DNA of 64,000 nucleotides from Spirochaetia bacterium. Lineage in GTDB: Bacteria; Spirochaetota; Spirochaetia; DSM-2461. Within the stretch, counting starts at the first letter, position 1, and the number at the start of each line of letters is the position of its first letter. This document shows positions 1 to 64,000 of the stretch, one piece after another. A model generated the notes under the pieces. It made no database searches and was not told where the DNA came from. It saw only the letters and a program-made list of their open reading frames with translations. The stretch is taken from the NCBI GenBank assembly GCA_963668315.1, contig OY764216.1, positions 4,544,001 to 4,608,000 on the forward strand, written 5' to 3'. A program made the position numbers and the translations under genes.

Positions 1-157
1 GGAGCAGTTGCATGTAAATTAAAGAAACTAATTATGATTGAATATGTAAGAGGAAAAAGAAGCAATCCCATCATGATTACTAAACTCGGCATAAGAAAAA
101 TCAGCATCTGAGAATTAAACTGTGCAGCGAATGAACGATCTTTTTTCATAGTTTCCT

Positions 158-978
158 CTATTTCTCGAACTGAGACTTTAACTCGAGAGTATAATCAGTC
201 AGTTCGTCTAGGGCTTCTTTCACAGTCTGTTTATCAAAAAGGACTCTGTGGAATGCCTGCTGAAAGGCAGAAGACCATTCACTGTAATAAGGAAGAGCAG
301 GTCTGATTGCAAGATATTCCGACTGCTGCGCCATAATATCACCACCTGCATCAGCAAGTTTTGCCATTACGTCCTCATCCTGGAGGACACTCTTCCAACC
401 AGCAGGAGCTCCTTCTTGAAGAAACATATATTTCTCACCTTCAGGACCCGCAATACTTGAAACAAATTCCCAGGCTGCCTCTTTGTTTTTTGTCGTTGAA
501 GTTATAGCAAGTCCCATGGGACCAGCCATAGAAAAGGGACCACCTTTGCCTGCAGGAGCCAGAGAAATGGCGAATTGACCAGCTAGGTCACTCTGATTCT
601 GATCATTAAGCGAAAGAAGAGGAGTTCCCCACAAGAAAGCAAAAGCGCCTTGACCACCAGCTAACATATTTAATCTGGTTCCGCCCCCTTTGATTGTCAA
701 AGCTGACGGATCTACAATTTTATATTTATTAACCATGTCATACATAAGTTGAAGAGCTTCTACCCCGGCTCCTTTATTAAAGACAGGTTCACCTTCTGAA
801 TTAAATATTTCTCCTCCCAGACTGGCAACAATCATGGCATAGTCGGATGTTATCTGCTCATAATTTGCACCCCATGTAAACACAAGAGGATATTCAACAA
901 TCCCTTTCTCTTTCAATGCAAGGGAAACATTAATCATATCATCCCATGTTTCAGGAGCCTGGCTATATCCGGCTTTAT
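158..978 (-). pseudogene. Sugar ABC transporter substrate-binding protein, 5'-truncated by IS3
   Basis: The C-terminal SBP_bac_1-like region is present. The frame continues upstream of ATG 937 as KAGYSQAPETWDDM and then meets the IS3 end. No signal peptide or N-terminus is present. Confidence 0.85.
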
Positions 979-1023
979 TAGAAATGTCAACATCGGTACA
1001 GTCCCTAAATCCCCCAATTTTAT

Positions 1024-1926
1024 TTAAGCAGCCACTGCTCTTGCCGTAGCCTTTTCCCTATAGATTACTGGAGGCCAACCTCCCATATTTACCGTACTAA
1101 TGCGCTTCCGATTATAGTAAACCATGACATATCGCCAGATTACGGTTTTTACTTTTTCCCTGGTCATTTTCCTTGTATTCATTTTATACAGCTTTTCTTT
1201 CTTCAATGTTGCGAAAAAACTTTCCATCCGAGCATTATCGTAGCATTTCCCGACATCACTCATGCTCTGTATGGCCCGATAGTCTCCGAGCAATTTCTTA
1301 AACCGGTCACTCGTATACTGGCTGCCAGCATCACTATGAATGAGAACACCACTCCCAGGAATTCTACTTTTATATGCGTCATCAATGGCCTGAATACACA
1401 ATTCCTTTTTCATATGGTTTTCCATTGCGATGCTGACGATTTCTCCTCCAAAACAATCCAAGACTGGTGCAACATATAACTTTCCATCAGAGCACGGCAC
1501 TTCGGTAATATCAGTCAGCCATTTCTCATTTGGCCTTGTTGCAGTGAAGTTCCTCTTCAGCACATTGTCAGGCCTCTGAGCCTTTTTATCCGCTTTGGTG
1601 AGGCCGTTCGGGTTTCTACGGCTCTTATGAAGCAGATTCCCTTTCCGCATAGCTCTGATTACTGTAGATCTGGAAACGGTCTCTCCCTTTTGCTGTAATG
1701 CGATGAGAACCCTTTCTATTCCGTAGTTCTTATTATCCGGGTGCTCATCCAGAATCCCATGTATTTTGACCAGAAGAAGTTGCCAGGCTCTCGGCTTATT
1801 TCGGGTGCGTTTCCACTTGTAATAGCCTGTTTCACTCACATTCAATACTTTGCACATCTTTACGACTGGAAGGTCGATTTCTTCCTTCTTATTCAAGATA
1901 TAAGCAAAGATTGTCCGTATACTCAC
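1024..1926 (-). CDS. IS3 transposase OrfB (DDE/rve)
   Basis: WLTDITE, HSDAGSQY and DNARMESFF motifs. Confidence 0.95.
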   Translation of the reverse strand: MSIRTIFAYILNKKEEIDLPVVKMCKVLNVSETGYYKWKRTRNKPRAWQLLLVKIHGILDEHPDNKNYGIERVLIALQQKGETVSRSTVIRAMRKGNLLHKSRRNPNGLTKADKKAQRPDNVLKRNFTATRPNEKWLTDITEVPCSDGKLYVAPVLDCFGGEIVSIAMENHMKKELCIQAIDDAYKSRIPGSGVLIHSDAGSQYTSDRFKKLLGDYRAIQSMSDVGKCYDNARMESFFATLKKEKLYKMNTRKMTREKVKTVIWRYVMVYYNRKRISTVNMGGWPPVIYREKATARAVAA

Positions 1927-2198
1927 TTTTTCCGGTCCTTCGCGAAAAAACCGAGTGCATCCTTCAGAATATCATTAGCTTCTTTCAGTTCCTGATTTTC
2001 TTTCATCAATTGTTTTTCCCGTTCTGTCAGAGGAGAAGTATCAGGATCTGGTGACAGACTCTTATTTCTCTTCCGAGCCTTTCTCCAGCCGGACAAAGTT
2101 CCGTAATTTACACCCAGCTGTTCCGATGCTTTCTTTAATCCGATTTCATCGGATAGCTTTAATGCTTGTTTCTTAAACTCTTTACTGTACTGTCTCAT
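1923..2198 (-). CDS. IS3 transposase OrfA (HTH)
   Basis: MRQYSKEFK N-terminus, HTH, and leucine-zipper-like end ILKDALGFFAK. Confidence 0.93.
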   Translation of the reverse strand: MRQYSKEFKKQALKLSDEIGLKKASEQLGVNYGTLSGWRKARKRNKSLSPDPDTSPLTEREKQLMKENQELKEANDILKDALGFFAKDRKK

Positions 2199-2388
2199 TT
2201 TTATACCCCTTTTATTTTCGGGTATTTTTAGACTGCACTTTTATGATAATCCTTCACACCTATACATATGATAAGTCAACAACTTAATTTTCTTTTGTGT
2301 GTTTCGTGTGTACAATGTCAAGACTTCGTGTTTATAAATAAACTAATGGTATAATACTAAAATATTATTTAAAAATAGAGGTACTTCC

Positions 2389-2622
2389 ATGAAAGATAAA
2401 TTCAAGGAGTGCGACGACGATTGTGTACTTGATCTTAAAATGAGATCATCAGATGAAAATACAAGACTCTGGAAAGATGAGCTTGACAAATTCAAAAACC
2501 TTATAAAGTTTTCCGATCCAGAGAAAGAGAAATGCTTCAAATGTAAGGAATCAATTGTAAGTTGGAATGGGGAATACCTATTCTGTGCGAAGAAAGGTAT
2601 AATTCTAAAATATCTGAAATAG
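2389..2622 (+). CDS. Small Cys-rich hypothetical protein
   Basis: 77 aa with a GAGGT RBS; Cys pattern CxxxC...CxxC...C. Confidence 0.55.
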   Translation: MKDKFKECDDDCVLDLKMRSSDENTRLWKDELDKFKNLIKFSDPEKEKCFKCKESIVSWNGEYLFCAKKGIILKYLK

Positions 2623-2822
2623 TCCACCATCAAAATAGCAGCTTTGGAATGGTCCCTCTCATCTAAATAGGATGCTTTCACCCAAGCAGAAAGAAGTTAT
2701 GCTATCGCTACACAACTGATTATCAAATCCTTTGTTTATCATTTACGAATATTCAATAGGAGTTTATGATAGTTAATGTGAATTCGCTTTTTCAAAATTA
2801 AATCGAATTTCATATATTATGA

Positions 2823-2840
2823 GTTAGAAGAAATAAGTGC
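2823..2840 (+). repeat. R'-like core site (GTTAGAA) opening the NUDIX cassette; the rest of this attC is degenerate
   Basis: gttagaagaaataagtgc is the reverse complement (16/18) of gcactaacttcttctaac at 3350-3367. Confidence 0.7.
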
Positions 2841-2899
2841 TTATGTATTTATTATAATTTAAGATTCCGCCGTCCTTGGCGGAAATATAGGAATGATAG

Positions 2900-3310
2900 A
2901 TGATAACAAGTACGGGGGCGGCAATCTTTTTATCCAACCCTTCCAATCATGAACAAATTCTTATTGCTAAGCGTAGTGATATGAAAAAGAAATATCCTAA
3001 TTATTGGGAATTACCTGGAGGGGCGATAGAAGATTATGAAACTCCTAACGAGTGTATTATCCGGGAAATACAAGAAGAGTTAGGGGCAGAAATTCAAGAT
3101 TTAAAACTCGAATTTACAGATTTAAGTTACCATAGTGGCAAACGCTACATTGTTTTCCTATTTTCTGGTCAAATTACAGCGGATTCAATTCATACAAATA
3201 TCGAAATTTCGGAATGGAAATATGAGAATATTGATAACGTGAGCGAATATAAAATGTATCCCCGTGTTGAAGAGCAGTTACGAATATTTCACTCAAAACT
3301 TTCAGTGTGA
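2900..3310 (+). CDS. NUDIX hydrolase (cassette gene)
   Basis: Nudix box GGAIEDYETPNECIIREIQEELG. Confidence 0.93.
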   Translation: MITSTGAAIFLSNPSNHEQILIAKRSDMKKKYPNYWELPGGAIEDYETPNECIIREIQEELGAEIQDLKLEFTDLSYHSGKRYIVFLFSGQITADSIHTNIEISEWKYENIDNVSEYKMYPRVEEQLRIFHSKLSV

Positions 3311-3360
3311 CCGTTCACCATCCATGGCTCACTACTTGTTTTCTTTCCCGCACTAACTTC

Positions 3361-3629
3361 TTCTAACAGCGTCTATATGCTCCGCTTTCGCTACGGGCTT
3401 CGCCAAATTTAAATCAAAAAGAATAATCCGTGAATGTTCAATAAACTGGGTATATAATGATTCTATACAACAAGGATTTGAACATTGACATCCCTACTGT
3501 CATGCTTTTTGCTTTCGCAAAAAACACGCCAGCTGACGGGCTGCAAGTTAAATCGGCGTTGTATAGAAATCAGCATTGGCATACAGCCGTTTTTGATTTA
3601 AACTTCAATATAAACGCGAAACGTTATTG
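3361..3629 (+). repeat. Long attC-like site A
   Basis: TTCTAAC ... GTTATTG. Inner arms gcgtctatat/atataaacgc. A 13-bp stem tttaaatcaaaaa/tttttgatttaaa. Confidence 0.75.
3461..3568 (+). repeat. Short canonical attC-like site nested inside site A
   Basis: Perfect IR ttctatacaac/gttgtatagaa. L boxes gattt(g)aac/gttaaatc with one extrahelical base. Internal hairpin. Confidence 0.8.
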
Positions 3630-3700
3630 GTAATAAGCGCCAATGCATTTATTATTCAAAGAAGAACCCGGCGTCCTGCCGGATAAAATGGAGGAAATAA

Positions 3701-4120
3701 GTGGATTTACCAATATTGAAAGATAAAGATCTTTTTCCTGATAATGATGTATTAAGAAATGCTCTTAAAGATGATTTTGATATATTTCAAGAATTTGAAA
3801 ATACAATCACAAATGATACACACAAGTTAGTTGGCGAATGGAGATATTATAACGATGGCAAGGCTTGGATTTACAAAGCCCAATACAAGAAAAAAACAGT
3901 ATTTTGGTTATCAGTAATATCAACCGGATTTAATGTAACATTCTATTTCAATGAAAAGAATTATGAGGGTATTTTTGACTTACCAATTGAAGAATTAATA
4001 AAAGATAATTTCAAGAGTATGGAATTAGTTGGTAAATTACGTCCTCTACAAATCAGTATAAAGAATAAGAACCAAATTACAGATATACAAGAAATAATTG
4101 AATATAAAAAGAAGTCATAA
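3701..4120 (+). CDS. DUF3788-like protein (cassette gene)
   Basis: EWRYYNDGKAW...KKKTVFWLS pattern; GGAGG RBS with a GTG start. Confidence 0.8.
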   Translation: MDLPILKDKDLFPDNDVLRNALKDDFDIFQEFENTITNDTHKLVGEWRYYNDGKAWIYKAQYKKKTVFWLSVISTGFNVTFYFNEKNYEGIFDLPIEELIKDNFKSMELVGKLRPLQISIKNKNQITDIQEIIEYKKKS

Positions 4121-4131
4121 TGTAAGACGCA

Positions 4132-4229
4132 AGATAACAAAGTTTTGGAACTGTCATGGCTATTTGTAATAAAATCCGCTTTCGCAGATTTTCCGCTAAT
4201 TATCCATGCAGCTTAAAACGACGGTATCT
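4132..4229 (+). repeat. Short attC-like site with a mutated core (GGT instead of GTT)
   Basis: AGATAAC...GGTATCT. L boxes gttttggaactg/cagcttaaaac. Lies directly after a stop codon. Confidence 0.65.
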
Positions 4230-4253
4230 TAGCAAAAGGATTTTGGAGGAAAA

Positions 4254-4736
4254 ATGATAAAAGACAAAAAGAAAATGGTATATTTTTCAGGACCTCCTTG
4301 TTCTGGTAAATCAACGATCTGTAAAGAATTGACTAAGAAAATAAGAAATGTTAAATATGTTCTTGGTGATAAATATTGGATAAAGAATGATGATTATGAT
4401 TTTAATAGACGAATAGTGAAAACTAATGAAGATATTATAAAATCTCTCTGGAATAAAACATCAAAATCATTACTTTTAGAATGGGTTCCATATAGTGGAT
4501 CTTTCGTATCAGAACTAAAAAAGATTTGTGAAGAACAAAAATTGGAATTCAATCATGTCGTCATTTATGCTCCAAAGGATATACTTGAACAAAGAAAATT
4601 AATTCGAGATAAAAATAAAGAATTGGGTCCAATTAATTTCGAGGAAATTAAAAATCTGGAAAATGTTTTACTTTTTGATTCTAGTATTGAGCCGTTAGAA
4701 TCAATTGTTTTAGAATGTAAAAAGTTATTTGATTGA
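4254..4736 (+). CDS. P-loop kinase/AAA-family protein (cassette gene)
   Basis: Walker A GPPCSGKST; NMP-kinase-like size. Confidence 0.85.
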   Translation: MIKDKKKMVYFSGPPCSGKSTICKELTKKIRNVKYVLGDKYWIKNDDYDFNRRIVKTNEDIIKSLWNKTSKSLLLEWVPYSGSFVSELKKICEEQKLEFNHVVIYAPKDILEQRKLIRDKNKELGPINFEEIKNLENVLLFDSSIEPLESIVLECKKLFD

Positions 4737-4837
4737 GTTCTATTTGGTCGAAAAATGGAATCCGGAATATTAACCTATAAACTGTGGCCGTCCGGCATCC
4801 GTGCCTCACTACTTGGTTGCACACCGACGCTAACTGC

Positions 4838-4982
4838 CAATAACAGTTCATAACTGATTTCGCTTCGCTCCATCCAAATTGATATTTTGACAAACCCCGA
4901 AAAAAGTATGGTATACTTTTCCCGATGTTTATCAAGCCCACAAGGGGCCGGATCAACTTCAATTATGAACGGATCGTTAAGG
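4838..4982 (+). repeat. Long attC-like site B
   Basis: CAATAAC...GTTAAGG. Arms gttcataactga/tcaattatgaac match 11/12. The 5' flank 4783-4819 is homologous to 3306-3342. Confidence 0.75.
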
Positions 4983-5049
4983 GCGATTAGCACTTTAAAT
5001 CATGATAAAAAGCAAAACGGCCAGCCAAGCGGTATGGATTGGAGGAAAA

Positions 5050-5463
5050 ATGAAACATCTAGGTTCGTGTCTTTGTGGAAATATTAAATATGAAATACGA
5101 GGAGAGTTTGAAAACTTCTTTTTCTGTCACTGTAAATCTTGTCGTAAAGATACTGGTTCTGTTCATGCTTCAAATCTTTTTTCAACGACTGCAACATTGA
5201 GATGGTTGAAAGGAGAGGAAAAAGTAAAAACGTATAACCACAATAATTCAGGACATATAAAGAGCTTTTGTCCTAACTGTAGTTCTGCACTACCCAATAT
5301 TCAAATGGATGGTAAACTGCTTGTAGTTCCTGCAGGAAGTCTGGATACAGATATAGAGATCGTTCCTACCGGCCACATCTATTTGAATGAAAAAGCTAAT
5401 TGGGATCACCATCTCGAGAATTTTCCCCATTATGAGGATTTTCCTAAAGAGTTAAATGAGTAG
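5050..5463 (+). CDS. GFA (glutathione-dependent formaldehyde-activating) family Zn protein (cassette gene)
   Basis: GSCLCG, CHCKSCRK and FCPNCSS motifs; GGAGG RBS before ATG 5050. Confidence 0.92.
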   Translation: MKHLGSCLCGNIKYEIRGEFENFFFCHCKSCRKDTGSVHASNLFSTTATLRWLKGEEKVKTYNHNNSGHIKSFCPNCSSALPNIQMDGKLLVVPAGSLDTDIEIVPTGHIYLNEKANWDHHLENFPHYEDFPKELNE

Positions 5464-5494
5464 AAAATCGGATTTTATCAAAAGTCGAGCATAA

Positions 5495-5558
5495 TTCACC
5501 CCCATAGCTCATTACATTACAACATACCGGCGCTTACTTCCTGCAACAGGTTTATATG
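5495..5558 (+). repeat. Truncated left half of a third long attC-like site
   Basis: ttcacccccatagctcattac...cgcttacttcctgcaacaggtttatatg parallels 3314-3379; no right arm was found. Confidence 0.55.
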
Positions 5559-5831
5559 AGGACCCGAACTTTATAGTGCCCCATGCTTAATTCTTTAGAA
5601 AAGTATGATAAACTGTAGGTTTTTAGTAATCTCCTTTTTCAATCCCAACTTCCCCCACAAGTAACTTATTTCATCATATGTAAATATATTAATATTATAA
5701 TATACGTACACACATATCTTTATAGATATATTATAATATATCTATATTTATCTTCTTATAATGTATGCATTTATTTTCTTCTTCTATCGAAAAAAGAATT
5801 GACATTCTTACATCCTGATTTATCATAAGCT

Positions 5832-7094
5832 ATGAACATGACAGAAATGTGCGATAATATATTAAAAAGCAAAAGATTTGGAATCATTCTTTTTCTGATA
5901 ATTTTCATAATAAATACAGCCATTTTTACAGCTTCTAATGATTACTCAAATGTTCGTATGCTTTCTAACTATCGAAGCTTTATTTATACCATTATTGATA
6001 AGACAGCAGAAGTTCTTAACGAAAAATACTTCATGAATGATCTACTATATAAACGCACCCTTAATAGTGAAGATCTGAATCTTGAAGGTATTCTTGAAGA
6101 AATGCAAAACCTCTCACCGCTATTTCTCAATATTGCACTAATAAAAGAACCAATTGTGAACTCATTAAATGATTACTCTATCCGGACAGAAAACACAAAG
6201 TTATTCTTCATATTTAAAATTTCAAATCAGAATGGAAGTTTATACATTAAAGATAAAGTAATTCAGGTGGAATATGACCTTAGGGATACACTCAAAAACT
6301 TACAAATTCTAGAGGACTTCTCATTAACGACCTCCCCCAATTCATACCTCTTAGTCTATGGAATCAGAGTCAAACCAAAGGGCATACCAATTACGCCACA
6401 TCAACTTGTATTTTGCTTATTGTTTAGTTCTCTCATTTTTATTATTCATAGAAGAATAAGCCATAGATTTCGCTCTTATCTCTATACTTCTGATGGCCTT
6501 GAAACCATGATCTTCCTTTTTGAAAAGACGGAAGAGTTTTCAGCTAATCATTCACGTAATGTTGCTGAAATATCGCATTTCCTTGGAAAGAAGTATGGTA
6601 TTAAGAGAAAAAGGCTTAAAGATCTCAAGGTTGCAGCATTCCTTCATGATATAGGAAAAATATCAGTTCCAGTAAACATATTAAATAAGAGCGGAGCACT
6701 TTCTAAAGATGAGTTTGGTGTAATAAAAAAACATGTAAATTATTCTGCAGAGATTATAGAGCATTTTGACAGCCTTAAACACCTTCGAGATATTATTCTA
6801 TATCATCATGAAAAGACTGATGGGACAGGATATCCAGAAGGACTACTAGATCATCAAATCCCTATGGAGAGTAAGATAATAGCTGTAGCGGATATATTTG
6901 AAGCCCTAGTAGGTGAAAGGCCATATAGGTCACCGCTTGATAAACATGAGGCTTTAAATATAATGAAAGAAATGCCAATAGATCAAAAAATCTTATCTAT
7001 CCTTATTTTCAATATTGATGAGGTTTGTACTCTTATAAAATACAAAAAAAAGAGATCGAAATATGAGCAAAAACATATTTTCAGAATCAAATAA
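5832..7094 (+). CDS. Membrane-anchored HD-GYP phosphodiesterase
   Basis: Two TM segments; HDIGK, HHEKTDGTGYP and RPYR motifs. Confidence 0.9.
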   Translation: MNMTEMCDNILKSKRFGIILFLIIFIINTAIFTASNDYSNVRMLSNYRSFIYTIIDKTAEVLNEKYFMNDLLYKRTLNSEDLNLEGILEEMQNLSPLFLNIALIKEPIVNSLNDYSIRTENTKLFFIFKISNQNGSLYIKDKVIQVEYDLRDTLKNLQILEDFSLTTSPNSYLLVYGIRVKPKGIPITPHQLVFCLLFSSLIFIIHRRISHRFRSYLYTSDGLETMIFLFEKTEEFSANHSRNVAEISHFLGKKYGIKRKRLKDLKVAAFLHDIGKISVPVNILNKSGALSKDEFGVIKKHVNYSAEIIEHFDSLKHLRDIILYHHEKTDGTGYPEGLLDHQIPMESKIIAVADIFEALVGERPYRSPLDKHEALNIMKEMPIDQKILSILIFNIDEVCTLIKYKKKRSKYEQKHIFRIK

Positions 7095-7689
7095 TGTAAA
7101 TAAACTTCCATAGATTTCTATGTTTGAGTTTCTCACTATTGGATTATTCCAATCATTAAGGATTTTAAATTAAGTATGGCTGTGACGAAAACATGAGGAG
7201 TTATCTTAATGCGAAAATTTCTTCTACTTATTGTAGAACTCATCCAATATTCATGAGAACGTTCTTCGGGGTAGGCACCCGAAGGATTGGGAAAAGACAT
7301 AACTCCATCTTTCAACAATAGTTTCCCTTATCTTATTATATTATCGAATATTACCAGATATTACTCTTTCAACGTGACGAATATTGGACTATATCAATTG
7401 ATTCTTGTAACCAAAAAAATGTCACCAAATCGTCAAAAGTAACAAAAAAGACCTAAAAAACTGATACTTTAGATTTCTAATAATATAATAGGTTCTCTGA
7501 GGAACTTATAATATGAATTATGTAGTATCCTTATTCTCGGTATAAGCTTCCTAGCTAATATCTTTCTCTTTTGTAATTATATGGTAATACCGATGCAATC
7601 TTGTCAGTTTAAACTATCATCATAAGCAACGGGGATTGAGCAACCCGGATATGAGAGCAACAAAGTTGAACGTAATGCTTTTTTCATAA

Positions 7690-7739
7690 AACTCTCTCCA
7701 AATAGTTTTAGAAGACCGGTTGATAATCGGTCTTTTTTT
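7690..7739 (+). repeat. AACTCTCTCCA plus AGACCGG hairpin motif, copy 1 (terminator-like)
   Basis: Similar to 29193-29235 and 42801-42841. Confidence 0.7.
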
Positions 7740-8730
7740 ATTCTGGAAAATTCTGAGCTATAACCCCAACCAGTTTATGGGGTTGATAAAGTTCCTCTAA
7801 ATACAGGATCTCTTCTCTGGTCAGTTTCAAATCAGCTGCCCGAACCGCTCCCTCAATATGATAAAGTTTAGTTGCTCCCACCACAGGAGAAGTTACCTTG
7901 GACAACAACCAAGAAAGAGAAATTTCCGTCATGGATACTCCTCTTTTCTCAGCCAATTCCGCCACCCGTTCAATGACGACTAGATCTTGGACGACTGTAC
8001 GGTCATATTTAGATTTGGCATAGGCATCCTGCTCTAATCTTTGAGAAGTCTCTCCGGGATGCTTTGCCAGCCTGCCTCCGGCCAGAGCGCTGTAGGGTGT
8101 CAGGGCGATGTTATCTTCCCGGCATAAGGGAACCATCTCCCTCTCCTCCTCACGAAAGAGAAGATTGTAATGTCCCTGAATGGAAATGAACTTTGAAAAA
8201 CTTTCCTTCTCCGCCAGAGCATTGGCCTTGGCCAGTTGCCAGGCAAAACAGTTGGAAATCCCGATATAGCGCGCCTTTCCTGCTTTAACGATACGGTTCA
8301 GCCCATCCATTATTTCATAGAGAGGCGTCTGGTAGTCCCACATGTGATAGATATAGAGGTCTACATAATCCATTCCCAGATGGGACAGACTCTGATCTAT
8401 CATATTTTCGATATGTTGCTGGCCGCTGATTCCAGAAGCTATCTCCTCTTGAGTTCTCGGGAGGAATTTGGTCGCTATAACAATTTCGTCCCTTTCTGCG
8501 AAGTCCCTTATAGCCCGTCCCAGGAACTGTTCGCTGGTTCCGCCTTGATAGGCGATGGCCGTATCGTAAAAATTGACTCCCAGCTCCAGGCCTTTCTTAA
8601 TAATTTCACGGGAAGGTTCTTCATCGAGAGTCCAGCTGTGCATTCCGCTTGCAGCTTTACCGAACCCCATGCATCCCATACAGATCCTTGAGACATTCAA
8701 ATCAGAACTTCCTAATTTTATCAGTTCCAT
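7738..8730 (-). CDS. Aldo/keto reductase
   Basis: GCMGFG, DTAIAY, DLYIYH and PYSALAGG motifs. Confidence 0.95.
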   Translation of the reverse strand: MELIKLGSSDLNVSRICMGCMGFGKAASGMHSWTLDEEPSREIIKKGLELGVNFYDTAIAYQGGTSEQFLGRAIRDFAERDEIVIATKFLPRTQEEIASGISGQQHIENMIDQSLSHLGMDYVDLYIYHMWDYQTPLYEIMDGLNRIVKAGKARYIGISNCFAWQLAKANALAEKESFSKFISIQGHYNLLFREEEREMVPLCREDNIALTPYSALAGGRLAKHPGETSQRLEQDAYAKSKYDRTVVQDLVVIERVAELAEKRGVSMTEISLSWLLSKVTSPVVGATKLYHIEGAVRAADLKLTREEILYLEELYQPHKLVGVIAQNFPE

Positions 8731-8747
8731 ATACCAGACTTCCTTCT

Positions 8748-10106
8748 TTATTCTCGCTCTACAGACTTATCTTTTCCAAACATGTAGTCATTCTTTCTAT
8801 AGGCCAGGGCTAACTGGGTTGTCATAACAATCCATATGACCGGCTCGCATATAATGACACCGAAATATCCCATTCGGGGAATAAGCAGGATTACAAATAC
8901 CGTCTTAAGAACCAGTTCGATCACACTGGATATTAGGGGAAGGATTTTCTCACCCAAACCCTGAAGGGTATGTCTCAGGACAAACAGAACACCCGCTATC
9001 AGATAGAAGGGAGCGTTCCATAGAAGATACCGTCTTCCTGTGCTAATAACTATCTCATTTTCCGATCCTGTCACCATCCGGATAAGCAGCGAAGCGGTAA
9101 GCATAACGACAGCTGTAAGAATAAGTCCTACAAAGCTGACCATTTTCCGGCCAAAACGGACGCCTTCCAGAATCCTCTCTCTATTATCGGCTCCCCTGTT
9201 CTGCGAAACAAAGGTACTGACTGCGACAGTGAGTGTCCCCATGGGCATCAGGAAAAGACCGGTTAACCGTCTCGCCGCCGTATGTCCGGCGATAGTCAGA
9301 TACCCCATACCGTTGATAGCATATTGCAGTACGATGGATGCCATGAAGACAATGGATGACATGAGAGCCATGGAGAGCCCCTGGCCAAAAAGATCATGAT
9401 AGAGGGGGCGGTCAAGACGGAAGTGTTTCCTTTCGGGAATAAGAATCCCCAGACGGCGGATTAGGAATGCGATAGACAGTATCACTGAAGTACTCTGGGC
9501 CAGTACTGTAGCGATAGCGACTCCTTTCATTCCCATCCCCAGAACGACGACGAAGAATAGATCCAGTAGTATGTTTAATAGAGAGGCTATGACAAGAAAA
9601 ACCAAAGGCATGAGACTATTACCCGAAGCCCGGTACAGTCCGGCCAGCAGGTTATACATGAAGGTAACGCCGATGCACATGGAAATGATAATAATGTAGT
9701 CATAGGCTTCCTGAATAATCTCAGCTGGCGTACGAAGCAGTTCCAATAGATCGTAGATAAAGAACCAGGACAGGAGCATAAGAACGGCGATGACAAGGCC
9801 GCCGATGACCAGACTCCCCGCCACAGAACGTTTTAGCAGATCCCTGTCCATAGAACCGTAGCATCTCGCTGTAACAACAGACAACCCGTTTCCGAATCCC
9901 TGGGAAACACCGATGATCACCTGGTAAATAGCCATACTCGCTCCTATGGCAGCCAGGGATTTGTCCCCGAGAAAGTGGCCGATAATGACCGTATCCACGG
10001 TGTTGTACAGCTGTTGAAAGATTCCCGAGATTAGAATAGGCAGGGCAAAGGAAACCAGGGCCTTGGGGATATTGTCTGTTAACAGATTTACGTTCAGCGT
10101 TTTCAT
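8748..10106 (-). CDS. MATE efflux transporter
   Basis: QQLYNTVDT...NILLDLFF; 12-TM hydrophobic pattern. Confidence 0.93.
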   Translation of the reverse strand: MKTLNVNLLTDNIPKALVSFALPILISGIFQQLYNTVDTVIIGHFLGDKSLAAIGASMAIYQVIIGVSQGFGNGLSVVTARCYGSMDRDLLKRSVAGSLVIGGLVIAVLMLLSWFFIYDLLELLRTPAEIIQEAYDYIIIISMCIGVTFMYNLLAGLYRASGNSLMPLVFLVIASLLNILLDLFFVVVLGMGMKGVAIATVLAQSTSVILSIAFLIRRLGILIPERKHFRLDRPLYHDLFGQGLSMALMSSIVFMASIVLQYAINGMGYLTIAGHTAARRLTGLFLMPMGTLTVAVSTFVSQNRGADNRERILEGVRFGRKMVSFVGLILTAVVMLTASLLIRMVTGSENEIVISTGRRYLLWNAPFYLIAGVLFVLRHTLQGLGEKILPLISSVIELVLKTVFVILLIPRMGYFGVIICEPVIWIVMTTQLALAYRKNDYMFGKDKSVERE

Positions 10107-10108
10107 TA

Positions 10109-10741
10109 TCAGCGAATAAAGTTTGTGAAAGTGATCTCTTCCTTTTCAGGATATTCGACTCCCGCTTTTAATCCGGCGTCTTTGCACTTCAGAAAAAAGG
10201 CCATATTACGCCCCAGGATTCTCATCGTCTGCAAACCTTCTAGATCCTGAAGTACATCCTCCGGCTTCGCCCCATGCACCATATTCCAGTACCGGGATGA
10301 GATAACAGGCATTTGAGAGATAGTGAAATACTTGTTCATCTGATCAAAGGTCGCGGTCGTTCCGGCTCTCCTGGAAGAGATAACAGCCGCAGCCGGTTTG
10401 AGAGAAAAATAATCTTTCCCCGATCGGGAAATGGTATAGAAGGCTCTATCCATAAATGACGTTATCGCTCCGCTTGCTGCGGCATAATGCACAGGTGTCC
10501 CGAATACGTACCCGTCAAAGTCACCGGCTATCTCTACAAATTCATTTACCCGGTCATCGAAAACACAACGCCCCAGATCAGAACATTTCCTGCATCCCGT
10601 ACAGCCGATGATAGGTTTCGTTCCTATATGGAAGATTTCCGTTTCAATCCCTTCCTTGTTCAGGGTTCCTGCTACTTCGTTCAAAGCAGTATAAGTGCAT
10701 CCCTTTGCATGAGGACTTCCATTAACCAATAATACTTTCAT
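10109..10741 (-). CDS. Flavodoxin-family / iron-sulfur flavoprotein (NADPH-dependent FMN reductase-like)
   Basis: NGSPH, CxxCxxC...C and GTPVHY motifs. Confidence 0.9.
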   Translation of the reverse strand: MKVLLVNGSPHAKGCTYTALNEVAGTLNKEGIETEIFHIGTKPIIGCTGCRKCSDLGRCVFDDRVNEFVEIAGDFDGYVFGTPVHYAAASGAITSFMDRAFYTISRSGKDYFSLKPAAAVISSRRAGTTATFDQMNKYFTISQMPVISSRYWNMVHGAKPEDVLQDLEGLQTMRILGRNMAFFLKCKDAGLKAGVEYPEKEEITFTNFIR

Positions 10742-11207
10742 AACTCCTCCCTATCCAATCTCGGATATCGGACTCAAGATTTCTCCCGCCGTCACCATAC
10801 AAAACAAGTCCCTCTGCCATTTCCGAATGGGGGCAGAACGTCCTGATATCACGGAGTAGACGCCCTTCACCCCCGCCTCCGTGTGTACAGAAGGGAAATA
10901 TTTTCTTTCCAGCCAGATCAACACGGGAAAGGAACGTATGCAAAGGAGGAGCCATTGTCCCCCACCAGATAGGAGTCCCGAAAAAAATGTTCTCATAACC
11001 ATCCAGTTGATCGGGGTAACTCTTGATCTCCGGCAAAAAACCTGACTGAATCTCCTTCTTTGCCTGATCTGTACAGGCACTATACTTTTGAGGATAAGCG
11101 TTGACAGGCTGGATTTCCAGTAATTCTCCGCCTGCCATTCCCTGAATGGTTTCGGCTATCCTCTCCGTATTACCCGACCAGGTATAAAACACAATTAGAT
11201 TGCTCAT
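10722..11207 (-). CDS. Flavodoxin
   Basis: YTWSGNTERIA, TPIWWG and FCTHGGGG motifs. Confidence 0.9.
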   Translation of the reverse strand: MSNLIVFYTWSGNTERIAETIQGMAGGELLEIQPVNAYPQKYSACTDQAKKEIQSGFLPEIKSYPDQLDGYENIFFGTPIWWGTMAPPLHTFLSRVDLAGKKIFPFCTHGGGGEGRLLRDIRTFCPHSEMAEGLVLYGDGGRNLESDIRDWIGRSYESIIG

Positions 11208-11227
11208 GATAGCTCTCCTCAAAATAC

Positions 11228-12349
11228 CTAACTTAACAGTGTCTCGGTAATCTTCTGCAGTTCGTCACGGATGGCAATATGCTGGGGGCAGGCCTTCTCG
11301 CAGAGACCGCATTTAATACATTCAGCTGCGCTTTTCTTGCCGTGCCCTCCGACGAGCCAGCCTTCCTGCCCCTTCGCAGCTACCTTATTCCCATACAGAG
11401 TCAGACTGTTCATGGCGGTAAACGAGCCGGAGATCCCGATATTCTCCGGGCAGACTTTCGCGCAGTAATCACAGGTCGTACAGGGAATCAGGGGAATACG
11501 GTTCAGAGCTTCACAGGCCTTATCGATTGTCTTTTGCTCATCCCTATTGAGAGTGGAGAACTCTTTCATATAGGATAGGTTGTCTTCCATCTGCTCCCTG
11601 TTGCTCATGCCGGATAAAACGGTTATGACACCCTCAAGGCTTGCCGCGAACCGGATCGCCCACGAGGCATAGGAAGCATTGGGATCTGCTTTTCTAAAGA
11701 CCTCCGTAACAGATTCGGGAGGATTGGCCAGCATCCCGCCCTTCACCGGCTCCATGATGATGACAGGCATATTATATTTCCTGGCCACCTCATAACAGGC
11801 TCTGGATTGGATCGCCGGATTCTCCCAGTCCCCGTAATTGATCTGCAATTGCACGAATTCCATCTCGGGATGGTTAATCAGGATCTCTTCCAGTTCCTCC
11901 GGTGTGGAATGAAAAGAGAAGCCTACATGCTTAATCAATCCTTCTTTTTTCTTCTCCTGAACGAAAGACCACATATCGAAATTATCAAAGAACTTTGTCC
12001 GCGATTCTCCCAGATTATGAAGCAGGTAGTAATCAAAATACCCGGCGCCTGTCTGCTGAAGAGAAGTCTCAAACTGATCAATGGCTTCCTCTCTCGTCTT
12101 ACAATTGATCCAGGCTGCATTCTTTGTCGCCAGCTGGAACTTTTCCCGGGGATACCGTTCCACCAGAGCCTGCCTGATGGCATCCTCGCTTCCGGGATAG
12201 GCCCAGGCCGTATCAAAATAGGTAAAACCTGCATCAAGAAAACGGTCTACCATCTCTTCCACATGAGGGATGTCTATCACTTCATTCTCTTTGGGGAGAC
12301 GCATTAACCCGAATCCCAGTTTCTTGATTTCTTCTCCTAAAAATGCCAT
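11228..12349 (-). CDS. Aldo/keto reductase with C-terminal 4Fe-4S dicluster
   Basis: GFGLMRLP, DTAWAY, CTTCDYC...CP and CIKCGLCEKACP motifs. Confidence 0.93.
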   Translation of the reverse strand: MAFLGEEIKKLGFGLMRLPKENEVIDIPHVEEMVDRFLDAGFTYFDTAWAYPGSEDAIRQALVERYPREKFQLATKNAAWINCKTREEAIDQFETSLQQTGAGYFDYYLLHNLGESRTKFFDNFDMWSFVQEKKKEGLIKHVGFSFHSTPEELEEILINHPEMEFVQLQINYGDWENPAIQSRACYEVARKYNMPVIIMEPVKGGMLANPPESVTEVFRKADPNASYASWAIRFAASLEGVITVLSGMSNREQMEDNLSYMKEFSTLNRDEQKTIDKACEALNRIPLIPCTTCDYCAKVCPENIGISGSFTAMNSLTLYGNKVAAKGQEGWLVGGHGKKSAAECIKCGLCEKACPQHIAIRDELQKITETLLS

Positions 12350-12358
12350 TATCGCTCC

Positions 12359-13396
<1,038 letters not shown>

Positions 13397-13593
13397 TCAA
13401 CATCTGATTTATCATTATCTGTAAGCTTACCATAATTTACCTTCCTCATTTGGTATGACTTAATGATAGCTGAGCATTTACCAGAAGAAAATGTACGATC
13501 CGATTTATAAATTGCCTATTTGTCCAAACCGATATTAGAATTACTTATTTTTTTCATAAAATAGTGCATAATATAAGTAGGAAGGATAATTAT

Positions 13594-14475
13594 ATGAATC
13601 AGAAGATAGAATTAATGAAATCCCTGTTACTGGAGTATCTCCCCTGTGATCAGCACAAAGACATAGATATAGAAGGCGTTGCGCTGGTAAGAAGGGATAC
13701 CTCGTTTGAAGCCAGGCCGGCTATCTATAAACCGGAAATTATTTTCGTCGCCCAGGGACAGAAACATACTTTACTGGGAGATAAGGTTTACACCTATGAT
13801 TCGGAAAATTACTTTGTCCTTACCGTTCCGATGCCGGTCATTTGCGAAGCGGTGATTGAAGAAGGGAGGCCCCTGCTGGGGATGGTATTGCGAATTGATC
13901 CCCAGGTCATCGGAGAGATCCTTTTTGAAATGGAAATCGCTCCCCCGCCGAAAAACCAGGTAAACCATGGTATCTATCAGGCTAAAATGTCCGATAATAT
14001 TCTGGATTCCCTCATAAGACTGCTGGAAGCCCTCAGATCAAAGAACGAAACAAAAATCCTCGGTCCCAATTACGTAAAGGAGATTCTGTTCAAAGTCCTC
14101 ACGGGAGAGCATGGAGAGATTCTCAGAGACCTGGCCTATAACAACAGGAACCTGTATCAGATTTCACGCGTAATCAGCAAAATTCATGAGGAGTATTCCC
14201 AGCCCATAGAGATACAGACCCTGGCTCAGGAAGCAGGGATGAGCACATCTTCTTTCCATACCAATTTCCGAGCTATTACCAGTTCGTCCCCTCTCCAATA
14301 CATCAAAAATATCAGACTACATAAGGCGAAGGAAATAATTCAACAGGAGGGGGAGAAGGCCTACGCAGCGGCGATGCGGGTAGGCTATGAAAGCTCCTCC
14401 CAATTCAACAGAGAGTATAAGAGGCTCTTTGGTGTGACACCGGCAAAGGATACAGTAGAGAGCCAGAATGTTTAG
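13594..14475 (+). CDS. AraC-family regulator (YqhC-like, AraC_N domain)
   Basis: C-terminal double HTH, VGYESSSQFNREYKRLFG; divergent from the reductase cluster. Confidence 0.92.
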   Translation: MNQKIELMKSLLLEYLPCDQHKDIDIEGVALVRRDTSFEARPAIYKPEIIFVAQGQKHTLLGDKVYTYDSENYFVLTVPMPVICEAVIEEGRPLLGMVLRIDPQVIGEILFEMEIAPPPKNQVNHGIYQAKMSDNILDSLIRLLEALRSKNETKILGPNYVKEILFKVLTGEHGEILRDLAYNNRNLYQISRVISKIHEEYSQPIEIQTLAQEAGMSTSSFHTNFRAITSSSPLQYIKNIRLHKAKEIIQQEGEKAYAAAMRVGYESSSQFNREYKRLFGVTPAKDTVESQNV

Positions 14476-15335
14476 CGTATAAGAGCGCTTCCACGCTCAA
14501 TAAGGCAGCGGGTCAAATCCTTCATATCCTCTGTTTCCATATTCCAGTGATGCCAGAAAAGGTCTACATCAATACGAAAATCTGCGATTTCTCTTAAACT
14601 TCCTCCCAAATATAAAGCACATTGCATTAGTGGTATCGCCCCATATGCTTTACCCCGGAGAATCATATTCAGGAACTGCTCCGGAGAGGGTATGTAATGA
14701 ACCGGAAAAGAAAATTCCCCATCGGGAAAAATCCTTTTGAGGAACCGTTCGTGAAGCTGGTCATCCCTGTTGAAGATGACGGCAGGAGCGTATTTCACTG
14801 TTTCTTTGTCTAATCCCCGGGGGAACCAATTATCCTGAAAAGAAGGAGTGCAGATAAGACAATACTCCATCATACCCAATCTTTTTACTCCGCAGCCCTG
14901 GAGAGGGCGACTATCAGATCCAATACAACCGGAAACTTCACCTTTTCTGAGCATTTCTCTGGTCTTGTCCTGATCATCGACCTTCAGATCCAGGAAGCGC
15001 CCTTTCTTCTCCAGATACGGCTCAATCCCATCAAGAAACCAGGTAGCCAGACTGTCCGCATTAATCCCCACTTTCATTGTCCGGACAATTTCTCCTCCGT
15101 CCATTTCTGCCTCAAGCATCCTCACCTTTCGGAGATGCTTAATCAATTCCCTACCTCTAGCCGTTGGCACGGGTGGCGTACTCCGGGAGAGGAGTATTTG
15201 CCCTTCCTGATCTTCCAGCGTCTTAATTCTCTGGGAGACCGCCGATTGGGTCAGAAACAAAGCCTCGCCCCCTCTTTCGAATCCGCCCTGATCGCAGACG
15301 GCAGCGAGGGCTTCCAGCAAACGGTAATCGTACAT
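14472..15335 (-). CDS. argP: LysR-family regulator, ArgP/LysG type
   Basis: TQSAVSQRIK and INADSLATWF motifs; divergent from a LysE-family gene. Confidence 0.88.
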   Translation of the reverse strand: MYDYRLLEALAAVCDQGGFERGGEALFLTQSAVSQRIKTLEDQEGQILLSRSTPPVPTARGRELIKHLRKVRMLEAEMDGGEIVRTMKVGINADSLATWFLDGIEPYLEKKGRFLDLKVDDQDKTREMLRKGEVSGCIGSDSRPLQGCGVKRLGMMEYCLICTPSFQDNWFPRGLDKETVKYAPAVIFNRDDQLHERFLKRIFPDGEFSFPVHYIPSPEQFLNMILRGKAYGAIPLMQCALYLGGSLREIADFRIDVDLFWHHWNMETEDMKDLTRCLIERGSALIR

Positions 15336-15343
15336 ACACATAT

Positions 15344-15387
15344 ATTAGCATTGCTAATGATATATGAATAGAATTAATTGTACTAAT
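15344..15387. promoter_or_regulatory. LysR (ArgP/LysG) operator sites
   Basis: Palindrome ATTAGCA-T-TGCTAAT (T-N11-A) at 15344-15358; weaker attaattgtactaat at 15373-15387. Confidence 0.65.
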
Positions 15388-15413
15388 CCTACGATTATCA
15401 CTATAGTTGAGCC

Positions 15414-16028
15414 ATGAACGCTTATCTTACCGGTTTGGCCATCAGTGCCTCACTTATAATTGCCATCGGAGCCCAGAATGCCTTTGTTCTCACTCAAGGG
15501 ATGAGACGTCGCTATTACCTTGCCATACCTCTGGTATGCAGCCTAAGCGATGCCCTTCTTATCCTGACGGGAGTCCTGGGTGTGGGTGAAGTACTGTCAT
15601 CTCGCCCTCTTCTTACTATCATCGGGACAATGGGAGGAACTGTTTTTCTTTTTCTTTACGGGATAAATCGGTTCAGATCCTTTCAGAATCCGGTTCCGCC
15701 GCAGGAAAGGAATGACGGGCCCCAGTCTCTTCGTTCCGCCCTTCTCCTTACATTAGCCGTCACCTGGCTTAATCCCCATGTCTACCTGGATACGCTAATT
15801 CTATTGGGAGGTGTCAGCAGCCGTTATTCCGGCAGGGACAGACTGCTTTTCGGATCGGGAGCAGCGACATTGTCTTTTCTTTGGTTTTTCTCTCTGTCTC
15901 TGGGAGGAAGGCTTCTTTCTCCTCTGTTTGAAAATCCCCGTTTCGGAAAGGCCCTCGACCTAATAATGGCTCTTATTATGTGGAATCTTGCCGTCTCCCT
16001 CGGGAGTGAACTAATCGGAGGTTTCTAA
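15414..16028 (+). CDS. lysE: LysE/ArgO amino acid exporter
   Basis: IGAQNAFVL and TWLNPHVYLDT motifs. Confidence 0.92.
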   Translation: MNAYLTGLAISASLIIAIGAQNAFVLTQGMRRRYYLAIPLVCSLSDALLILTGVLGVGEVLSSRPLLTIIGTMGGTVFLFLYGINRFRSFQNPVPPQERNDGPQSLRSALLLTLAVTWLNPHVYLDTLILLGGVSSRYSGRDRLLFGSGAATLSFLWFFSLSLGGRLLSPLFENPRFGKALDLIMALIMWNLAVSLGSELIGGF

Positions 16029-16190
16029 TGAGTTCTCGAGAGATAGTTATATAACTTCTCCCTTTTCAATCATAAAAACTTCAGATGTTGCATCGCATCC
16101 TTCTATTTTCTCCGATCCCATCTCATTTTCTCGCATAAAAAAGAACGCTGCCTTTCACCACTTATATAACATATCTTCTATCTGGACTTT

Positions 16191-16895
16191 TTATGATTTT
16201 TTCTTCTGCTCAGATTCTAATATCGCAGCAAAACCATTTCGTATCATTTCCATACTTAGATGATCATCCCCCCCTTGAACAGTCACTTTTATCGCGTTCA
16301 TACCCATTTTACGCAATTCCTCATCCGTATAAACACCGATCCAGTTATATGTTCTTTTCCTAATATGCTCATTATCAATACAATAAACACCAGTATCGGG
16401 AATTATCATATTCTGATTCATGAAATAGGCTTCCAACAAGTAAGGTTCAAAAAGCACTACCTGGTTGAATGGATCGTATTTCCTCATCATAGCCGCGGAT
16501 AGAGCTAAAGCTCCCCCATGCTGAAAACCACTTAGTATGATTTTATCTGCAGAGAGATTGTATCTTCTCATAACAATGTCGACAAGATAGTTAACAAAGG
16601 ACCCGGCAGAAAGTAGAGATGCTCCCATGGACTGCTTATTTTTCAAAAAACTCTCCTCAGTACATGCATCATCCATCGGAAAGACAAACCAGTATCTTTC
16701 CTTAAGACCTCCATAAGTGGGATGACCTGACATAAGTGCAGAATTAGATAAATTCCCATCTCCCGCCCAAATATAAGCCGTTGGGAAAAGAGCTTCAATC
16801 TCTTTCAGAAAAGGGGCTATTTGCTTTGAATTAGATCCGGCAGAATGAAAATAGAATAGAGCTCGGTCGATTTCTTTTGGTATGATTTCAAACAT
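16191..16895 (-). CDS. Alpha/beta-hydrolase-fold protein (carboxylesterase-like) lacking the nucleophile Ser
   Basis: FHSAGSN...YWF...IILSGFQHGGALAL, against the canonical GFSQGG. Confidence 0.7.
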   Translation of the reverse strand: MFEIIPKEIDRALFYFHSAGSNSKQIAPFLKEIEALFPTAYIWAGDGNLSNSALMSGHPTYGGLKERYWFVFPMDDACTEESFLKNKQSMGASLLSAGSFVNYLVDIVMRRYNLSADKIILSGFQHGGALALSAAMMRKYDPFNQVVLFEPYLLEAYFMNQNMIIPDTGVYCIDNEHIRKRTYNWIGVYTDEELRKMGMNAIKVTVQGGDDHLSMEMIRNGFAAILESEQKKKS

Positions 16896-16941
16896 ATAAT
16901 CTCCATAGATAATGTATTTCCATCATGATAGAATATAAATC

Positions 16942-16960
16942 CCGACAACTAGCTGTCCGG
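16942..16960. promoter_or_regulatory. Probable WYL-regulator binding palindrome
   Basis: ccGACA-actagc-TGTCcgg, between the WYL gene end and a TATCAT -10 of the downstream gene. Confidence 0.55.
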
Positions 16961-16966
16961 TATCGA

Positions 16967-17887
16967 TTACTTATCGTAGGATTTTAGTATTTTTTTTGCT
17001 TGTTCTACTATACGCGTTCTTATATGCTCAGGAGATACTATTTTAATTCCATCACCAAGACTGAGGAGAAAAGCAAACCACAATCGCTCTTCTTCTAATA
17101 CATAAGCCGATCCTCTGAATGTTTCATCATCAACTTTTTCCAGGTCTACTACTGAAAGATACTCCTTTATAGCAGAGAGAGAAGATTTAGTGCAAAAGAA
17201 ATGAACAACTGTGCCTGTCCTAGCATTCTTTTCTATAAGATAATTAAATATTCTTGCCGGATTCCCATGATCGATTCCGGAAAATGCTTTAATTGCACGA
17301 ATCCTGTCCATCCGTATTAACTTGAATATCCTGTAGTCTTGATTCTTCTTATCATAAGCAACCATATACCAGGCATACCACCGAAACTCCAACCCTATTG
17401 GTTCAGCAACTTTACTGCTCCCCTTACCCGACCCGTTTGTATAATAAAACTCAACAGCTCCATTATTAGTAATAATCTTTCTGATAGTAACTAACGCTTC
17501 ATTTTGCTCCTTCTTCTCCCTGGCAATAGAGAAATCGACTCTTACAGGATTATTATCAATCTCTCCGTGAAGGCTCTTTATCTTTTCCAAAGTATCCGTA
17601 ATAGTTTTGTCTTCAAAGACTGTATTGAGCGATAGTAGGGACTGTTTAATGTGCTCAATGTCCTTTGCAGTTGCCGATTGTTTAGAAAAGCCGTATGTAT
17701 CCAGGATTTTATATCCTCCATAGGTTCCTCTCTCAGAAATTATAGGTATTCCCGCCATATTAATCGTATCAATATCCCTTTGGATTGTTCTCTCGGATAC
17801 TTCGAATTCTCCAGCCAATTGGGCACAGGTGGCTTTTTCTCGATTGAGAAGATATGTGACGATGGCAAGTAATCGATCAATTCTCAT
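16967..17887 (-). CDS. YafY/PafC-like HTH-WYL transcriptional regulator
   Basis: MRIDRLLAI, EVSERTIQRDI and AWYMVAY...YRIFKLIRM motifs. Confidence 0.93.
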   Translation of the reverse strand: MRIDRLLAIVTYLLNREKATCAQLAGEFEVSERTIQRDIDTINMAGIPIISERGTYGGYKILDTYGFSKQSATAKDIEHIKQSLLSLNTVFEDKTITDTLEKIKSLHGEIDNNPVRVDFSIAREKKEQNEALVTIRKIITNNGAVEFYYTNGSGKGSSKVAEPIGLEFRWYAWYMVAYDKKNQDYRIFKLIRMDRIRAIKAFSGIDHGNPARIFNYLIEKNARTGTVVHFFCTKSSLSAIKEYLSVVDLEKVDDETFRGSAYVLEEERLWFAFLLSLGDGIKIVSPEHIRTRIVEQAKKILKSYDK

Positions 17888-18045
17888 AGGAAATCATGAA
17901 TATTTTTATACTCCCTGCATAGGCAAGTAATTAGGATGAATCAGATATTTTATCATAGAAGAGATGATTAGAATAAAAAACAAATACAACAGAGAATAAA
18001 AAAAATACCAAAAAACTTAAACTATCTGGGTAGAGTTTATGAATC

Positions 18046-18693
18046 CTAAAATTTCTTCACTCCATAAATAAGAATCTTTAAATATTCTTCCATAACATCA
18101 TTAAGATCTTTTCCTTTAAACTCAAATAGCAAAGTTCCTCTTAAAAGAAATCGATGATGCATCGCCCGGACTCCATTATTTATGATATCTCCAAAAAACT
18201 GTGCGGGGATGTCTGAACGAATTGATCCGTCATTCTGCCCTTCAGTAATATACTCCTGCAATAATAAGTCTGACGCTCCCATGATGAATAATTCTTCGAA
18301 CTCTTTCCTAAATTCATCAGAAATACGTGACTCTGAATAGATCGTATCGAACTCTGAAATGAATCTGTATATTTTAACCATATCAGAAGAGAGCCAACGA
18401 AGCCTTAATAATGTCTCAACCTTCAATAAGCCGTTAGTCATCTTCTCACAAGCAGTTCTGATTCGACCTTCCAACATTTGGATATCTTCAATAAGTATCT
18501 TGAAAACAGCAAGACTCAGAAACTCTTTATCAAGAAAATACCGATAGAGAGAAGTACGACTGATATTAATCTCATCAGCGATTTCCTTCATTTTTGTTGT
18601 TTCTAGTCCTTTCTCCAAAAACATCTTTTTTGCGATATGGATAATCTTTTCACGAGTCTCTTCAACTTGATAAATCATGCGATCAGTTTTCAT
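18046..18693 (-). CDS. TetR/AcrR-family regulator
   Basis: N-terminal HTH IADEINISRTSLYRYF. Confidence 0.9.
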   Translation of the reverse strand: MKTDRMIYQVEETREKIIHIAKKMFLEKGLETTKMKEIADEINISRTSLYRYFLDKEFLSLAVFKILIEDIQMLEGRIRTACEKMTNGLLKVETLLRLRWLSSDMVKIYRFISEFDTIYSESRISDEFRKEFEELFIMGASDLLLQEYITEGQNDGSIRSDIPAQFFGDIINNGVRAMHHRFLLRGTLLFEFKGKDLNDVMEEYLKILIYGVKKF

Positions 18694-19873
18694 AAGCTAT
18701 AGCTCCCATATCATCAGTAATCATTCGTAATCGCTCAAAACAAACAATAAGAAATACAATATATCCCAGCAAAAAAACAGGTAGTAAATATAAGGTTCTT
18801 TCACTGGCGATAAAACCAAATAAGGGAGGTAGAAAGGTAGCCCCCATATAAGCAACAGCCATTTGGAATCCCATTATTGCCTGGGAATTCTCTTTCCCAA
18901 ACCGTACGGGAGTTTCATGAAGCATAGACGGGAAGATCGGAGCAAGGCCGAAACCAACCATAAGAAATCCCAGTAAAGTCAGGGGCAAAGATAAGGGAAG
19001 AAGCATTAGTAAAATACCTGAAAGTACGATTATTGCGCCCCTGCGAATTAATGTATTATTCGACCATCTGTAAGTTAGGAATCCAGTAAGAAATCGTCCC
19101 AAGGTAATACTTCCAAAAAAGAAGGATACCCAGCTAGCAGTTTCTGCCGGGTTTAATCCCTTTACCTTAAACAGAAAAGAGCCACCCCAAAGCCCCATAG
19201 AAGATTCAATGCCGCAATAGAAAAGAAAGACAAGGAGCGCCATCGGGACTCCTTTAATTTTCAGTGCTCCCAGAAAGGAAACTTGATCACCAGGCTCTGT
19301 CACTCCTTTGGTAGATTTTCGGGATTTGACCTTGTCCCAAAGTGGAATCGCGGCAATAAGCACAAAAACCAGAATGCACTGGAATATCCCCACACTCCGG
19401 TACCCCGATCTCCAGGGAAAGCCCTTATGCAAAAGAACGGAAAGAATCATTGGTCCACCCAGTGCACCGACTCCCCAAAAACTATGAAGCCAGCTCATAT
19501 GCCGGGACTCGTAATGATCCGCCACATAGGCATTGAGGCCGGCATCAACTGCACCTGCTCCCAAGCCGAGAGGTATGGCAGCGGGAAGTATCCATAGAAA
19601 GGAAGGAGCTAATGAAAATCCCAGAAGAGCAGCCGCAGTAAGTGCAACACTTAATGTGGTAAGCTTCCCCGTGCCGAAGCGCTTTAGAAGAAGACCGGAA
19701 AACATACTGGAAAGAATGGTTCCCCCTGAGATGATGACTTGTATAAATCCAGCAAATCCATAGGGAACATTCAAATCCGGCTGCATTACCGGCCAACCAG
19801 AGCCGAGAAGAGCGTCGGGAAGTCCCAGACTGATAAATGCGATGTAAATAATAATTAATAGAAGAGTTGCCAT
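18683..19873 (-). CDS. MFS transporter
   Basis: FISLGLPDALLG and GAGAVDAGLN motifs; 12-TM pattern. Confidence 0.92.
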   Translation of the reverse strand: MATLLLIIIYIAFISLGLPDALLGSGWPVMQPDLNVPYGFAGFIQVIISGGTILSSMFSGLLLKRFGTGKLTTLSVALTAAALLGFSLAPSFLWILPAAIPLGLGAGAVDAGLNAYVADHYESRHMSWLHSFWGVGALGGPMILSVLLHKGFPWRSGYRSVGIFQCILVFVLIAAIPLWDKVKSRKSTKGVTEPGDQVSFLGALKIKGVPMALLVFLFYCGIESSMGLWGGSFLFKVKGLNPAETASWVSFFFGSITLGRFLTGFLTYRWSNNTLIRRGAIIVLSGILLMLLPLSLPLTLLGFLMVGFGLAPIFPSMLHETPVRFGKENSQAIMGFQMAVAYMGATFLPPLFGFIASERTLYLLPVFLLGYIVFLIVCFERLRMITDDMGAIAYEN

Positions 19874-19884
19874 ATTTATATTCC

Positions 19885-20880
19885 TTATTGTTCCAGAATT
19901 TCCAGGATTCGTTTGGTTAAACCCCTTTCATAATCCAGGTTGAAGTCATTAGCAAGTGAAATTTCAGGGTAAATTCTTTCAGGTAGATTCCTTTTTACTT
20001 CTTCCTTTATTGCCAATAGATAATCATCATTGAGAAACTCTCCAAATAGAACGATTGAATCAGGATCGAGAACTGCCGTCATACTGAGAATCACCTTTGA
20101 TGCTGCTGAAGAAAAATCAGGCATAGAATCAGCGAGGTCAGCTCCCCATTTAATCTCAAGTGGCAACCAGGAAACTTCACCGGCGAAATGCCTGTTTCCC
20201 TTAAGGAGTTTTCCATTAATTTTAATACCTGCACCGGGAGGATACTTTCTGGGAAAATAAAGATAAATCTCGGTTATGTCAGTATCATCCTTTCGACTAT
20301 GTCCCAGTACAGCAGCATTCACGTCATTCTCAACAATAACAGGCAGATGGAACTTATCCTTAATCAACTCCACAATAGAGATGCCCATGAGCTGTTGGTA
20401 ATCCATAACCACAATCTCACCTTCGAGTTCAATACCCGGGATTCCAATACTGATAGCGGATATTGATGAATATTTCTCTATGCATCCTGTTATGGCATCC
20501 TCAAAACATAACCAGGAAACATCTATCAGTGGCTCAAGGGATTCTATGACCTTGCCATGAAGATCTATAACCCTTATACAAACAGAGTCCAGGCCATTTA
20601 TTTCTCTTGTGTAGATGATTAGCCCTAGTTTTGCCCTTTCATTAAAGACATACTGTGTAGACGGTCTTCCTCCGTTTGAAGGAGTCAGTTCCCCTATCAG
20701 GACACGGTTCTGCTCTATTAAATCATTAAGAATACCTTTAACGGTAACTACGGTTAAACCTGTTCGGGTTGCCAGTTCTTTTATAGTAGAGACCTTTCTT
20801 AGTTTCAGTTCCTGGAGAATAACCTTCGTATTGAATTCTTTGACAATTAGAGTATTCACACCTTTATCAGAATCTTTCAT
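19885..20880 (-). CDS. ROK-family transcriptional regulator
   Basis: N-terminal HTH; VENDVNAA and FAGEV motifs. Confidence 0.88.
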   Translation of the reverse strand: MKDSDKGVNTLIVKEFNTKVILQELKLRKVSTIKELATRTGLTVVTVKGILNDLIEQNRVLIGELTPSNGGRPSTQYVFNERAKLGLIIYTREINGLDSVCIRVIDLHGKVIESLEPLIDVSWLCFEDAITGCIEKYSSISAISIGIPGIELEGEIVVMDYQQLMGISIVELIKDKFHLPVIVENDVNAAVLGHSRKDDTDITEIYLYFPRKYPPGAGIKINGKLLKGNRHFAGEVSWLPLEIKWGADLADSMPDFSSAASKVILSMTAVLDPDSIVLFGEFLNDDYLLAIKEEVKRNLPERIYPEISLANDFNLDYERGLTKRILEILEQ

Positions 20881-21194
20881 ACACCTCTTTTTATATGTCC
20901 TTTAATTATAAGTCAAGAGTAATCAACAGGAAAATTGATGTGATCTGGGTTATTTATTCCTTTACATGATTTCAAGAGGACGGCACCTAAATCATTTCAC
21001 ACTGTTACGATCCATTAGCTACAGTCTATTCTAAATTTCTTAGTAGTATCATCCCAGAATAGAAAGACAAAAAATATGCTATACTTGGTTAAGCTATAAA
21101 CAAGAGAATCTCTGCCCTTTACAATTTTACTTAAAGCTTAGTAAAGGGTAATACATATTTAATATATAATAATGTGATTTGATGAAGTGCATTT

Positions 21195-21611
21195 ATGGGA
21201 GATATACCATTGAGTTTAACAAAAGAGAAAGAAATAGATATTTATGTATCTGACCTTGGGAGAGCAATAGTTTTTTATGAAGAGCTATTAGAAGTTAAAA
21301 TTGAGAGAAGATTTGATGATCGTTGGGCTTTTTTTCCCGATAGTAAACTTTTTTTACTAAGCTATACTTACGATAATAAAAATAATATACCCAAAACTTC
21401 TCATCAAGCTACAAGAAAACCAGGTAATTCATGTATTCCAGTTTTCCATACAAGTGACATTAATAACGAGCATTCAAGAATAGAGTTATTATCCCATAAT
21501 GTTAGTGAAATCTGTTTTTTGAATGTAATAAAACCTTATTACTTTTTCACATTTATGGATCCCGATAATAATATTTTAGAAATAGGTAACTATCCCAAAT
21601 TAACAGCATGA
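21195..21611 (+). CDS. VOC/glyoxalase-family protein
   Basis: VSDLGRAIVFYEELL...FMDPDNNILEI. Confidence 0.85.
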   Translation: MGDIPLSLTKEKEIDIYVSDLGRAIVFYEELLEVKIERRFDDRWAFFPDSKLFLLSYTYDNKNNIPKTSHQATRKPGNSCIPVFHTSDINNEHSRIELLSHNVSEICFLNVIKPYYFFTFMDPDNNILEIGNYPKLTA

Positions 21612-21670
21612 ATGTAGTAATAATACTCATAGTATGAGAAATAATCATTTATCCCTAGGAGATTCATAAA

Positions 21671-23866
21671 TTGAAAGATGGCCTGAATAAAATAAAAATA
21701 TATTTTCTTAGTACTTATATCATCTTCCTTATCCTTCCTTTGTCAATCCTCCTCTTCTTCATACCGAAACTCCTTGAATTATCAAAGGAAAGAGCAATTA
21801 ATACTATGGATGAAAACCTAAATAAGGCAGGCTACGTTCTTGATCTAACTTTTGACGAGATAGATCGTATGGTTGATCAGGTGCAGTACTTTCCCGACTT
21901 TGAGAAGATTACATCCCTTGAAAAACCCAAGTACGGAGAATCAGAGAGTCCATGGCAGCTAATCCTGTTTCAAAAAATGTTTCGCCCTCTTACTGTTCAG
22001 AATGCCCTAATTTACCACTATTTTCTGGTGACCTTTCCCAATGGATTTGTTCTGAATAATAGTCAGATAATTACAGATTTGGATTTTTTCTATACAAATA
22101 TCTTCCATTATAAAGACTGGACGCGTGGAGAATGGGAGAATGAAATACAGCTTGAGACAGGATCAAAATTCATACCTGAAATGGATATATACCTCAGCCG
22201 TGATGGTGAAAATGCCAAAGAGAATAGCCGGATGATCTCCTATGTACATTCAGTCATAGTAAATAGATCAAGCGATATAAAACATAGTTTTTCTGCCATC
22301 TTTCTACTGGATGAAGATTATTTACAGGAACTGCTCCAATTCTCCCAGTATAATGGATTGGGTTCAGTCGCTCTCTATGATAAAAAAGGAAGACTCCTTG
22401 CAGCAGATAATGGCTGGCAGGCGTTCTCTGATAAAGATTTCACCCTTATGGTAAACAATATATCAGGAGAGATTCTTCTCAATGGCGAAAAATATCTTTA
22501 TGGTTCCCTTACTTCTGTCTCTCACGATTATGTATTACTCTCCTGTATCCCGCTTAAGGATCTCTTTCACGAAATTAATACGTTCATCCGTATCCTCTTT
22601 TTAATGCTGATCATAGTTCTCATAACTGGGACCACCACGGCCTGGGTTCTTTCAGGACGACAATATCGAGGATTATCTCGTTCTTTGCAACTTGTGGATA
22701 TGAATAATTTAAGGAGCTATAAAATATCTGAAATATTTGAAGTTCTAAACGATAGACTAGCTCAAAGGAATCTAGAATATCTCTTACAGAAGGATAGGAT
22801 TAATACATACCACTTACGAATGCTTCTTAATGGCGAATGGTCAGATTCACCCCACAGAGAAAAGATACTGGAAAACCTTAACCTAACAATAGACACTCCC
22901 TGCCAGGTAGCTCTTGTTAATCAGAGCCAAAAAGCTTTGTCTCTCAGCTCCCATTGTCTTACGCCCTGTCAGCTTACCGACGATTACACAGCCCTGATAT
23001 ATACAGGGATCAATACAAATATAATTATAGAAGAAGATTTAAAGAAACTGGAGAATCAATATGAGAAGGAAGGAAATCTCCTGACAGCCTCAATCGGACC
23101 GTCTGTATCAAATCTATCTGATCTTCCCTTTTCCTATCAACAAGCCCGAAAGGGCTATTCTCACACCAGTCCAATAAATAGAATCATACGCACAGAAGAA
23201 GAGCATTATGAAACTAGTAAGCTTATTTTTTCCATGGAATATGAAAATCGGTTGATAAATGCTACGTTGGCCGGGAATGTACAACTACTTTCCGAACTCA
23301 TATCTTCTCTTTTTCGTGATAACAATGATATTCTGAGCCAGTCTTTAGAAGCTCTACAGAACTTTCAAGGCCAGCTTATGGGCACATTCAGTCGTGTCAT
23401 AGACATGTCTGGCATAGATATTCCCGAATTTAATACTTCTAACCAAGCCCTCTCTCCTGATGATCTGGAGTCTAAAATATGTACATTATTTCTCTCTGTT
23501 GCCAAAAGGAGAGAAGCAGCTAAACGCAGTCACAACGAAGAACTCCTGAATGAGATTGATCAGTATATAGATCATCATTTTTCAAATATTATGACTAATG
23601 GTAATGCCATAGCAGCCCATTGTCGAATATCCGTCACTTATCTTTCTTCCTTTCTCAAGGAGCAGAGAGGTGTCTCCTATGGAAAATTATTGGAAAACCG
23701 TCGTATGAAAGAAGCAGAGAAGCTTCTAAGTGAAGAAAATACCTCAATAGGCAATATTGCTCTACGTTGCGGTTATGAAAATGCAGGAAGTTTCAGAAGA
23801 AGATTCAAGGTTGTATTCGGACTATCACCTGGAGAATTCAGAGATAAAAAAACTACCGATTCATAA
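21671..23866 (+). CDS. Membrane-anchored AraC-family regulator (YesS-like)
   Basis: Two TM segments, a large sensor region, and C-terminal CGYENAGSFRRRFK. Confidence 0.88.
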   Translation: MKDGLNKIKIYFLSTYIIFLILPLSILLFFIPKLLELSKERAINTMDENLNKAGYVLDLTFDEIDRMVDQVQYFPDFEKITSLEKPKYGESESPWQLILFQKMFRPLTVQNALIYHYFLVTFPNGFVLNNSQIITDLDFFYTNIFHYKDWTRGEWENEIQLETGSKFIPEMDIYLSRDGENAKENSRMISYVHSVIVNRSSDIKHSFSAIFLLDEDYLQELLQFSQYNGLGSVALYDKKGRLLAADNGWQAFSDKDFTLMVNNISGEILLNGEKYLYGSLTSVSHDYVLLSCIPLKDLFHEINTFIRILFLMLIIVLITGTTTAWVLSGRQYRGLSRSLQLVDMNNLRSYKISEIFEVLNDRLAQRNLEYLLQKDRINTYHLRMLLNGEWSDSPHREKILENLNLTIDTPCQVALVNQSQKALSLSSHCLTPCQLTDDYTALIYTGINTNIIIEEDLKKLENQYEKEGNLLTASIGPSVSNLSDLPFSYQQARKGYSHTSPINRIIRTEEEHYETSKLIFSMEYENRLINATLAGNVQLLSELISSLFRDNNDILSQSLEALQNFQGQLMGTFSRVIDMSGIDIPEFNTSNQALSPDDLESKICTLFLSVAKRREAAKRSHNEELLNEIDQYIDHHFSNIMTNGNAIAAHCRISVTYLSSFLKEQRGVSYGKLLENRRMKEAEKLLSEENTSIGNIALRCGYENAGSFRRRFKVVFGLSPGEFRDKKTTDS

Positions 23867-23971
23867 CATTTGCACTAGTACTTTAAAAAAAGAGCTATCA
23901 ATTCTGAAAATAGGAATGTAATAGGAAAAACAGTTTCTTGTAGTTTTTTTTATTCATGCTAGCCTGTTCTC

Positions 23972-24892
23972 ATGAACATGACTAAAGCTAAATCACCCCT
24001 TAGGGAATCTCTAAAGAATCACCCGACGTTGTATCTTCTAATGTTGATTCCCTTTGCGTACATTATCATTTTTCAGTACGTACCTATGTACGGGCTGCTC
24101 ATCGCTTTCAAGAATTACTCACCTAGAAAAGGGATCTTAGGAAGCCCATGGATTGGATTTAAAAATTTCGAACTATTCATTAAATCCTACCAATTTAAAA
24201 GAGTTGTCCTCAATACCTTAGGACTAAGATTCTACCTTCTACTGGCCAGTTTTCCTTTTCCCGTATTATTGGCCCTTTCATTAAATGAAGTAAGAAACCA
24301 AAAGTATAAAAAAACAGTACAGATGATATCCTATCTACCCCATTTCATTTCTACCGTAGTTGTAGTGGGAATTCTTAACCAGTTTTTATCCTACAACGGC
24401 TTATTGAACAACATAAGAATAATGATGGGCCTGGAAAGAATAAGTCTGCTAAATATGCCTGAGCTTTTTAAAACCCTATACGTTCTATCCGATATATGGC
24501 AGACCGTTGGATACAGTAGTATCATATACTTAGCAGCACTTTCAGCGGTAAATGTCGACCTCTATGATGCGGGTAGAATCGATGGAATGAACATCTTTAA
24601 AAAGATTCTTTACATCGACATACCAACGATACTCCCCACGATAATCATCCTCTTTATTCTCAATGTTTCAAAGATTATGAACGTGGGTTTCGAAAAAGTC
24701 TTCCTCATGCAGAATAACCTGAATATGGCAACATCCGATGTGATCAATACATATGTATATCGGATTGGTATTCTCACAGGAAGTTACAGTTTTGCCACAG
24801 CAGTTGGGCTCTTCACTTCTATAATCAACAGTATCATCTTAATCACAGTAAATAAGATTTCTAAAACTATTTCGGAGACTAGTTTATGGTAA
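23972..24892 (+). CDS. Carbohydrate ABC permease (LplB/YteP-like)
   Basis: YVPMYGLLIAFK and YLPHFIS motifs; EAA-like loop LYDAGRIDG. Confidence 0.93.
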   Translation: MNMTKAKSPLRESLKNHPTLYLLMLIPFAYIIIFQYVPMYGLLIAFKNYSPRKGILGSPWIGFKNFELFIKSYQFKRVVLNTLGLRFYLLLASFPFPVLLALSLNEVRNQKYKKTVQMISYLPHFISTVVVVGILNQFLSYNGLLNNIRIMMGLERISLLNMPELFKTLYVLSDIWQTVGYSSIIYLAALSAVNVDLYDAGRIDGMNIFKKILYIDIPTILPTIIILFILNVSKIMNVGFEKVFLMQNNLNMATSDVINTYVYRIGILTGSYSFATAVGLFTSIINSIILITVNKISKTISETSLW

Positions 24893-25785
24893 GCAAACTC
24901 ACTCAGGAAAGACTAACCCGATTCGATAGAATCGTTATAAGAATCAATGCAATACTACTAGGCCTAAGCCTCTTTATATTCCTTATTCCCATCATTAATG
25001 TACTATCAAACTCATTCAGTGATGCGCAAGCTGTCATGTCAGGACATGTGACTTTGTTACCCGTGGATTTTACTTTGGAGAGTTATAGTAAGGCTTTCTC
25101 CAATAAGGATGTTCTGACTGGATACTATAATTCGATCTTTTATACAACGGTCGGAACGATAATTAATCTTTCGGTTACAATTGCTGCGGCCTATCCCCTC
25201 TCAAGGAAAGTATTCTATGGAAGAGGCTTTTTCATGGCGATATTCACCTTCACCATGTTTTTCTCTGGCGGAATGATACCTTCCTACCTTCTAATAAAAA
25301 ACTTGGGTCTTCTTGATACCCGTCTTTCGATGCTTCTTCCTGTAGCTCTTAATGTTATGAATATGATAATAGCCAGGACGTTTTTTCAATCTTCGATACC
25401 TAACGATCTTTATGATTGTGCCTCTCTCGATGGCGCATCTGATATGCAAGTTCTTTTTCGTGTAGTTCTGCCTTTGTCAAAACCGATACTGGCTGTCCTA
25501 ACACTATACTATGCCGTTGCTCATTGGAACTCATTCTTTAATGGGCTCATATATCTGGACTCGGGAAAGCTTTTTCCTCTTCAGTTAATTCTTAGAGAGT
25601 ACTTGTTTGCGGGAGTTGACAGTATGGAACTGACTGATAACGAACAGTTTATGAAAGCGCTGGCGGAGAAAGAGGTTCTTAAATACTCACTGATAGTAGT
25701 GGGCTCCCTTCCAGTTATAATCCTTTATCCCTTCATTCAAAAATACTTTAACAAGGGAATCATGATCGGATCACTTAAAGGTTAA
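24886..25785 (+). CDS. Carbohydrate ABC permease (LplC/YtcP-like)
   Basis: TMFFSGGMIP and YPFIQKYFNKG...GSLKG motifs. Confidence 0.93.
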   Translation: MVSKLTQERLTRFDRIVIRINAILLGLSLFIFLIPIINVLSNSFSDAQAVMSGHVTLLPVDFTLESYSKAFSNKDVLTGYYNSIFYTTVGTIINLSVTIAAAYPLSRKVFYGRGFFMAIFTFTMFFSGGMIPSYLLIKNLGLLDTRLSMLLPVALNVMNMIIARTFFQSSIPNDLYDCASLDGASDMQVLFRVVLPLSKPILAVLTLYYAVAHWNSFFNGLIYLDSGKLFPLQLILREYLFAGVDSMELTDNEQFMKALAEKEVLKYSLIVVGSLPVIILYPFIQKYFNKGIMIGSLKG

Positions 25786-25850
25786 GAGAGAGAACAACTC
25801 TCTTAAAAATATATTATAATTGTCATAAGACAATAGCGTTAGGAGGAAAA

Positions 25851-27491
25851 ATGCGTAAAACGTTGTTATTATTGTCGCTTCTGCTTCTCTGTCTTGCCTG
25901 GCTATCAGCCAACGGTGATACAGAGAGTTCCGCAGGAAAAAATGGAGCTCTAGTGAACCCCAAGGGTACATTTCCTATTGTAGATGAACCTGTATCACTT
26001 TCTCTCTTTACGAATGTTGGTGATGAGATATATGCCAATGGTATGACGGAGTGGTATCAGGAGAAAACGAATGTAAACATTGAATGGATTCGTGTTCCCC
26101 GCAGCAGTTACGTGGAAAAATTAAAAATCAAGATGAATACTCAAGATCTTCCGGACATTATCCGTATGGAAGGTTTTTCAGGCGGAGAAAGCTATAAATT
26201 TATTGAAGATGGTTTCTTTTACCCAATAAGCGATTTATATGGTCAGTATAGCGAATACACGGAAGAATGGCAGAAAGAAGAACCCCTCATGTTTAAGCCG
26301 ACCTTAGGGTCTGATGGGAAAACCTATGGATGGCCCTATAGGCTGACAAGCGGCGGAGATCAGTTCAGAGACAATCTCTTTATTGAAAGGAACTGGCTTG
26401 ATGCGGTTGGAATGAAGGTCCCCACGACAACCGAAGAACTCTATGATGTCTTGAAAGCTTTCAAAACACAGGATGCTAATGGAAATGGTGATCCCAGTGA
26501 TGAAATACCTTTCTCAACCTGTAATTTAAGACCGGTATATTCGGGGCCCTTTATCTCTGCGTTCATGACTTCCCCATCAGACAAGAGTCTCTTTCTGGGA
26601 GTCCAAAATGGGAAAGTGTACATCAGTCGGGCGACTGAGGAATACCGTGATGCATTACGGTATCTGAATAAGTTATGGAAAGAAGGTTTGATCTACCCGG
26701 AAAGCTTCACACAAGATAGAGGGACACAGTGGAAACTGAACGAGCAATTTCCCGATTACAATATGATAGGTGTATTTCAGGGAATGCATTTCAACTATGC
26801 CATGAACTGGGAAAGTGACCGCTGGATGGATTATGCCGAAGTTCCCATTCTTAAGGGACCCCAAGGAGTTCAAGTTGCGGCCTGGAGATCTCCTGAACTC
26901 ACATCCCGCCTCAATACAGTAATATCTGCAGAGACGGCCTATCCCGAAGTAGCGTTCCGTTGGATTGACTGGCTACAGGGAGAAGAAGGAAGTCTGACCA
27001 TGGAAGTTGGGCTTAAGGGAGTTCACTACAGAGATGCTCAACCCGGAGAAACAAATAATCGTGGAAGTAAGGCTGTTTATACAGAAATCACCAATAACGA
27101 GGTAACACCATTTGCCTGGGGAGAACTCGTGGTAGAGCATTGGGGTGGAAATCGTTTTGATGAGTTGATGGCTGCTGCAGTAGACAAGAGAAATCAAGAT
27201 GGCTTGGGAAAGAGCCAAATACTTGAAAAGCATGCTATTGACTCTATGAAGTATGCTCCTGCACTTGATACTCTATGGCCTGAAAATCTACCGATATCTC
27301 CCGATATGGCAGCAGAATATGGCGTACTTAATACGAACCTAACAGACCTCATTAATGAACATGCAACAGAATTCGTAGTAGGAACTAAGGACATAGAAAA
27401 GGACTGGGATACGTACTTAAAAGAACTGGACAATGCAGGTGCTGATCGCTTCCTGGATATGAGTCAAGAACTTTACGACACCTATTATTAA
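25851..27491 (+). CDS. Carbohydrate ABC solute-binding protein (LplA-like)
   Basis: Signal peptide; PTTTEELYDVLKAFKTQDANGNG motif. Confidence 0.92.
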   Translation: MRKTLLLLSLLLLCLAWLSANGDTESSAGKNGALVNPKGTFPIVDEPVSLSLFTNVGDEIYANGMTEWYQEKTNVNIEWIRVPRSSYVEKLKIKMNTQDLPDIIRMEGFSGGESYKFIEDGFFYPISDLYGQYSEYTEEWQKEEPLMFKPTLGSDGKTYGWPYRLTSGGDQFRDNLFIERNWLDAVGMKVPTTTEELYDVLKAFKTQDANGNGDPSDEIPFSTCNLRPVYSGPFISAFMTSPSDKSLFLGVQNGKVYISRATEEYRDALRYLNKLWKEGLIYPESFTQDRGTQWKLNEQFPDYNMIGVFQGMHFNYAMNWESDRWMDYAEVPILKGPQGVQVAAWRSPELTSRLNTVISAETAYPEVAFRWIDWLQGEEGSLTMEVGLKGVHYRDAQPGETNNRGSKAVYTEITNNEVTPFAWGELVVEHWGGNRFDELMAAAVDKRNQDGLGKSQILEKHAIDSMKYAPALDTLWPENLPISPDMAAEYGVLNTNLTDLINEHATEFVVGTKDIEKDWDTYLKELDNAGADRFLDMSQELYDTYY

Positions 27492-27506
27492 TAAAAGATA
27501 GGCCCA

Positions 27507-27540
27507 AAACCTACCCGCCCTTGAAGGGCGGGTTTTTCTT
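27507..27540 (+). terminator. Intrinsic terminator / stabilising hairpin
   Basis: acccgccc-ttgaa-gggcgggt followed by a T tract. Confidence 0.75.
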
Positions 27541-27562
27541 ATCGATGAAAAGGAGAGAGAAT

Positions 27563-29077
27563 TTGGAATACGATATCCCAACTTATCCGGAGCTAGGGAA
27601 TGTTTACTTAGGAGATTATTATGAGTCCATTCCCTTTGAAGATTATATATACAAAAAAGATTACAAATCCTATGGAATGCAGATTTTTGATATAAGGGAT
27701 TATGGAGCTGTTCCCGACGATGGAAGACTCAATACGGAAGCGATTAATAAAACAATTGAAGAATCCAAGATTGCTGGAGGCGGTGTAATACTTATTGATG
27801 GAGGAACTTACCTTAGTGGCACAATTCAGCTCTATAGCAACATGATACTCCATATTGCTTCTGGTTCAGTTCTCCAAGCCAGTCGAAATGCAGAAAAAAT
27901 GAACAAAGCTTTTATTATCGCCCAATATTCAGAAAATATTACAATCACCGGAGGAGGAACGATTTGTGGAAATGGGGAGTGGTATGTTTACGAACCTAGG
28001 AAAAAACCTCTGCTTAAGCCCTTGGATATCAGTGCTCTACCTCCTCGGGATGCCATAGATATAAATGGAGTCCCAGATACGATGAGATACCATTACCGAC
28101 AGAGGATTCGTTATGCTGAAGATAAATATGATGAAGGACTTCCACCATTAAAAAGACCGGATTACATGGTATGGATTAAGGAGTGCCAAAATGTAACGAT
28201 AAGAAATATTGTATTGGAAGATTCCATGTCTTGGACGCTCAATTTTGATTGTTCCCGTGATATTATAGTTTCCCATACAATAATCAATAACAACCGCCAT
28301 GTCGCGAATACCGATGGGATAGATATAACAGGAAGTAGCAATGTAATGATACTTAGGTGTTTCATCGCTACAGCAGATGATGGAATTGTTATAAAAAATC
28401 CCAATCATACTCAACGTGAGATGACAAACATTCGTATAAACGACTGCCGTATTCAAACAGTCATGAATGCTTTTAAAATTGGAACCGAGACAAAATATGA
28501 TATTTCTGATGTCGTAGTTGAAAACTGCCATTTCGAATTACCTGATATCTATCCTGGATCTGTATCTGGTATATCCATAGAATCGGCAGATGGTTCCTAT
28601 GTAAGAAACGTATCAGTAAGTAATATTACAATGGATAATATCACCTGTCCTTTATTCATTGCACTAAATATGAGAAACAGAGATGGGATTGAATACCCTG
28701 ATCGCTTCCCTAGACCCTATGGGGGAGGAATTGAAAATATCCATATAGAAAACATACAAGCTAAGAATGCAGAGGCTCCCAGTTTAATTTCTGGTTTTTT
28801 AATCTCAAATAATACGAAGAAAGTTTACAAGCCAATAAAATCGGTAGCCATTAAGAATTTTTATGTGACCTATAGAGATAATGATGAAAAGGTACAAGTA
28901 CCAGAAACAATTGAAGAATATCTCGAAGAATATCCTGAAAATAATAATTTCGGCGATGTAGATGCTTGTGGGCTATGGGCCCGTCATTGTGAAGAAATTA
29001 AGCTCGAGAATATAGAGATAATCCCAAGAAAGGTTAATACCAGGGATAACATCAGGATAATACGCCAGCTCCAATAA
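27563..29077 (+). CDS. Glycoside hydrolase family 28 (polygalacturonase-like), no signal peptide
   Basis: DYGAVPD, NTDGID, ADDG and KIGTE motifs; TTG start after AGGAG (ATG 27545 is an alternative). Confidence 0.88.
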   Translation: MEYDIPTYPELGNVYLGDYYESIPFEDYIYKKDYKSYGMQIFDIRDYGAVPDDGRLNTEAINKTIEESKIAGGGVILIDGGTYLSGTIQLYSNMILHIASGSVLQASRNAEKMNKAFIIAQYSENITITGGGTICGNGEWYVYEPRKKPLLKPLDISALPPRDAIDINGVPDTMRYHYRQRIRYAEDKYDEGLPPLKRPDYMVWIKECQNVTIRNIVLEDSMSWTLNFDCSRDIIVSHTIINNNRHVANTDGIDITGSSNVMILRCFIATADDGIVIKNPNHTQREMTNIRINDCRIQTVMNAFKIGTETKYDISDVVVENCHFELPDIYPGSVSGISIESADGSYVRNVSVSNITMDNITCPLFIALNMRNRDGIEYPDRFPRPYGGGIENIHIENIQAKNAEAPSLISGFLISNNTKKVYKPIKSVAIKNFYVTYRDNDEKVQVPETIEEYLEEYPENNNFGDVDACGLWARHCEEIKLENIEIIPRKVNTRDNIRIIRQLQ

Positions 29078-29122
29078 TATAAAAAACATTACAATATTAT
29101 TGAACTAAACCTTAAGTATAAA

Positions 29123-29441
29123 TCGCGAATAAAAGTAATGCTATACAACAAATCTAAACCATTTTAAAAAGAAGGGATATAGAGTATCCTCGAACTCTCT
29201 CCAACAGTTTTAGACCGGAAGTTTTCCGGTCTTTTATTATAAATGGGAACTTTTGATATTTCGGTCTCAATTCTAGGAATGAAATAGATCCAATAATCCC
29301 TCTTTACTGTTTACTGGATCATAAAGATTCAACATATACTCATTATCTATTTCTGAACGAAGAAAGCTCAAAGAATGATTAGCAAAATTATAAGTGATAT
29401 CATCTGAGTTTGAAATTAATACAAATACTACCGTAGTACAT
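29123..29441 (+). repeat. ~320-bp direct repeat, copy 1
   Basis: Aligns to 42732-43049 at roughly 85-90% identity, judged by eye. Confidence 0.92.
29273..29441 (-). pseudogene. 3' remnant of a DUF4825-like gene
   Basis: Paralogous to the C-terminal part of 42881..43309; the 5' part is absent. Confidence 0.8.
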
Positions 29442-29534
29442 GTATCAAAACTTTTTTGCCAAAGTAATTTTCAAAAGAAGGTTGAACACGGCAATTCATA
29501 AACTAAAACGATGAGAAAGTTCAAATAAAATTAC

Positions 29535-30044
29535 TTAGCTAGTTCCTTCAATCATTTTAAAAATGACACTCTTAGATATAGATTCAGAAAAATACATAGC
29601 AAAACAAAATCCATCTGACTCCCAAACAGCAATATTAAACTTTTGATTATTCCCTTTAATCGTGACTTCATTCCCATTTATTGTAATCATTTCGACTAAA
29701 GAATAATTGGAGGAATCAGTACACGAAAAATCGACAAAAGGATTCATGCTAAATATGGCTTTCATACAATCACCATTGTATTTTACTTCTGCATATGCAT
29801 CACCAAAAGATGTATAACTTATGGATATCACATCAAATGGTAAATCATGTACTTGCTTTACCAAATATCCCACGGCATTTGATAAGTCTTCAATGGAAGT
29901 ATAAGTAATTATTTCCGAAATGTTTGAATTAGGAGATATATCGATCTCTTTCTTTATACCAAATATCACAATTGCACCAAATAAGAGGAAAATAAGACTT
30001 GTAACAACAGGGGAAATCTCCCACATATATTTCATCCTCAACAA
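29535..30044 (-). CDS. Hypothetical membrane-anchored protein (DUF4367/anti-sigma-like C-terminus)
   Basis: One TM segment; INGNEVTIKG...AVWESDG; start codon uncertain. Confidence 0.5.
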   Translation of the reverse strand: MLRMKYMWEISPVVTSLIFLLFGAIVIFGIKKEIDISPNSNISEIITYTSIEDLSNAVGYLVKQVHDLPFDVISISYTSFGDAYAEVKYNGDCMKAIFSMNPFVDFSCTDSSNYSLVEMITINGNEVTIKGNNQKFNIAVWESDGFCFAMYFSESISKSVIFKMIEGTS

Positions 30045-30192
30045 CGAATATCTCCTGCATTTTGATTAAAACTACTTCATCACTGGTAATTGATATTTAA
30101 GCAGTATCTATTACTATCACCTAACCTTGTTTTAAAATCCTTTATTTGAGAGTTAAAAGAGCTTAATAATAAAATCTTTCCTACCATTCTAT

Positions 30193-30864
30193 TTACTTAT
30201 CCCACCCATTTCTGAAAGCACGTAAAGCCAATCGCGTACGATCCGGTAAATTTATAATAGCCAGCAAATCAGAAACATAATTCTTCACTGTCCCTTCAGA
30301 GAGATTCATCTCAGAAGCGATCTCTCGGTTTGTAAATCCTTGCGCCAAACATTTAATAACCTTTTTTTCGCGGTCTGAAAAAGTCTCATAAAGAGTCTGC
30401 TCTTCTGGTGGAATCGCATTCGCATCTATTTCCTTATCATCATCTATACGATTGAGAAGTTTGGCCATGACTCCCGCCTCCATCTGAAACGTCCTGTTTT
30501 TTACCATATGGATGGCTTTCGCCAAATCATCAAGAGAGATATTTTTTTTTACGTAACCTAAAGCACCAGCTTTCAATGATTTTAAAACATATTCCTCATC
30601 ATCAAATGTAGTCAACATGAGGATATTGGCTTCGGAGTTTTCCTGCAGAATCCGCTCCACCGCAGTAATCCCATCCATGATAGGCATCCTTATATCCATC
30701 AATACCACGTCCGGCTTCAACTCTCTGTAAGCGATGAGTCCGTCTCTTCCGTTCTCCGCTGTCCCGATAACCTCAATGCCATCCTGCAGAATAAGCAGAG
30801 AAGCCAGCCCTTCGCGGACCAGCTGCTGATCATCCACTATCATAACCTTCACTTTCGACATCAT
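30193..30864 (-). CDS. NarL/LuxR-family response regulator
   Basis: VDDQ, DVVLMDIRMP and LSEGTVKNYVS motifs. Confidence 0.95.
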   Translation of the reverse strand: MMSKVKVMIVDDQQLVREGLASLLILQDGIEVIGTAENGRDGLIAYRELKPDVVLMDIRMPIMDGITAVERILQENSEANILMLTTFDDEEYVLKSLKAGALGYVKKNISLDDLAKAIHMVKNRTFQMEAGVMAKLLNRIDDDKEIDANAIPPEEQTLYETFSDREKKVIKCLAQGFTNREIASEMNLSEGTVKNYVSDLLAIINLPDRTRLALRAFRNGWDK

Positions 30865-30870
30865 CCCCTC

Positions 30871-32151
30871 CTATATCAGCGAGACCGGATCTTTCGGCGC
30901 CACAGCAATAATCTTAGTCCCCTCACCCGGAGCGGAGTTAATTGCAAGATAGCCCCTGACAAGTTCGAGACGCCTTCTCATGCCTATCAGCCCGTATCCT
31001 CCTGATTGCTTCGCCCTTTCAGACGCATCGGGAACGAATCCGCTTCCGTCATCGGCCAATTCCACCGTGGCATATCGATCTCCGAATTCCACGCTTATGG
31101 TAACGTTCTGCGCCCGGGAGTGCTTGAGTATATTCGTCACGCCTTCCTGGCAGAGCCGGTAGAGCCCCATCATAACGGAATAATTATACCCCTCCTCGCT
31201 GCCGGTAATCGAAGAATCAACCCGGATGCCCACGTCTTCCAGCAATTTGATCAGGCGGGGCAGCAGATGGACAAGCGATATATCGGCAATTTCTCCGTTC
31301 AGCCGGTCCAGGGAGGTCTGGACATCTTCCATGGCGTCATCGGTCGTCTCTTTCGCCGCTTTGATGGCATGCTGCGATTCCCCCGGATCTCTCTCGAAAT
31401 AGGCTTCCGCCTTCGCCAGCTGGATCTTGATCGCCGTCAGGGCATGGCCCAGGCTGTCATGGATATCCCTGGCTATACGGGTCCTCTCCTCCAGGGCCAC
31501 GGTCTGGGCTATCTGGTTCGCATACTCCCGGAGGGTTTTCTCCGATTTGCGCAAATCGGTCAGCAGATCATGTATCTTCTCCCTTTTCCTGGCTTCCTCG
31601 TCCAGGAGCCAGGCCAGAAAATAGAAGAAGAGAATGGAGATAGTGCGATAAGAGGTGACGCCGATCTGATTGCTGTCAAAGGGAAGCTGGTCGGTAAGTT
31701 CAGACGCTCTGATCATCATAGGAATCGTTGGAAAGAGCAGACAGAAGGCAAGAACGGAAAGACTGATTTTCCGGGAGAAGACGGAATAGGAGCAAAAGGG
31801 CAGAGCCGTCGTAAGCATTGTCGCAAGCATAGTCAGAGGACTGATTCCCAGCATGCTTTCCGAATCGAAATAGAACGTCCCGAGGAAGTAAGCCCCGCCG
31901 ATCAACAATACCCGGAGATAAAAAACCGTTCGGGATACGGTCAGATTGGTTCTCTCCTTTTCCCCGAAAAGATTTCCCAATTCCAGCCCGATGAAAACAA
32001 AAAGAAAGAAGCTGGGAAGGACAATATCCCTCACGCGGCTAATATCCGAACGGTTATTTTGCAGGTAGAAGAGAATACTCGGTGTGGAAAATACTATATA
32101 AAAAAGCAGAAGAAAGAAACTCAGCGTTTCCTGACCTTGCCTTCGCTGCAT
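30871..32151 (-). CDS. Membrane sensor histidine kinase (HisKA_3)
   Basis: ERTRIARDIHDSLGH, EGVTNILKH and DDGSGF motifs. Confidence 0.95.
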   Translation of the reverse strand: MQRRQGQETLSFFLLLFYIVFSTPSILFYLQNNRSDISRVRDIVLPSFFLFVFIGLELGNLFGEKERTNLTVSRTVFYLRVLLIGGAYFLGTFYFDSESMLGISPLTMLATMLTTALPFCSYSVFSRKISLSVLAFCLLFPTIPMMIRASELTDQLPFDSNQIGVTSYRTISILFFYFLAWLLDEEARKREKIHDLLTDLRKSEKTLREYANQIAQTVALEERTRIARDIHDSLGHALTAIKIQLAKAEAYFERDPGESQHAIKAAKETTDDAMEDVQTSLDRLNGEIADISLVHLLPRLIKLLEDVGIRVDSSITGSEEGYNYSVMMGLYRLCQEGVTNILKHSRAQNVTISVEFGDRYATVELADDGSGFVPDASERAKQSGGYGLIGMRRRLELVRGYLAINSAPGEGTKIIAVAPKDPVSLI

Positions 32152-32221
32152 ACGGGGCCTCCTTTTTTCCTAAGTATAATCGATGTGACGGTCCTATCAA
32201 AGGAAATAAGCCATTCTATGG

Positions 32222-32283
32222 CATGACCATGCTCAGGAAGCCGACCTGACTTATGGCAGGTTAAATTCCTGACCTATTACAGG
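32222..32283. promoter_or_regulatory. Three phased CMTGAC-N6-CAGG boxes (probable response-regulator sites)
   Basis: Copies start at 32222, 32245 and 32268, an exact 23-bp period. Confidence 0.65.
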
Positions 32284-32364
32284 AGCTTTCCTGTACAATT
32301 TCACTACATCTTCGCCGGAAACAATGAGATCCTTGTTATAGATCATGAAAACAGGAGATTATGC

Positions 32365-33699
32365 ATGAGAAAAATAACGGCTATACCGATTCTATTGCTG
32401 GCGACCGCATTCTTTCTTTGGTCGGACCCCCTGGTCCTGGACAGAGATACTTGCGTGAATCTGGCCTTGGAAAAAAATCCCGATTTCCTTATATCGGGAA
32501 TCGAACTCGACGCGGCGGACAGAGAGTACCGGAACTCATGGAACTCTTTTCTACCCGAGGTTTCAGCCACGGTGGGTCTTTCGGAAAGCAATTCCCTTTT
32601 CGACAGCCGGGATTTGGATACGAGCTGGAGTTTCTCCGGGTCTCTGGATCTGAGTTTGAATCTCTCCGCCGGAATGGCGAACACCATCAAGAGCATCCGC
32701 CTCGCCTACGAAAGCGAGCAAATAGATTTCGAATTGGCCAGAATCAGCCTGATCAGTCAGGTGGAAAGCGGCTTCTACTATCTACTGGCCAGCAGAAAGG
32801 ATATGGAGATTGAAAAGAACAACCTCGACCTGGCTGTCAAACGGTACGAACAGACGAAAACCAACTTCGAAAACGGCTTCACGTCGGAGCTCTCCGTTCT
32901 CCAGGCGCGGGTTAGCGCTGAAAACCTGAAGCCCGATTACCTTCAGACTACAGCCGATTACGACGCGGAGATAAGGGATTTTCTCATTATACTGGGCCTT
33001 AATCCGGACACGGAGGTGGTTCTCGAAGGCGACCTGAAGACCGAGATCCTGATGTTTGACAAGGAAAAACTTATCGACACCTACATAGGAAACAGACAGG
33101 ATATCCGCTCCCTGCAGAACAGTTTGGAATCGGCCAAGAACACAAAAAGCATGACCGCGCTTGACAGTAAGGCTCCTTCGGTCCAGCTGTCAGCCGGATG
33201 GAACACGAACGTATCGGACGCATTCGAGAACGAATCCTGGGATTCCGGCTCCTGGCAAGACGGGGTTTCCCTGGGCGCTTATCTCGTCATTCCCTTGGAC
33301 GACTGGGTCCCCGGTTCCTCAACGGACACCACGCTCCAGTCCCTGGAAGACAGCATCGAATCGGTCGCCATCAATCTGGCGAAAACCACCGATACGGCCC
33401 GGGCGGAGATAATCAACCTGGTGGACCAGCTGGAGACGACCGCTTCCCAGCTGACACTTTCGGAACTCAACGTGGAACTGGCCCTGGAATCGTACAGAAG
33501 GACCGAGGACAGCTACGCGAAGGGGTCCACGGAAAGGCTTGACGTGGAAGACGCCCAGCAGGATTACCAATCGGCGGAGCAGTCCTATATCTTAAGCCAG
33601 TATAACTATATATCGGGTCTGATCAGCCTCCGGACGGCCCTAGGGCTGGAAGAGACGGAAGAACTGATAGCTTTTACACAGAATACATCCCGAAATTAA
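32365..33699 (+). CDS. TolC-family outer membrane efflux protein
   Basis: Signal peptide; ALEKNP motif; two OEP-like helical repeats. Confidence 0.9.
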   Translation: MRKITAIPILLLATAFFLWSDPLVLDRDTCVNLALEKNPDFLISGIELDAADREYRNSWNSFLPEVSATVGLSESNSLFDSRDLDTSWSFSGSLDLSLNLSAGMANTIKSIRLAYESEQIDFELARISLISQVESGFYYLLASRKDMEIEKNNLDLAVKRYEQTKTNFENGFTSELSVLQARVSAENLKPDYLQTTADYDAEIRDFLIILGLNPDTEVVLEGDLKTEILMFDKEKLIDTYIGNRQDIRSLQNSLESAKNTKSMTALDSKAPSVQLSAGWNTNVSDAFENESWDSGSWQDGVSLGAYLVIPLDDWVPGSSTDTTLQSLEDSIESVAINLAKTTDTARAEIINLVDQLETTASQLTLSELNVELALESYRRTEDSYAKGSTERLDVEDAQQDYQSAEQSYILSQYNYISGLISLRTALGLEETEELIAFTQNTSRN

Positions 33700-33709
33700 G
33701 GAGATTGCC

Positions 33710-34708
33710 ATGAAAAAGGACAAGAAGGAAAAGAAAGAGAAAAAACCTCTGGGCGACAGAATTATGCAGATTGTTCTGCTGGGACTCATCGCTCTGGGAA
33801 TATTCACCATACCAGCCATGGTCGGCGGCGGTCCCGGAGCAGGGAGTGGCGGCCCCGGCGGAATGCCCGGCGGCGGCATGCCGGGAGGAGATATGCCGGC
33901 CATGGCCGGGGAAGAGGGCGACACCAAAGCGGTCGCCGTGGACGCGGCGGAAGTCGGTCTTTCGATGATCAGGGAGTACATCCGGGTGAACGGCGACGTG
34001 TCCCCCACCGCCTCGGTGAACCTCTACCCCGACGTATCCGGAGAGATCGTTTCGGTCCCCGTAACCATCGGGGACACGGTCTACAAAGGGCAGACAATAG
34101 CCGTGGTCGATCCGTCCCTACCCGGCCAGATATACAGCACAAGCAAGATGGATACCACGATAAGCGGTACCGTCACGGCTCTGAATTACGACATAGGCGA
34201 GACCGTGACGACCTCAACGGCTATCGCTACGGTGGGCAACCTGAACGAGCTGGAGATAGTCACCTACGTGCCGGAAAGGTACTCCGACTCCATACATACG
34301 GGGCTTAAGGCGGAGACCATGTTCGACGCATTCTCCGACGAAACCTTCACCGCCACGGTGACAGAAGTCAATCCCGTGCTGGATACATCCTCCCGTACGG
34401 TAAAGGTAACCCTGTCCCTGGATGGATCAGACAGACGGATTAAGGTAGGCATGTTCGCATCGATCAGACTCATTATCAAAGAAGAGGCCGACGTCGTTTC
34501 AGTTCCCGCCTCGGCTCTGACAAAGAATTACGAACAGAATGTAGTCTACGTCGTGGAAGACGGTATCGCCCGGATGCAAGAAGTGGAAGTGGGTCTGACC
34601 TCAGATGAGAACGTTCAGATAACAGAAGGCCTCTCTTTGGGAGAAAAGGTCATCACCCGGGGATTATCCGGCGTCGTGGACGGCTCTTCTGTCCGGATTG
34701 TCAATTAG
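33710..34708 (+). CDS. RND periplasmic adaptor (MFP)
   Basis: One TM segment, a Gly/Pro/Met linker, lipoyl-like halves and GMFA. Confidence 0.92.
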   Translation: MKKDKKEKKEKKPLGDRIMQIVLLGLIALGIFTIPAMVGGGPGAGSGGPGGMPGGGMPGGDMPAMAGEEGDTKAVAVDAAEVGLSMIREYIRVNGDVSPTASVNLYPDVSGEIVSVPVTIGDTVYKGQTIAVVDPSLPGQIYSTSKMDTTISGTVTALNYDIGETVTTSTAIATVGNLNELEIVTYVPERYSDSIHTGLKAETMFDAFSDETFTATVTEVNPVLDTSSRTVKVTLSLDGSDRRIKVGMFASIRLIIKEEADVVSVPASALTKNYEQNVVYVVEDGIARMQEVEVGLTSDENVQITEGLSLGEKVITRGLSGVVDGSSVRIVN

Positions 34709-34717
34709 GAGGCAAGA

Positions 34718-37700
34718 ATGAATATATCGGAACTTGCGGTTAGAAGGCCGGTCACCATAGGCATCATCACGGTCCTGCTGGTGAGCATGGCCTTTTTCAT
34801 GATACCCAAACTGGCCGTGGCCATGATTCCCGACGTGGAAGCGCCCGTCGTTCTCGTCAGAACGTCCTATAGCGGAGCCAATCCCCTGGAAGTGGAGCAG
34901 AGCATAACGGAAATTCTCGAAAAGCAGCTCTCAGACGTGAGCGGCCTTAAATCGGTTACGTCCACGTCCTCTTCGGGAAGCAGCATCATCGTCCTGGAAT
35001 TCGGTTACGACAAGGATCTGACCGAAGCGGTCAACGATATCCGGGATTCCCTGGAAGGGGCCACGGACATGCTGCCCGACGACGCGGATTCGCCGGTCAT
35101 AATGAAGATAGACCTTAACAGCGAACCCATCATGAAGCTTATCATGGAGGGGGACGAATCGGCTGACACGATGAAGTGGCTGGCCGAAGATACGGTCCAG
35201 CCCCTCCTCGAGCGGATCGAGGGTGTGTCATCCGCCGACGTTACCGGTGGGGAAACGAGAGCCATACGGGTCGATCTTTCCCTTAACCGGCTGGAAGCCT
35301 ACGGCTTGACGGTTAGCCAGATCACTTCAGCCCTTTCTTCGCAGAATCTCCAGATGTCCGGGGGAACCCTTAATCTGGACAACCTCAACTACGACCTGAA
35401 AGTGGATGAGGAGTACGCCACGGTAGAAGAGATCGCCCGCACCGTGGTGGCGACCCTGAACCCTGAACTGGAACCGGGCGAGTCGGTGAACCGGTCCAGC
35501 ATAGTCCGTCTCGAGGACGTGGCCCATGTCTACGAGGGCTACGAGGAGAAGGAAAGCCTCTTCTATGTGAACGGCAAGCCGGCTATTTCCATAGAAATAA
35601 ATAACGAAAGCGACACCAATACGGTGAACGTAGCCAACTCGGTCAAGGAAGTTCTTCCCACGATCAACGAAAGCCTGCCCGAAGGGGTTAGCATCAAAAT
35701 ACTCGTGGACGATACGGACTATATAAACTCCGTTCTGAATCAGGTCTACTCATCGGCCTGGCAGGGAATCATTCTGGCCATGGCCATTCTTTTTCTCTTT
35801 CTCAGGAACTTGAGAAGCACCTTGATCATAGGCCTTTCCATTCCCGTTTCCATAATCATTACTCTCATGTTCATGTACTTCTTCGATATTACCCTGAACA
35901 TGATGTCCCTGACCGGGCTCATACTGGGGCTGGGCATGATCGTGGACAACTCCATAGTTATTCTGGAGAACATCCACCAGTACAGGGAGAGGGGGGCCAA
36001 GCTGAAGCCTTCCGCCATTCTCGGTTCCCAGGAGATGATCAATTCCATCACCGCGTCCACGCTGACGACGCTCTGCGTCTTCCTTCCCATGATCATCTGG
36101 AAGGACGGCCTTGAGATGATCGGAGAGATGTTCAGCGACATGATGTTCACCGTGGTCATCAGCCTGGTGGTCTCCTACCTGACCGCCGTGGCCCTCGTCC
36201 CCGCCCTGAGCAGCAAGTTCATCAAACTCTATACCCATAAGCAGCGCCCCATAAAGAATCACGTCCTTACAAAACTGGACCGACTGGGAAGCTCCGCTCT
36301 CGAAGGGATTGAGCGAGGATACAAAACCGGACTCGGCTTTGCTCTCAGGAACAGGCTCATGGTTATCACCTTGATCGTCGTCGCCCTCGTCTTCTCTATC
36401 GCCGGATTTTCCACTCTGGGCATATCCATCTTCCCCACGGACGATTCGGACGATTCGGTCATCATCGATGTGGAGATGCCCGTGGGAACGGACCTGGACA
36501 AAACGGAAGAAGTCCTCCTCCAGCTGAAGGATATCGTGACCGAAGAAATTACCGGATACGAGGAGCTGATTTTGTCTGTAGGCGGCTCGGGAATGTTCAG
36601 TTCAGGATCGACCAATGAGGGTTCCATAGAAATAACCCTGCCCGATCTGGAGGACCAGACCATTACGGCGGCGGAGATAGAGAACATACTCCGTCCCTAT
36701 ATCTCCCTCTTTCCAGATGCGGAGATAACCTTTGACTCGGGACAAGACTTCGGCTCCGGTAGCCCAGTAGACCTGGTCATCTACTCCAACGATTTGGATC
36801 TGGCCAGCGAAACGGCTACGACGATAAAGAATCTCATAAAGGAGCTTCCCGAGATCGTCGATCCCGTAACCGATATGGATGACGGTTCGCCGGAATACCG
36901 CGTAGTCATAGATAAGGACAGGGCTGCCGTCTACGGTCTTTCTGTCCAGGAAGTGGCCAGCGTCATAAACGGTCTCGTGGACGGGAGCACGCCCACCACC
37001 TATTGGGACGATTCGGAAGAGCTGGACGTGATCGTGCAGCTGGCCGAGGAGGACCGGGCGGGACTGCCCGACCTGGATGCTATCTACATCCTCACCGGAT
37101 CGGGGCAGAAGATATCCCTATCCAACCTGGCAACCTACACCCTGAGCGTGGGGCCGAAGGATATCAGCCGGGAAGACGAGACCAGAACGGTCCACGTCAC
37201 GGCCGATCTCACGCCCGGCGTAGGAGCGAACCAAATCCAGCCCCAGATCCAGTCCCTTCTGGACGAGAAGCTGATTCTGCCCGACGGCGTTTCCTATGAA
37301 TTCGCCGGAGACCAGATGGACTTCAAGGATATGGTCCCCACTCTGATCACGGTTTTCGTGGTGGCCCTTCTGATGATATTCGCCATCATGGCCAGCCAGT
37401 TCGAATCCCTGGCCGACCCGTTCATTATCTTCTTTTCCATTCCGCTCCTTCTGATAGGAGTTATGGGGATCTATCTGGTATCGGGCGCCGTGTTCAGCCT
37501 CTTCTCCTTCATAGGAATGGTTGTTCTCATGGGTATCGTCGTTAACAACGGTATCGTCATGGTGGACTACATGAACCTTCTGAGAAAGAGGGGTTACGGT
37601 CTTGACGAGGCGGTCATGGAGGGAGCCGTCAGCCGTCTCAGACCTGTTCTCATGACCAGTCTGACCACGATTCTCTCCATGGTGCCCATGGGATTCTTCC

Positions 37701-37879
37701 CCGGAGAAGGAACGGACATGATCCAGCCCATCGGGCAGACGATCGTGGGCGGGCTGACGTCCAGTACGCTCATCACCCTGTTTATCACGCCGGTCGTGTA
37801 TACCCTGGTGAACAGGGAAAAGAAAATTAAGAAATCCGACGCCGGTCCCGAAGAACCGGCCGGTAAGGCGATTGCATGA
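34718..37879 (+). CDS. RND efflux permease (AcrB/AcrD/AcrF family)
   Basis: 1053 aa; GMIVDNSIV, GIVVNNGIV and RLRPVLMT motifs. Confidence 0.95.
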   Translation: MNISELAVRRPVTIGIITVLLVSMAFFMIPKLAVAMIPDVEAPVVLVRTSYSGANPLEVEQSITEILEKQLSDVSGLKSVTSTSSSGSSIIVLEFGYDKDLTEAVNDIRDSLEGATDMLPDDADSPVIMKIDLNSEPIMKLIMEGDESADTMKWLAEDTVQPLLERIEGVSSADVTGGETRAIRVDLSLNRLEAYGLTVSQITSALSSQNLQMSGGTLNLDNLNYDLKVDEEYATVEEIARTVVATLNPELEPGESVNRSSIVRLEDVAHVYEGYEEKESLFYVNGKPAISIEINNESDTNTVNVANSVKEVLPTINESLPEGVSIKILVDDTDYINSVLNQVYSSAWQGIILAMAILFLFLRNLRSTLIIGLSIPVSIIITLMFMYFFDITLNMMSLTGLILGLGMIVDNSIVILENIHQYRERGAKLKPSAILGSQEMINSITASTLTTLCVFLPMIIWKDGLEMIGEMFSDMMFTVVISLVVSYLTAVALVPALSSKFIKLYTHKQRPIKNHVLTKLDRLGSSALEGIERGYKTGLGFALRNRLMVITLIVVALVFSIAGFSTLGISIFPTDDSDDSVIIDVEMPVGTDLDKTEEVLLQLKDIVTEEITGYEELILSVGGSGMFSSGSTNEGSIEITLPDLEDQTITAAEIENILRPYISLFPDAEITFDSGQDFGSGSPVDLVIYSNDLDLASETATTIKNLIKELPEIVDPVTDMDDGSPEYRVVIDKDRAAVYGLSVQEVASVINGLVDGSTPTTYWDDSEELDVIVQLAEEDRAGLPDLDAIYILTGSGQKISLSNLATYTLSVGPKDISREDETRTVHVTADLTPGVGANQIQPQIQSLLDEKLILPDGVSYEFAGDQMDFKDMVPTLITVFVVALLMIFAIMASQFESLADPFIIFFSIPLLLIGVMGIYLVSGAVFSLFSFIGMVVLMGIVVNNGIVMVDYMNLLRKRGYGLDEAVMEGAVSRLRPVLMTSLTTILSMVPMGFFPGEGTDMIQPIGQTIVGGLTSSTLITLFITPVVYTLVNREKKIKKSDAGPEEPAGKAIA

Positions 37880-38169
37880 AAAAAATAGAAATTGTAGCGA
37901 ACCAGGCCGTCGAGGAAGATATAGTCGAACTTCTGACCGAACTGGGATACGGAGAATCCTTCACCTACCAGCATCCCGTCTTCGGGCGGGGCAAAAGGGG
38001 CCGCCGGGAAGGATCGGCGATCTGGCCCGAAACGAATGTCATGTTCCTCCTCTATTTTGACGGAAGTGATGTGGATTCTTTCTTGAAGAGCTTCAGGGAA
38101 CTTAAGAACCGTTTCCCGGAAGAAGGCATAAAATGCTGGATTGGCGACGGATTATATGAGACTCTGTAG
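37876..38169 (+). CDS. PG0541-like transporter-associated P-II-fold protein
   Basis: ATGA overlap with the RND gene; VFGRGKRGRREGSAIWPETN. Confidence 0.75.
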   Translation: MKKIEIVANQAVEEDIVELLTELGYGESFTYQHPVFGRGKRGRREGSAIWPETNVMFLLYFDGSDVDSFLKSFRELKNRFPEEGIKCWIGDGLYETL

Positions 38170-38301
38170 ATGATTGTCATAATCTTTATTCTGTTCTCTC
38201 TGATAATACCGGGAGAACGGAATCATAGTGAGCAGGAGCTGAAAGGATCCAATACTTCAACCAGTCTAACTGGGGAGCAAATGAAAGAAGCTCAATTATA
38301 A
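38170..38301 (+). CDS. Putative 43-aa small protein with a hydrophobic N-terminus
   Basis: The ATG abuts the previous stop (TAGATG). Starts MIVIIFILFSLIIPG and ends just before the terminator. Confidence 0.35.
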   Translation: MIVIIFILFSLIIPGERNHSEQELKGSNTSTSLTGEQMKEAQL

Positions 38302-38309
38302 TCTCTCCG

Positions 38310-38343
38310 GAGCATAAGCCTTATGGGCCTATGCTCTTTTTTC
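38310..38343 (+). terminator. Intrinsic terminator of the RND operon
   Basis: gagcata...tatgctc stem followed by a T tract. Confidence 0.7.
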
Positions 38344-38396
38344 TTTGGCAATCGGCATAGCATCGGCTACAATATAAGTATGAGTTCTGAAAAAAA

Positions 38397-39650
38397 ATGT
38401 TTATCTCCCTCCAGTACAAAATCTCTTTTATCGTTTTCTGTTCCTGCCTGTTCGTTCTCCTGTCGGTGACGATTTTAACCCCCATCTTTATTTCAAATCA
38501 AATTGAAAAAGATATAAAGACTCATCTGAACGCTGAAATCGGCGCTATTCTTCTTGCGTTTATACAAGAGCAGGAAGATACCACCTGGGGAACAATTCAA
38601 TCGGCCCAGGCCTTCGCCGTGCAATTCTCTATACAGGACCTCACCCTTATCGAGGGTCTGGAACATATCCCTTTTCCCCGGAATAATCCAGGCGAACCTC
38701 CTTCTCCGGGGGACCGTCTTTTTTTTCGTCTGGCCGATATGAACGGCTTTGCCCTTCTGGGGTTCGATGAATACCCGGCGGGGTCGCAGATCCCTGCCGG
38801 AGAATTGAACAGATTCTCGCCTTTGTACGTTAAAGACAAACCGGCAGCATATATTTATTATCTGTCCCCCCCGCCCATGACCCGGAAGAATGAAGCACTC
38901 GTAGAATCGATGAAGAACACCATGAAGATCGGATTTTATATTGCCCTTATCGTCGCCCTTCTTGTCGGAATTGTATCCGGTTCAGGTATAACGAAGTCCT
39001 TGAGGCACCTGACCGAAATGGCCGCTAGTCTGAAAGAAGGATTAAGGGGACAGCAGATAAGAGAGATCAACTCCCGAGACGAAATCGGCCGATTGGCAAA
39101 AGTGCTGAATGAAATGAGCATTGAACTGGAAAAATCCCACAGGACAATAAAGGAGCTGGCCCTGACCGACGAACTGACAGGCTTGTACAACCGCCGGTTT
39201 TTCAATGAACAGATTAAGATTCTCGCTTCCAACGCCCATCGCTATGATCATAATCTGACAGTAGTTCTGGGAGATGTGGACCATTTCAAAAAGGTCAATG
39301 ATAATTTCTCCCATACCGTCGGAGACAAGGTGCTCACCCGCATAAGCGCAATTATCCAGGAGGGCGTCAGGGAAGGAGATCTCACGACCCGCTACGGAGG
39401 GGAAGAGATTGTCATTGTCCTTTCAGAATCGGACAGAGAAGAATCGGTTCGGATCATAGAGAGGATCAGGCAGAGCATAGAGTCCTGGCGATGGGAGGAG
39501 ATCGCTCCGGGGCTTAAGGTGACGATGAGCTTTGGCGTCTGTACGCTGAAAGCTCCTGAATCCTACCGGGAAATGGTGGAAGAGGCGGACAGGAGGCTAT
39601 ATATCGCGAAGGATTCGGGGAGGAACCGGGTAGTCGCCGAAGGAATATAA
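38397..39650 (+). CDS. HAMP-GGDEF diguanylate cyclase
   Basis: Two TM segments, HAMP, DELTGLYNRR, DVDHFKKVND and RYGGEEI. Confidence 0.92.
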   Translation: MFISLQYKISFIVFCSCLFVLLSVTILTPIFISNQIEKDIKTHLNAEIGAILLAFIQEQEDTTWGTIQSAQAFAVQFSIQDLTLIEGLEHIPFPRNNPGEPPSPGDRLFFRLADMNGFALLGFDEYPAGSQIPAGELNRFSPLYVKDKPAAYIYYLSPPPMTRKNEALVESMKNTMKIGFYIALIVALLVGIVSGSGITKSLRHLTEMAASLKEGLRGQQIREINSRDEIGRLAKVLNEMSIELEKSHRTIKELALTDELTGLYNRRFFNEQIKILASNAHRYDHNLTVVLGDVDHFKKVNDNFSHTVGDKVLTRISAIIQEGVREGDLTTRYGGEEIVIVLSESDREESVRIIERIRQSIESWRWEEIAPGLKVTMSFGVCTLKAPESYREMVEEADRRLYIAKDSGRNRVVAEGI

Positions 39651-39673
39651 GGCGTCGATTGCCGTAGAACCGG

Positions 39674-40438
39674 TTAGCTCTTATCCTCCTGGGAATTCAG
39701 AATCAGAACACCGATCCATACGACCAGTAGGGAAAGTAGAACTGATCCAAGAGCTCCAAGATTTGTAACCGCTTTGTTCATGCTGGAGGAGATAGCGAAC
39801 CATGCGGGAAGAGACGGCGCGCCGTGGACAATGAAAACGAGCATGGGAAGGACGGGGAGGAATATCCATTCTCTGGCGCCTTTCAATATGTGGGAATGCA
39901 AGAGATAGACCAGAATCGTCAGACTGAGGATTGAGCTTCCATTGACAAATCCCCACCAGAGGGGAACCGTTCCGAAAAGCTTTACCGGCTGGTTAGAGCC
40001 GTAGTAGGTCCAGACGCCCAGTTTAACGAAAACCAGTTCCACGAGAAAAGCTCCCAGTACGGATACAGCGTAGGCAATCCACCATTTCCGGGGTGTAAAT
40101 CGGCCTTTCTTGAGCATGAACTCGATGATCAGTACTACGGGTATGGCGAAATACCAGGAATAGGCCAACATCGTCCAAACCGGGATCGGTCGGTCCAATA
40201 CGTTGACCGCTACGATCTGCCCGGTCTGGGGATGAAGACAATGCCCCAGAAGATTATTGACCGCTTCATAGGGGATCGCTATAAGCGAACCGATCAGGAC
40301 GAACAGGGGGTAGAGGGTTTTATCCTGGTTATACTTGACAATACTGTAGACAAGCATCGCCAGAACTCCGCCCCCCCAAAAGAAAATAGAGACGGTCTGG
40401 AACGTCTGCGGCATAACCGCAACGGGTGTTTCAATCAT
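39674..40438 (-). CDS. Integral membrane protein with two E...G...P half-repeats (CruF/AveC-like architecture)
   Basis: ~7 TM segments; PYEAVNNLLG...PIPVW and VELVFVKLGVWTYYG...VPLWW. Confidence 0.6.
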   Translation of the reverse strand: MIETPVAVMPQTFQTVSIFFWGGGVLAMLVYSIVKYNQDKTLYPLFVLIGSLIAIPYEAVNNLLGHCLHPQTGQIVAVNVLDRPIPVWTMLAYSWYFAIPVVLIIEFMLKKGRFTPRKWWIAYAVSVLGAFLVELVFVKLGVWTYYGSNQPVKLFGTVPLWWGFVNGSSILSLTILVYLLHSHILKGAREWIFLPVLPMLVFIVHGAPSLPAWFAISSSMNKAVTNLGALGSVLLSLLVVWIGVLILNSQEDKS

Positions 40439-40544
40439 TTTAAACTCCGGTTAAGTAATTTCCGAAAGTTTACGGTGTAATTGAAAAGGATTGAAGGACA
40501 AAAGAATCGGGCCTGTATCCTAAGTAACAAAGAAGCGAAAAATG

Positions 40545-41111
40545 TTACCTTTCCAGAATCTCGGCGAGCTTTTCGGCTCCTTTCCAGAAGATATCGGAAG
40601 TATGGCGGGAGAGATCATCAAGGGGCAGATCAATCCTGCCTTCGAACCAGGAGAAATAGGCGGCGATAACGCCGCCGCTCAGGTATTCCGCATACAGGCC
40701 CATCTTCTTCTCATTGCCCCCTTTTCCTTTAGCGGCGATGATCCGACGGAAGAGTTCTTTCATGTCATAAACAAAGACATGGTAGAAATCCGTCACGACA
40801 AGTCTTCTGTAAAAATCGATATTGTTTTCGATTTCCCTGTTCAGGGAGACGAAGAGATCGCCCACGCTTGACGAATCGGTGATAAAATCGTTTCTGTAAA
40901 ATATCCCCTCAAGATTCTTCAGTATGGCTTCTTCGATTTCTGTCATGACATCATGGACCGAATCATAGTGGCTGTAAAAGGTTTTCCTGCTGATTCTCGC
41001 TTGGGAGGCGACTTCCGAGATAGATATGTCGCCGATGTTCTTTTCCATGAAGATTCCCAAAACGGTTTCTCTGATATTCTCCTTTGTTTTCTCGACTCTC
41101 AAATCGCTCAT
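40545..41111 (-). CDS. TetR/AcrR-family regulator
   Basis: DLRVEKTK; HTH ISRKTFYSHY. Confidence 0.92.
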   Translation of the reverse strand: MSDLRVEKTKENIRETVLGIFMEKNIGDISISEVASQARISRKTFYSHYDSVHDVMTEIEEAILKNLEGIFYRNDFITDSSSVGDLFVSLNREIENNIDFYRRLVVTDFYHVFVYDMKELFRRIIAAKGKGGNEKKMGLYAEYLSGGVIAAYFSWFEGRIDLPLDDLSRHTSDIFWKGAEKLAEILER

Positions 41112-41695
41112 TGCCGGATAGCCTCCCCGTATAAACCGTCGGAACCAATCCGGCTTCGGTCAAAAATCTCCTGGGCTATGAGGGACAAAGTTTCTATGGG
41201 AATATTCCTCTCGCCGACAAGCCAGTTGTTATACACCGATATAATGCCCGCTGAGGCATACTCGGCACAAATATCGCCAACATCGGGATTGATGTCACTA
41301 TCGGCGGGAAAAATAGATAACAGAGCCTTCTTCAAAAGCCCTTTAAAACGAAGAAGGAAGAAATTATACGATGGAGACCGACAAACATGCCTGAAAAACA
41401 CCTGATTCTTCAGGGTAATGGCATTCAGACCATTGAAAAAACGAGATACGCTGAACTGGTCCATCTCCGCCAGAAGACTCTGAACGTCTTCCTCCAGGTC
41501 CGACACGATCTCATCGATCAGATCTCCCACGGAAGAGTAATGGGCATAGAAAGTTTTCCTGTCTATCTCGGCCCTCCGGGCGATAGCCGAGATAGTAATG
41601 GATGACAGATCATTTTCCAGCATTAGCTCGTGAAACACTTCACGGATTCTTCTTTTCGTCTTGACGACCCGCTTATCTCCACAAAAGTTCCCCAT
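41108..41695 (-). CDS. TetR/AcrR-family regulator
   Basis: DKRVVKTK; HTH IDRKTFYAHY. Confidence 0.92.
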   Translation of the reverse strand: MGNFCGDKRVVKTKRRIREVFHELMLENDLSSITISAIARRAEIDRKTFYAHYSSVGDLIDEIVSDLEEDVQSLLAEMDQFSVSRFFNGLNAITLKNQVFFRHVCRSPSYNFFLLRFKGLLKKALLSIFPADSDINPDVGDICAEYASAGIISVYNNWLVGERNIPIETLSLIAQEIFDRSRIGSDGLYGEAIRQ

Positions 41696-41808
41696 CTGTG
41701 GAATATTCCCTATTTACGGGATTTTTGTCAATTGCCCCTCCGGGAATCCCCCCTTATATTGTCAGCGTCTTTCGACAAAGGAATTATATATCATCGGAGG
41801 TATCCATT

Positions 41809-42564
41809 TTGGACAAACTAATCGCCATTTATCCTTCGCCCTATTCCCTGGAAGATTTTATCAGGGCCTTTAATCCGGATAACGGACAATTCATTTTATT
41901 ACTGATCGTTTCAGGGCTGACGTTTCTCTTCGGCTTTCTGGAATACATCTACAGCTTCCTTCTGGTAAGGAAGGACAAGAGCGCTCCCTTTCCCCCGTGG
42001 ATGCACACGTTCTATTTAGCCCATGACAGCATGGGAATCTTCGTATTTTTCTCCGCCTCAAAAGAGGTAGGCGGGTTCTGGTTCTTCGACGCCGCAGCCC
42101 TCTCCCTCGTCGTCTGGAATCTCTTCGAAGTCTACAATCTGTATAAATGCGTTACCACGGAACGGCAGGATTTGTGGGGACACCTCTACGAAGAACCAGT
42201 GACCCTGGCAAACGCGTTGATAAAAATCGTTGGACAGATCCTAATCTTCATAGGAATCGTCCATGTCTTAAGGATATTCATGCATGACAGCGCCATGTAC
42301 CAGTGGTTCCTCTTCACCAATGTCGTGATGGCCATCGTCCCCGGCCTCTACTGGGAGAAGAGGAAGTCCAGGAAGGGTACATCCCTTCCCCTAGCGATTG
42401 TGATCCTTCTTGGGACAGTCATCACTTTCCAGCCTTGGAGCATGTGGGCCCTGGTCAGCAATTATTTTTCAATGGGAGAGAATCCCTGGCTAATCTTTCT
42501 TGGTGCCGTATGTATTGGCAGCGCGGTGAGGAATATTATTGTACTCAAAAAACTTCCCAAATGA
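41809..42564 (+). CDS. Integral membrane protein resembling Pyr4/PaxB-type membrane terpene cyclases
   Basis: TTG start after GGAGG; YIYSFLLVRKDKSAPFP...AHD; ~7 TM segments. The family resemblance is tentative. Confidence 0.55.
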   Translation: MDKLIAIYPSPYSLEDFIRAFNPDNGQFILLLIVSGLTFLFGFLEYIYSFLLVRKDKSAPFPPWMHTFYLAHDSMGIFVFFSASKEVGGFWFFDAAALSLVVWNLFEVYNLYKCVTTERQDLWGHLYEEPVTLANALIKIVGQILIFIGIVHVLRIFMHDSAMYQWFLFTNVVMAIVPGLYWEKRKSRKGTSLPLAIVILLGTVITFQPWSMWALVSNYFSMGENPWLIFLGAVCIGSAVRNIIVLKKLPK

Positions 42565-42731
42565 CCTCAAGTGTAATAAATAAAATGAAAAAAATGGAGA
42601 ATCAGTTATACTTCTCACTACAATCAGCGTCGAAAACCTGTCATGAGAAATAATCATAAAAGAATCAGTCTTTCATATAAAGTAGCTCATGCCTTCTTTT
42701 CATAATTTCAGGATCACTATCTTTATAAAAT

Positions 42732-43049
42732 TCGCGAGTAATAGTAATGCTATACAACGAATCTATATCATTTTAAAAGAAGTGATATTGAGAATCCCGT
42801 AACTCTCTCCAACAGTCTTAGACCGGAAGTTTTCCGGTCTTCTATTATAAATGGGAACCTTTGATATATCGGTCTCAATTCTAGGAATGAAATAGATCCA
42901 ATAATTCCTCTTTATTGTTTACTGAATCATATAGATTCAACATATACTTATTATCTATTTCTGAACGATGAAAGCTCAAAGAATGATTAGCGGAATTATA
43001 AGTAATATTATCTGAGTTTGAAATTAATACAAATACTACCGCAGTACAT
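42732..43049 (+). repeat. ~320-bp direct repeat, copy 2
   Basis: Aligns to 29123-29441. Confidence 0.92.
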
Positions 43050-43309
43050 ATCTTCAGTGCTTTCTCGTTTTTTAAAACATCATCTGTAGTATTAATTACT
43101 AAACAATAGGGTTCTTCATCAGTCTTAAGGTAAAAACCATTGTATTCAAGTTCTAGTAGGGACAGAATGTTTCCAATAGCGGCTGCATTACCAATATATG
43201 ACCCTTTATATTCCATTAACAAATCATATGTATCTTTTTCATTCCCAGAATCAAAACATCCAGCCAATAGAACAAGCATAAAAACAATCAATAGAGAATA
43301 TCTTTTCAT
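42881..43309 (-). CDS. DUF4825-like lipoprotein
   Basis: Lipobox LLAGC; YKGSYIGNAAAI...LKTDEEPY. Confidence 0.75.
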   Translation of the reverse strand: MKRYSLLIVFMLVLLAGCFDSGNEKDTYDLLMEYKGSYIGNAAAIGNILSLLELEYNGFYLKTDEEPYCLVINTTDDVLKNEKALKICTAVVFVLISNSDNITYNSANHSLSFHRSEIDNKYMLNLYDSVNNKEELLDLFHS

Positions 43310-43511
43310 GATTATATTTTACAACTTTTCTATTATTGATAATAGTATGGGAAGAATAATACTTCCCCTATTACACCAAGAAAATGACACCAAAATTCAG
43401 GTATAATATGATATCTATTGACATCATCTGCTATTTTATTTCCCCTCCCCTCTTCCCTAAATCGAAACATATGCTATAATTAGACAACACTTGATAGAAA
43501 TGCAGGACGGC

Positions 43512-43553
43512 CTCATAACCCGAAGGCCGGAGGTTCGAGTCCTTCCCCTGCTA
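43512..43553 (+). tRNA. 3' half of a tRNA-Met(CAT), initiator-like; probable att-site fragment rather than a complete tRNA
   Basis: CTCATAA-CCCGA-AGGCC-GGAGG-TTCGAGT-CCTTC-CCCTGCTA; no D-arm or canonical 5' half upstream. Confidence 0.85.
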
Positions 43554-43560
43554 AATTATT

Positions 43561-43593
43561 AAAGAGTAAGGTTTTAACCTTACTCTTTTTTTT
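43561..43593 (+). terminator. Intrinsic terminator
   Basis: aaagagtaaggtt-tt-aaccttactcttt followed by a long T tract. Confidence 0.85.
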
Positions 43594-43646
43594 GTTATAA
43601 TCACACAGTTAGGTCGAAATCTGACAGTATTAGTGACAACAGAAAC

Positions 43647-43785
43647 GGGGGAAAGGCTCGAAACGCAAGAAGCGCCGACCCGTGGGAGGAAGAGCGCACA
43701 GGACGTGCGCGGCAGCGACTGGAGGCGCCTGGAGCGAGGAAGCAGGATGCTGACGAGTGCAAGGCGAGTCCTTCCCCTGCTAAAT
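43647..43785 (+). repeat. GC-rich tRNA-linked repeat ending in a second copy of the tRNA 3' end
   Basis: cgagtccttcccctgctaaat at 43765-43785 is identical to 43536-43556. It pairs with ggggaaaggctcg at the start of the element. Confidence 0.75.
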
Positions 43786-43941
43786 ATTATTATTTCTTTT
43801 GTAGAAAAGAAATATGATACTAACTACCGGAAGACCAGCGTTTCTATCAAAATCCAGTTACACCAAGAATGACACCAAAACCATTCTTGTAAGGGAGTTG
43901 ATATGAACCGCCGGTCTTTCTATTTATACCGACGAAATTCC

Positions 43942-45240
43942 GATAAAGCAACCCTTTTGTCTGTAAAATCAGAAAAGGTTAATCAGTCTCCATATTCAAG
44001 TATCGCTTGCCAGTAAGCCATTGTTCATCTATTTCCATTAACAGAGCGGCTATCAAACGATCAACGGATTTCCTGTTTGGAAATATCATGGCTACCCTTG
44101 TTCTCCTCTTTATTTCTTTCATCTGGCGTTCTGCCAGATTTGAAGTTCTTAACCGTCGCCAGTGAGTCCTTGGCATTGAAAATACAGTCAGAGATTCTGG
44201 GATATTTTCATCCATCCAGCGGCTCAGATTGGGTGCGGTTACTTCATATTTTTTCACAGCCATGGAAAGAAAGCGTTTTGCTTCTACCCCATTGGGGGCG
44301 TTAAAAATAGTTCTGATATCTTCTGCTACCTCCTTTTCCATGCTTTTCTTAGGGACATGGTGGGATGCATTCTGTTGGAGATGAAACTGACAACGCCGCC
44401 AGGGGACCGTAGGAAAAACGGCCTCTATTGCCAATTTCAGACCACTGTGTGCATCAGAGGTTATTATTCTGATTCCATGCAGTCCTCGATCAACCTGTCC
44501 AGACAGAAACTTTCTCCAATGAACATCAGCCTCGCTGAGTTCTGTTGAAATCCCAAGAACTCTTCTCATCCCTTTATTATCAATACCATAGGCAATTAGA
44601 ACAGCAGCAGAGACCACCGCTCTATCAACACGAGCTTTTTCGTAAGTGGCATCTACAATGAGATAGCGGAAAGCTCCCAGTGGACGATTCGCCATTTGGA
44701 AATTTCCTCATCTAGCATGGTCGTTGCCTCTGACACCTGAGATTGAGAAACCTCGAAACCGCAGAGCTGCTCAACAATTTTAGTTACTCGGCGAGTGGAT
44801 ACGCCTTGAATTACATCTGAGCAATGGCCATTTTCAGCGCTCTTTCGCTACGGCACCCCTTTTCAATACTGCCTGGATAGAATTCCATCCCGCGGACCTG
44901 TGGTATCTCGATAGGGATCTCGCCGACTCGAGTCCGAATCTTCCTGCTCTTGTACCCGTTTCTATGGCCAATACGATCGTCATTCCGTTCATAATGACTG
45001 GCTTTAATTGCCTTTTCTTGCTCTAACCGCATGGATAAATTCATTATTGAACTTATGACCTTTGTTAATCCTTCTCTATTATCTGCCTGGAGATCTTCAA
45101 TCATCTGATCGAAAACGCTATAATAATCTTCGTTAGTCATGATGCCTCAATTTGTTTTTCGTCGAACTAATCGAAGACTGATTGACTAACTTTTTCAAGC
45201 CCCCTTTATTTCTAATTTACAGACAGAATTGTACACTAGC
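43942..45240 (-). mobile_element. IS256-family element (degenerate)
   Basis: Imperfect IRs gataaagcaacccttttgtctgtaaa and gctagtgtacaattctgtctgtaaa; no target duplication seen. Confidence 0.85.
43979..45140 (-). pseudogene. IS256 transposase with two frameshifts
   Basis: RNGYKSR...QGVSTRRV...VDATYEK...SDAHSGL...RCQFH...RTSN; frameshifts near 44812 and 44690. Confidence 0.9.
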
Positions 45241-45429
45241 CCCTACTCCACAAGAGATTCCTCTGGCTATTCTCTCCGTATTGTCCATTCGGGAAGAGTT
45301 AAACCATTAATCCTTTACCCATCTTTTTAGAAAAAGCCTACTAACAGCGGTTTAATATCCGCCAGCAAGAATAGACAATAATGGCCTGCTACTAAGCAGG
45401 AAATTATACAACTAACGGAAGAAAAGCAA

Positions 45430-45927
45430 TCAGATCTCATCCATAATCTGTTTTGTCCAGTCAGATATTCGATCATCACTCAAATCGGCCTGATTATCTT
45501 CATCGAGAGCCAGGCCGATGAAAGCACCACCTTTCACGGCTTTTGATTCTGTAAAATGATACCCATCAGAAGACCAGGCGCCAATGAAATTGGCTCCCGT
45601 TCCGGACAGGGATTCGTAAAGGATTCCCATGGCGTCTACATAAGTATCTTCATAACTTTCCTGATCTCCCAATCCGAAAAATCCAACTTTCTTCCCGTTC
45701 AGGTCCAGTTTACCCAGATCCCCAGATATAGCCTCCCAGTCATCCTGCAAATCCCCGAATCCCCATGTGGATGTCCCCATAAGAACCACATCATAACCGC
45801 TTAACTGAGAAAGGGAATTTCTATCGGCCCCCATTAGATCAGCGTCTCCCAGAGCAGCTTGAATTCTCTCCGCAGCCTGCTGAGTGTTACCTGTGGTAGA
45901 TCCATAAATAATTGCAATTCTTGACAT
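45430..45927 (-). CDS. fldA: Long-chain flavodoxin
   Basis: YGSTTGNT, TSTWGFGDLQDDW and GLALDEDNQ motifs. Confidence 0.92.
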   Translation of the reverse strand: MSRIAIIYGSTTGNTQQAAERIQAALGDADLMGADRNSLSQLSGYDVVLMGTSTWGFGDLQDDWEAISGDLGKLDLNGKKVGFFGLGDQESYEDTYVDAMGILYESLSGTGANFIGAWSSDGYHFTESKAVKGGAFIGLALDEDNQADLSDDRISDWTKQIMDEI

Positions 45928-45939
45928 TATATACTCCTC

Positions 45940-46278
45940 TTATACTACCCTCTTAAAAGAGGGAATTGTTTTTCTTTTCAAATATCGCTGACATTGCTGC
46001 AAGCGGCCATAACCAAGCATGGTTCCGAGAATAAAATCTTCTTCGCATGTGAATTCATTCAGAGGCTTATAGCCGAAGCTGGTGATAATATCCACACAAG
46101 CCTGTTCCCCAAAAAAGATATTTATTTTCTTATTGCTTAATTTCCGGATAAGGTAAGGAATCTTGTTCTGAATAAGTTTTTTCTCAGCCTGCTCTTCATA
46201 GGGAGAAGGTAATGTATGAAGGACAAGACTTCTCAATCCTTTTTTATATTCGTATATATGATGATAAAATACTTTCAT
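45940..46278 (-). CDS. DUF2023-family protein
   Basis: HHIYEYKKGLR...EEDFILGTMLGY...QCQRY; lies upstream of the flavodoxin gene. Confidence 0.85.
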   Translation of the reverse strand: MKVFYHHIYEYKKGLRSLVLHTLPSPYEEQAEKKLIQNKIPYLIRKLSNKKINIFFGEQACVDIITSFGYKPLNEFTCEEDFILGTMLGYGRLQQCQRYLKRKTIPSFKRVV

Positions 46279-46290
46279 AATCTCCTCCCC

Positions 46291-46347
46291 AAAAAACAAA
46301 AAGTGGTCTCCTTTACCACAATCTGTCGGAGACTCCCTTTACACCCG
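46291..46347 (-). ncRNA. Candidate riboswitch/attenuator in the DUF2023-fldA leader
   Basis: CGGGTG...GTCTCC...GTGGT-AAA-GGAGACCAC followed by a U tract; two overlapping helices. Confidence 0.5.
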
Positions 46348-46463
46348 TAACAAGATCATACATATTTACAGGTATTTTAGCATATCTACCTTTATTAGTC
46401 TATCCTATTTTTTATTATTATTTATACATGCCACACTATGATATTCTATATTAACATTATTAG

Positions 46464-46492
46464 TTGACACTATATTTTATTTAACATAAGAT
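46464..46492 (+). promoter_or_regulatory. Sigma70-like promoter of the iron ABC operon
   Basis: TTGACA-N17-TAAGAT. Confidence 0.6.
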
Positions 46493-46539
46493 CTTTGCAA
46501 TAATCTATTCTAATTTATTAAATATAAGGAGAATTTCTT

Positions 46540-47562
46540 ATGGAAAAACCTATCCTACTATTAGGGCTGATGCTCCCCTGCCTGCTCTTTTCCAACGGTC
46601 AGTCAGAGAAGTATTTTGGAGAAGCAGGTAAAATCACCGCCTACATTTCCGGTCCAGAGAATATGCTTAAAGCCCTTGAAGCAGCCTTCGAAGAAGACCG
46701 GGGAGATGTTATCGATTTTGTACAAATGGGCTGTGGTCCGCTCAGGCAGAGGATCTGGGCGGAGTGGGAATCGGGGCAAATACGAGCTGATCTATTTTGG
46801 GGATCGGATCCTCTTATCTATAACAGGCTTGACGATGAGGGAGCCCTGGAAGAGTATCATTCTCCTGCCCTGGATATGGTTAAGGAGGATTACCAGACGG
46901 AAAGGAACTATACATTTGTCAGCGAAAGATACGGAGTTATTATCTATAACGAGGATCTCCTTGCCGAAAATCCCGTTCCTGTCTCCTACAATTCTCTCCT
47001 CGAAGCTCAGTACAAGAACCTGGTCATTCAAGCCGATCCCGCCCAATCTTCTACCGCTTTAGCCATTACAGCCTGTCTCTGGTTAATGAAGGGAGAAAAT
47101 TGGGATTTCTACAAAGGACTGGTGGAGAATCAGTCCCTTATGCTGGCCAAAAAGAACAGCGACGTTCCTTCCCGCATACAAGAGGGAGAGTTCCTGGCAG
47201 GTATTGCACCCCACGATGCGGTGCTGAGGCTGCAGAAGAAGGCAAAGAGCGAGGGTTATCCCATGCCGCTTAAGATATCCTGGCCCCAAGAAGGAGCCAT
47301 GGCCATCGTACGGCCCATCGCTATCAGTAAAAATGAGGCCCGTCCGGAAGTCAACAAACAGCTGACCCATGAATTTATAGACTTTCTACTTAGCCAGCAG
47401 GCGCAAAAAATTACTTCAAATTCCGGATTCGTCAGTGTGAGAAAAGATATTCCCGCACCCGTGTGGCTTCCTGAAAGTACAGTAATAAACAGAATGGACT
47501 GGGAATTCCTCGGTGAAAATCAGGAAGAAGTGAGACAGAGTTTCAATGCTCTTTTTGAATAA
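46540..47562 (+). CDS. Fe3+/AfuA-like ABC substrate-binding protein
   Basis: Signal peptide; ADLFWG, DPAQSST and FIDFLLS motifs. Confidence 0.85.
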   Translation: MEKPILLLGLMLPCLLFSNGQSEKYFGEAGKITAYISGPENMLKALEAAFEEDRGDVIDFVQMGCGPLRQRIWAEWESGQIRADLFWGSDPLIYNRLDDEGALEEYHSPALDMVKEDYQTERNYTFVSERYGVIIYNEDLLAENPVPVSYNSLLEAQYKNLVIQADPAQSSTALAITACLWLMKGENWDFYKGLVENQSLMLAKKNSDVPSRIQEGEFLAGIAPHDAVLRLQKKAKSEGYPMPLKISWPQEGAMAIVRPIAISKNEARPEVNKQLTHEFIDFLLSQQAQKITSNSGFVSVRKDIPAPVWLPESTVINRMDWEFLGENQEEVRQSFNALFE

Positions 47563-49189
47563 GAAAAAGAGACATCCGACGGTATTGCTTCCTGTTGTCA
47601 TATTTCTCTGCCTTTTTATTATATATCCCCTTTTCCGACTCTTTCTGGAATCTCTCGGAGAGGGGATCTTAACTTGGGATAGAAGTGTAACAGTAGCGGT
47701 TCTTAATACTCTTGCAGTCAGTACGCTAACGACAATCCTGACGATTTCCCTATCCGCCCCCCTGGCATGGCTTACAGCGCGAACGGATATTCCCGGTAAA
47801 AAACTGATTGAAAAACAGGTATGGCTGACATTTTCCGTTCCCGCCTATATCCTGGGAATCGCATGGATCGAACTACTCGGAAGAAACGGTTACCTTTTTC
47901 GTCTACTGAAGGAAGGCATGAAATATTCCAATTGGTCTTTTCCCTGCTATTCCCTCGGTGCTGTTATTGTAATTCTCTCCATTCATCTTTACCCCCTCGT
48001 TTTTATGAGTTTGCTTCCTCTATTCAGGTATCAGGATCCTAACCGGGAACAGGCCGCGGCGCTTTGCGGTTTTCCGCCCCTATCCCGCTTTTTCAGGATA
48101 ACCCTTCCCCTGATATCCCCCGGTCTGACGGCGGCCGGCCTCATGGTTTTCTCCCGCAGTGCGGCTAATTTTTCCATCCCCGCCCTTCTCGCCCTTCCTA
48201 TAAGAAAGGAAGTGCTGACCACCAAAATCTTTTCGGCATTAAGCCGATTGGATGTGGGAAAAGCCTCTTTCTACTCTTTTGTGCTTATGGGGATCTCCGC
48301 CCTGCTTTTTATGTTTCAGCAAAAAATGCTGTTGGGAAAAAACTATACCTCCGAATCAAGAACCCAGAGGGAAGACATAGTAAAATTGGGGAAATTGCGG
48401 TATCCCCTTTTTTTTCTCCTATCCCTCTTCCAGTTTTCCACAGGAATACTCCCGGTGGCGGTTCTTATTATCTCTTCCTTTCTCAAAAGGTGGGGACTCC
48501 CGCTCACCAGAGAGTTTCTTACCTTACATAATTACAAAGCTCTTTTTTCCGGAGAAACCAAAGCACTGATGGCCCTGGGAAATAGTTTGACCTACGGTAT
48601 CATTGCGGTAATAATAGCGGGAACAGCGGCTCTTATCGTTTCCTACTATTCGGTTTATCATCCCTCGCGTATAACCGGATTCGCGGAAGGGACAGCCGGC
48701 CTTCCCCTGGCTGTTCCCAACATCGTTCTAGCCATGGGGGCTATTCTGTCCTGGAATAATTCAGTGTTTCCCCTTTACGGCACATCATGGGCCATTATTC
48801 TGACCTATGCGGCTCTTTTTTTACCTATAATGTTGAAAAATATCACCGGTCTTATGAATTCCATTAAAAAAAACACGATTCAGGCCGCCCGTCTTGCCGG
48901 CGCTAGTTCGTTCCGCTCTCTCTGGGACATTCTTATTCCCCTTCTCATCCCGGGATTGGAAGCGGGAGTAATGGTCTGCCTGCTGATTGCCCTTCGCGAA
49001 ATTCCCATATCCCTTATGCTTTACTCCTCGGGACAGGAAACTCTGGGGATACTTCTTTTCGGCATGCAATCCCAATCCTACGGATTAGAAATGACTTCAA
49101 CCCTGGCCGTTTTTATTATTGTACTAACGATGACCGGGCAGAGTCTGGGAAGGAAAATAAAAAAGAACATGAGGAAAATCTATGCTTAA
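47546..49189 (+). CDS. FbpB/AfuB-like ABC permease
   Basis: Duplicated permease domains with EQAAALCG and QAARLAGA loops. Confidence 0.88.
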   Translation: MLFLNKKKRHPTVLLPVVIFLCLFIIYPLFRLFLESLGEGILTWDRSVTVAVLNTLAVSTLTTILTISLSAPLAWLTARTDIPGKKLIEKQVWLTFSVPAYILGIAWIELLGRNGYLFRLLKEGMKYSNWSFPCYSLGAVIVILSIHLYPLVFMSLLPLFRYQDPNREQAAALCGFPPLSRFFRITLPLISPGLTAAGLMVFSRSAANFSIPALLALPIRKEVLTTKIFSALSRLDVGKASFYSFVLMGISALLFMFQQKMLLGKNYTSESRTQREDIVKLGKLRYPLFFLLSLFQFSTGILPVAVLIISSFLKRWGLPLTREFLTLHNYKALFSGETKALMALGNSLTYGIIAVIIAGTAALIVSYYSVYHPSRITGFAEGTAGLPLAVPNIVLAMGAILSWNNSVFPLYGTSWAIILTYAALFLPIMLKNITGLMNSIKKNTIQAARLAGASSFRSLWDILIPLLIPGLEAGVMVCLLIALREIPISLMLYSSGQETLGILLFGMQSQSYGLEMTSTLAVFIIVLTMTGQSLGRKIKKNMRKIYA

Positions 49190-50264
49190 AATTGAATCAC
49201 TGACGATTAAATATGGGGATTATACCGCCTTAACTGACTTTTCAACAGAAATCCCCGACCATAGGATAACAACCGTGCTCGGTCCAAGCGGATGCGGAAA
49301 AAGCACGCTCCTCGGAGGAATTGCCGGAATTCGACAGCCTCTGAAGGGACGGATAAATCTCAACGGCAGAGTATTCTATGACGGCTGTAGAGAAATCAGT
49401 CTTCCTCCGGAAAAAAGAAATATCGGTTTCGTTTTTCAGGATTACGCTCTTTGGCCCCACTTGACTCTGGCAAAAAATCTCGATTATCCCCTGCGTGTCC
49501 GAAAAATAGACAGAAATAAAAGAAAAGAAGCCCTTGCATCCGTTCTGGACCTTATTCGCCTTAAAGGAAAAGAACACCGCTATCCCCATGAAATGAGCGG
49601 AGGAGAACAACAGAGGGCCGCACTGGGCCGTGCCCTTATTACTATGCCGGATCTTCTGATTATGGACGAGCCCCTCAGTAATCTCGACGCACTACTCCGA
49701 GAGGAGATGCAGGAGGAAATCAGGGCCCTGCAAAAAAAACTTCGCCTGACAATTCTCCATGTGACCCATGATCAGTCGGAAGCCCTGGCTATGAGCGACC
49801 ATATCATCCTGATGAACCAAGGCCGGTTGGAACAGGAGGGACCGGCCCGCTGGATCTACAGGAAACCGGCGAATTCCTTTTGTGCCGATTTCCTGGGCAA
49901 AAGCAACTTGATAGAAGGGGAAATCATACGGCGGGACGGGTTTGACTGTTTCTCCTGCGGGGGAAAGATATTCTCCCTTCCCCCCGGAGTTTTACATTCC
50001 GCCGGGACTATTATAGATCGGGCCAAAGGACTATTTTCTCTTCGTCCTGAAGATATTCAGATGAAAGAAGGAAGTAGCCAAAAACTTTTCCTGGAGGCGG
50101 GATGGGGGATTATCAGTCATATAACCTACAAAGGCCCCTATTCCCTTTATCACGTACAATGGGAAAATCATGATCTCCGTATATGGGACAGAACCGGCAT
50201 AGCTTATAAGGAGGGAGACACTGTTCCCCTCCAGTTCAAGCGGCTTGTCCGTCTGGAAAGATAG
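49182..50264 (+). CDS. FbpC/PotA-like ABC ATP-binding protein
   Basis: GPSGCGKS, FQDYALWPH, MSGGEQQR and VTHDQSEA motifs. Confidence 0.93.
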   Translation: MLKIESLTIKYGDYTALTDFSTEIPDHRITTVLGPSGCGKSTLLGGIAGIRQPLKGRINLNGRVFYDGCREISLPPEKRNIGFVFQDYALWPHLTLAKNLDYPLRVRKIDRNKRKEALASVLDLIRLKGKEHRYPHEMSGGEQQRAALGRALITMPDLLIMDEPLSNLDALLREEMQEEIRALQKKLRLTILHVTHDQSEALAMSDHIILMNQGRLEQEGPARWIYRKPANSFCADFLGKSNLIEGEIIRRDGFDCFSCGGKIFSLPPGVLHSAGTIIDRAKGLFSLRPEDIQMKEGSSQKLFLEAGWGIISHITYKGPYSLYHVQWENHDLRIWDRTGIAYKEGDTVPLQFKRLVRLER

Positions 50265-50383
50265 TCTCTTCCTCCGAATTGTTCAACTCTCTGCATCATC
50301 TGTTATCTCTTCTTAGGAGAACCTTGTATTGTCCGGCTAGTTATTACGCTTTTCTAAAAATCAAAAATTGTTTCGCTCTTAAC

Positions 50384-50438
50384 TTGACAGTTGCAGAGAG
50401 AGGGGTTACAATACAAATGAAAATGATTTTCATTTTCA
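50384..50438 (+). promoter_or_regulatory. Promoter plus Fur-box-like operator
   Basis: TTGACA-N17-TACAAT followed by the palindrome AATGAAAAT-G-ATTTTCATT. Confidence 0.8.
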
Positions 50439-50451
50439 AAGGAATTAAACA

Positions 50452-50931
50452 ATGAGACATGGTTACGGAAATGGACAGGGACGCGGTCGTCAATGGGGCA
50501 GACAGCTTGAAAACCACGGAATACGGCCTACGGCCGCCCGGGAACTGGTATTCTCTGTCATGAGGGAAACCAGGGAGCATTTAAGCGCGGACGATGTTTT
50601 TCAGGAAGTGAGAAGGATAGAACCGGGAATCGGTCTTACTACGGTATACCGGAGCCTTGAATTGCTCTATCAAAATGGCCTCGTGAAAAAATACGATTTC
50701 GGAGACGGAAGGGCTGTTTTTGAACTGAACGATAAATACAGCGGCAAAGGCCCCCATCACCATCTTATCTGCCGGAAGTGCGGAAAGATTCAAGATCTGA
50801 CCAGTTGTCTCTCTGAAGAGAGGTCTTTTACCGATACAATGAAAATCTGTATCGAATCGGAATATCAGTTTGCGGCGGAAGAAACAGTTATCCGTGTATA
50901 CGGCCTCTGTTCGGACTGCCGAAAAGAGTAA
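50452..50931 (+). CDS. fur: Fur-family transcriptional repressor
   Basis: HLSADDV, TTVYRSL, HHHLICRKCG and CSDC motifs. Confidence 0.92.
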   Translation: MRHGYGNGQGRGRQWGRQLENHGIRPTAARELVFSVMRETREHLSADDVFQEVRRIEPGIGLTTVYRSLELLYQNGLVKKYDFGDGRAVFELNDKYSGKGPHHHLICRKCGKIQDLTSCLSEERSFTDTMKICIESEYQFAAEETVIRVYGLCSDCRKE

Positions 50932-50946
50932 TTTTTTTTAAGTTTT

Positions 50947-50969
50947 AATGAAAATGATTTTCATTTTCA
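50947..50969. promoter_or_regulatory. Second copy of the Fur-box-like operator
   Basis: aatgaaaatgattttcattttca is identical to 50416-50438. Confidence 0.8.
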
Positions 50970-50994
50970 TGCAGTGTTATAAGGAGGTACAATT

Positions 50995-51333
50995 ATGGCA
51001 CGCGGAGATAGAAGAGGACCCGAAGGAAGAGGTCCGATGACAGGACGGGGCGCCGGTTACTGTTCCGGCAGCAGTGTTCCCGGATTTATGAACAAAGCTC
51101 CCCGCTGGGAACAAGGACTCGGTATGGGCCGGGGCAATCGCGGTATAGGGATGGGCAGAGGAATGGGCCGTGGATTCGGCTTTAGCGCTTATCTTACCCA
51201 GGGGGGAGACTACTACCCTACTCCCGTCGATGAACGGGAGATGCTGAAAAACGAGGCGGAAGGATTGAAAAAAAGCCTCGAGATCATTATAGCCCGCCTT
51301 GATGAGCTTGAAAAAAAGGATTCCGAATCCTGA
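50995..51333 (+). CDS. DUF5320-family Gly/Arg-rich protein
   Basis: GDRRGPEGRGPMTGRGAGYC and a C-terminal coiled coil. Confidence 0.85.
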   Translation: MARGDRRGPEGRGPMTGRGAGYCSGSSVPGFMNKAPRWEQGLGMGRGNRGIGMGRGMGRGFGFSAYLTQGGDYYPTPVDEREMLKNEAEGLKKSLEIIIARLDELEKKDSES

Positions 51334-51401
51334 ACCGAATAGTTTCTGAAATGTAAAGAATGAGGATTGTCCCGCAGCACAGATTGCCGGATAATCCTCT
51401 G

Positions 51402-52058
51402 TTATTTAACGCATCTGAACCAGGCTATACTTTTCTCGCTTTCCAGATCCACAAAGGAATAGTATGATTCAAGTTTTTCCTTAAGTTCAGATTTCGTCAT
51501 AAAGGGAGGAGTGAACCATCCCTTTCTTGCAAGAACTTGCGAGACGACCAGATCGGTTGTTCTTTTCTCACCTTTTACATAGAAACATCCGGTGAAAACC
51601 CCTCCCTTTTTCAGAACCCGGGCCGTTTCTGAAAAGGCTTTTTCCTTTTCGGGAAAGGCATGAAATCCATTCATGGACAAGAGAATATCGAAACAGTCCC
51701 GGTTGAAGGGAAGCTTCCCCACATCTCCCCTCAAACAGCAGACATGGGCTAATCCGGCATTCTCAAAACGATCCCGGGCCTTCTCCAGCATCTCACTTGA
51801 ATAATCCAGGCAGATTATACGGCTTTCTTTTAGACGTTTGTAAGTTTCGCAGGTGAAAACAGCTGTTCCCGCGGGAACATCCAACAGGAGTCCGTCAAAG
51901 TTATCGGGGATATTCTTCAGAACCTCTTCGGCTATCACAAAATCGTCTACACCCCAGAAAAGTTTGATATAAAGTTTTGAGAGAATATTTGCCCTGGTCA
52001 ATACATCGTCATAGATGTTTTTTGATGCTCCATAGGTTTTTTCTATTTTATTTTTCAC
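51402..52058 (-). CDS. Class I SAM-dependent methyltransferase
   Basis: LLDVPAGTA, LDYSSEML and GDVGKLPF motifs. Confidence 0.9.
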   Translation of the reverse strand: MKNKIEKTYGASKNIYDDVLTRANILSKLYIKLFWGVDDFVIAEEVLKNIPDNFDGLLLDVPAGTAVFTCETYKRLKESRIICLDYSSEMLEKARDRFENAGLAHVCCLRGDVGKLPFNRDCFDILLSMNGFHAFPEKEKAFSETARVLKKGGVFTGCFYVKGEKRTTDLVVSQVLARKGWFTPPFMTKSELKEKLESYYSFVDLESEKSIAWFRCVK

Positions 52059-52068
52059 AACTTGACTC

Positions 52069-52722
52069 CTAAACCACTAAGGGTGCTGGCGTTTTTATCT
52101 GACTGTTCTTGTTCTCCTCAATTTCACTGTTGACTCTGTTCAGGAGGGCATCTAACTCACAGGAAAGAGAAAGGAAGACGTCGCACGTTTCCGGGCATAA
52201 CTGCCGGGATGATTCACACTTTATAATACCAATAGCCTCATCCATTGAGAGTGCCTTACTATAGGGGCGTGAACTTGTCAGAGCGTCAAATGTATCAGCG
52301 ACGGCAATAATTCTGGCTCCGAAGGGTATGTCTTTCCCTGCCAGTCCAAGGGGATACCCCTTCCCGTCCCATCTCTCATGATGATGGCGGACATAAAGGG
52401 CTATTTTTTCCAGTGACGGGATATTCTTCACAATATTGTAGCCGATCTCGGAATGATTTTTTATAATTTCGAATTCAGAAAAACTCAGTTTTCCCGGCTT
52501 ATTAAGAATATTATCGGGTACGCCGATTTTCCCTATATCATGAAGATGGGCGGCGACATGGATGACATCTTTCCATTCCGGTGAGATTCCCATCTTCCCC
52601 ACGATACTTTCACAGAGAGCGGATACTCTCCAGGAATGGGCAAACGTATAGGGATCCCTGGAATCCAGGATTTTTACGACGACCTCCATAAGCTCATGTA
52701 TAGTATATGTTGTATCCAGCAT
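52069..52722 (-). CDS. Stand-alone HD-GYP phosphodiesterase
   Basis: RDPYTFAHS, HDIGK and HHERWDGKGYP motifs. Confidence 0.92.
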   Translation of the reverse strand: MLDTTYTIHELMEVVVKILDSRDPYTFAHSWRVSALCESIVGKMGISPEWKDVIHVAAHLHDIGKIGVPDNILNKPGKLSFSEFEIIKNHSEIGYNIVKNIPSLEKIALYVRHHHERWDGKGYPLGLAGKDIPFGARIIAVADTFDALTSSRPYSKALSMDEAIGIIKCESSRQLCPETCDVFLSLSCELDALLNRVNSEIEENKNSQIKTPAPLVV

Positions 52723-52831
52723 TATAGCCTCCCGGGAAGATTATAGAGGAAATAGTTAGATCTTACAATCATAATTATGCATGCCTAATGCTGTCGACAT
52801 ATCACCCAAAAGAAGGATTTTCCCCAAGACA

Positions 52832-52874
52832 CCGTTCAGATGACCTTCCTTTGAAATGACAGCCATCTGAACGG
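52832..52874. terminator. Stem-loop downstream of the ABC pair
   Basis: 11-bp IR ccgttcagatg/catctgaacgg. Confidence 0.5.
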
Positions 52875-52890
52875 AAAGCTTCCTGCCTTT

Positions 52891-54624
52891 TTAACTTGCC
52901 TTATATTGTCGATTCAACATGGAAGAGAAGAATCCTTCCTTATCACGCAAATCACCGGGAGTCCCCGTTTCGGCGACGGAACCGTCTTTTATTACGACGA
53001 TTCTATCGGCGCCGAGAACCGTTCTCATCCTGTGGGCAATAATCAAAACCGTTTTATCCTTAATCAATTCGCTTAAAGCTGACTGTATGCGGCTTTCGTT
53101 TTCCGCATCCAGCGAGGCGGTCGCCTCATCGAGAAGAATAATCGGCGCATCCTTTAAAATGGCTCTTGCGATGGAAATTCTCTGTCTTTCACCACCGGAA
53201 AGTTTTTCCCCGTTCTCTCCTATCATGGTATCGTACCCCTGAGAGAGTCTGCTGACAAAATCATCGCACTGGGCTAGTTTGGCTGCGCGAATGACTTCTT
53301 CGTCCGTGGCGTCTTTCTTTCCCAACCTGATATTGTCCCGGACAGTCGTATTAAACAGCGTAACATCCTGGAACACAATGGAAAACTTCCTGAGCAGCGT
53401 TTCCGGATCGACAAGGGAAATATCCTTTCCCCCCAGGGTAATTCTACCCCTATCGATATCCCAGAATCTGGCCGAAAGTTTTGCGGCGGTACTCTTGCCG
53501 CCGCCCGAAGGACCGATCAAAGCCGTGACGTCCCCTTGCCTGGCTGTAAAATTAACATTCTTAAGCGTCTGGATTCCCTCTTCATAGGAAAAATCCACAT
53601 TATGGAACTGGATATCATAATTCTCCGGCTGGAAATCGGTCGTCCCCTCCTGCCGGGGCATATGGTCCATCTCCTTCATTCTGGCGATTCTGACCTTAAG
53701 GAATATCAAAAGCGCGAAATGATCCATCGTCTCCATTATCGGGTTATAGATTCTTCCGGCCAGTATGATAAATACCAGATAGGTGAATATGCCGATGGAA
53801 CCGGAGGAAAGCAGATAGGCTCCCGCGATAATGACGCTGGGAAGCCCCAGCTTAAGAAAAACATAGGAAAGATTAATCAGCGCACCTATGAGAAGCTCCG
53901 CCTTAATCATAATCTTTTCGTAAGCCTTAAGTTCCGAATCCAGATTATCCGAATAGTCTTTCTCCTTATTGCAGGATTTGATTTCATGGATAGACTCCAG
54001 TCCCTCCTGCATTTCATCGGAAATATTTCTTTTGACCACATAGAGATTCTCATGGGTTTTCTTCTGATATTTACTGGACAGCAGGAATACAAGGGCCGCC
54101 ACAGGCACCACCCAGAGCGCGGCCAAAGACATCTTCCAATTATAGAAAAACATGAGTACTCCCATAATCAAAACATTGACTACCGCCGCATAGATTTGAG
54201 GGACGGCATGGGAGAAAAGCATCTCTATCTGGGTGGCATCTTCCATGATGGTACTGCTCAGGTCGGCGATATCTTTCTTGCCGAAGAAAGCCAGGGGCAG
54301 TTTTCTCAAAGTTTCCCCCAGGCTGATTCTCCGTCTGGCGCTCTCCTCGTATATCTTCGTATAGGTGGAATTGTACTGGAGATAGGCAAGGACCGTCATA
54401 ACGATAAGCATGATAAGCGAAATCAGCCCATAGGAAAGAAACCCTCCTGCTTTCAGTGTCTCTATATTCAAGAGGGGGCCCAGATATTCATTCAGAAACT
54501 GAAATCCCAAAATGACCGGCAGCATAAAACTCAAGTCTAAAGCGATAGTCCAGAGGACCGAGTGAAAAAAATCCCGGGCTCCCTTCTCTGACATGGCGTA
54601 TTTTTGTTGGAAATATCTAATCAT
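52891..54624 (-). CDS. ABC transporter TMD-NBD fusion (YbtQ/IrtB-like)
   Basis: GPSGGGKS, LSGGERQR and LDEATASLD motifs. Confidence 0.9.
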   Translation of the reverse strand: MIRYFQQKYAMSEKGARDFFHSVLWTIALDLSFMLPVILGFQFLNEYLGPLLNIETLKAGGFLSYGLISLIMLIVMTVLAYLQYNSTYTKIYEESARRRISLGETLRKLPLAFFGKKDIADLSSTIMEDATQIEMLFSHAVPQIYAAVVNVLIMGVLMFFYNWKMSLAALWVVPVAALVFLLSSKYQKKTHENLYVVKRNISDEMQEGLESIHEIKSCNKEKDYSDNLDSELKAYEKIMIKAELLIGALINLSYVFLKLGLPSVIIAGAYLLSSGSIGIFTYLVFIILAGRIYNPIMETMDHFALLIFLKVRIARMKEMDHMPRQEGTTDFQPENYDIQFHNVDFSYEEGIQTLKNVNFTARQGDVTALIGPSGGGKSTAAKLSARFWDIDRGRITLGGKDISLVDPETLLRKFSIVFQDVTLFNTTVRDNIRLGKKDATDEEVIRAAKLAQCDDFVSRLSQGYDTMIGENGEKLSGGERQRISIARAILKDAPIILLDEATASLDAENESRIQSALSELIKDKTVLIIAHRMRTVLGADRIVVIKDGSVAETGTPGDLRDKEGFFSSMLNRQYKAS

Positions 54625-54636
54625 TTTTCTCCTCCC

Positions 54637-56430
54637 TCAGCTTAAAACCACAGATTTTTCGCCGATCTTCCATACGGCCGATTCCTGATACTCATCCCAC
54701 ATTCTCCGATAGAGACCGTCCTTTATAAGCAGTTCGTCATGGGATCCCTCTTCGGCGATCCTTCCCCGGTCTACCACGATAATTCTGTCGGCATCGGTAA
54801 CGCTCGTCAGCCTGTGAGCAATCATCAGAGTCGTTTTGCCCTGTCCCAGCGAAACCAGTGCCTTGCGGATAAGATGCTCGTTTTCGGGATCGGCAAAGGC
54901 CGTGGCCTCATCCAGCAGAACGATGGGAGAGTTTTTCACCATGGCCCTCGCCAGGGCTATCCTCTGTTGCTCTCCGCCAGAAAGATAGGTGCCTTTCGTG
55001 CCGATCTCTGTTTCCAGTCCGTCTCTGAGATTCTCAATAATCTCCCTGGACTGGGACAGATCAACCGCCCTTTCTATATCAGTCTCTCCTGCCGATTCAT
55101 TACCGAATAGGATATTTTCGCGAAGGGTTCCTTTTCTCAGCTTCGTCGTCTGGAAAACGAAAGAAACCTTATTCATAAGCTGCTCTTTGGGAATATCTTT
55201 AACGTTAACCCCTCCGACAAGCACATCGCCCGAATCGGAGTCCCAGAACCTGGCCGCCAGTCTGGCTATGGTCGTTTTCCCTCCCCCCGAAGCACCGACA
55301 AGGGCGACAGTTTCCCCCTCATTGATCTTGAAACTGACCCTGTCTACAGCCGGCTTATCCGTTCCGTCATAGGAAAAAGTGACATTCCGGAATTCCACGC
55401 TGTTCTCATAAATCTCCGCATCCACTTCAATGAACTTCATTTCCGGATATGCCAAAAGCGCTTCGAGCCGGTCTATCGCCTGTTCCGCGATAAGAGAATT
55501 CTGCCGGAAATGCATACTTTTCATCATAAGCAGGGCGAACTGGGGAGAGATAATCAGGTAAAGAATAAAATCCGCCAGGACCACGGCCGGGGCTCCTCCC
55601 CGTCCGATAAGGAGAATGGCCATGGGAACAAGGAAGAACACGGCCGCCTGCATGATCGCCGTATAGAAGGACATGGGGCCCCTCCATAGCAATGTGTAGG
55701 CAAGAACCATCTCCTTGTACCTGATAATGCTGTCATGGAATCTCCTAAAAGAGAAAAGGGACTGACCGAAGGTCTTGACCACGGGAATACCCCGTATGTA
55801 CTCAACCGATTCGGCACTCATTTCCTCAAGGGAATCGTAGTAAAGCTTCTGGAATTTCTGCCCCTCCGCCGTCATCATGAAGCTCATGGTTACGAAGCCG
55901 AGGAGTACGGGGACAAGCGAGGCGAGTCCCATCCTCCAGTCAAAGAGAAAGATCATGCCCAGCAAAATGATCGGTGATATAACCGAACCGGCGAGGTCGG
56001 GCAGCTGATGGGCGAGATAGGAGTGGGTCGTTCCCGCGCCGTCATTCACGATTTTCCTTATTTTTCCTGTGGAATATTTATCATAAAACCCGAGAGGCAT
56101 GGCGATAAGCGCTCTCATCCCCTTCTCCTGCATGCCCACTTCCACCCGGAAAGCGGCGAGATGGGAACTCATAAGCGCGAAGAAATAGATGACGACCCCT
56201 CCCAGAGCACTGGCAAAAGCGAGCCAGGCATAGGTCCCGATGGACGAGAAATCGGCTGTAATAGCTCCCGACAGAACCTCCCGAACGATAAACCAGACCA
56301 GAATAAAGGGCATAAGATTCAATATGGCAGACAATCCCGAAAGAAAAAGGGAAAGGGGCAATAGGGCTTTCTTCCTTCCCATATAGGGCAGGAATCTTTT
56401 TAACAAGTGCTGTTTTCTTTGCTTAGGCAT
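54637..56430 (-). CDS. ABC transporter TMD-NBD fusion (YbtP/IrtA-like)
   Basis: SHLAAF, AHQLPD, EYIRGIPVVKTF and DEATAFADPENE motifs. Confidence 0.9.
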   Translation of the reverse strand: MPKQRKQHLLKRFLPYMGRKKALLPLSLFLSGLSAILNLMPFILVWFIVREVLSGAITADFSSIGTYAWLAFASALGGVVIYFFALMSSHLAAFRVEVGMQEKGMRALIAMPLGFYDKYSTGKIRKIVNDGAGTTHSYLAHQLPDLAGSVISPIILLGMIFLFDWRMGLASLVPVLLGFVTMSFMMTAEGQKFQKLYYDSLEEMSAESVEYIRGIPVVKTFGQSLFSFRRFHDSIIRYKEMVLAYTLLWRGPMSFYTAIMQAAVFFLVPMAILLIGRGGAPAVVLADFILYLIISPQFALLMMKSMHFRQNSLIAEQAIDRLEALLAYPEMKFIEVDAEIYENSVEFRNVTFSYDGTDKPAVDRVSFKINEGETVALVGASGGGKTTIARLAARFWDSDSGDVLVGGVNVKDIPKEQLMNKVSFVFQTTKLRKGTLRENILFGNESAGETDIERAVDLSQSREIIENLRDGLETEIGTKGTYLSGGEQQRIALARAMVKNSPIVLLDEATAFADPENEHLIRKALVSLGQGKTTLMIAHRLTSVTDADRIIVVDRGRIAEEGSHDELLIKDGLYRRMWDEYQESAVWKIGEKSVVLS

Positions 56431-56494
56431 TCTTTCCTCCTTTGAAGCCTTGTAGACAAAATAATTCTTCGACCTCTTGATACTTCATCTCCGC

Positions 56495-57607
56495 TTACTC
56501 CCTGGGATAGACAAATTGACCGTGATTGATTACGTCTGCGTCAACTTTTAGAAAGCGGTCGAAGTATTCCTGATGTAATTCGGCGGGATCCATCTGAGCA
56601 AACAGGTCGGGATGGAACCACTTTGCCAGATAGGAAAAGCCGATGATGTGCCGGGACGTTCCGAAGAATTCATCGGCGAGCATATAGACTCTATTATTCA
56701 TCACGGCGGCAGAACCGACAAAATAAGGTAATTCCATGACCCTTTCCCGATATTCGGCCAGACGGCCGGTATCATCGACCAATGGACCGTATCCGTCGAT
56801 AAGGGGATCTCCGATAATCAGGACGTCAAAATCCTGCTGCGCCACCCATTCCGGATCGATGGAGGGAACCCATCCCCCCTGGGAAGGGAGATCGGCGGCA
56901 ATGTTGACAGCTCCGGAAAAGCGGTTTCTCGCGGGAACATAGGACATGTCGTTGCTGAAGGTCATCAAGTCCTCCACGCTTCCGTAACCGGTCTTATAGA
57001 ACATTGAGGTTTTGTCCTCTTCTTTAAGTGCTCCCGTCTTTTCCAGGATTGCACTCTGAACGCTCTTAACCCAGAAGGAAAAATCTTCCGCTTCTTTCTC
57101 TTTCCCAAGCAACTGCCCCAGAATCTCAAAGCTGTGGAACATTTCCCCCGGATCGTAGGTCTTCACGGTGACCACGGGAATAATTCCCTCCAAGTCGGCG
57201 AGTAGCTCTTCAATGCCGGGCATGGGAATGACTTCGAGAATGAGCAGATCGGGATTAAGATCGAGGAGCGCTTCCAAATTAGGAGTATAGGGTCCCTCCA
57301 TCATTTCCGTAACGGCCGGTAAGGAATCTATACCGGGAAAAATCAATTCGTCATGGGTGTATCCGTCTCTCCCGACAACTTTGTCCCAGGCTCCGAGAAC
57401 CTTCAGAGCCTCGGCGCTCGCATAATGGGTGAAAGCAACTCTTTCAACCGGAATCTGAACCTTGACCGTTCTGCCGAGGCAATCGGTAACGGAAACGGTA
57501 TCTTCCCCATGATCTCCGTCTTTTTCCAAGTTTTCAGGACTCCCTCCGCAATAGAGGGAAATCCCGGCGGATAAAAACATAACAAGTGAAATCGTCCATC
57601 TTTTCAT
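56495..57607 (-). CDS. Fe-siderophore/cobalamin-type ABC substrate-binding protein
   Basis: VTDCLGRTV, PNLEALLDLNPDL, AVMNNRVY and AKWFHPDLF motifs. Confidence 0.88.
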   Translation of the reverse strand: MKRWTISLVMFLSAGISLYCGGSPENLEKDGDHGEDTVSVTDCLGRTVKVQIPVERVAFTHYASAEALKVLGAWDKVVGRDGYTHDELIFPGIDSLPAVTEMMEGPYTPNLEALLDLNPDLLILEVIPMPGIEELLADLEGIIPVVTVKTYDPGEMFHSFEILGQLLGKEKEAEDFSFWVKSVQSAILEKTGALKEEDKTSMFYKTGYGSVEDLMTFSNDMSYVPARNRFSGAVNIAADLPSQGGWVPSIDPEWVAQQDFDVLIIGDPLIDGYGPLVDDTGRLAEYRERVMELPYFVGSAAVMNNRVYMLADEFFGTSRHIIGFSYLAKWFHPDLFAQMDPAELHQEYFDRFLKVDADVINHGQFVYPRE

Positions 57608-57638
57608 AACTGTTCTCCTTAATATTCCTATTTTCTTT

Positions 57639-59003
57639 TTAGACCGATAGGCGCCGGTCAAGGGGTTTCATATACTTCAGCTCTCTCAATTCTCCGGCAA
57701 CGAGAAAAAGTCCTAAAACTGTAACAAGCCCATCACCCAATGGATAGGAAAGCCACATCCCCGTTTCACCCATGAGACGGGGAAGAGCAATGGCCAGAGG
57801 TATAAAGAAAAGGATTTGCCGGCCTAGTGTGATAAGTGCCCCTTTACCGGCTTTTCCCAACGCCGTGAACAGCATGATGCAAACAGCGATAAAGCCATAA
57901 AGGATAAAACTCGACATGAATGTACGAAATCGCTGGACTCCCTGAACCACTATGGAACCGTCGGTTATAAACCAGGAGAGAATGAAAGGAGCGAAAAGCT
58001 GAAAACACGCCCATAGACAAAGGGTAATAGCCATGGCAATTCGTCCGAAATACCAGAAAGCTCTGATAACTCTTTCATACTGCCCCGCGCCATAATTCGT
58101 ACCGAGAACCGGTTGTAGCCCATAGGAAATACCGAATACTGGAATATAGAAGAAACTCATTACCCGAAATGAAGCACTCATGACAATATTGCTTCCCTCT
58201 CCGTATTGAGAACTCAGAGAAAGAAGAATAGAAAGTTGTAAAGCCACGGCTATGGACATGACCATCCCCGAAAGCCCTATCATAAGGCTCTCCGCTAGCA
58301 AAGATAAGGAGAGACTGAAACTTTTCCTCTCTAAGCAGAGCACAGAACGTTCGGAAGTAAGATGCAACATATCACCGACGACGATAAGCGCCTGGCCTAT
58401 GATGGTCGCCACGGCTGCTCCTTCCACTCCCATCCCGAAAAACTCTATGAAAATCGGATCAAGTATAATGTTCGCGATTGTTCCCGAAGCCATTATCGAC
58501 ATGGCCTTCTTCATTTGTCCTTCCCCGCGGATAAGAAAATTCATTGCCGGTCCCAGGGCTCCGAAGATAAATCCGAGGGAGAGCATATCCAGATATTTCT
58601 CGCCGAGAACTAGAATAGTACCGCTGGCACCAAATAGCTGAAGGATTTCTTCTGAAAAACTCCTGACCACAAGGGTCAGAAGGATGGAAAAGATAGAGAC
58701 TGGCCAGAAAACGATTCCGAATAGGGAATCCATGATCTTCCTGTCTTTTGCTCCCATAGCCCGGGAAAGCAATGACATGGCTCCCGTAGCGAATAAGCTC
58801 AAAATTGCCTGGTTCACAAGAACGACCGCGTACCCCATCGTTACAGCCGAAACGGCTTCGGGGCCAACGAACTGTCCGACGAAAATGCTGTCGACCAGAT
58901 TATATAACCCGATCACCAGCATTCCGATCATCCCGGGAACGGCCATTTTTACAAAAAGCCTTCCCATGCTTCCCGTAAGAAGCTCCTGCCTATTATCATT
59001 CAT
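57639..59003 (-). CDS. MATE efflux transporter (MepA-like)
   Basis: LYNLVDSIFVGQ and NIILDPIFI motifs. Confidence 0.92.
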   Translation of the reverse strand: MNDNRQELLTGSMGRLFVKMAVPGMIGMLVIGLYNLVDSIFVGQFVGPEAVSAVTMGYAVVLVNQAILSLFATGAMSLLSRAMGAKDRKIMDSLFGIVFWPVSIFSILLTLVVRSFSEEILQLFGASGTILVLGEKYLDMLSLGFIFGALGPAMNFLIRGEGQMKKAMSIMASGTIANIILDPIFIEFFGMGVEGAAVATIIGQALIVVGDMLHLTSERSVLCLERKSFSLSLSLLAESLMIGLSGMVMSIAVALQLSILLSLSSQYGEGSNIVMSASFRVMSFFYIPVFGISYGLQPVLGTNYGAGQYERVIRAFWYFGRIAMAITLCLWACFQLFAPFILSWFITDGSIVVQGVQRFRTFMSSFILYGFIAVCIMLFTALGKAGKGALITLGRQILFFIPLAIALPRLMGETGMWLSYPLGDGLVTVLGLFLVAGELRELKYMKPLDRRLSV

Positions 59004-59120
59004 TTTCCTTCACCTCACGATTCCCTTTTTCACTGGATAATCCTCCCGTTACTAATTTCAATTCTGTACTGCATGAATAAGTATTACACACTCCTAATGG
59101 GTGTATACTTATATTACATT

Positions 59121-59136
59121 GTTAGCTTTGACTAAC
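59121..59136. promoter_or_regulatory. GTTAG-N6-CTAAC operator-like palindrome
   Basis: gttagctttgactaac upstream of the MATE/SBP/ABC operon. Confidence 0.5.
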
Positions 59137-59153
59137 TTTGTGACTAAAAAAAA

Positions 59154-59780
59154 CTACACTTCACCCCCCAGAAACAAAGAATAACTATGCCGAACGAGAG
59201 AAGCGATAAGCTTGATGTAGGAGTCCAAATCACCAGAGTCAGGCTCATGAACCAAAATCTCTTCAATAAATCGCAAATAAAGAGAAGCCATAGTATGTAT
59301 AAACATCTCTGCATAACTTCCCTCTCGATCCACACTGCTTTTAGGGCAACAGAGGCAGGTTTCATAGGCGCTTTTCGTATAGATTTCAAAAATCTCTTCA
59401 CGGAAATTTCCCAGGGATGACCCGGCAGAGTGCAAAAATAGCAGCTCCAGCTCATCTCTTCGCTTAAGAAGATTTTCTATATACTGAAGGAATTCTTTCT
59501 GACTCGTCTCTATCGCTTCCTTACCGGCATCCAACATCCCCCCGAGAAATTCCTCATCTTCATGGGGTTTAATGGTGGCCTTTAAAAAATCATAGGCCGG
59601 AGAGGCAAGCTCCCGAAAAAGCTCATCCTTGCTACCGAAATAGGTATAGATATTGCCCTTTGTTACTTCCGCTCTGTCGGCAATACGTCTGAGAGAGGCT
59701 TTCTCAAATCCATACTCGAAAAATTCCTTTGAGGCGGATAATAGGATTTTCTCCCTGACTTCTTCCTTTTTTATCTGCAT
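59154..59780 (-). CDS. TetR/AcrR-family regulator
   Basis: MQIKKEEVREKIL; HTH VTKGNIYTYF. Confidence 0.92.
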   Translation of the reverse strand: MQIKKEEVREKILLSASKEFFEYGFEKASLRRIADRAEVTKGNIYTYFGSKDELFRELASPAYDFLKATIKPHEDEEFLGGMLDAGKEAIETSQKEFLQYIENLLKRRDELELLFLHSAGSSLGNFREEIFEIYTKSAYETCLCCPKSSVDREGSYAEMFIHTMASLYLRFIEEILVHEPDSGDLDSYIKLIASLVRHSYSLFLGGEV

Positions 59781-59863
59781 GACATATCTTTTCCAATAAA
59801 TACCATCGGTCATTATTAATATCCCTTAACAGATGTTTAGTCAAGTATGGAATGGACTGACAT

Positions 59864-61063
59864 TCAAAAACTGATACTTCCCCTGATCCAAAGAGCTGAA
59901 ATTTCTTCCATGGAACCGAATGCGCCGTCGCCTGTCGGCCCCGGAAGATAAAGATCGCATCCTAATGTGCCATGGAAACCATCGGATATATCCCACTCGG
60001 TTTCAAAAGAGGAAGCGCTGTCTCCATCAACCAGGTGTACCATGGATGATAACGTAACGGTGACAATTTCACAGAACAGTGTTTTGGATACATTTAGAGT
60101 ACAAGCCGGTTCTCTCAGATTGCGGGTGTATGTGTCGTTGCTGGAAAGAATGATATCTTCATAATACTGGGCGGTAAGAGTCCAACCGCCAGAAGGATTC
60201 CAATCTAAACCGGCAAGGACAAGAATCTGCGTCTCTTCCCCGTAACCGGAACCGTTTGAATATTCAAAGCGCTCCCCCCCGATCAAGGCCCCTTCACCCC
60301 GCAGAAGAATAGCCCTGACCGGTACTGCCATATCGACCCCACCCATTATTATGCGGTAGTATTCCGGGGTCAGCCTTACCATTGAGCCGTCCAATTCACT
60401 GATGAACACCGCATCATCTTCCCAGCCGGAAAAACAGGAAAAACTTAAATCCATGAAGGGCAGGAAAAAAGAGAGATGGGCTGCCCATTCACTTTCTGAT
60501 AACTTGTCGGGACGATTCCCCTCATCCACTTCGTGATCGGCTTCTCCGGGAAAATAGAGGGAATAATAGGGGTCGTTCTCATCTTCAGGCAGCTCAGAAG
60601 GGGAAAACAGGGGAATCCAGACGGCTTCCGCCGTGTAGGATATACCAAACTGCCTTAACTTAATACCGCTTACCGGCTGAACATCCCCCCGATAGTCCCG
60701 GGGGCAGAGAATATCGGTTATTTGAATCCCATCGGCTTTCCCCCAGGAGATTACCTGCCGTCCAGCCCTGATATCGAATGAGGCGCCGCTGTATTCAAGA
60801 AAGACATCTCCCAGAGTTACATGGCTGTCTTCGGGAACGAGAAGGTCATATTCTCCCTGTAACTCCGCCTTGATAAACAACGGGCCTCCATATCCCTCCC
60901 ACAGAGGAGAGAAACGTACCTCCGAAGCTGAGACGGCCTGCGGCTCCCGTAGAAACCCTCCGTAAAGAATATCCAGGTCACCGCCGAAATCCCAATCGGT
61001 CTGTGCCGTCAGTGATAATGCAAAGAAAATGAAGATAAAAACGACAGAACAAAGACTCCTCAT
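59864..61063 (-). CDS. Putative outer-membrane beta-barrel (DUF1302-like)
   Basis: Signal peptide; GRQVISWGKADG; C-terminal Phe. Confidence 0.7.
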   Translation of the reverse strand: MRSLCSVVFIFIFFALSLTAQTDWDFGGDLDILYGGFLREPQAVSASEVRFSPLWEGYGGPLFIKAELQGEYDLLVPEDSHVTLGDVFLEYSGASFDIRAGRQVISWGKADGIQITDILCPRDYRGDVQPVSGIKLRQFGISYTAEAVWIPLFSPSELPEDENDPYYSLYFPGEADHEVDEGNRPDKLSESEWAAHLSFFLPFMDLSFSCFSGWEDDAVFISELDGSMVRLTPEYYRIIMGGVDMAVPVRAILLRGEGALIGGERFEYSNGSGYGEETQILVLAGLDWNPSGGWTLTAQYYEDIILSSNDTYTRNLREPACTLNVSKTLFCEIVTVTLSSMVHLVDGDSASSFETEWDISDGFHGTLGCDLYLPGPTGDGAFGSMEEISALWIRGSISF

Positions 61064-61848
61064 CTGATCCTGCCTCTTTCCAGTGTCGCCACTGCGAAAA
61101 GTGTGTCCTGGACAGGTATGTTAAACTGGACATCGTCAAATTCAAGAATAGTCCTGTGGGCCTTCTGGAGATTATTCATCTCCATACGCCTTGCGGTCCA
61201 GACTCCGTTAATCTCCTCTATCTCAGAACTCTCCAGGATCTTCATGAGATTGCCCTGCCTGTCATAGAACTCGACTTTTACGGGAATAAGCACGTCTTCC
61301 CGTATCCAGCTGACCTTTTTGGAATAGATGTATCCGCTTTCCAGGGGAGTAGACTCAACAACCCAGCAGGGTTCTCCGCAGACATTCTCTTCCTTCAGGA
61401 ACTCATGCCTGTCCTCCTCCACATCCCTGTCACCCATATCGTCATAGGTGAAATCGGTGCCCATGAAGTAGTCATTCCGCGAAGATCCGGAAATTCGCCT
61501 GGACTTCCTCACGGCGGGAAGAAAAAGCCACGTGTCATCATCCCGGCCCCTTTCATCATAGGAGTAGGAAAGATACCCCACTCCCTCCACATCTGCCGGC
61601 TCCCTGAAAACCATGACCGTTTTCTCGTCCTCCCCGTACTTTTTTGTATAGGACAGCATGCTTCTTACCCTTTCGCTGTTCCGGTCATTGATAAGCTTTA
61701 TTGTAGTTATCTGCTTTCCCGAGTCTCCGCCGTAACGCCCGTCCACTTTATTCATGATCTCCTCTCCACTCAAAGAATCGGCCGAGGCCGAAATCAGCGG
61801 AAAGGCCAATAGTGCCAATGGCATAATTACTTGTAAAACCCTTTTCAT
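61060..61848 (-). CDS. LolA-like outer membrane lipoprotein-sorting protein
   Basis: FREPADVEG, WLFLPAVRKSRRI and FMGTDFTYDD motifs. Confidence 0.88.
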   Translation of the reverse strand: MKRVLQVIMPLALLAFPLISASADSLSGEEIMNKVDGRYGGDSGKQITTIKLINDRNSERVRSMLSYTKKYGEDEKTVMVFREPADVEGVGYLSYSYDERGRDDDTWLFLPAVRKSRRISGSSRNDYFMGTDFTYDDMGDRDVEEDRHEFLKEENVCGEPCWVVESTPLESGYIYSKKVSWIREDVLIPVKVEFYDRQGNLMKILESSEIEEINGVWTARRMEMNNLQKAHRTILEFDDVQFNIPVQDTLFAVATLERGRIR

Positions 61849-64000
61849 TAAAGATATCCTCCCATCGCGGTAATTTTTCTGTCATTTGTAGTTTTATCTC
61901 CCGGGTATTCCTTCCCAAAGGGTTTGGTCAGAAGAATAAGGGCGGGTGTCATGGTATAATCGGCGACCAGGGCTGCGCACAGTCCCAATGGTCCAAGAAT
62001 CCCAACGTTGCGCATGGTCTGAACCGGCGACAGACTGTAGGCGGCAAAGGAAAAGGAAAGTATCACCGTGGTCATGGCCAGAGTTTTTCCTATGGAAACC
62101 AGAGCGTTGGAAACGGATTGCCGATAGTCACCGCAGCGCTCAAACTCATACTTAATCTGATTGATAAAATGGATTGTATCGTCCACGGCTATCCCCAGCA
62201 GCATGGGCATGATGATCATGGTCATCATATCCAGCTGGAAGTTGAAATATCCCATAACGCCCCCTATGACAAGGACCGGGGAGATATTGGGGATAAGACC
62301 TATAAGCCCTGTTGAAAAGCTGGTAAAAACAAGGGCGAGAAGCATGCCTATGATGACCAGCGCGATGAGGAAAGACTTGAGTTCGGCTATGACGATCTTA
62401 TCGTTCAGCCTGGCGAACCGTACCACGCTCCCCACCACCGTAAGCTCCGCTTCGGGGAAAAGCTCCCGGCCCATCCGGTCAATCACTTCCAACTCACTGG
62501 CGACTTCCGAAGAATCGAATCGTGATATCTCGACCTGCGCCCTGAGTAGAGAGTACTCCTCGTCTACCCACTGATATGTATCGGACCCCCCGGAAATCTC
62601 GTAAAGAAACAGTATCTGAGCTATCAAATCCCTGCTGTCCGGTATCTTGTAGTATTCCCCGTTGTCCCCGTTCAGTGTCTGGTTCATATCCTTTACAATG
62701 TCGAGAAGAGAAAAAATCTTTGGGACACCCGATGTTTTTTTTGTCAGATCGAACCGGCCTATCTCGCCAAGTAGCGAATCGAAATGCTTCAGGACTTCCG
62801 GTTCTTTCACAGCGTCGGGATCATCGAATTTAACGGTAACATTATAGTTCAGATAGGAGCCGAGCTGGGAGTTGACAATGGAATGGAGCCTTCGGATATA
62901 AGGGATCTTCAGTCCCATGAATTTGAAGCTGTCCATGTTAACTTCTATCTTCAGAATTCCGGGAACGGCGGCGACGGCTAAAAGGACGAACACCATTATA
63001 ATGAGTTTACTCCTTTTCATTACTCCGTCCCCCAAGGCTAAAAATGCCTTATCCGCCCGGCTGTGTACTGTTACGAACCCTCTGCCTTTTTCGTAATAAT
63101 CCCTGCCGAAGCTGAAAAGGATGGGTATCAGAATTATGACATAGAGGAAAACGGCCAATACCAATGCTGCACAGGTCAGGCCGAGCCATCGGACGGGTTC
63201 TATCCTGATGAAGGCAAAGGAGCACATGGAACCGATCGTGGTTAATACGGTGAACAATATGGGCCATCCCGTTTTTTCCACGGCAGAAATTATTGCTTCA
63301 CGGCGGCTTTTTCCCTGACGGAAGAGTCTTTTGAAGGAGTTGACCAGATGGATAGAATATCCCACGGACAGAGCCATTCCCAAAAGCAAGGGCAAAGTCA
63401 TGAGCATGGAATCTATGCCGATGTTCAGCCAGCCCATAGTCCCGAAAACCACGCCGATTCCTGCTCCGGTAGTAAACAGGGGAACGGCGACTCCCCGAAA
63501 AGAACGCAGAAAAACCGTCAAAAGCAGTATCATTACGGCGAATCCGCTTATCACACGGGTACTGGCTTCGGTGGCCATGAAGTCCCTCTCTTCCGTTTCC
63601 GTATAGGGCATGCCCGCCGCTTTTATAGTGTAAGCATCGCTTACCCAGCGGGGATCGGTCACAACGGCAATAGCCGCTTCACCCGCCTCGTACATGGGAT
63701 CTTTCCCGGTCTTCTTCCATTCCCCCTCTTCGGGATACTCCCTCAGCGAAAGACTAATCCAGGTTTCGGTTCCGTCTTCGGAAACAAGTTTGTTAACCAG
63801 GGAAGAGCGGGACAGAACGAAATTACGGATATTTTGAAGCGTTTGCGGATCGGAAGGAATGATATCCCCAACAGGGTTAACAACAGCAATGCCCTCTTCA
63901 TTTCCGACAGACACATCCACTTCCGTCAAAGACGTGATACTGTCAGCATAGGGGACTTTCAGAAGGAGCTCGTCCCCCATTTCGCGTATCATCGCAAGGA
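61848..64000 (-). CDS. MMPL/RND-family transporter (5' end outside the window)
   Basis: GIAVDDTIH motif and two TM bundles; the frame is open to the window edge. Confidence 0.9.
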   Translation of the reverse strand, partial: LAMIREMGDELLLKVPYADSITSLTEVDVSVGNEEGIAVVNPVGDIIPSDPQTLQNIRNFVLSRSSLVNKLVSEDGTETWISLSLREYPEEGEWKKTGKDPMYEAGEAAIAVVTDPRWVSDAYTIKAAGMPYTETEERDFMATEASTRVISGFAVMILLLTVFLRSFRGVAVPLFTTGAGIGVVFGTMGWLNIGIDSMLMTLPLLLGMALSVGYSIHLVNSFKRLFRQGKSRREAIISAVEKTGWPILFTVLTTIGSMCSFAFIRIEPVRWLGLTCAALVLAVFLYVIILIPILFSFGRDYYEKGRGFVTVHSRADKAFLALGDGVMKRSKLIIMVFVLLAVAAVPGILKIEVNMDSFKFMGLKIPYIRRLHSIVNSQLGSYLNYNVTVKFDDPDAVKEPEVLKHFDSLLGEIGRFDLTKKTSGVPKIFSLLDIVKDMNQTLNGDNGEYYKIPDSRDLIAQILFLYEISGGSDTYQWVDEEYSLLRAQVEISRFDSSEVASELEVIDRMGRELFPEAELTVVGSVVRFARLNDKIVIAELKSFLIALVIIGMLLALVFTSFSTGLIGLIPNISPVLVIGGVMGYFNFQLDMMTMIIMPMLLGIAVDDTIHFINQIKYEFERCGDYRQSVSNALVSIGKTLAMTTVILSFSFAAYSLSPVQTMRNVGILGPLGLCAALVADYTMTPALILLTKPFGKEYPGDKTTNDRKITAMGGYL

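Follow-up and report, generated by a model that had tools for sequence, protein, structure and literature searches.

The 64-kb window analyzed here (the whole stretch of Spirochaetia DNA, in whose numbering positions are given unless genome coordinates are indicated) raises two questions: whether a short series of unrelated genes separated by long palindromes is a genuine array of gene cassettes and, if so, which recombinase moves them. Our analysis confirmed that a three-cassette array devoid of its own recombinase gene is real, and all the cores and palindromes described in an earlier note on this DNA are present where it had placed them. Sequence comparisons make it fairly probable that this is a genuine array bounded at G^TT, with an attI-like head, and serviced in trans by a 266-aa recombinase that lacks the insert specific to integron integrases (IntI). 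The array and its left neighbourhood comprise:

1024-2198, minus strand: IS3-family transposase, left neighbour of the array (orfA 1923-2198, orfB 1024-1926)
2256-2822, plus strand: leader of the array, with a 77-aa ORF at 2389-2622
2804-2829, plus strand: attI-like junction, CGAATTTCATATATTATGA followed by GTTAGAA, with the crossover between G2823 and T2824
2824-3623, plus strand: cassette 1, with 5′ end repeat (2823-2840), hairpin with a TCC loop (2865-2884), NUDIX ORF (2900-3310) and 3′ end repeat (3350-3367), then its own attC
3361-3629, plus strand: attC W1, 269 nt, outer frame of the ~144-nt type-2 family around a nested type-1 attC
3465-3564, plus strand: nested canonical type-1 attC inside W1 (R″ ATACAAC, R′ GTTGTAT; 8.5e-31)
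3624-4976, plus strand: cassette 2, with 5′ end repeat (3623-3639), hairpin (3668-3682), DUF3788 ORF (3701-4120), kinase ORF (4254-4736) and 3′ end repeat (4828-4844), then its own attC
4132-4229, plus strand: type-1 attC-like element internal to cassette 2, separating its two ORFs (R″ AGATAAC, R′ decayed to GTATCT; nhmmer E 0.02)
4838-4982, plus strand: attC W2, 145 nt, full member of the type-2 family
4977-5561, plus strand: cassette 3, with GFA ORF (5002-5463) and a truncated attC at its end
from 5495, plus strand: truncated attC of cassette 3, with 3′ flank from 5495, R″ CTGCAAC (5541-5547) and L″ (5549-5558), the remainder missing

Cut at G^TT, positions 2823-5561 make up three co-oriented cassettes, and Pfam upheld the gene calls made previously: NUDIX (7.8e-18), DUF3788 (3.5e-25) plus a P-loop kinase (AAA_18, 9.6e-10) and GFA (1.5e-26). 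None of the 18 TIGR02249-like matches of the genome falls inside the 64-kb window, so the array is indeed integrase-less. W1, W2 and the half site lie within 2.2 kb, as in a CALIN (at least two close attC sites and no intI nearby). Neither a classical integron (IntI with its additional domain beside an attI and an array) nor an Xer/dif (pdif-type) module was found in the window, the boundaries being 145-269-nt hairpin sites and not short double-stranded dif-like sites. Scanned blindly for AAC...GTT pairs that enclose an inner stem of nine or more pairs, the plus strand of the first 9 kb yielded only W1 (R″ TTCTAAC 3361-3367, R′ GTTATTG 3623-3629) and W2 (R″ CAATAAC 4838-4844, R′ GTTAAGG 4976-4982); genome-wide, the same scan gave 442 sites on both strands together.

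These sites belong to a conserved attC family of about 144 nt (type 2). nhmmer and a covariance model (R1) located it at only three loci of the genome, which share 17 sense-strand R1 sites:

genome 5,012,047-5,030,578: array B, 12 of the 17 sites
genome 3,437,962-3,444,446: array A, 4 of the 17 sites
the window array: 1 of the 17 sites

The family of these repeats, likened earlier to spirochaete intergenic repeats, is present in 33 of the 101 Spirochaetia genomes searched. Counted on the same alignment from which the structure was derived, its covariance model includes 50 pairs, 25 of them with changes on both sides, and 87.7% of the cells are paired, compared to 25-42% after sliding of the partners and 76.7% after shuffling (0/500 as high); the outer L helix covaries, with five of its six pairs changed on both sides and 98.7% of cells paired. 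The bottom strand, whose folding had been proposed as a check, folds better than the top strand for the family consensus (-24.1 vs -14.6 kcal/mol), W1 (-46.2 vs -40.5) and W2 (-27.8 vs -23.3). Rfam contains no matching family for the sites of the window and of arrays A and B, giving just tRNAs and sub-threshold matches.

The usual length of attC sites ranges from 57 to 141 nt, and both W2 (145 nt) and W1 (269 nt) fall outside this range. Since the sites belong to a conserved family of about 144 nt, the length of W2 (127.7 bits with R1, E 5e-33) is normal for that family; W1 is long only through a canonical ~100-nt attC nested in its loop. W1 is related to the type-2 family by two half matches (nhmmer, left half 1e-6, right half 0.032) and shares 75% identity with the 265-nt site B6; W1-like composite sites also occur in three other genomes (G001, G046 and G082). 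As noted earlier, no obvious extrahelical base is seen: the flipped-out bases looked for (a G in L″, a T in the spacer) are absent from W1 and W2, whose L box carries instead of a bulge a C/T mismatch that is a G.T wobble on the bottom strand. Among 13 aligned family members compared by eye, six have a one-base bulge (top-strand G or T) and four pair perfectly.

The offset complementarity on which the earlier reading was built is present at both complete cassettes: 2823-2840 is complementary to 3350-3367 at 16/18 positions (89%, 18 nt) and 3618-3639 to 4828-4849 at 77% over 22 nt. It is a general feature of the type-2 family in this genome: in each of its 12 cassettes the cognate ends pair along 17-32 nt (median 21), far beyond chance, the 132 non-cognate combinations having a median of 6 and a maximum of 15; flanks conserved beyond the 7-bp cores, as had been claimed, are thus real. 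By comparison, the cassettes of the canonical integron of the same genome show a median end pairing of 11 nt. At position 11 the two ends differ as A vs G in 11 of the 12 cassettes, giving a T.G wobble on the bottom strand only, and both complete cassettes of the window have this difference (end pairing 16/18 for cassette 1 and 14/17 for cassette 2). The same pattern was found, by eye, in 15 of 18 pairs from three other genomes, 16 of these 18 pairs extending over 17-31 nt. The chain of R′/R″ pairs, in which the R′ tail is complementary to the next R″, continues along all arrays. Beside the cassette boundaries, the single attC family and the covarying hairpin, these self-pairing ends of 17-32 nt are demonstrated features. 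They support the CALIN-type reading: no adjacent integrase, offset complementarity as the scar of recombination at G^TT, and ends conserved well beyond 7 bp.

Cassette 3 departs from this pattern, since its ends match at only 10/18 positions (by eye). The half site reported at 5495-5558 is real, homology to the complete cassettes of three other genomes (G075, G022 and G038) stopping at 5549-5561, after which two of the three have a full attC. No full attC was detected at this third site of the window by the covariance model with its filters off. A complete third site with L′/R′ near 5608-5622 was considered and ruled out by this unfiltered model and by the alignment of the G075, G022 and G038 cassettes. 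The loss of part of its attC and the decay of its ends have probably fixed cassette 3 in position.

The GFA cassette nevertheless provides the comparison between genomes. It recurs in G075, G022 and G038 at 82-87% DNA identity, and its homology starts at window position 4976 in G075, at 4970 in G038 (within 6 nt of the predicted G^TT) and at 4932 in G022, where it runs through a related upstream attC and the predicted G^TT. Homologs bounded near or through G^TT, whose complete lack the earlier note would have held against a cassette array, do therefore exist. Array B ends with a copy of cassette 2 (genome 5,030,563-5,031,645, 87-92% identical), in which an alignment gap shows that the element at 4132-4229 is missing. 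Relatives of the NUDIX gene reach only 47-50% identity without a clear association with arrays, and are therefore uninformative. A recent duplication as the origin of the array was rejected because paralog identities are 86-92%.

The head of the array is partly shared with other loci. A second copy of the leader heads array A (genome 3,445,843-3,445,281), with 86% DNA identity over 586 nt and 99% protein identity for the ORF, a 77-aa product with no Pfam match or known family that was not found in 100 relatives. A promoter scan gave 21 promoter-like sites vs 16.9 ± 4.7 in shuffles and therefore no support for a promoter in the leader. The attI-like junction resembles that of array B (compared by eye) and matches at 16/19 positions (identities by eye) the sequence that directly precedes the first cassette at the short recombinase of G001. 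The window retains this junction but lacks the insert-less recombinase that stands at the array head in array B, G001, G046 and G082. A search for the right flank (5650-8730) in the three other genomes of the genus gave no match, and the empty site is therefore not visible.

It could be argued that the array is a fossil, a formerly mobile structure that IS activity has moved or cut, that is now fixed and that no enzyme recombines any longer. An IS3-family element (Pfam rve 2.5e-23, HTH_Tnp_1 6e-10) abuts the leader, the last attC is truncated and the ends of cassette 3 match at only 10/18 positions, the element at 4132-4229 has a decayed GTT, and the paralogs are only 86-92% identical and therefore do not reflect recent copying. 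Seven sequencing runs are listed, six of them with the stretch and none of RNA; in the four that were compared (X1, X4, X5 and X6), no joint was seen at any G^TT, the public data consisting only of contigs, broken at the repeats. Such joint-free contigs are, however, no evidence of absence, and an extinct array does not readily account for the end pairing that cassettes 1 and 2 retain (16/18 and 14/17, with the asymmetry at position 11), nor for the intact W2 and attI-like junction. We consequently regard a fossil as rather doubtful. As a separate observation, a contig of 399 nt from X6 steps back by 369 nt within the GFA gene.

Which enzyme would act on a living array? A search for intI elsewhere in the genome, suggested earlier, revealed two candidates. 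The first is a canonical IntI (genome 3,134,145-3,135,380, 361 bits), 1.41 Mb from the window. The second is a 266-aa Xer/IntI-like tyrosine recombinase without the IntI-specific insert, encoded beside array B, 0.46 Mb from the window, and flanked by two tRNA genes. It retains all catalytic residues, and the ~43-aa IntI insert is missing from all eight array-linked homologs. Its closest solved structure is XerA (4A8E, 2e-37), IntI4 (2A3V) aligning in two pieces that skip IntI4 residues 175-245, and its NCBIfam scores are 202.6 bits for XerA-like and 183.5 bits for IntI, each below the cut-off. A quick tree search, with SH-aLRT support only and rooted on other recombinases of this genome, placed the short clade (support 97) outside the IntI clade (support 100). 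A search for related loci with the short recombinase gave one true relative and two distant ones, and the nearest named relative is a Spirochaetaceae MAG, in agreement with the spirochaete affinity proposed before.

If the array were an ordinary CALIN of a classical integron, the canonical IntI would move its cassettes and the short recombinase would be a mere neighbour, for example an island integrase by its two tRNA genes. Recombinases without the IntI domain found near attC sites were indeed concluded, in general, not to be integron integrases in the part of Cury et al. 2016 (PMC4889954) consulted. A canonical IntI exists in this genome, canonical attCs are nested in W1 and at 4132-4229, and two composite sites of array B recombined exactly at the nested G^TT, so that IntI appears, from these sequences, to be active inside these arrays too; in G009, a canonical IntI even lies 35 nt from a type-2 family site and adjoins two such sites. 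However, the own array of this IntI (3.142-3.164 Mb) uses a different attC family of ~100 nt with 9-12-nt end pairing, and in seven genomes (G000, G006, G007, G046, G072, G082 and G099) IntI and type-2 arrays are far apart or on other contigs. Furthermore, the short recombinase heads arrays in four genomes from two GTDB families (G000, G001, G046 and G082), with 38-107 nt between its start codon and the first crossover and a conserved sequence up to G^TT, and G001 (96% complete) and G021 (93%) have such arrays and the short recombinase but no IntI over the cut-off. Against a role for the short recombinase, four genomes with family sites (G060, G007, G013 and G017) gave none at E ≤ 1e-40. On balance the insert-less recombinase is the likelier partner of the array, and we judge an ordinary CALIN of a classical integron unlikely. 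That the sites are not cassette boundaries at all but REP- or MITE-like intergenic palindromic repeats ending by chance in AAC and GTT is highly improbable: they are long, conserved and hairpin-forming, a type-1 element within one cassette looks like a small insertion and IS110-family elements target the sites, but chance would explain neither the cassette-specific end complementarity in 12/12 cassettes, nor the R′/R″ chain along all arrays, nor a gene unit bounded at or near G^TT in other genomes, nor arrays that begin next to a recombinase.

Under the preferred reading of an array serviced in trans by the insert-less recombinase, cassettes would be excised as circles, whose two ends would pair to give the long outer arm of the folded bottom-strand attC. 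This outer arm, an unpaired spacer of ~5 nt and an inner arm of 11 bp may imitate a dif-like site, which would suit a recombinase without the domain for flipped-out bases; integration of the circle at the attI-like G^TT would follow. More speculatively, it is conceivable that one cell harbours two gene-capture systems, a canonical integron and an integron-like system with an insert-less recombinase. The composite sites of 265-269 nt, conserved in four genomes, would then offer an outer frame to the insert-less enzyme and an inner canonical attC to IntI; those of the W1 type would be dual docking sites through which cassettes pass between the systems, and arrays that have an attI-like head but no recombinase, such as the one in the window, would be additional landing pads served in trans.

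Like CALINs and sedentary chromosomal integrons (PMC4889954, in the part consulted), these arrays consist of small genes without promoters, all in one orientation and each with a downstream hairpin site that has AAC/GTT cores, with crossover at G^TT, R′ complementary to the next R″, a bottom strand that folds better, and arrays lacking an adjacent integrase in a genome that has integrases elsewhere. They differ by: (i) site lengths of 145 and 269 nt (family norm about 144), (ii) an asymmetric unpaired spacer (5 nt facing 1 nt), (iii) a conserved one-sided bulge of ~20 nt, (iv) the absence of regular flipped-out bases, (v) cassette ends that pair over 17-32 nt and not 7, and (vi) the lack of the IntI insert in the recombinase heading type-2 arrays. 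The integrons of Treponema (Wu et al. 2013, PMC3607928) are likewise chromosomal arrays of a spirochaete host, with attC lengths up to 132 bp in T. succinifaciens, and the recombinases of G038 and G006 point into the array as in their "inverted" type. They were found with a T. denticola IntI as reference, and their attCs are described by R and L boxes plus a single protruding G; the consulted portion of that paper makes no mention of insert-less recombinases, long end pairing or nested sites. As for Xer systems (XerA of Pyrococcus, PDB 4A8E; XerC/D), the short recombinase is closest in sequence to XerA, and the folded site may offer, like a dif-type site, two arms of ~11 bp around a spacer of ~5 nt. 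However, Xer sites are short, double-stranded and used in chromosome or plasmid resolution, whereas the sites here are long single-strand hairpins bounding cassettes in arrays. Our literature search returned no paper describing an insert-less (Xer-like) integron-like system of Spirochaetia.

The ability of a tyrosine recombinase to recognize folded attC hairpins is attributed to the extra domain of IntI, which also serves as the marker for finding integrons (PMC4889954, PMC9024848 and PMC7790495, in the parts consulted). Arrays headed by a close relative devoid of this domain would therefore be invisible to standard searches or filed as orphan CALINs. They provide a natural test of hairpin recombination without the IntI domain and also bear on what the step from Xer to IntI looked like; to these, the window adds an attI-like head without a recombinase gene, composite sites linking the two systems and a cassette that allows boundaries to be compared between four genomes.

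Elements of the IS1111/IS110 type target attC sites, and an element encoding a 363-aa DEDD transposase (Pfam) occupies four positions in array B and one in array A, in each case replacing the R″ core of an attC; it is a parasite of the arrays and not the mechanism that moves their cassettes.

This locus appears to be a satellite array that has no recombinase gene of its own and belongs to an integron-like system. This system differs from classical integrons in site geometry, in cassette ends and in its probable enzyme (whose activity is predicted). The palindromes that the earlier note had described between the genes are present, with cores that were located in the sequence, and a blind scan of the + strand of the first 9 kb for AAC...GTT with an inner stem returned two attC sites only, W1 (269 nt) and W2 (145 nt). 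The array and its left side are organized as follows:

1024-2198, minus strand: IS3-family transposase
2389-2622: 77-aa ORF (no family in a Pfam search)
2900-3310: NUDIX gene (cassette 1)
3361-3367 and 3623-3629: cores of W1, TTCTAAC and GTTATTG
3701-4120: DUF3788 gene (cassette 2)
4254-4736: P-loop kinase gene (cassette 2)
4838-4844 and 4976-4982: cores of W2, CAATAAC and GTTAAGG
5002-5463: GFA gene (cassette 3)

The offset complementarities that had been claimed were confirmed in the sequence (16/18 for one and 77% over 22 nt for the other). The third site (5495-5558) had been described as a half site; the window sequence 3′ of its L″ is unrelated to the attC-bearing GFA cassettes of other genomes, which identifies it as a half site produced by truncation, and the array ends at this point. 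The GFA cassette was found at 82-87% DNA identity in three other Spirochaetia genomes, with homology covering:

G075: window 4976 to 5561
G022: window 4932 to 5561, the start running through a related upstream attC
G038: window 4970 to 5549

The same gene unit is bounded at or near G^TT in other genomes, and a full short attC then follows it in G075 and G022. Overall, the initial observation is confirmed and its first reading, a cassette array, is supported.

Profiles built from sites of the same geometry, followed by a covariance model (R1), detected an attC family with a consensus length of about 144 nt, whose detected members are confined to three places of the genome (5.62 Mb, 51% GC):

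5,012,047-5,030,578: array B, 12 of the 17 sense-strand R1 sites
3,437,962-3,444,446: array A, four R1 sites
4,544,001-4,608,000: the window, one R1 site

W2 has an R1 score of 127.7 bits. The consensus comprises (i) in its 5′ part, nnnTAAC, one unpaired A, an 11-nt L″ arm, a conserved one-sided bulge (GGTTCCGCTTCGCTYC) and a stem, (ii) in its middle, a three-way junction with a CCCC/GGGG hairpin and a variable hairpin, and (iii) in its 3′ part, L′, GAAAC and GTTAnnn. The fold is better on the strand complementary to the genes than on the gene strand. Among 13 sites, 25 of the 50 pairs show changes on both sides, a count that leans towards the structure because the latter was derived from the same alignment; with the same dependence, 87.7% of the cells are paired compared to 25-42% with slid partners.

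W1 was detected only through its two halves and its 75% identity to a 265-nt site, B6. It is long because its loop contains a complete attC (3465-3564) of a second, canonical-looking family of about 100 nt. Composite sites of the same make-up are found in three other Spirochaetia genomes (G001, G046 and G082), and a decayed second-family element (4132-4229) lies within cassette 2 but is missing from the array-B copy of this cassette. A conserved TATAAT-like box, GCTATAATAGATTC (GGTATATAATGATTC in the window), lies just 5′ of the nested attC of composite sites (window 3440-3465; loci L033:9806-10071 and L043:13607-13871); this box is a candidate promoter inside the site. The second family makes up the array adjoining the true IntI of the genome (3,134,145-3,135,380; TIGR02249, 361 bits). 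The canonical-attC arrays are:

3,142,182-3,164,529: beside the true IntI
3,310,058-3,315,192: array at 3.31 Mb
3,339,314-3,349,348: array at 3.34 Mb
4,865,666-4,871,790: array at 4.87 Mb

In array B, two composite sites (genome 5,025,120-5,025,332 and 5,027,695-5,027,899) retain the left outer frame together with the nested canonical attC; exactly from the inner G^TT onwards, their right part has given way to typical canonical cassette 5′ ends (GTTCTAAAGACAA and GTTATCTTGACTA). This exchange suggests that recombination occurred at the inner site, and such replacement is evidence that the canonical IntI may also act in these arrays.

Along all three arrays (window, A and B), the R′ tail complements the next R″. 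The R′/R″ chain also holds in the canonical arrays, where the cassette ends pair over 9-12 nt (median 11 for cassettes of the canonical integron). Cognate ends pair over 17-32 nt (median 21) in all 12 cassettes of the 144-nt family, far beyond 7 nt, whereas the 132 non-cognate combinations reach at most 15 (median 6). In 11 of these 12 cassettes, position 11 differs between the two ends: the 5′ end has A, and the 3′ end, read as its reverse complement, has G. These bases are mismatched on the top strand but form a T.G wobble on the bottom one. Both the long pairing and this pattern were found in arrays of G082, G046 and G001. In the window, cassettes 1 and 2 fit the end pairing (16/18 and 14/17); the ends of cassette 3 do not (10/18).

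The array head in the window (2256-2836) shares 86% identity with the stretch located 5′ of the first cassette of array A, and carries no recombinase gene. Its last 19 nt before G^TT, CGAATTTCATATATTATGA, match the sequence preceding the first cassette beside the recombinase gene of G001 (by-eye counts of 16/19 in the window and 17/19 in array A) and, as in array A, resemble those of array B. Thus, the array of the window starts with an attI-like junction.

The candidate enzyme is a 266-aa tyrosine recombinase (genome 5,010,731-5,011,531) divergent from array B, which begins 104 nt from its start codon. In other genomes, the distance between the homolog and the first crossover is 107 nt (G001), 38 nt (G046) or 74 nt (G082); the homolog of G038 and G006 is N-terminally extended and oriented into the array. 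All eight homologs have the catalytic residues and are devoid of two segments (about 43 aa) that are present in the IntI-specific region of the IntI of the genome. Among solved structures, XerA (4A8E) is the best relative, and IntI4 (2A3V) aligns in two pieces, around IntI4 residues 175-245. NCBIfam scores are 202.6 bits for XerA-like and 183.5 bits for IntI, both below their own cut-offs. In a quick tree, IntIs (support 100) and six short recombinases (support 97) form separate clades; the node that unites them is weak (81), and together they are separated from six other recombinases encoded in the genome (99).

The cassette boundaries, the site family, its structure, the end pairing and the position of the recombinase are demonstrated by the sequences; a possible route of excision and insertion is inferred. 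In the array, the outer arm of each attC would pair over TAAC/GTTA only; the excised circle, by joining the two ends of the cassette, would create an outer arm of about 20 bp. This arm, a spacer of about 5 nt and the 11-bp L arm would together mimic, on the folded bottom strand, a site of the dif type. Such a site could be read by an enzyme that lacks the domain accommodating flipped-out bases. Insertion of the circle would follow at the G^TT of an attI-like site, 2823 being one example.

The 3′ end of the short recombinase gene is separated by about 190 nt from two tRNA genes (L016:370-539, in the array-B locus). Another insert-less recombinase, of 287 aa and with 36% identity to that of array B, is encoded 30 kb past the window end (L020:4252-5115; genome 4,638,252-4,639,115), 5 kb from a canonical-type attC match (4,644,243-4,644,355); R1 and profile searches of the genome found no 144-nt-family array nearby.

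Among 101 Spirochaetia genomes, this one included, 33 carry R1 sites (above 100 bits in eight), 17 encode short-recombinase homologs (E<=1e-40) and 42 encode an IntI above its cut-off; these counts are descriptions rather than statistics because related genomes are not independent. IntI and 144-nt-family arrays are far apart in seven genomes with known positions. In an unusual arrangement, G009 (L047:2721-4800) carries a canonical IntI (454 bits) directly downstream of two 144-nt-family sites on one strand, the nearest being 35 nt from its start codon. A previous survey listed 50 non-IntI recombinases beside attC sites and judged them not to be integron integrases (Cury et al. 2016, PMC4889954). 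For Treponema, attCs measuring 63-132 bp have been described (Wu et al. 2013, PMC3607928), and attCs of Spirochaetes were modelled in a study that selected IntIs by their additional domain (Ghaly et al. 2021, PMC8352920). Full-text literature searches found no paper on spirochaete arrays run by insert-less recombinases.

An IS110-family element encoding a 363-aa transposase (Pfam DEDD_Tnp_IS110 and Transposase_20) is present at:

L016:5855-6946 (genome 5,015,855-5,016,946): array B, which carries three further copies
L018:7082-8173: array A, one copy

Each copy occupies the place of an attC R″ core, and the adjacent attC begins with GATTATC, not nnnTAAC. It looks like an attC-targeting insertion sequence. 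TCC-loop hairpins (e.g., GCCA-TCCA-TGGC) recur on the gene strand in 5′ and 3′ untranslated parts of cassettes of arrays A and B and of the window (2865-2884, 3668-3682, about 3318-3340 and 4795-4812). With a perfect stem of at least 5 bp, the three arrays contain 14 on the sense strand and three on the opposite one, i.e., 0.35-0.6 per kb compared to a genome-wide density of 0.13 per kb per strand; the density in canonical arrays is close to background.

The GC content of window bases 2000-8000 is 32-35%. Given the further low-GC blocks at 13000-30000 and 42000-47000 (30-45% compared to 51% for the genome), in which covariance model and profile searches found neither attC family, the whole window is a mosaic. 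To the right of the array, an HD-GYP-type gene (5669-7082; HD_5, 2e-37) is likewise low in GC and has paralogs at genome 4,883,906 and 2,256,138 (70% DNA identity). In run X6, one 399-nt contig joins 5452 back to 5084 within the GFA gene, a joint that may reflect a tandem duplication or a small circle, or else an artefact of the assembly.
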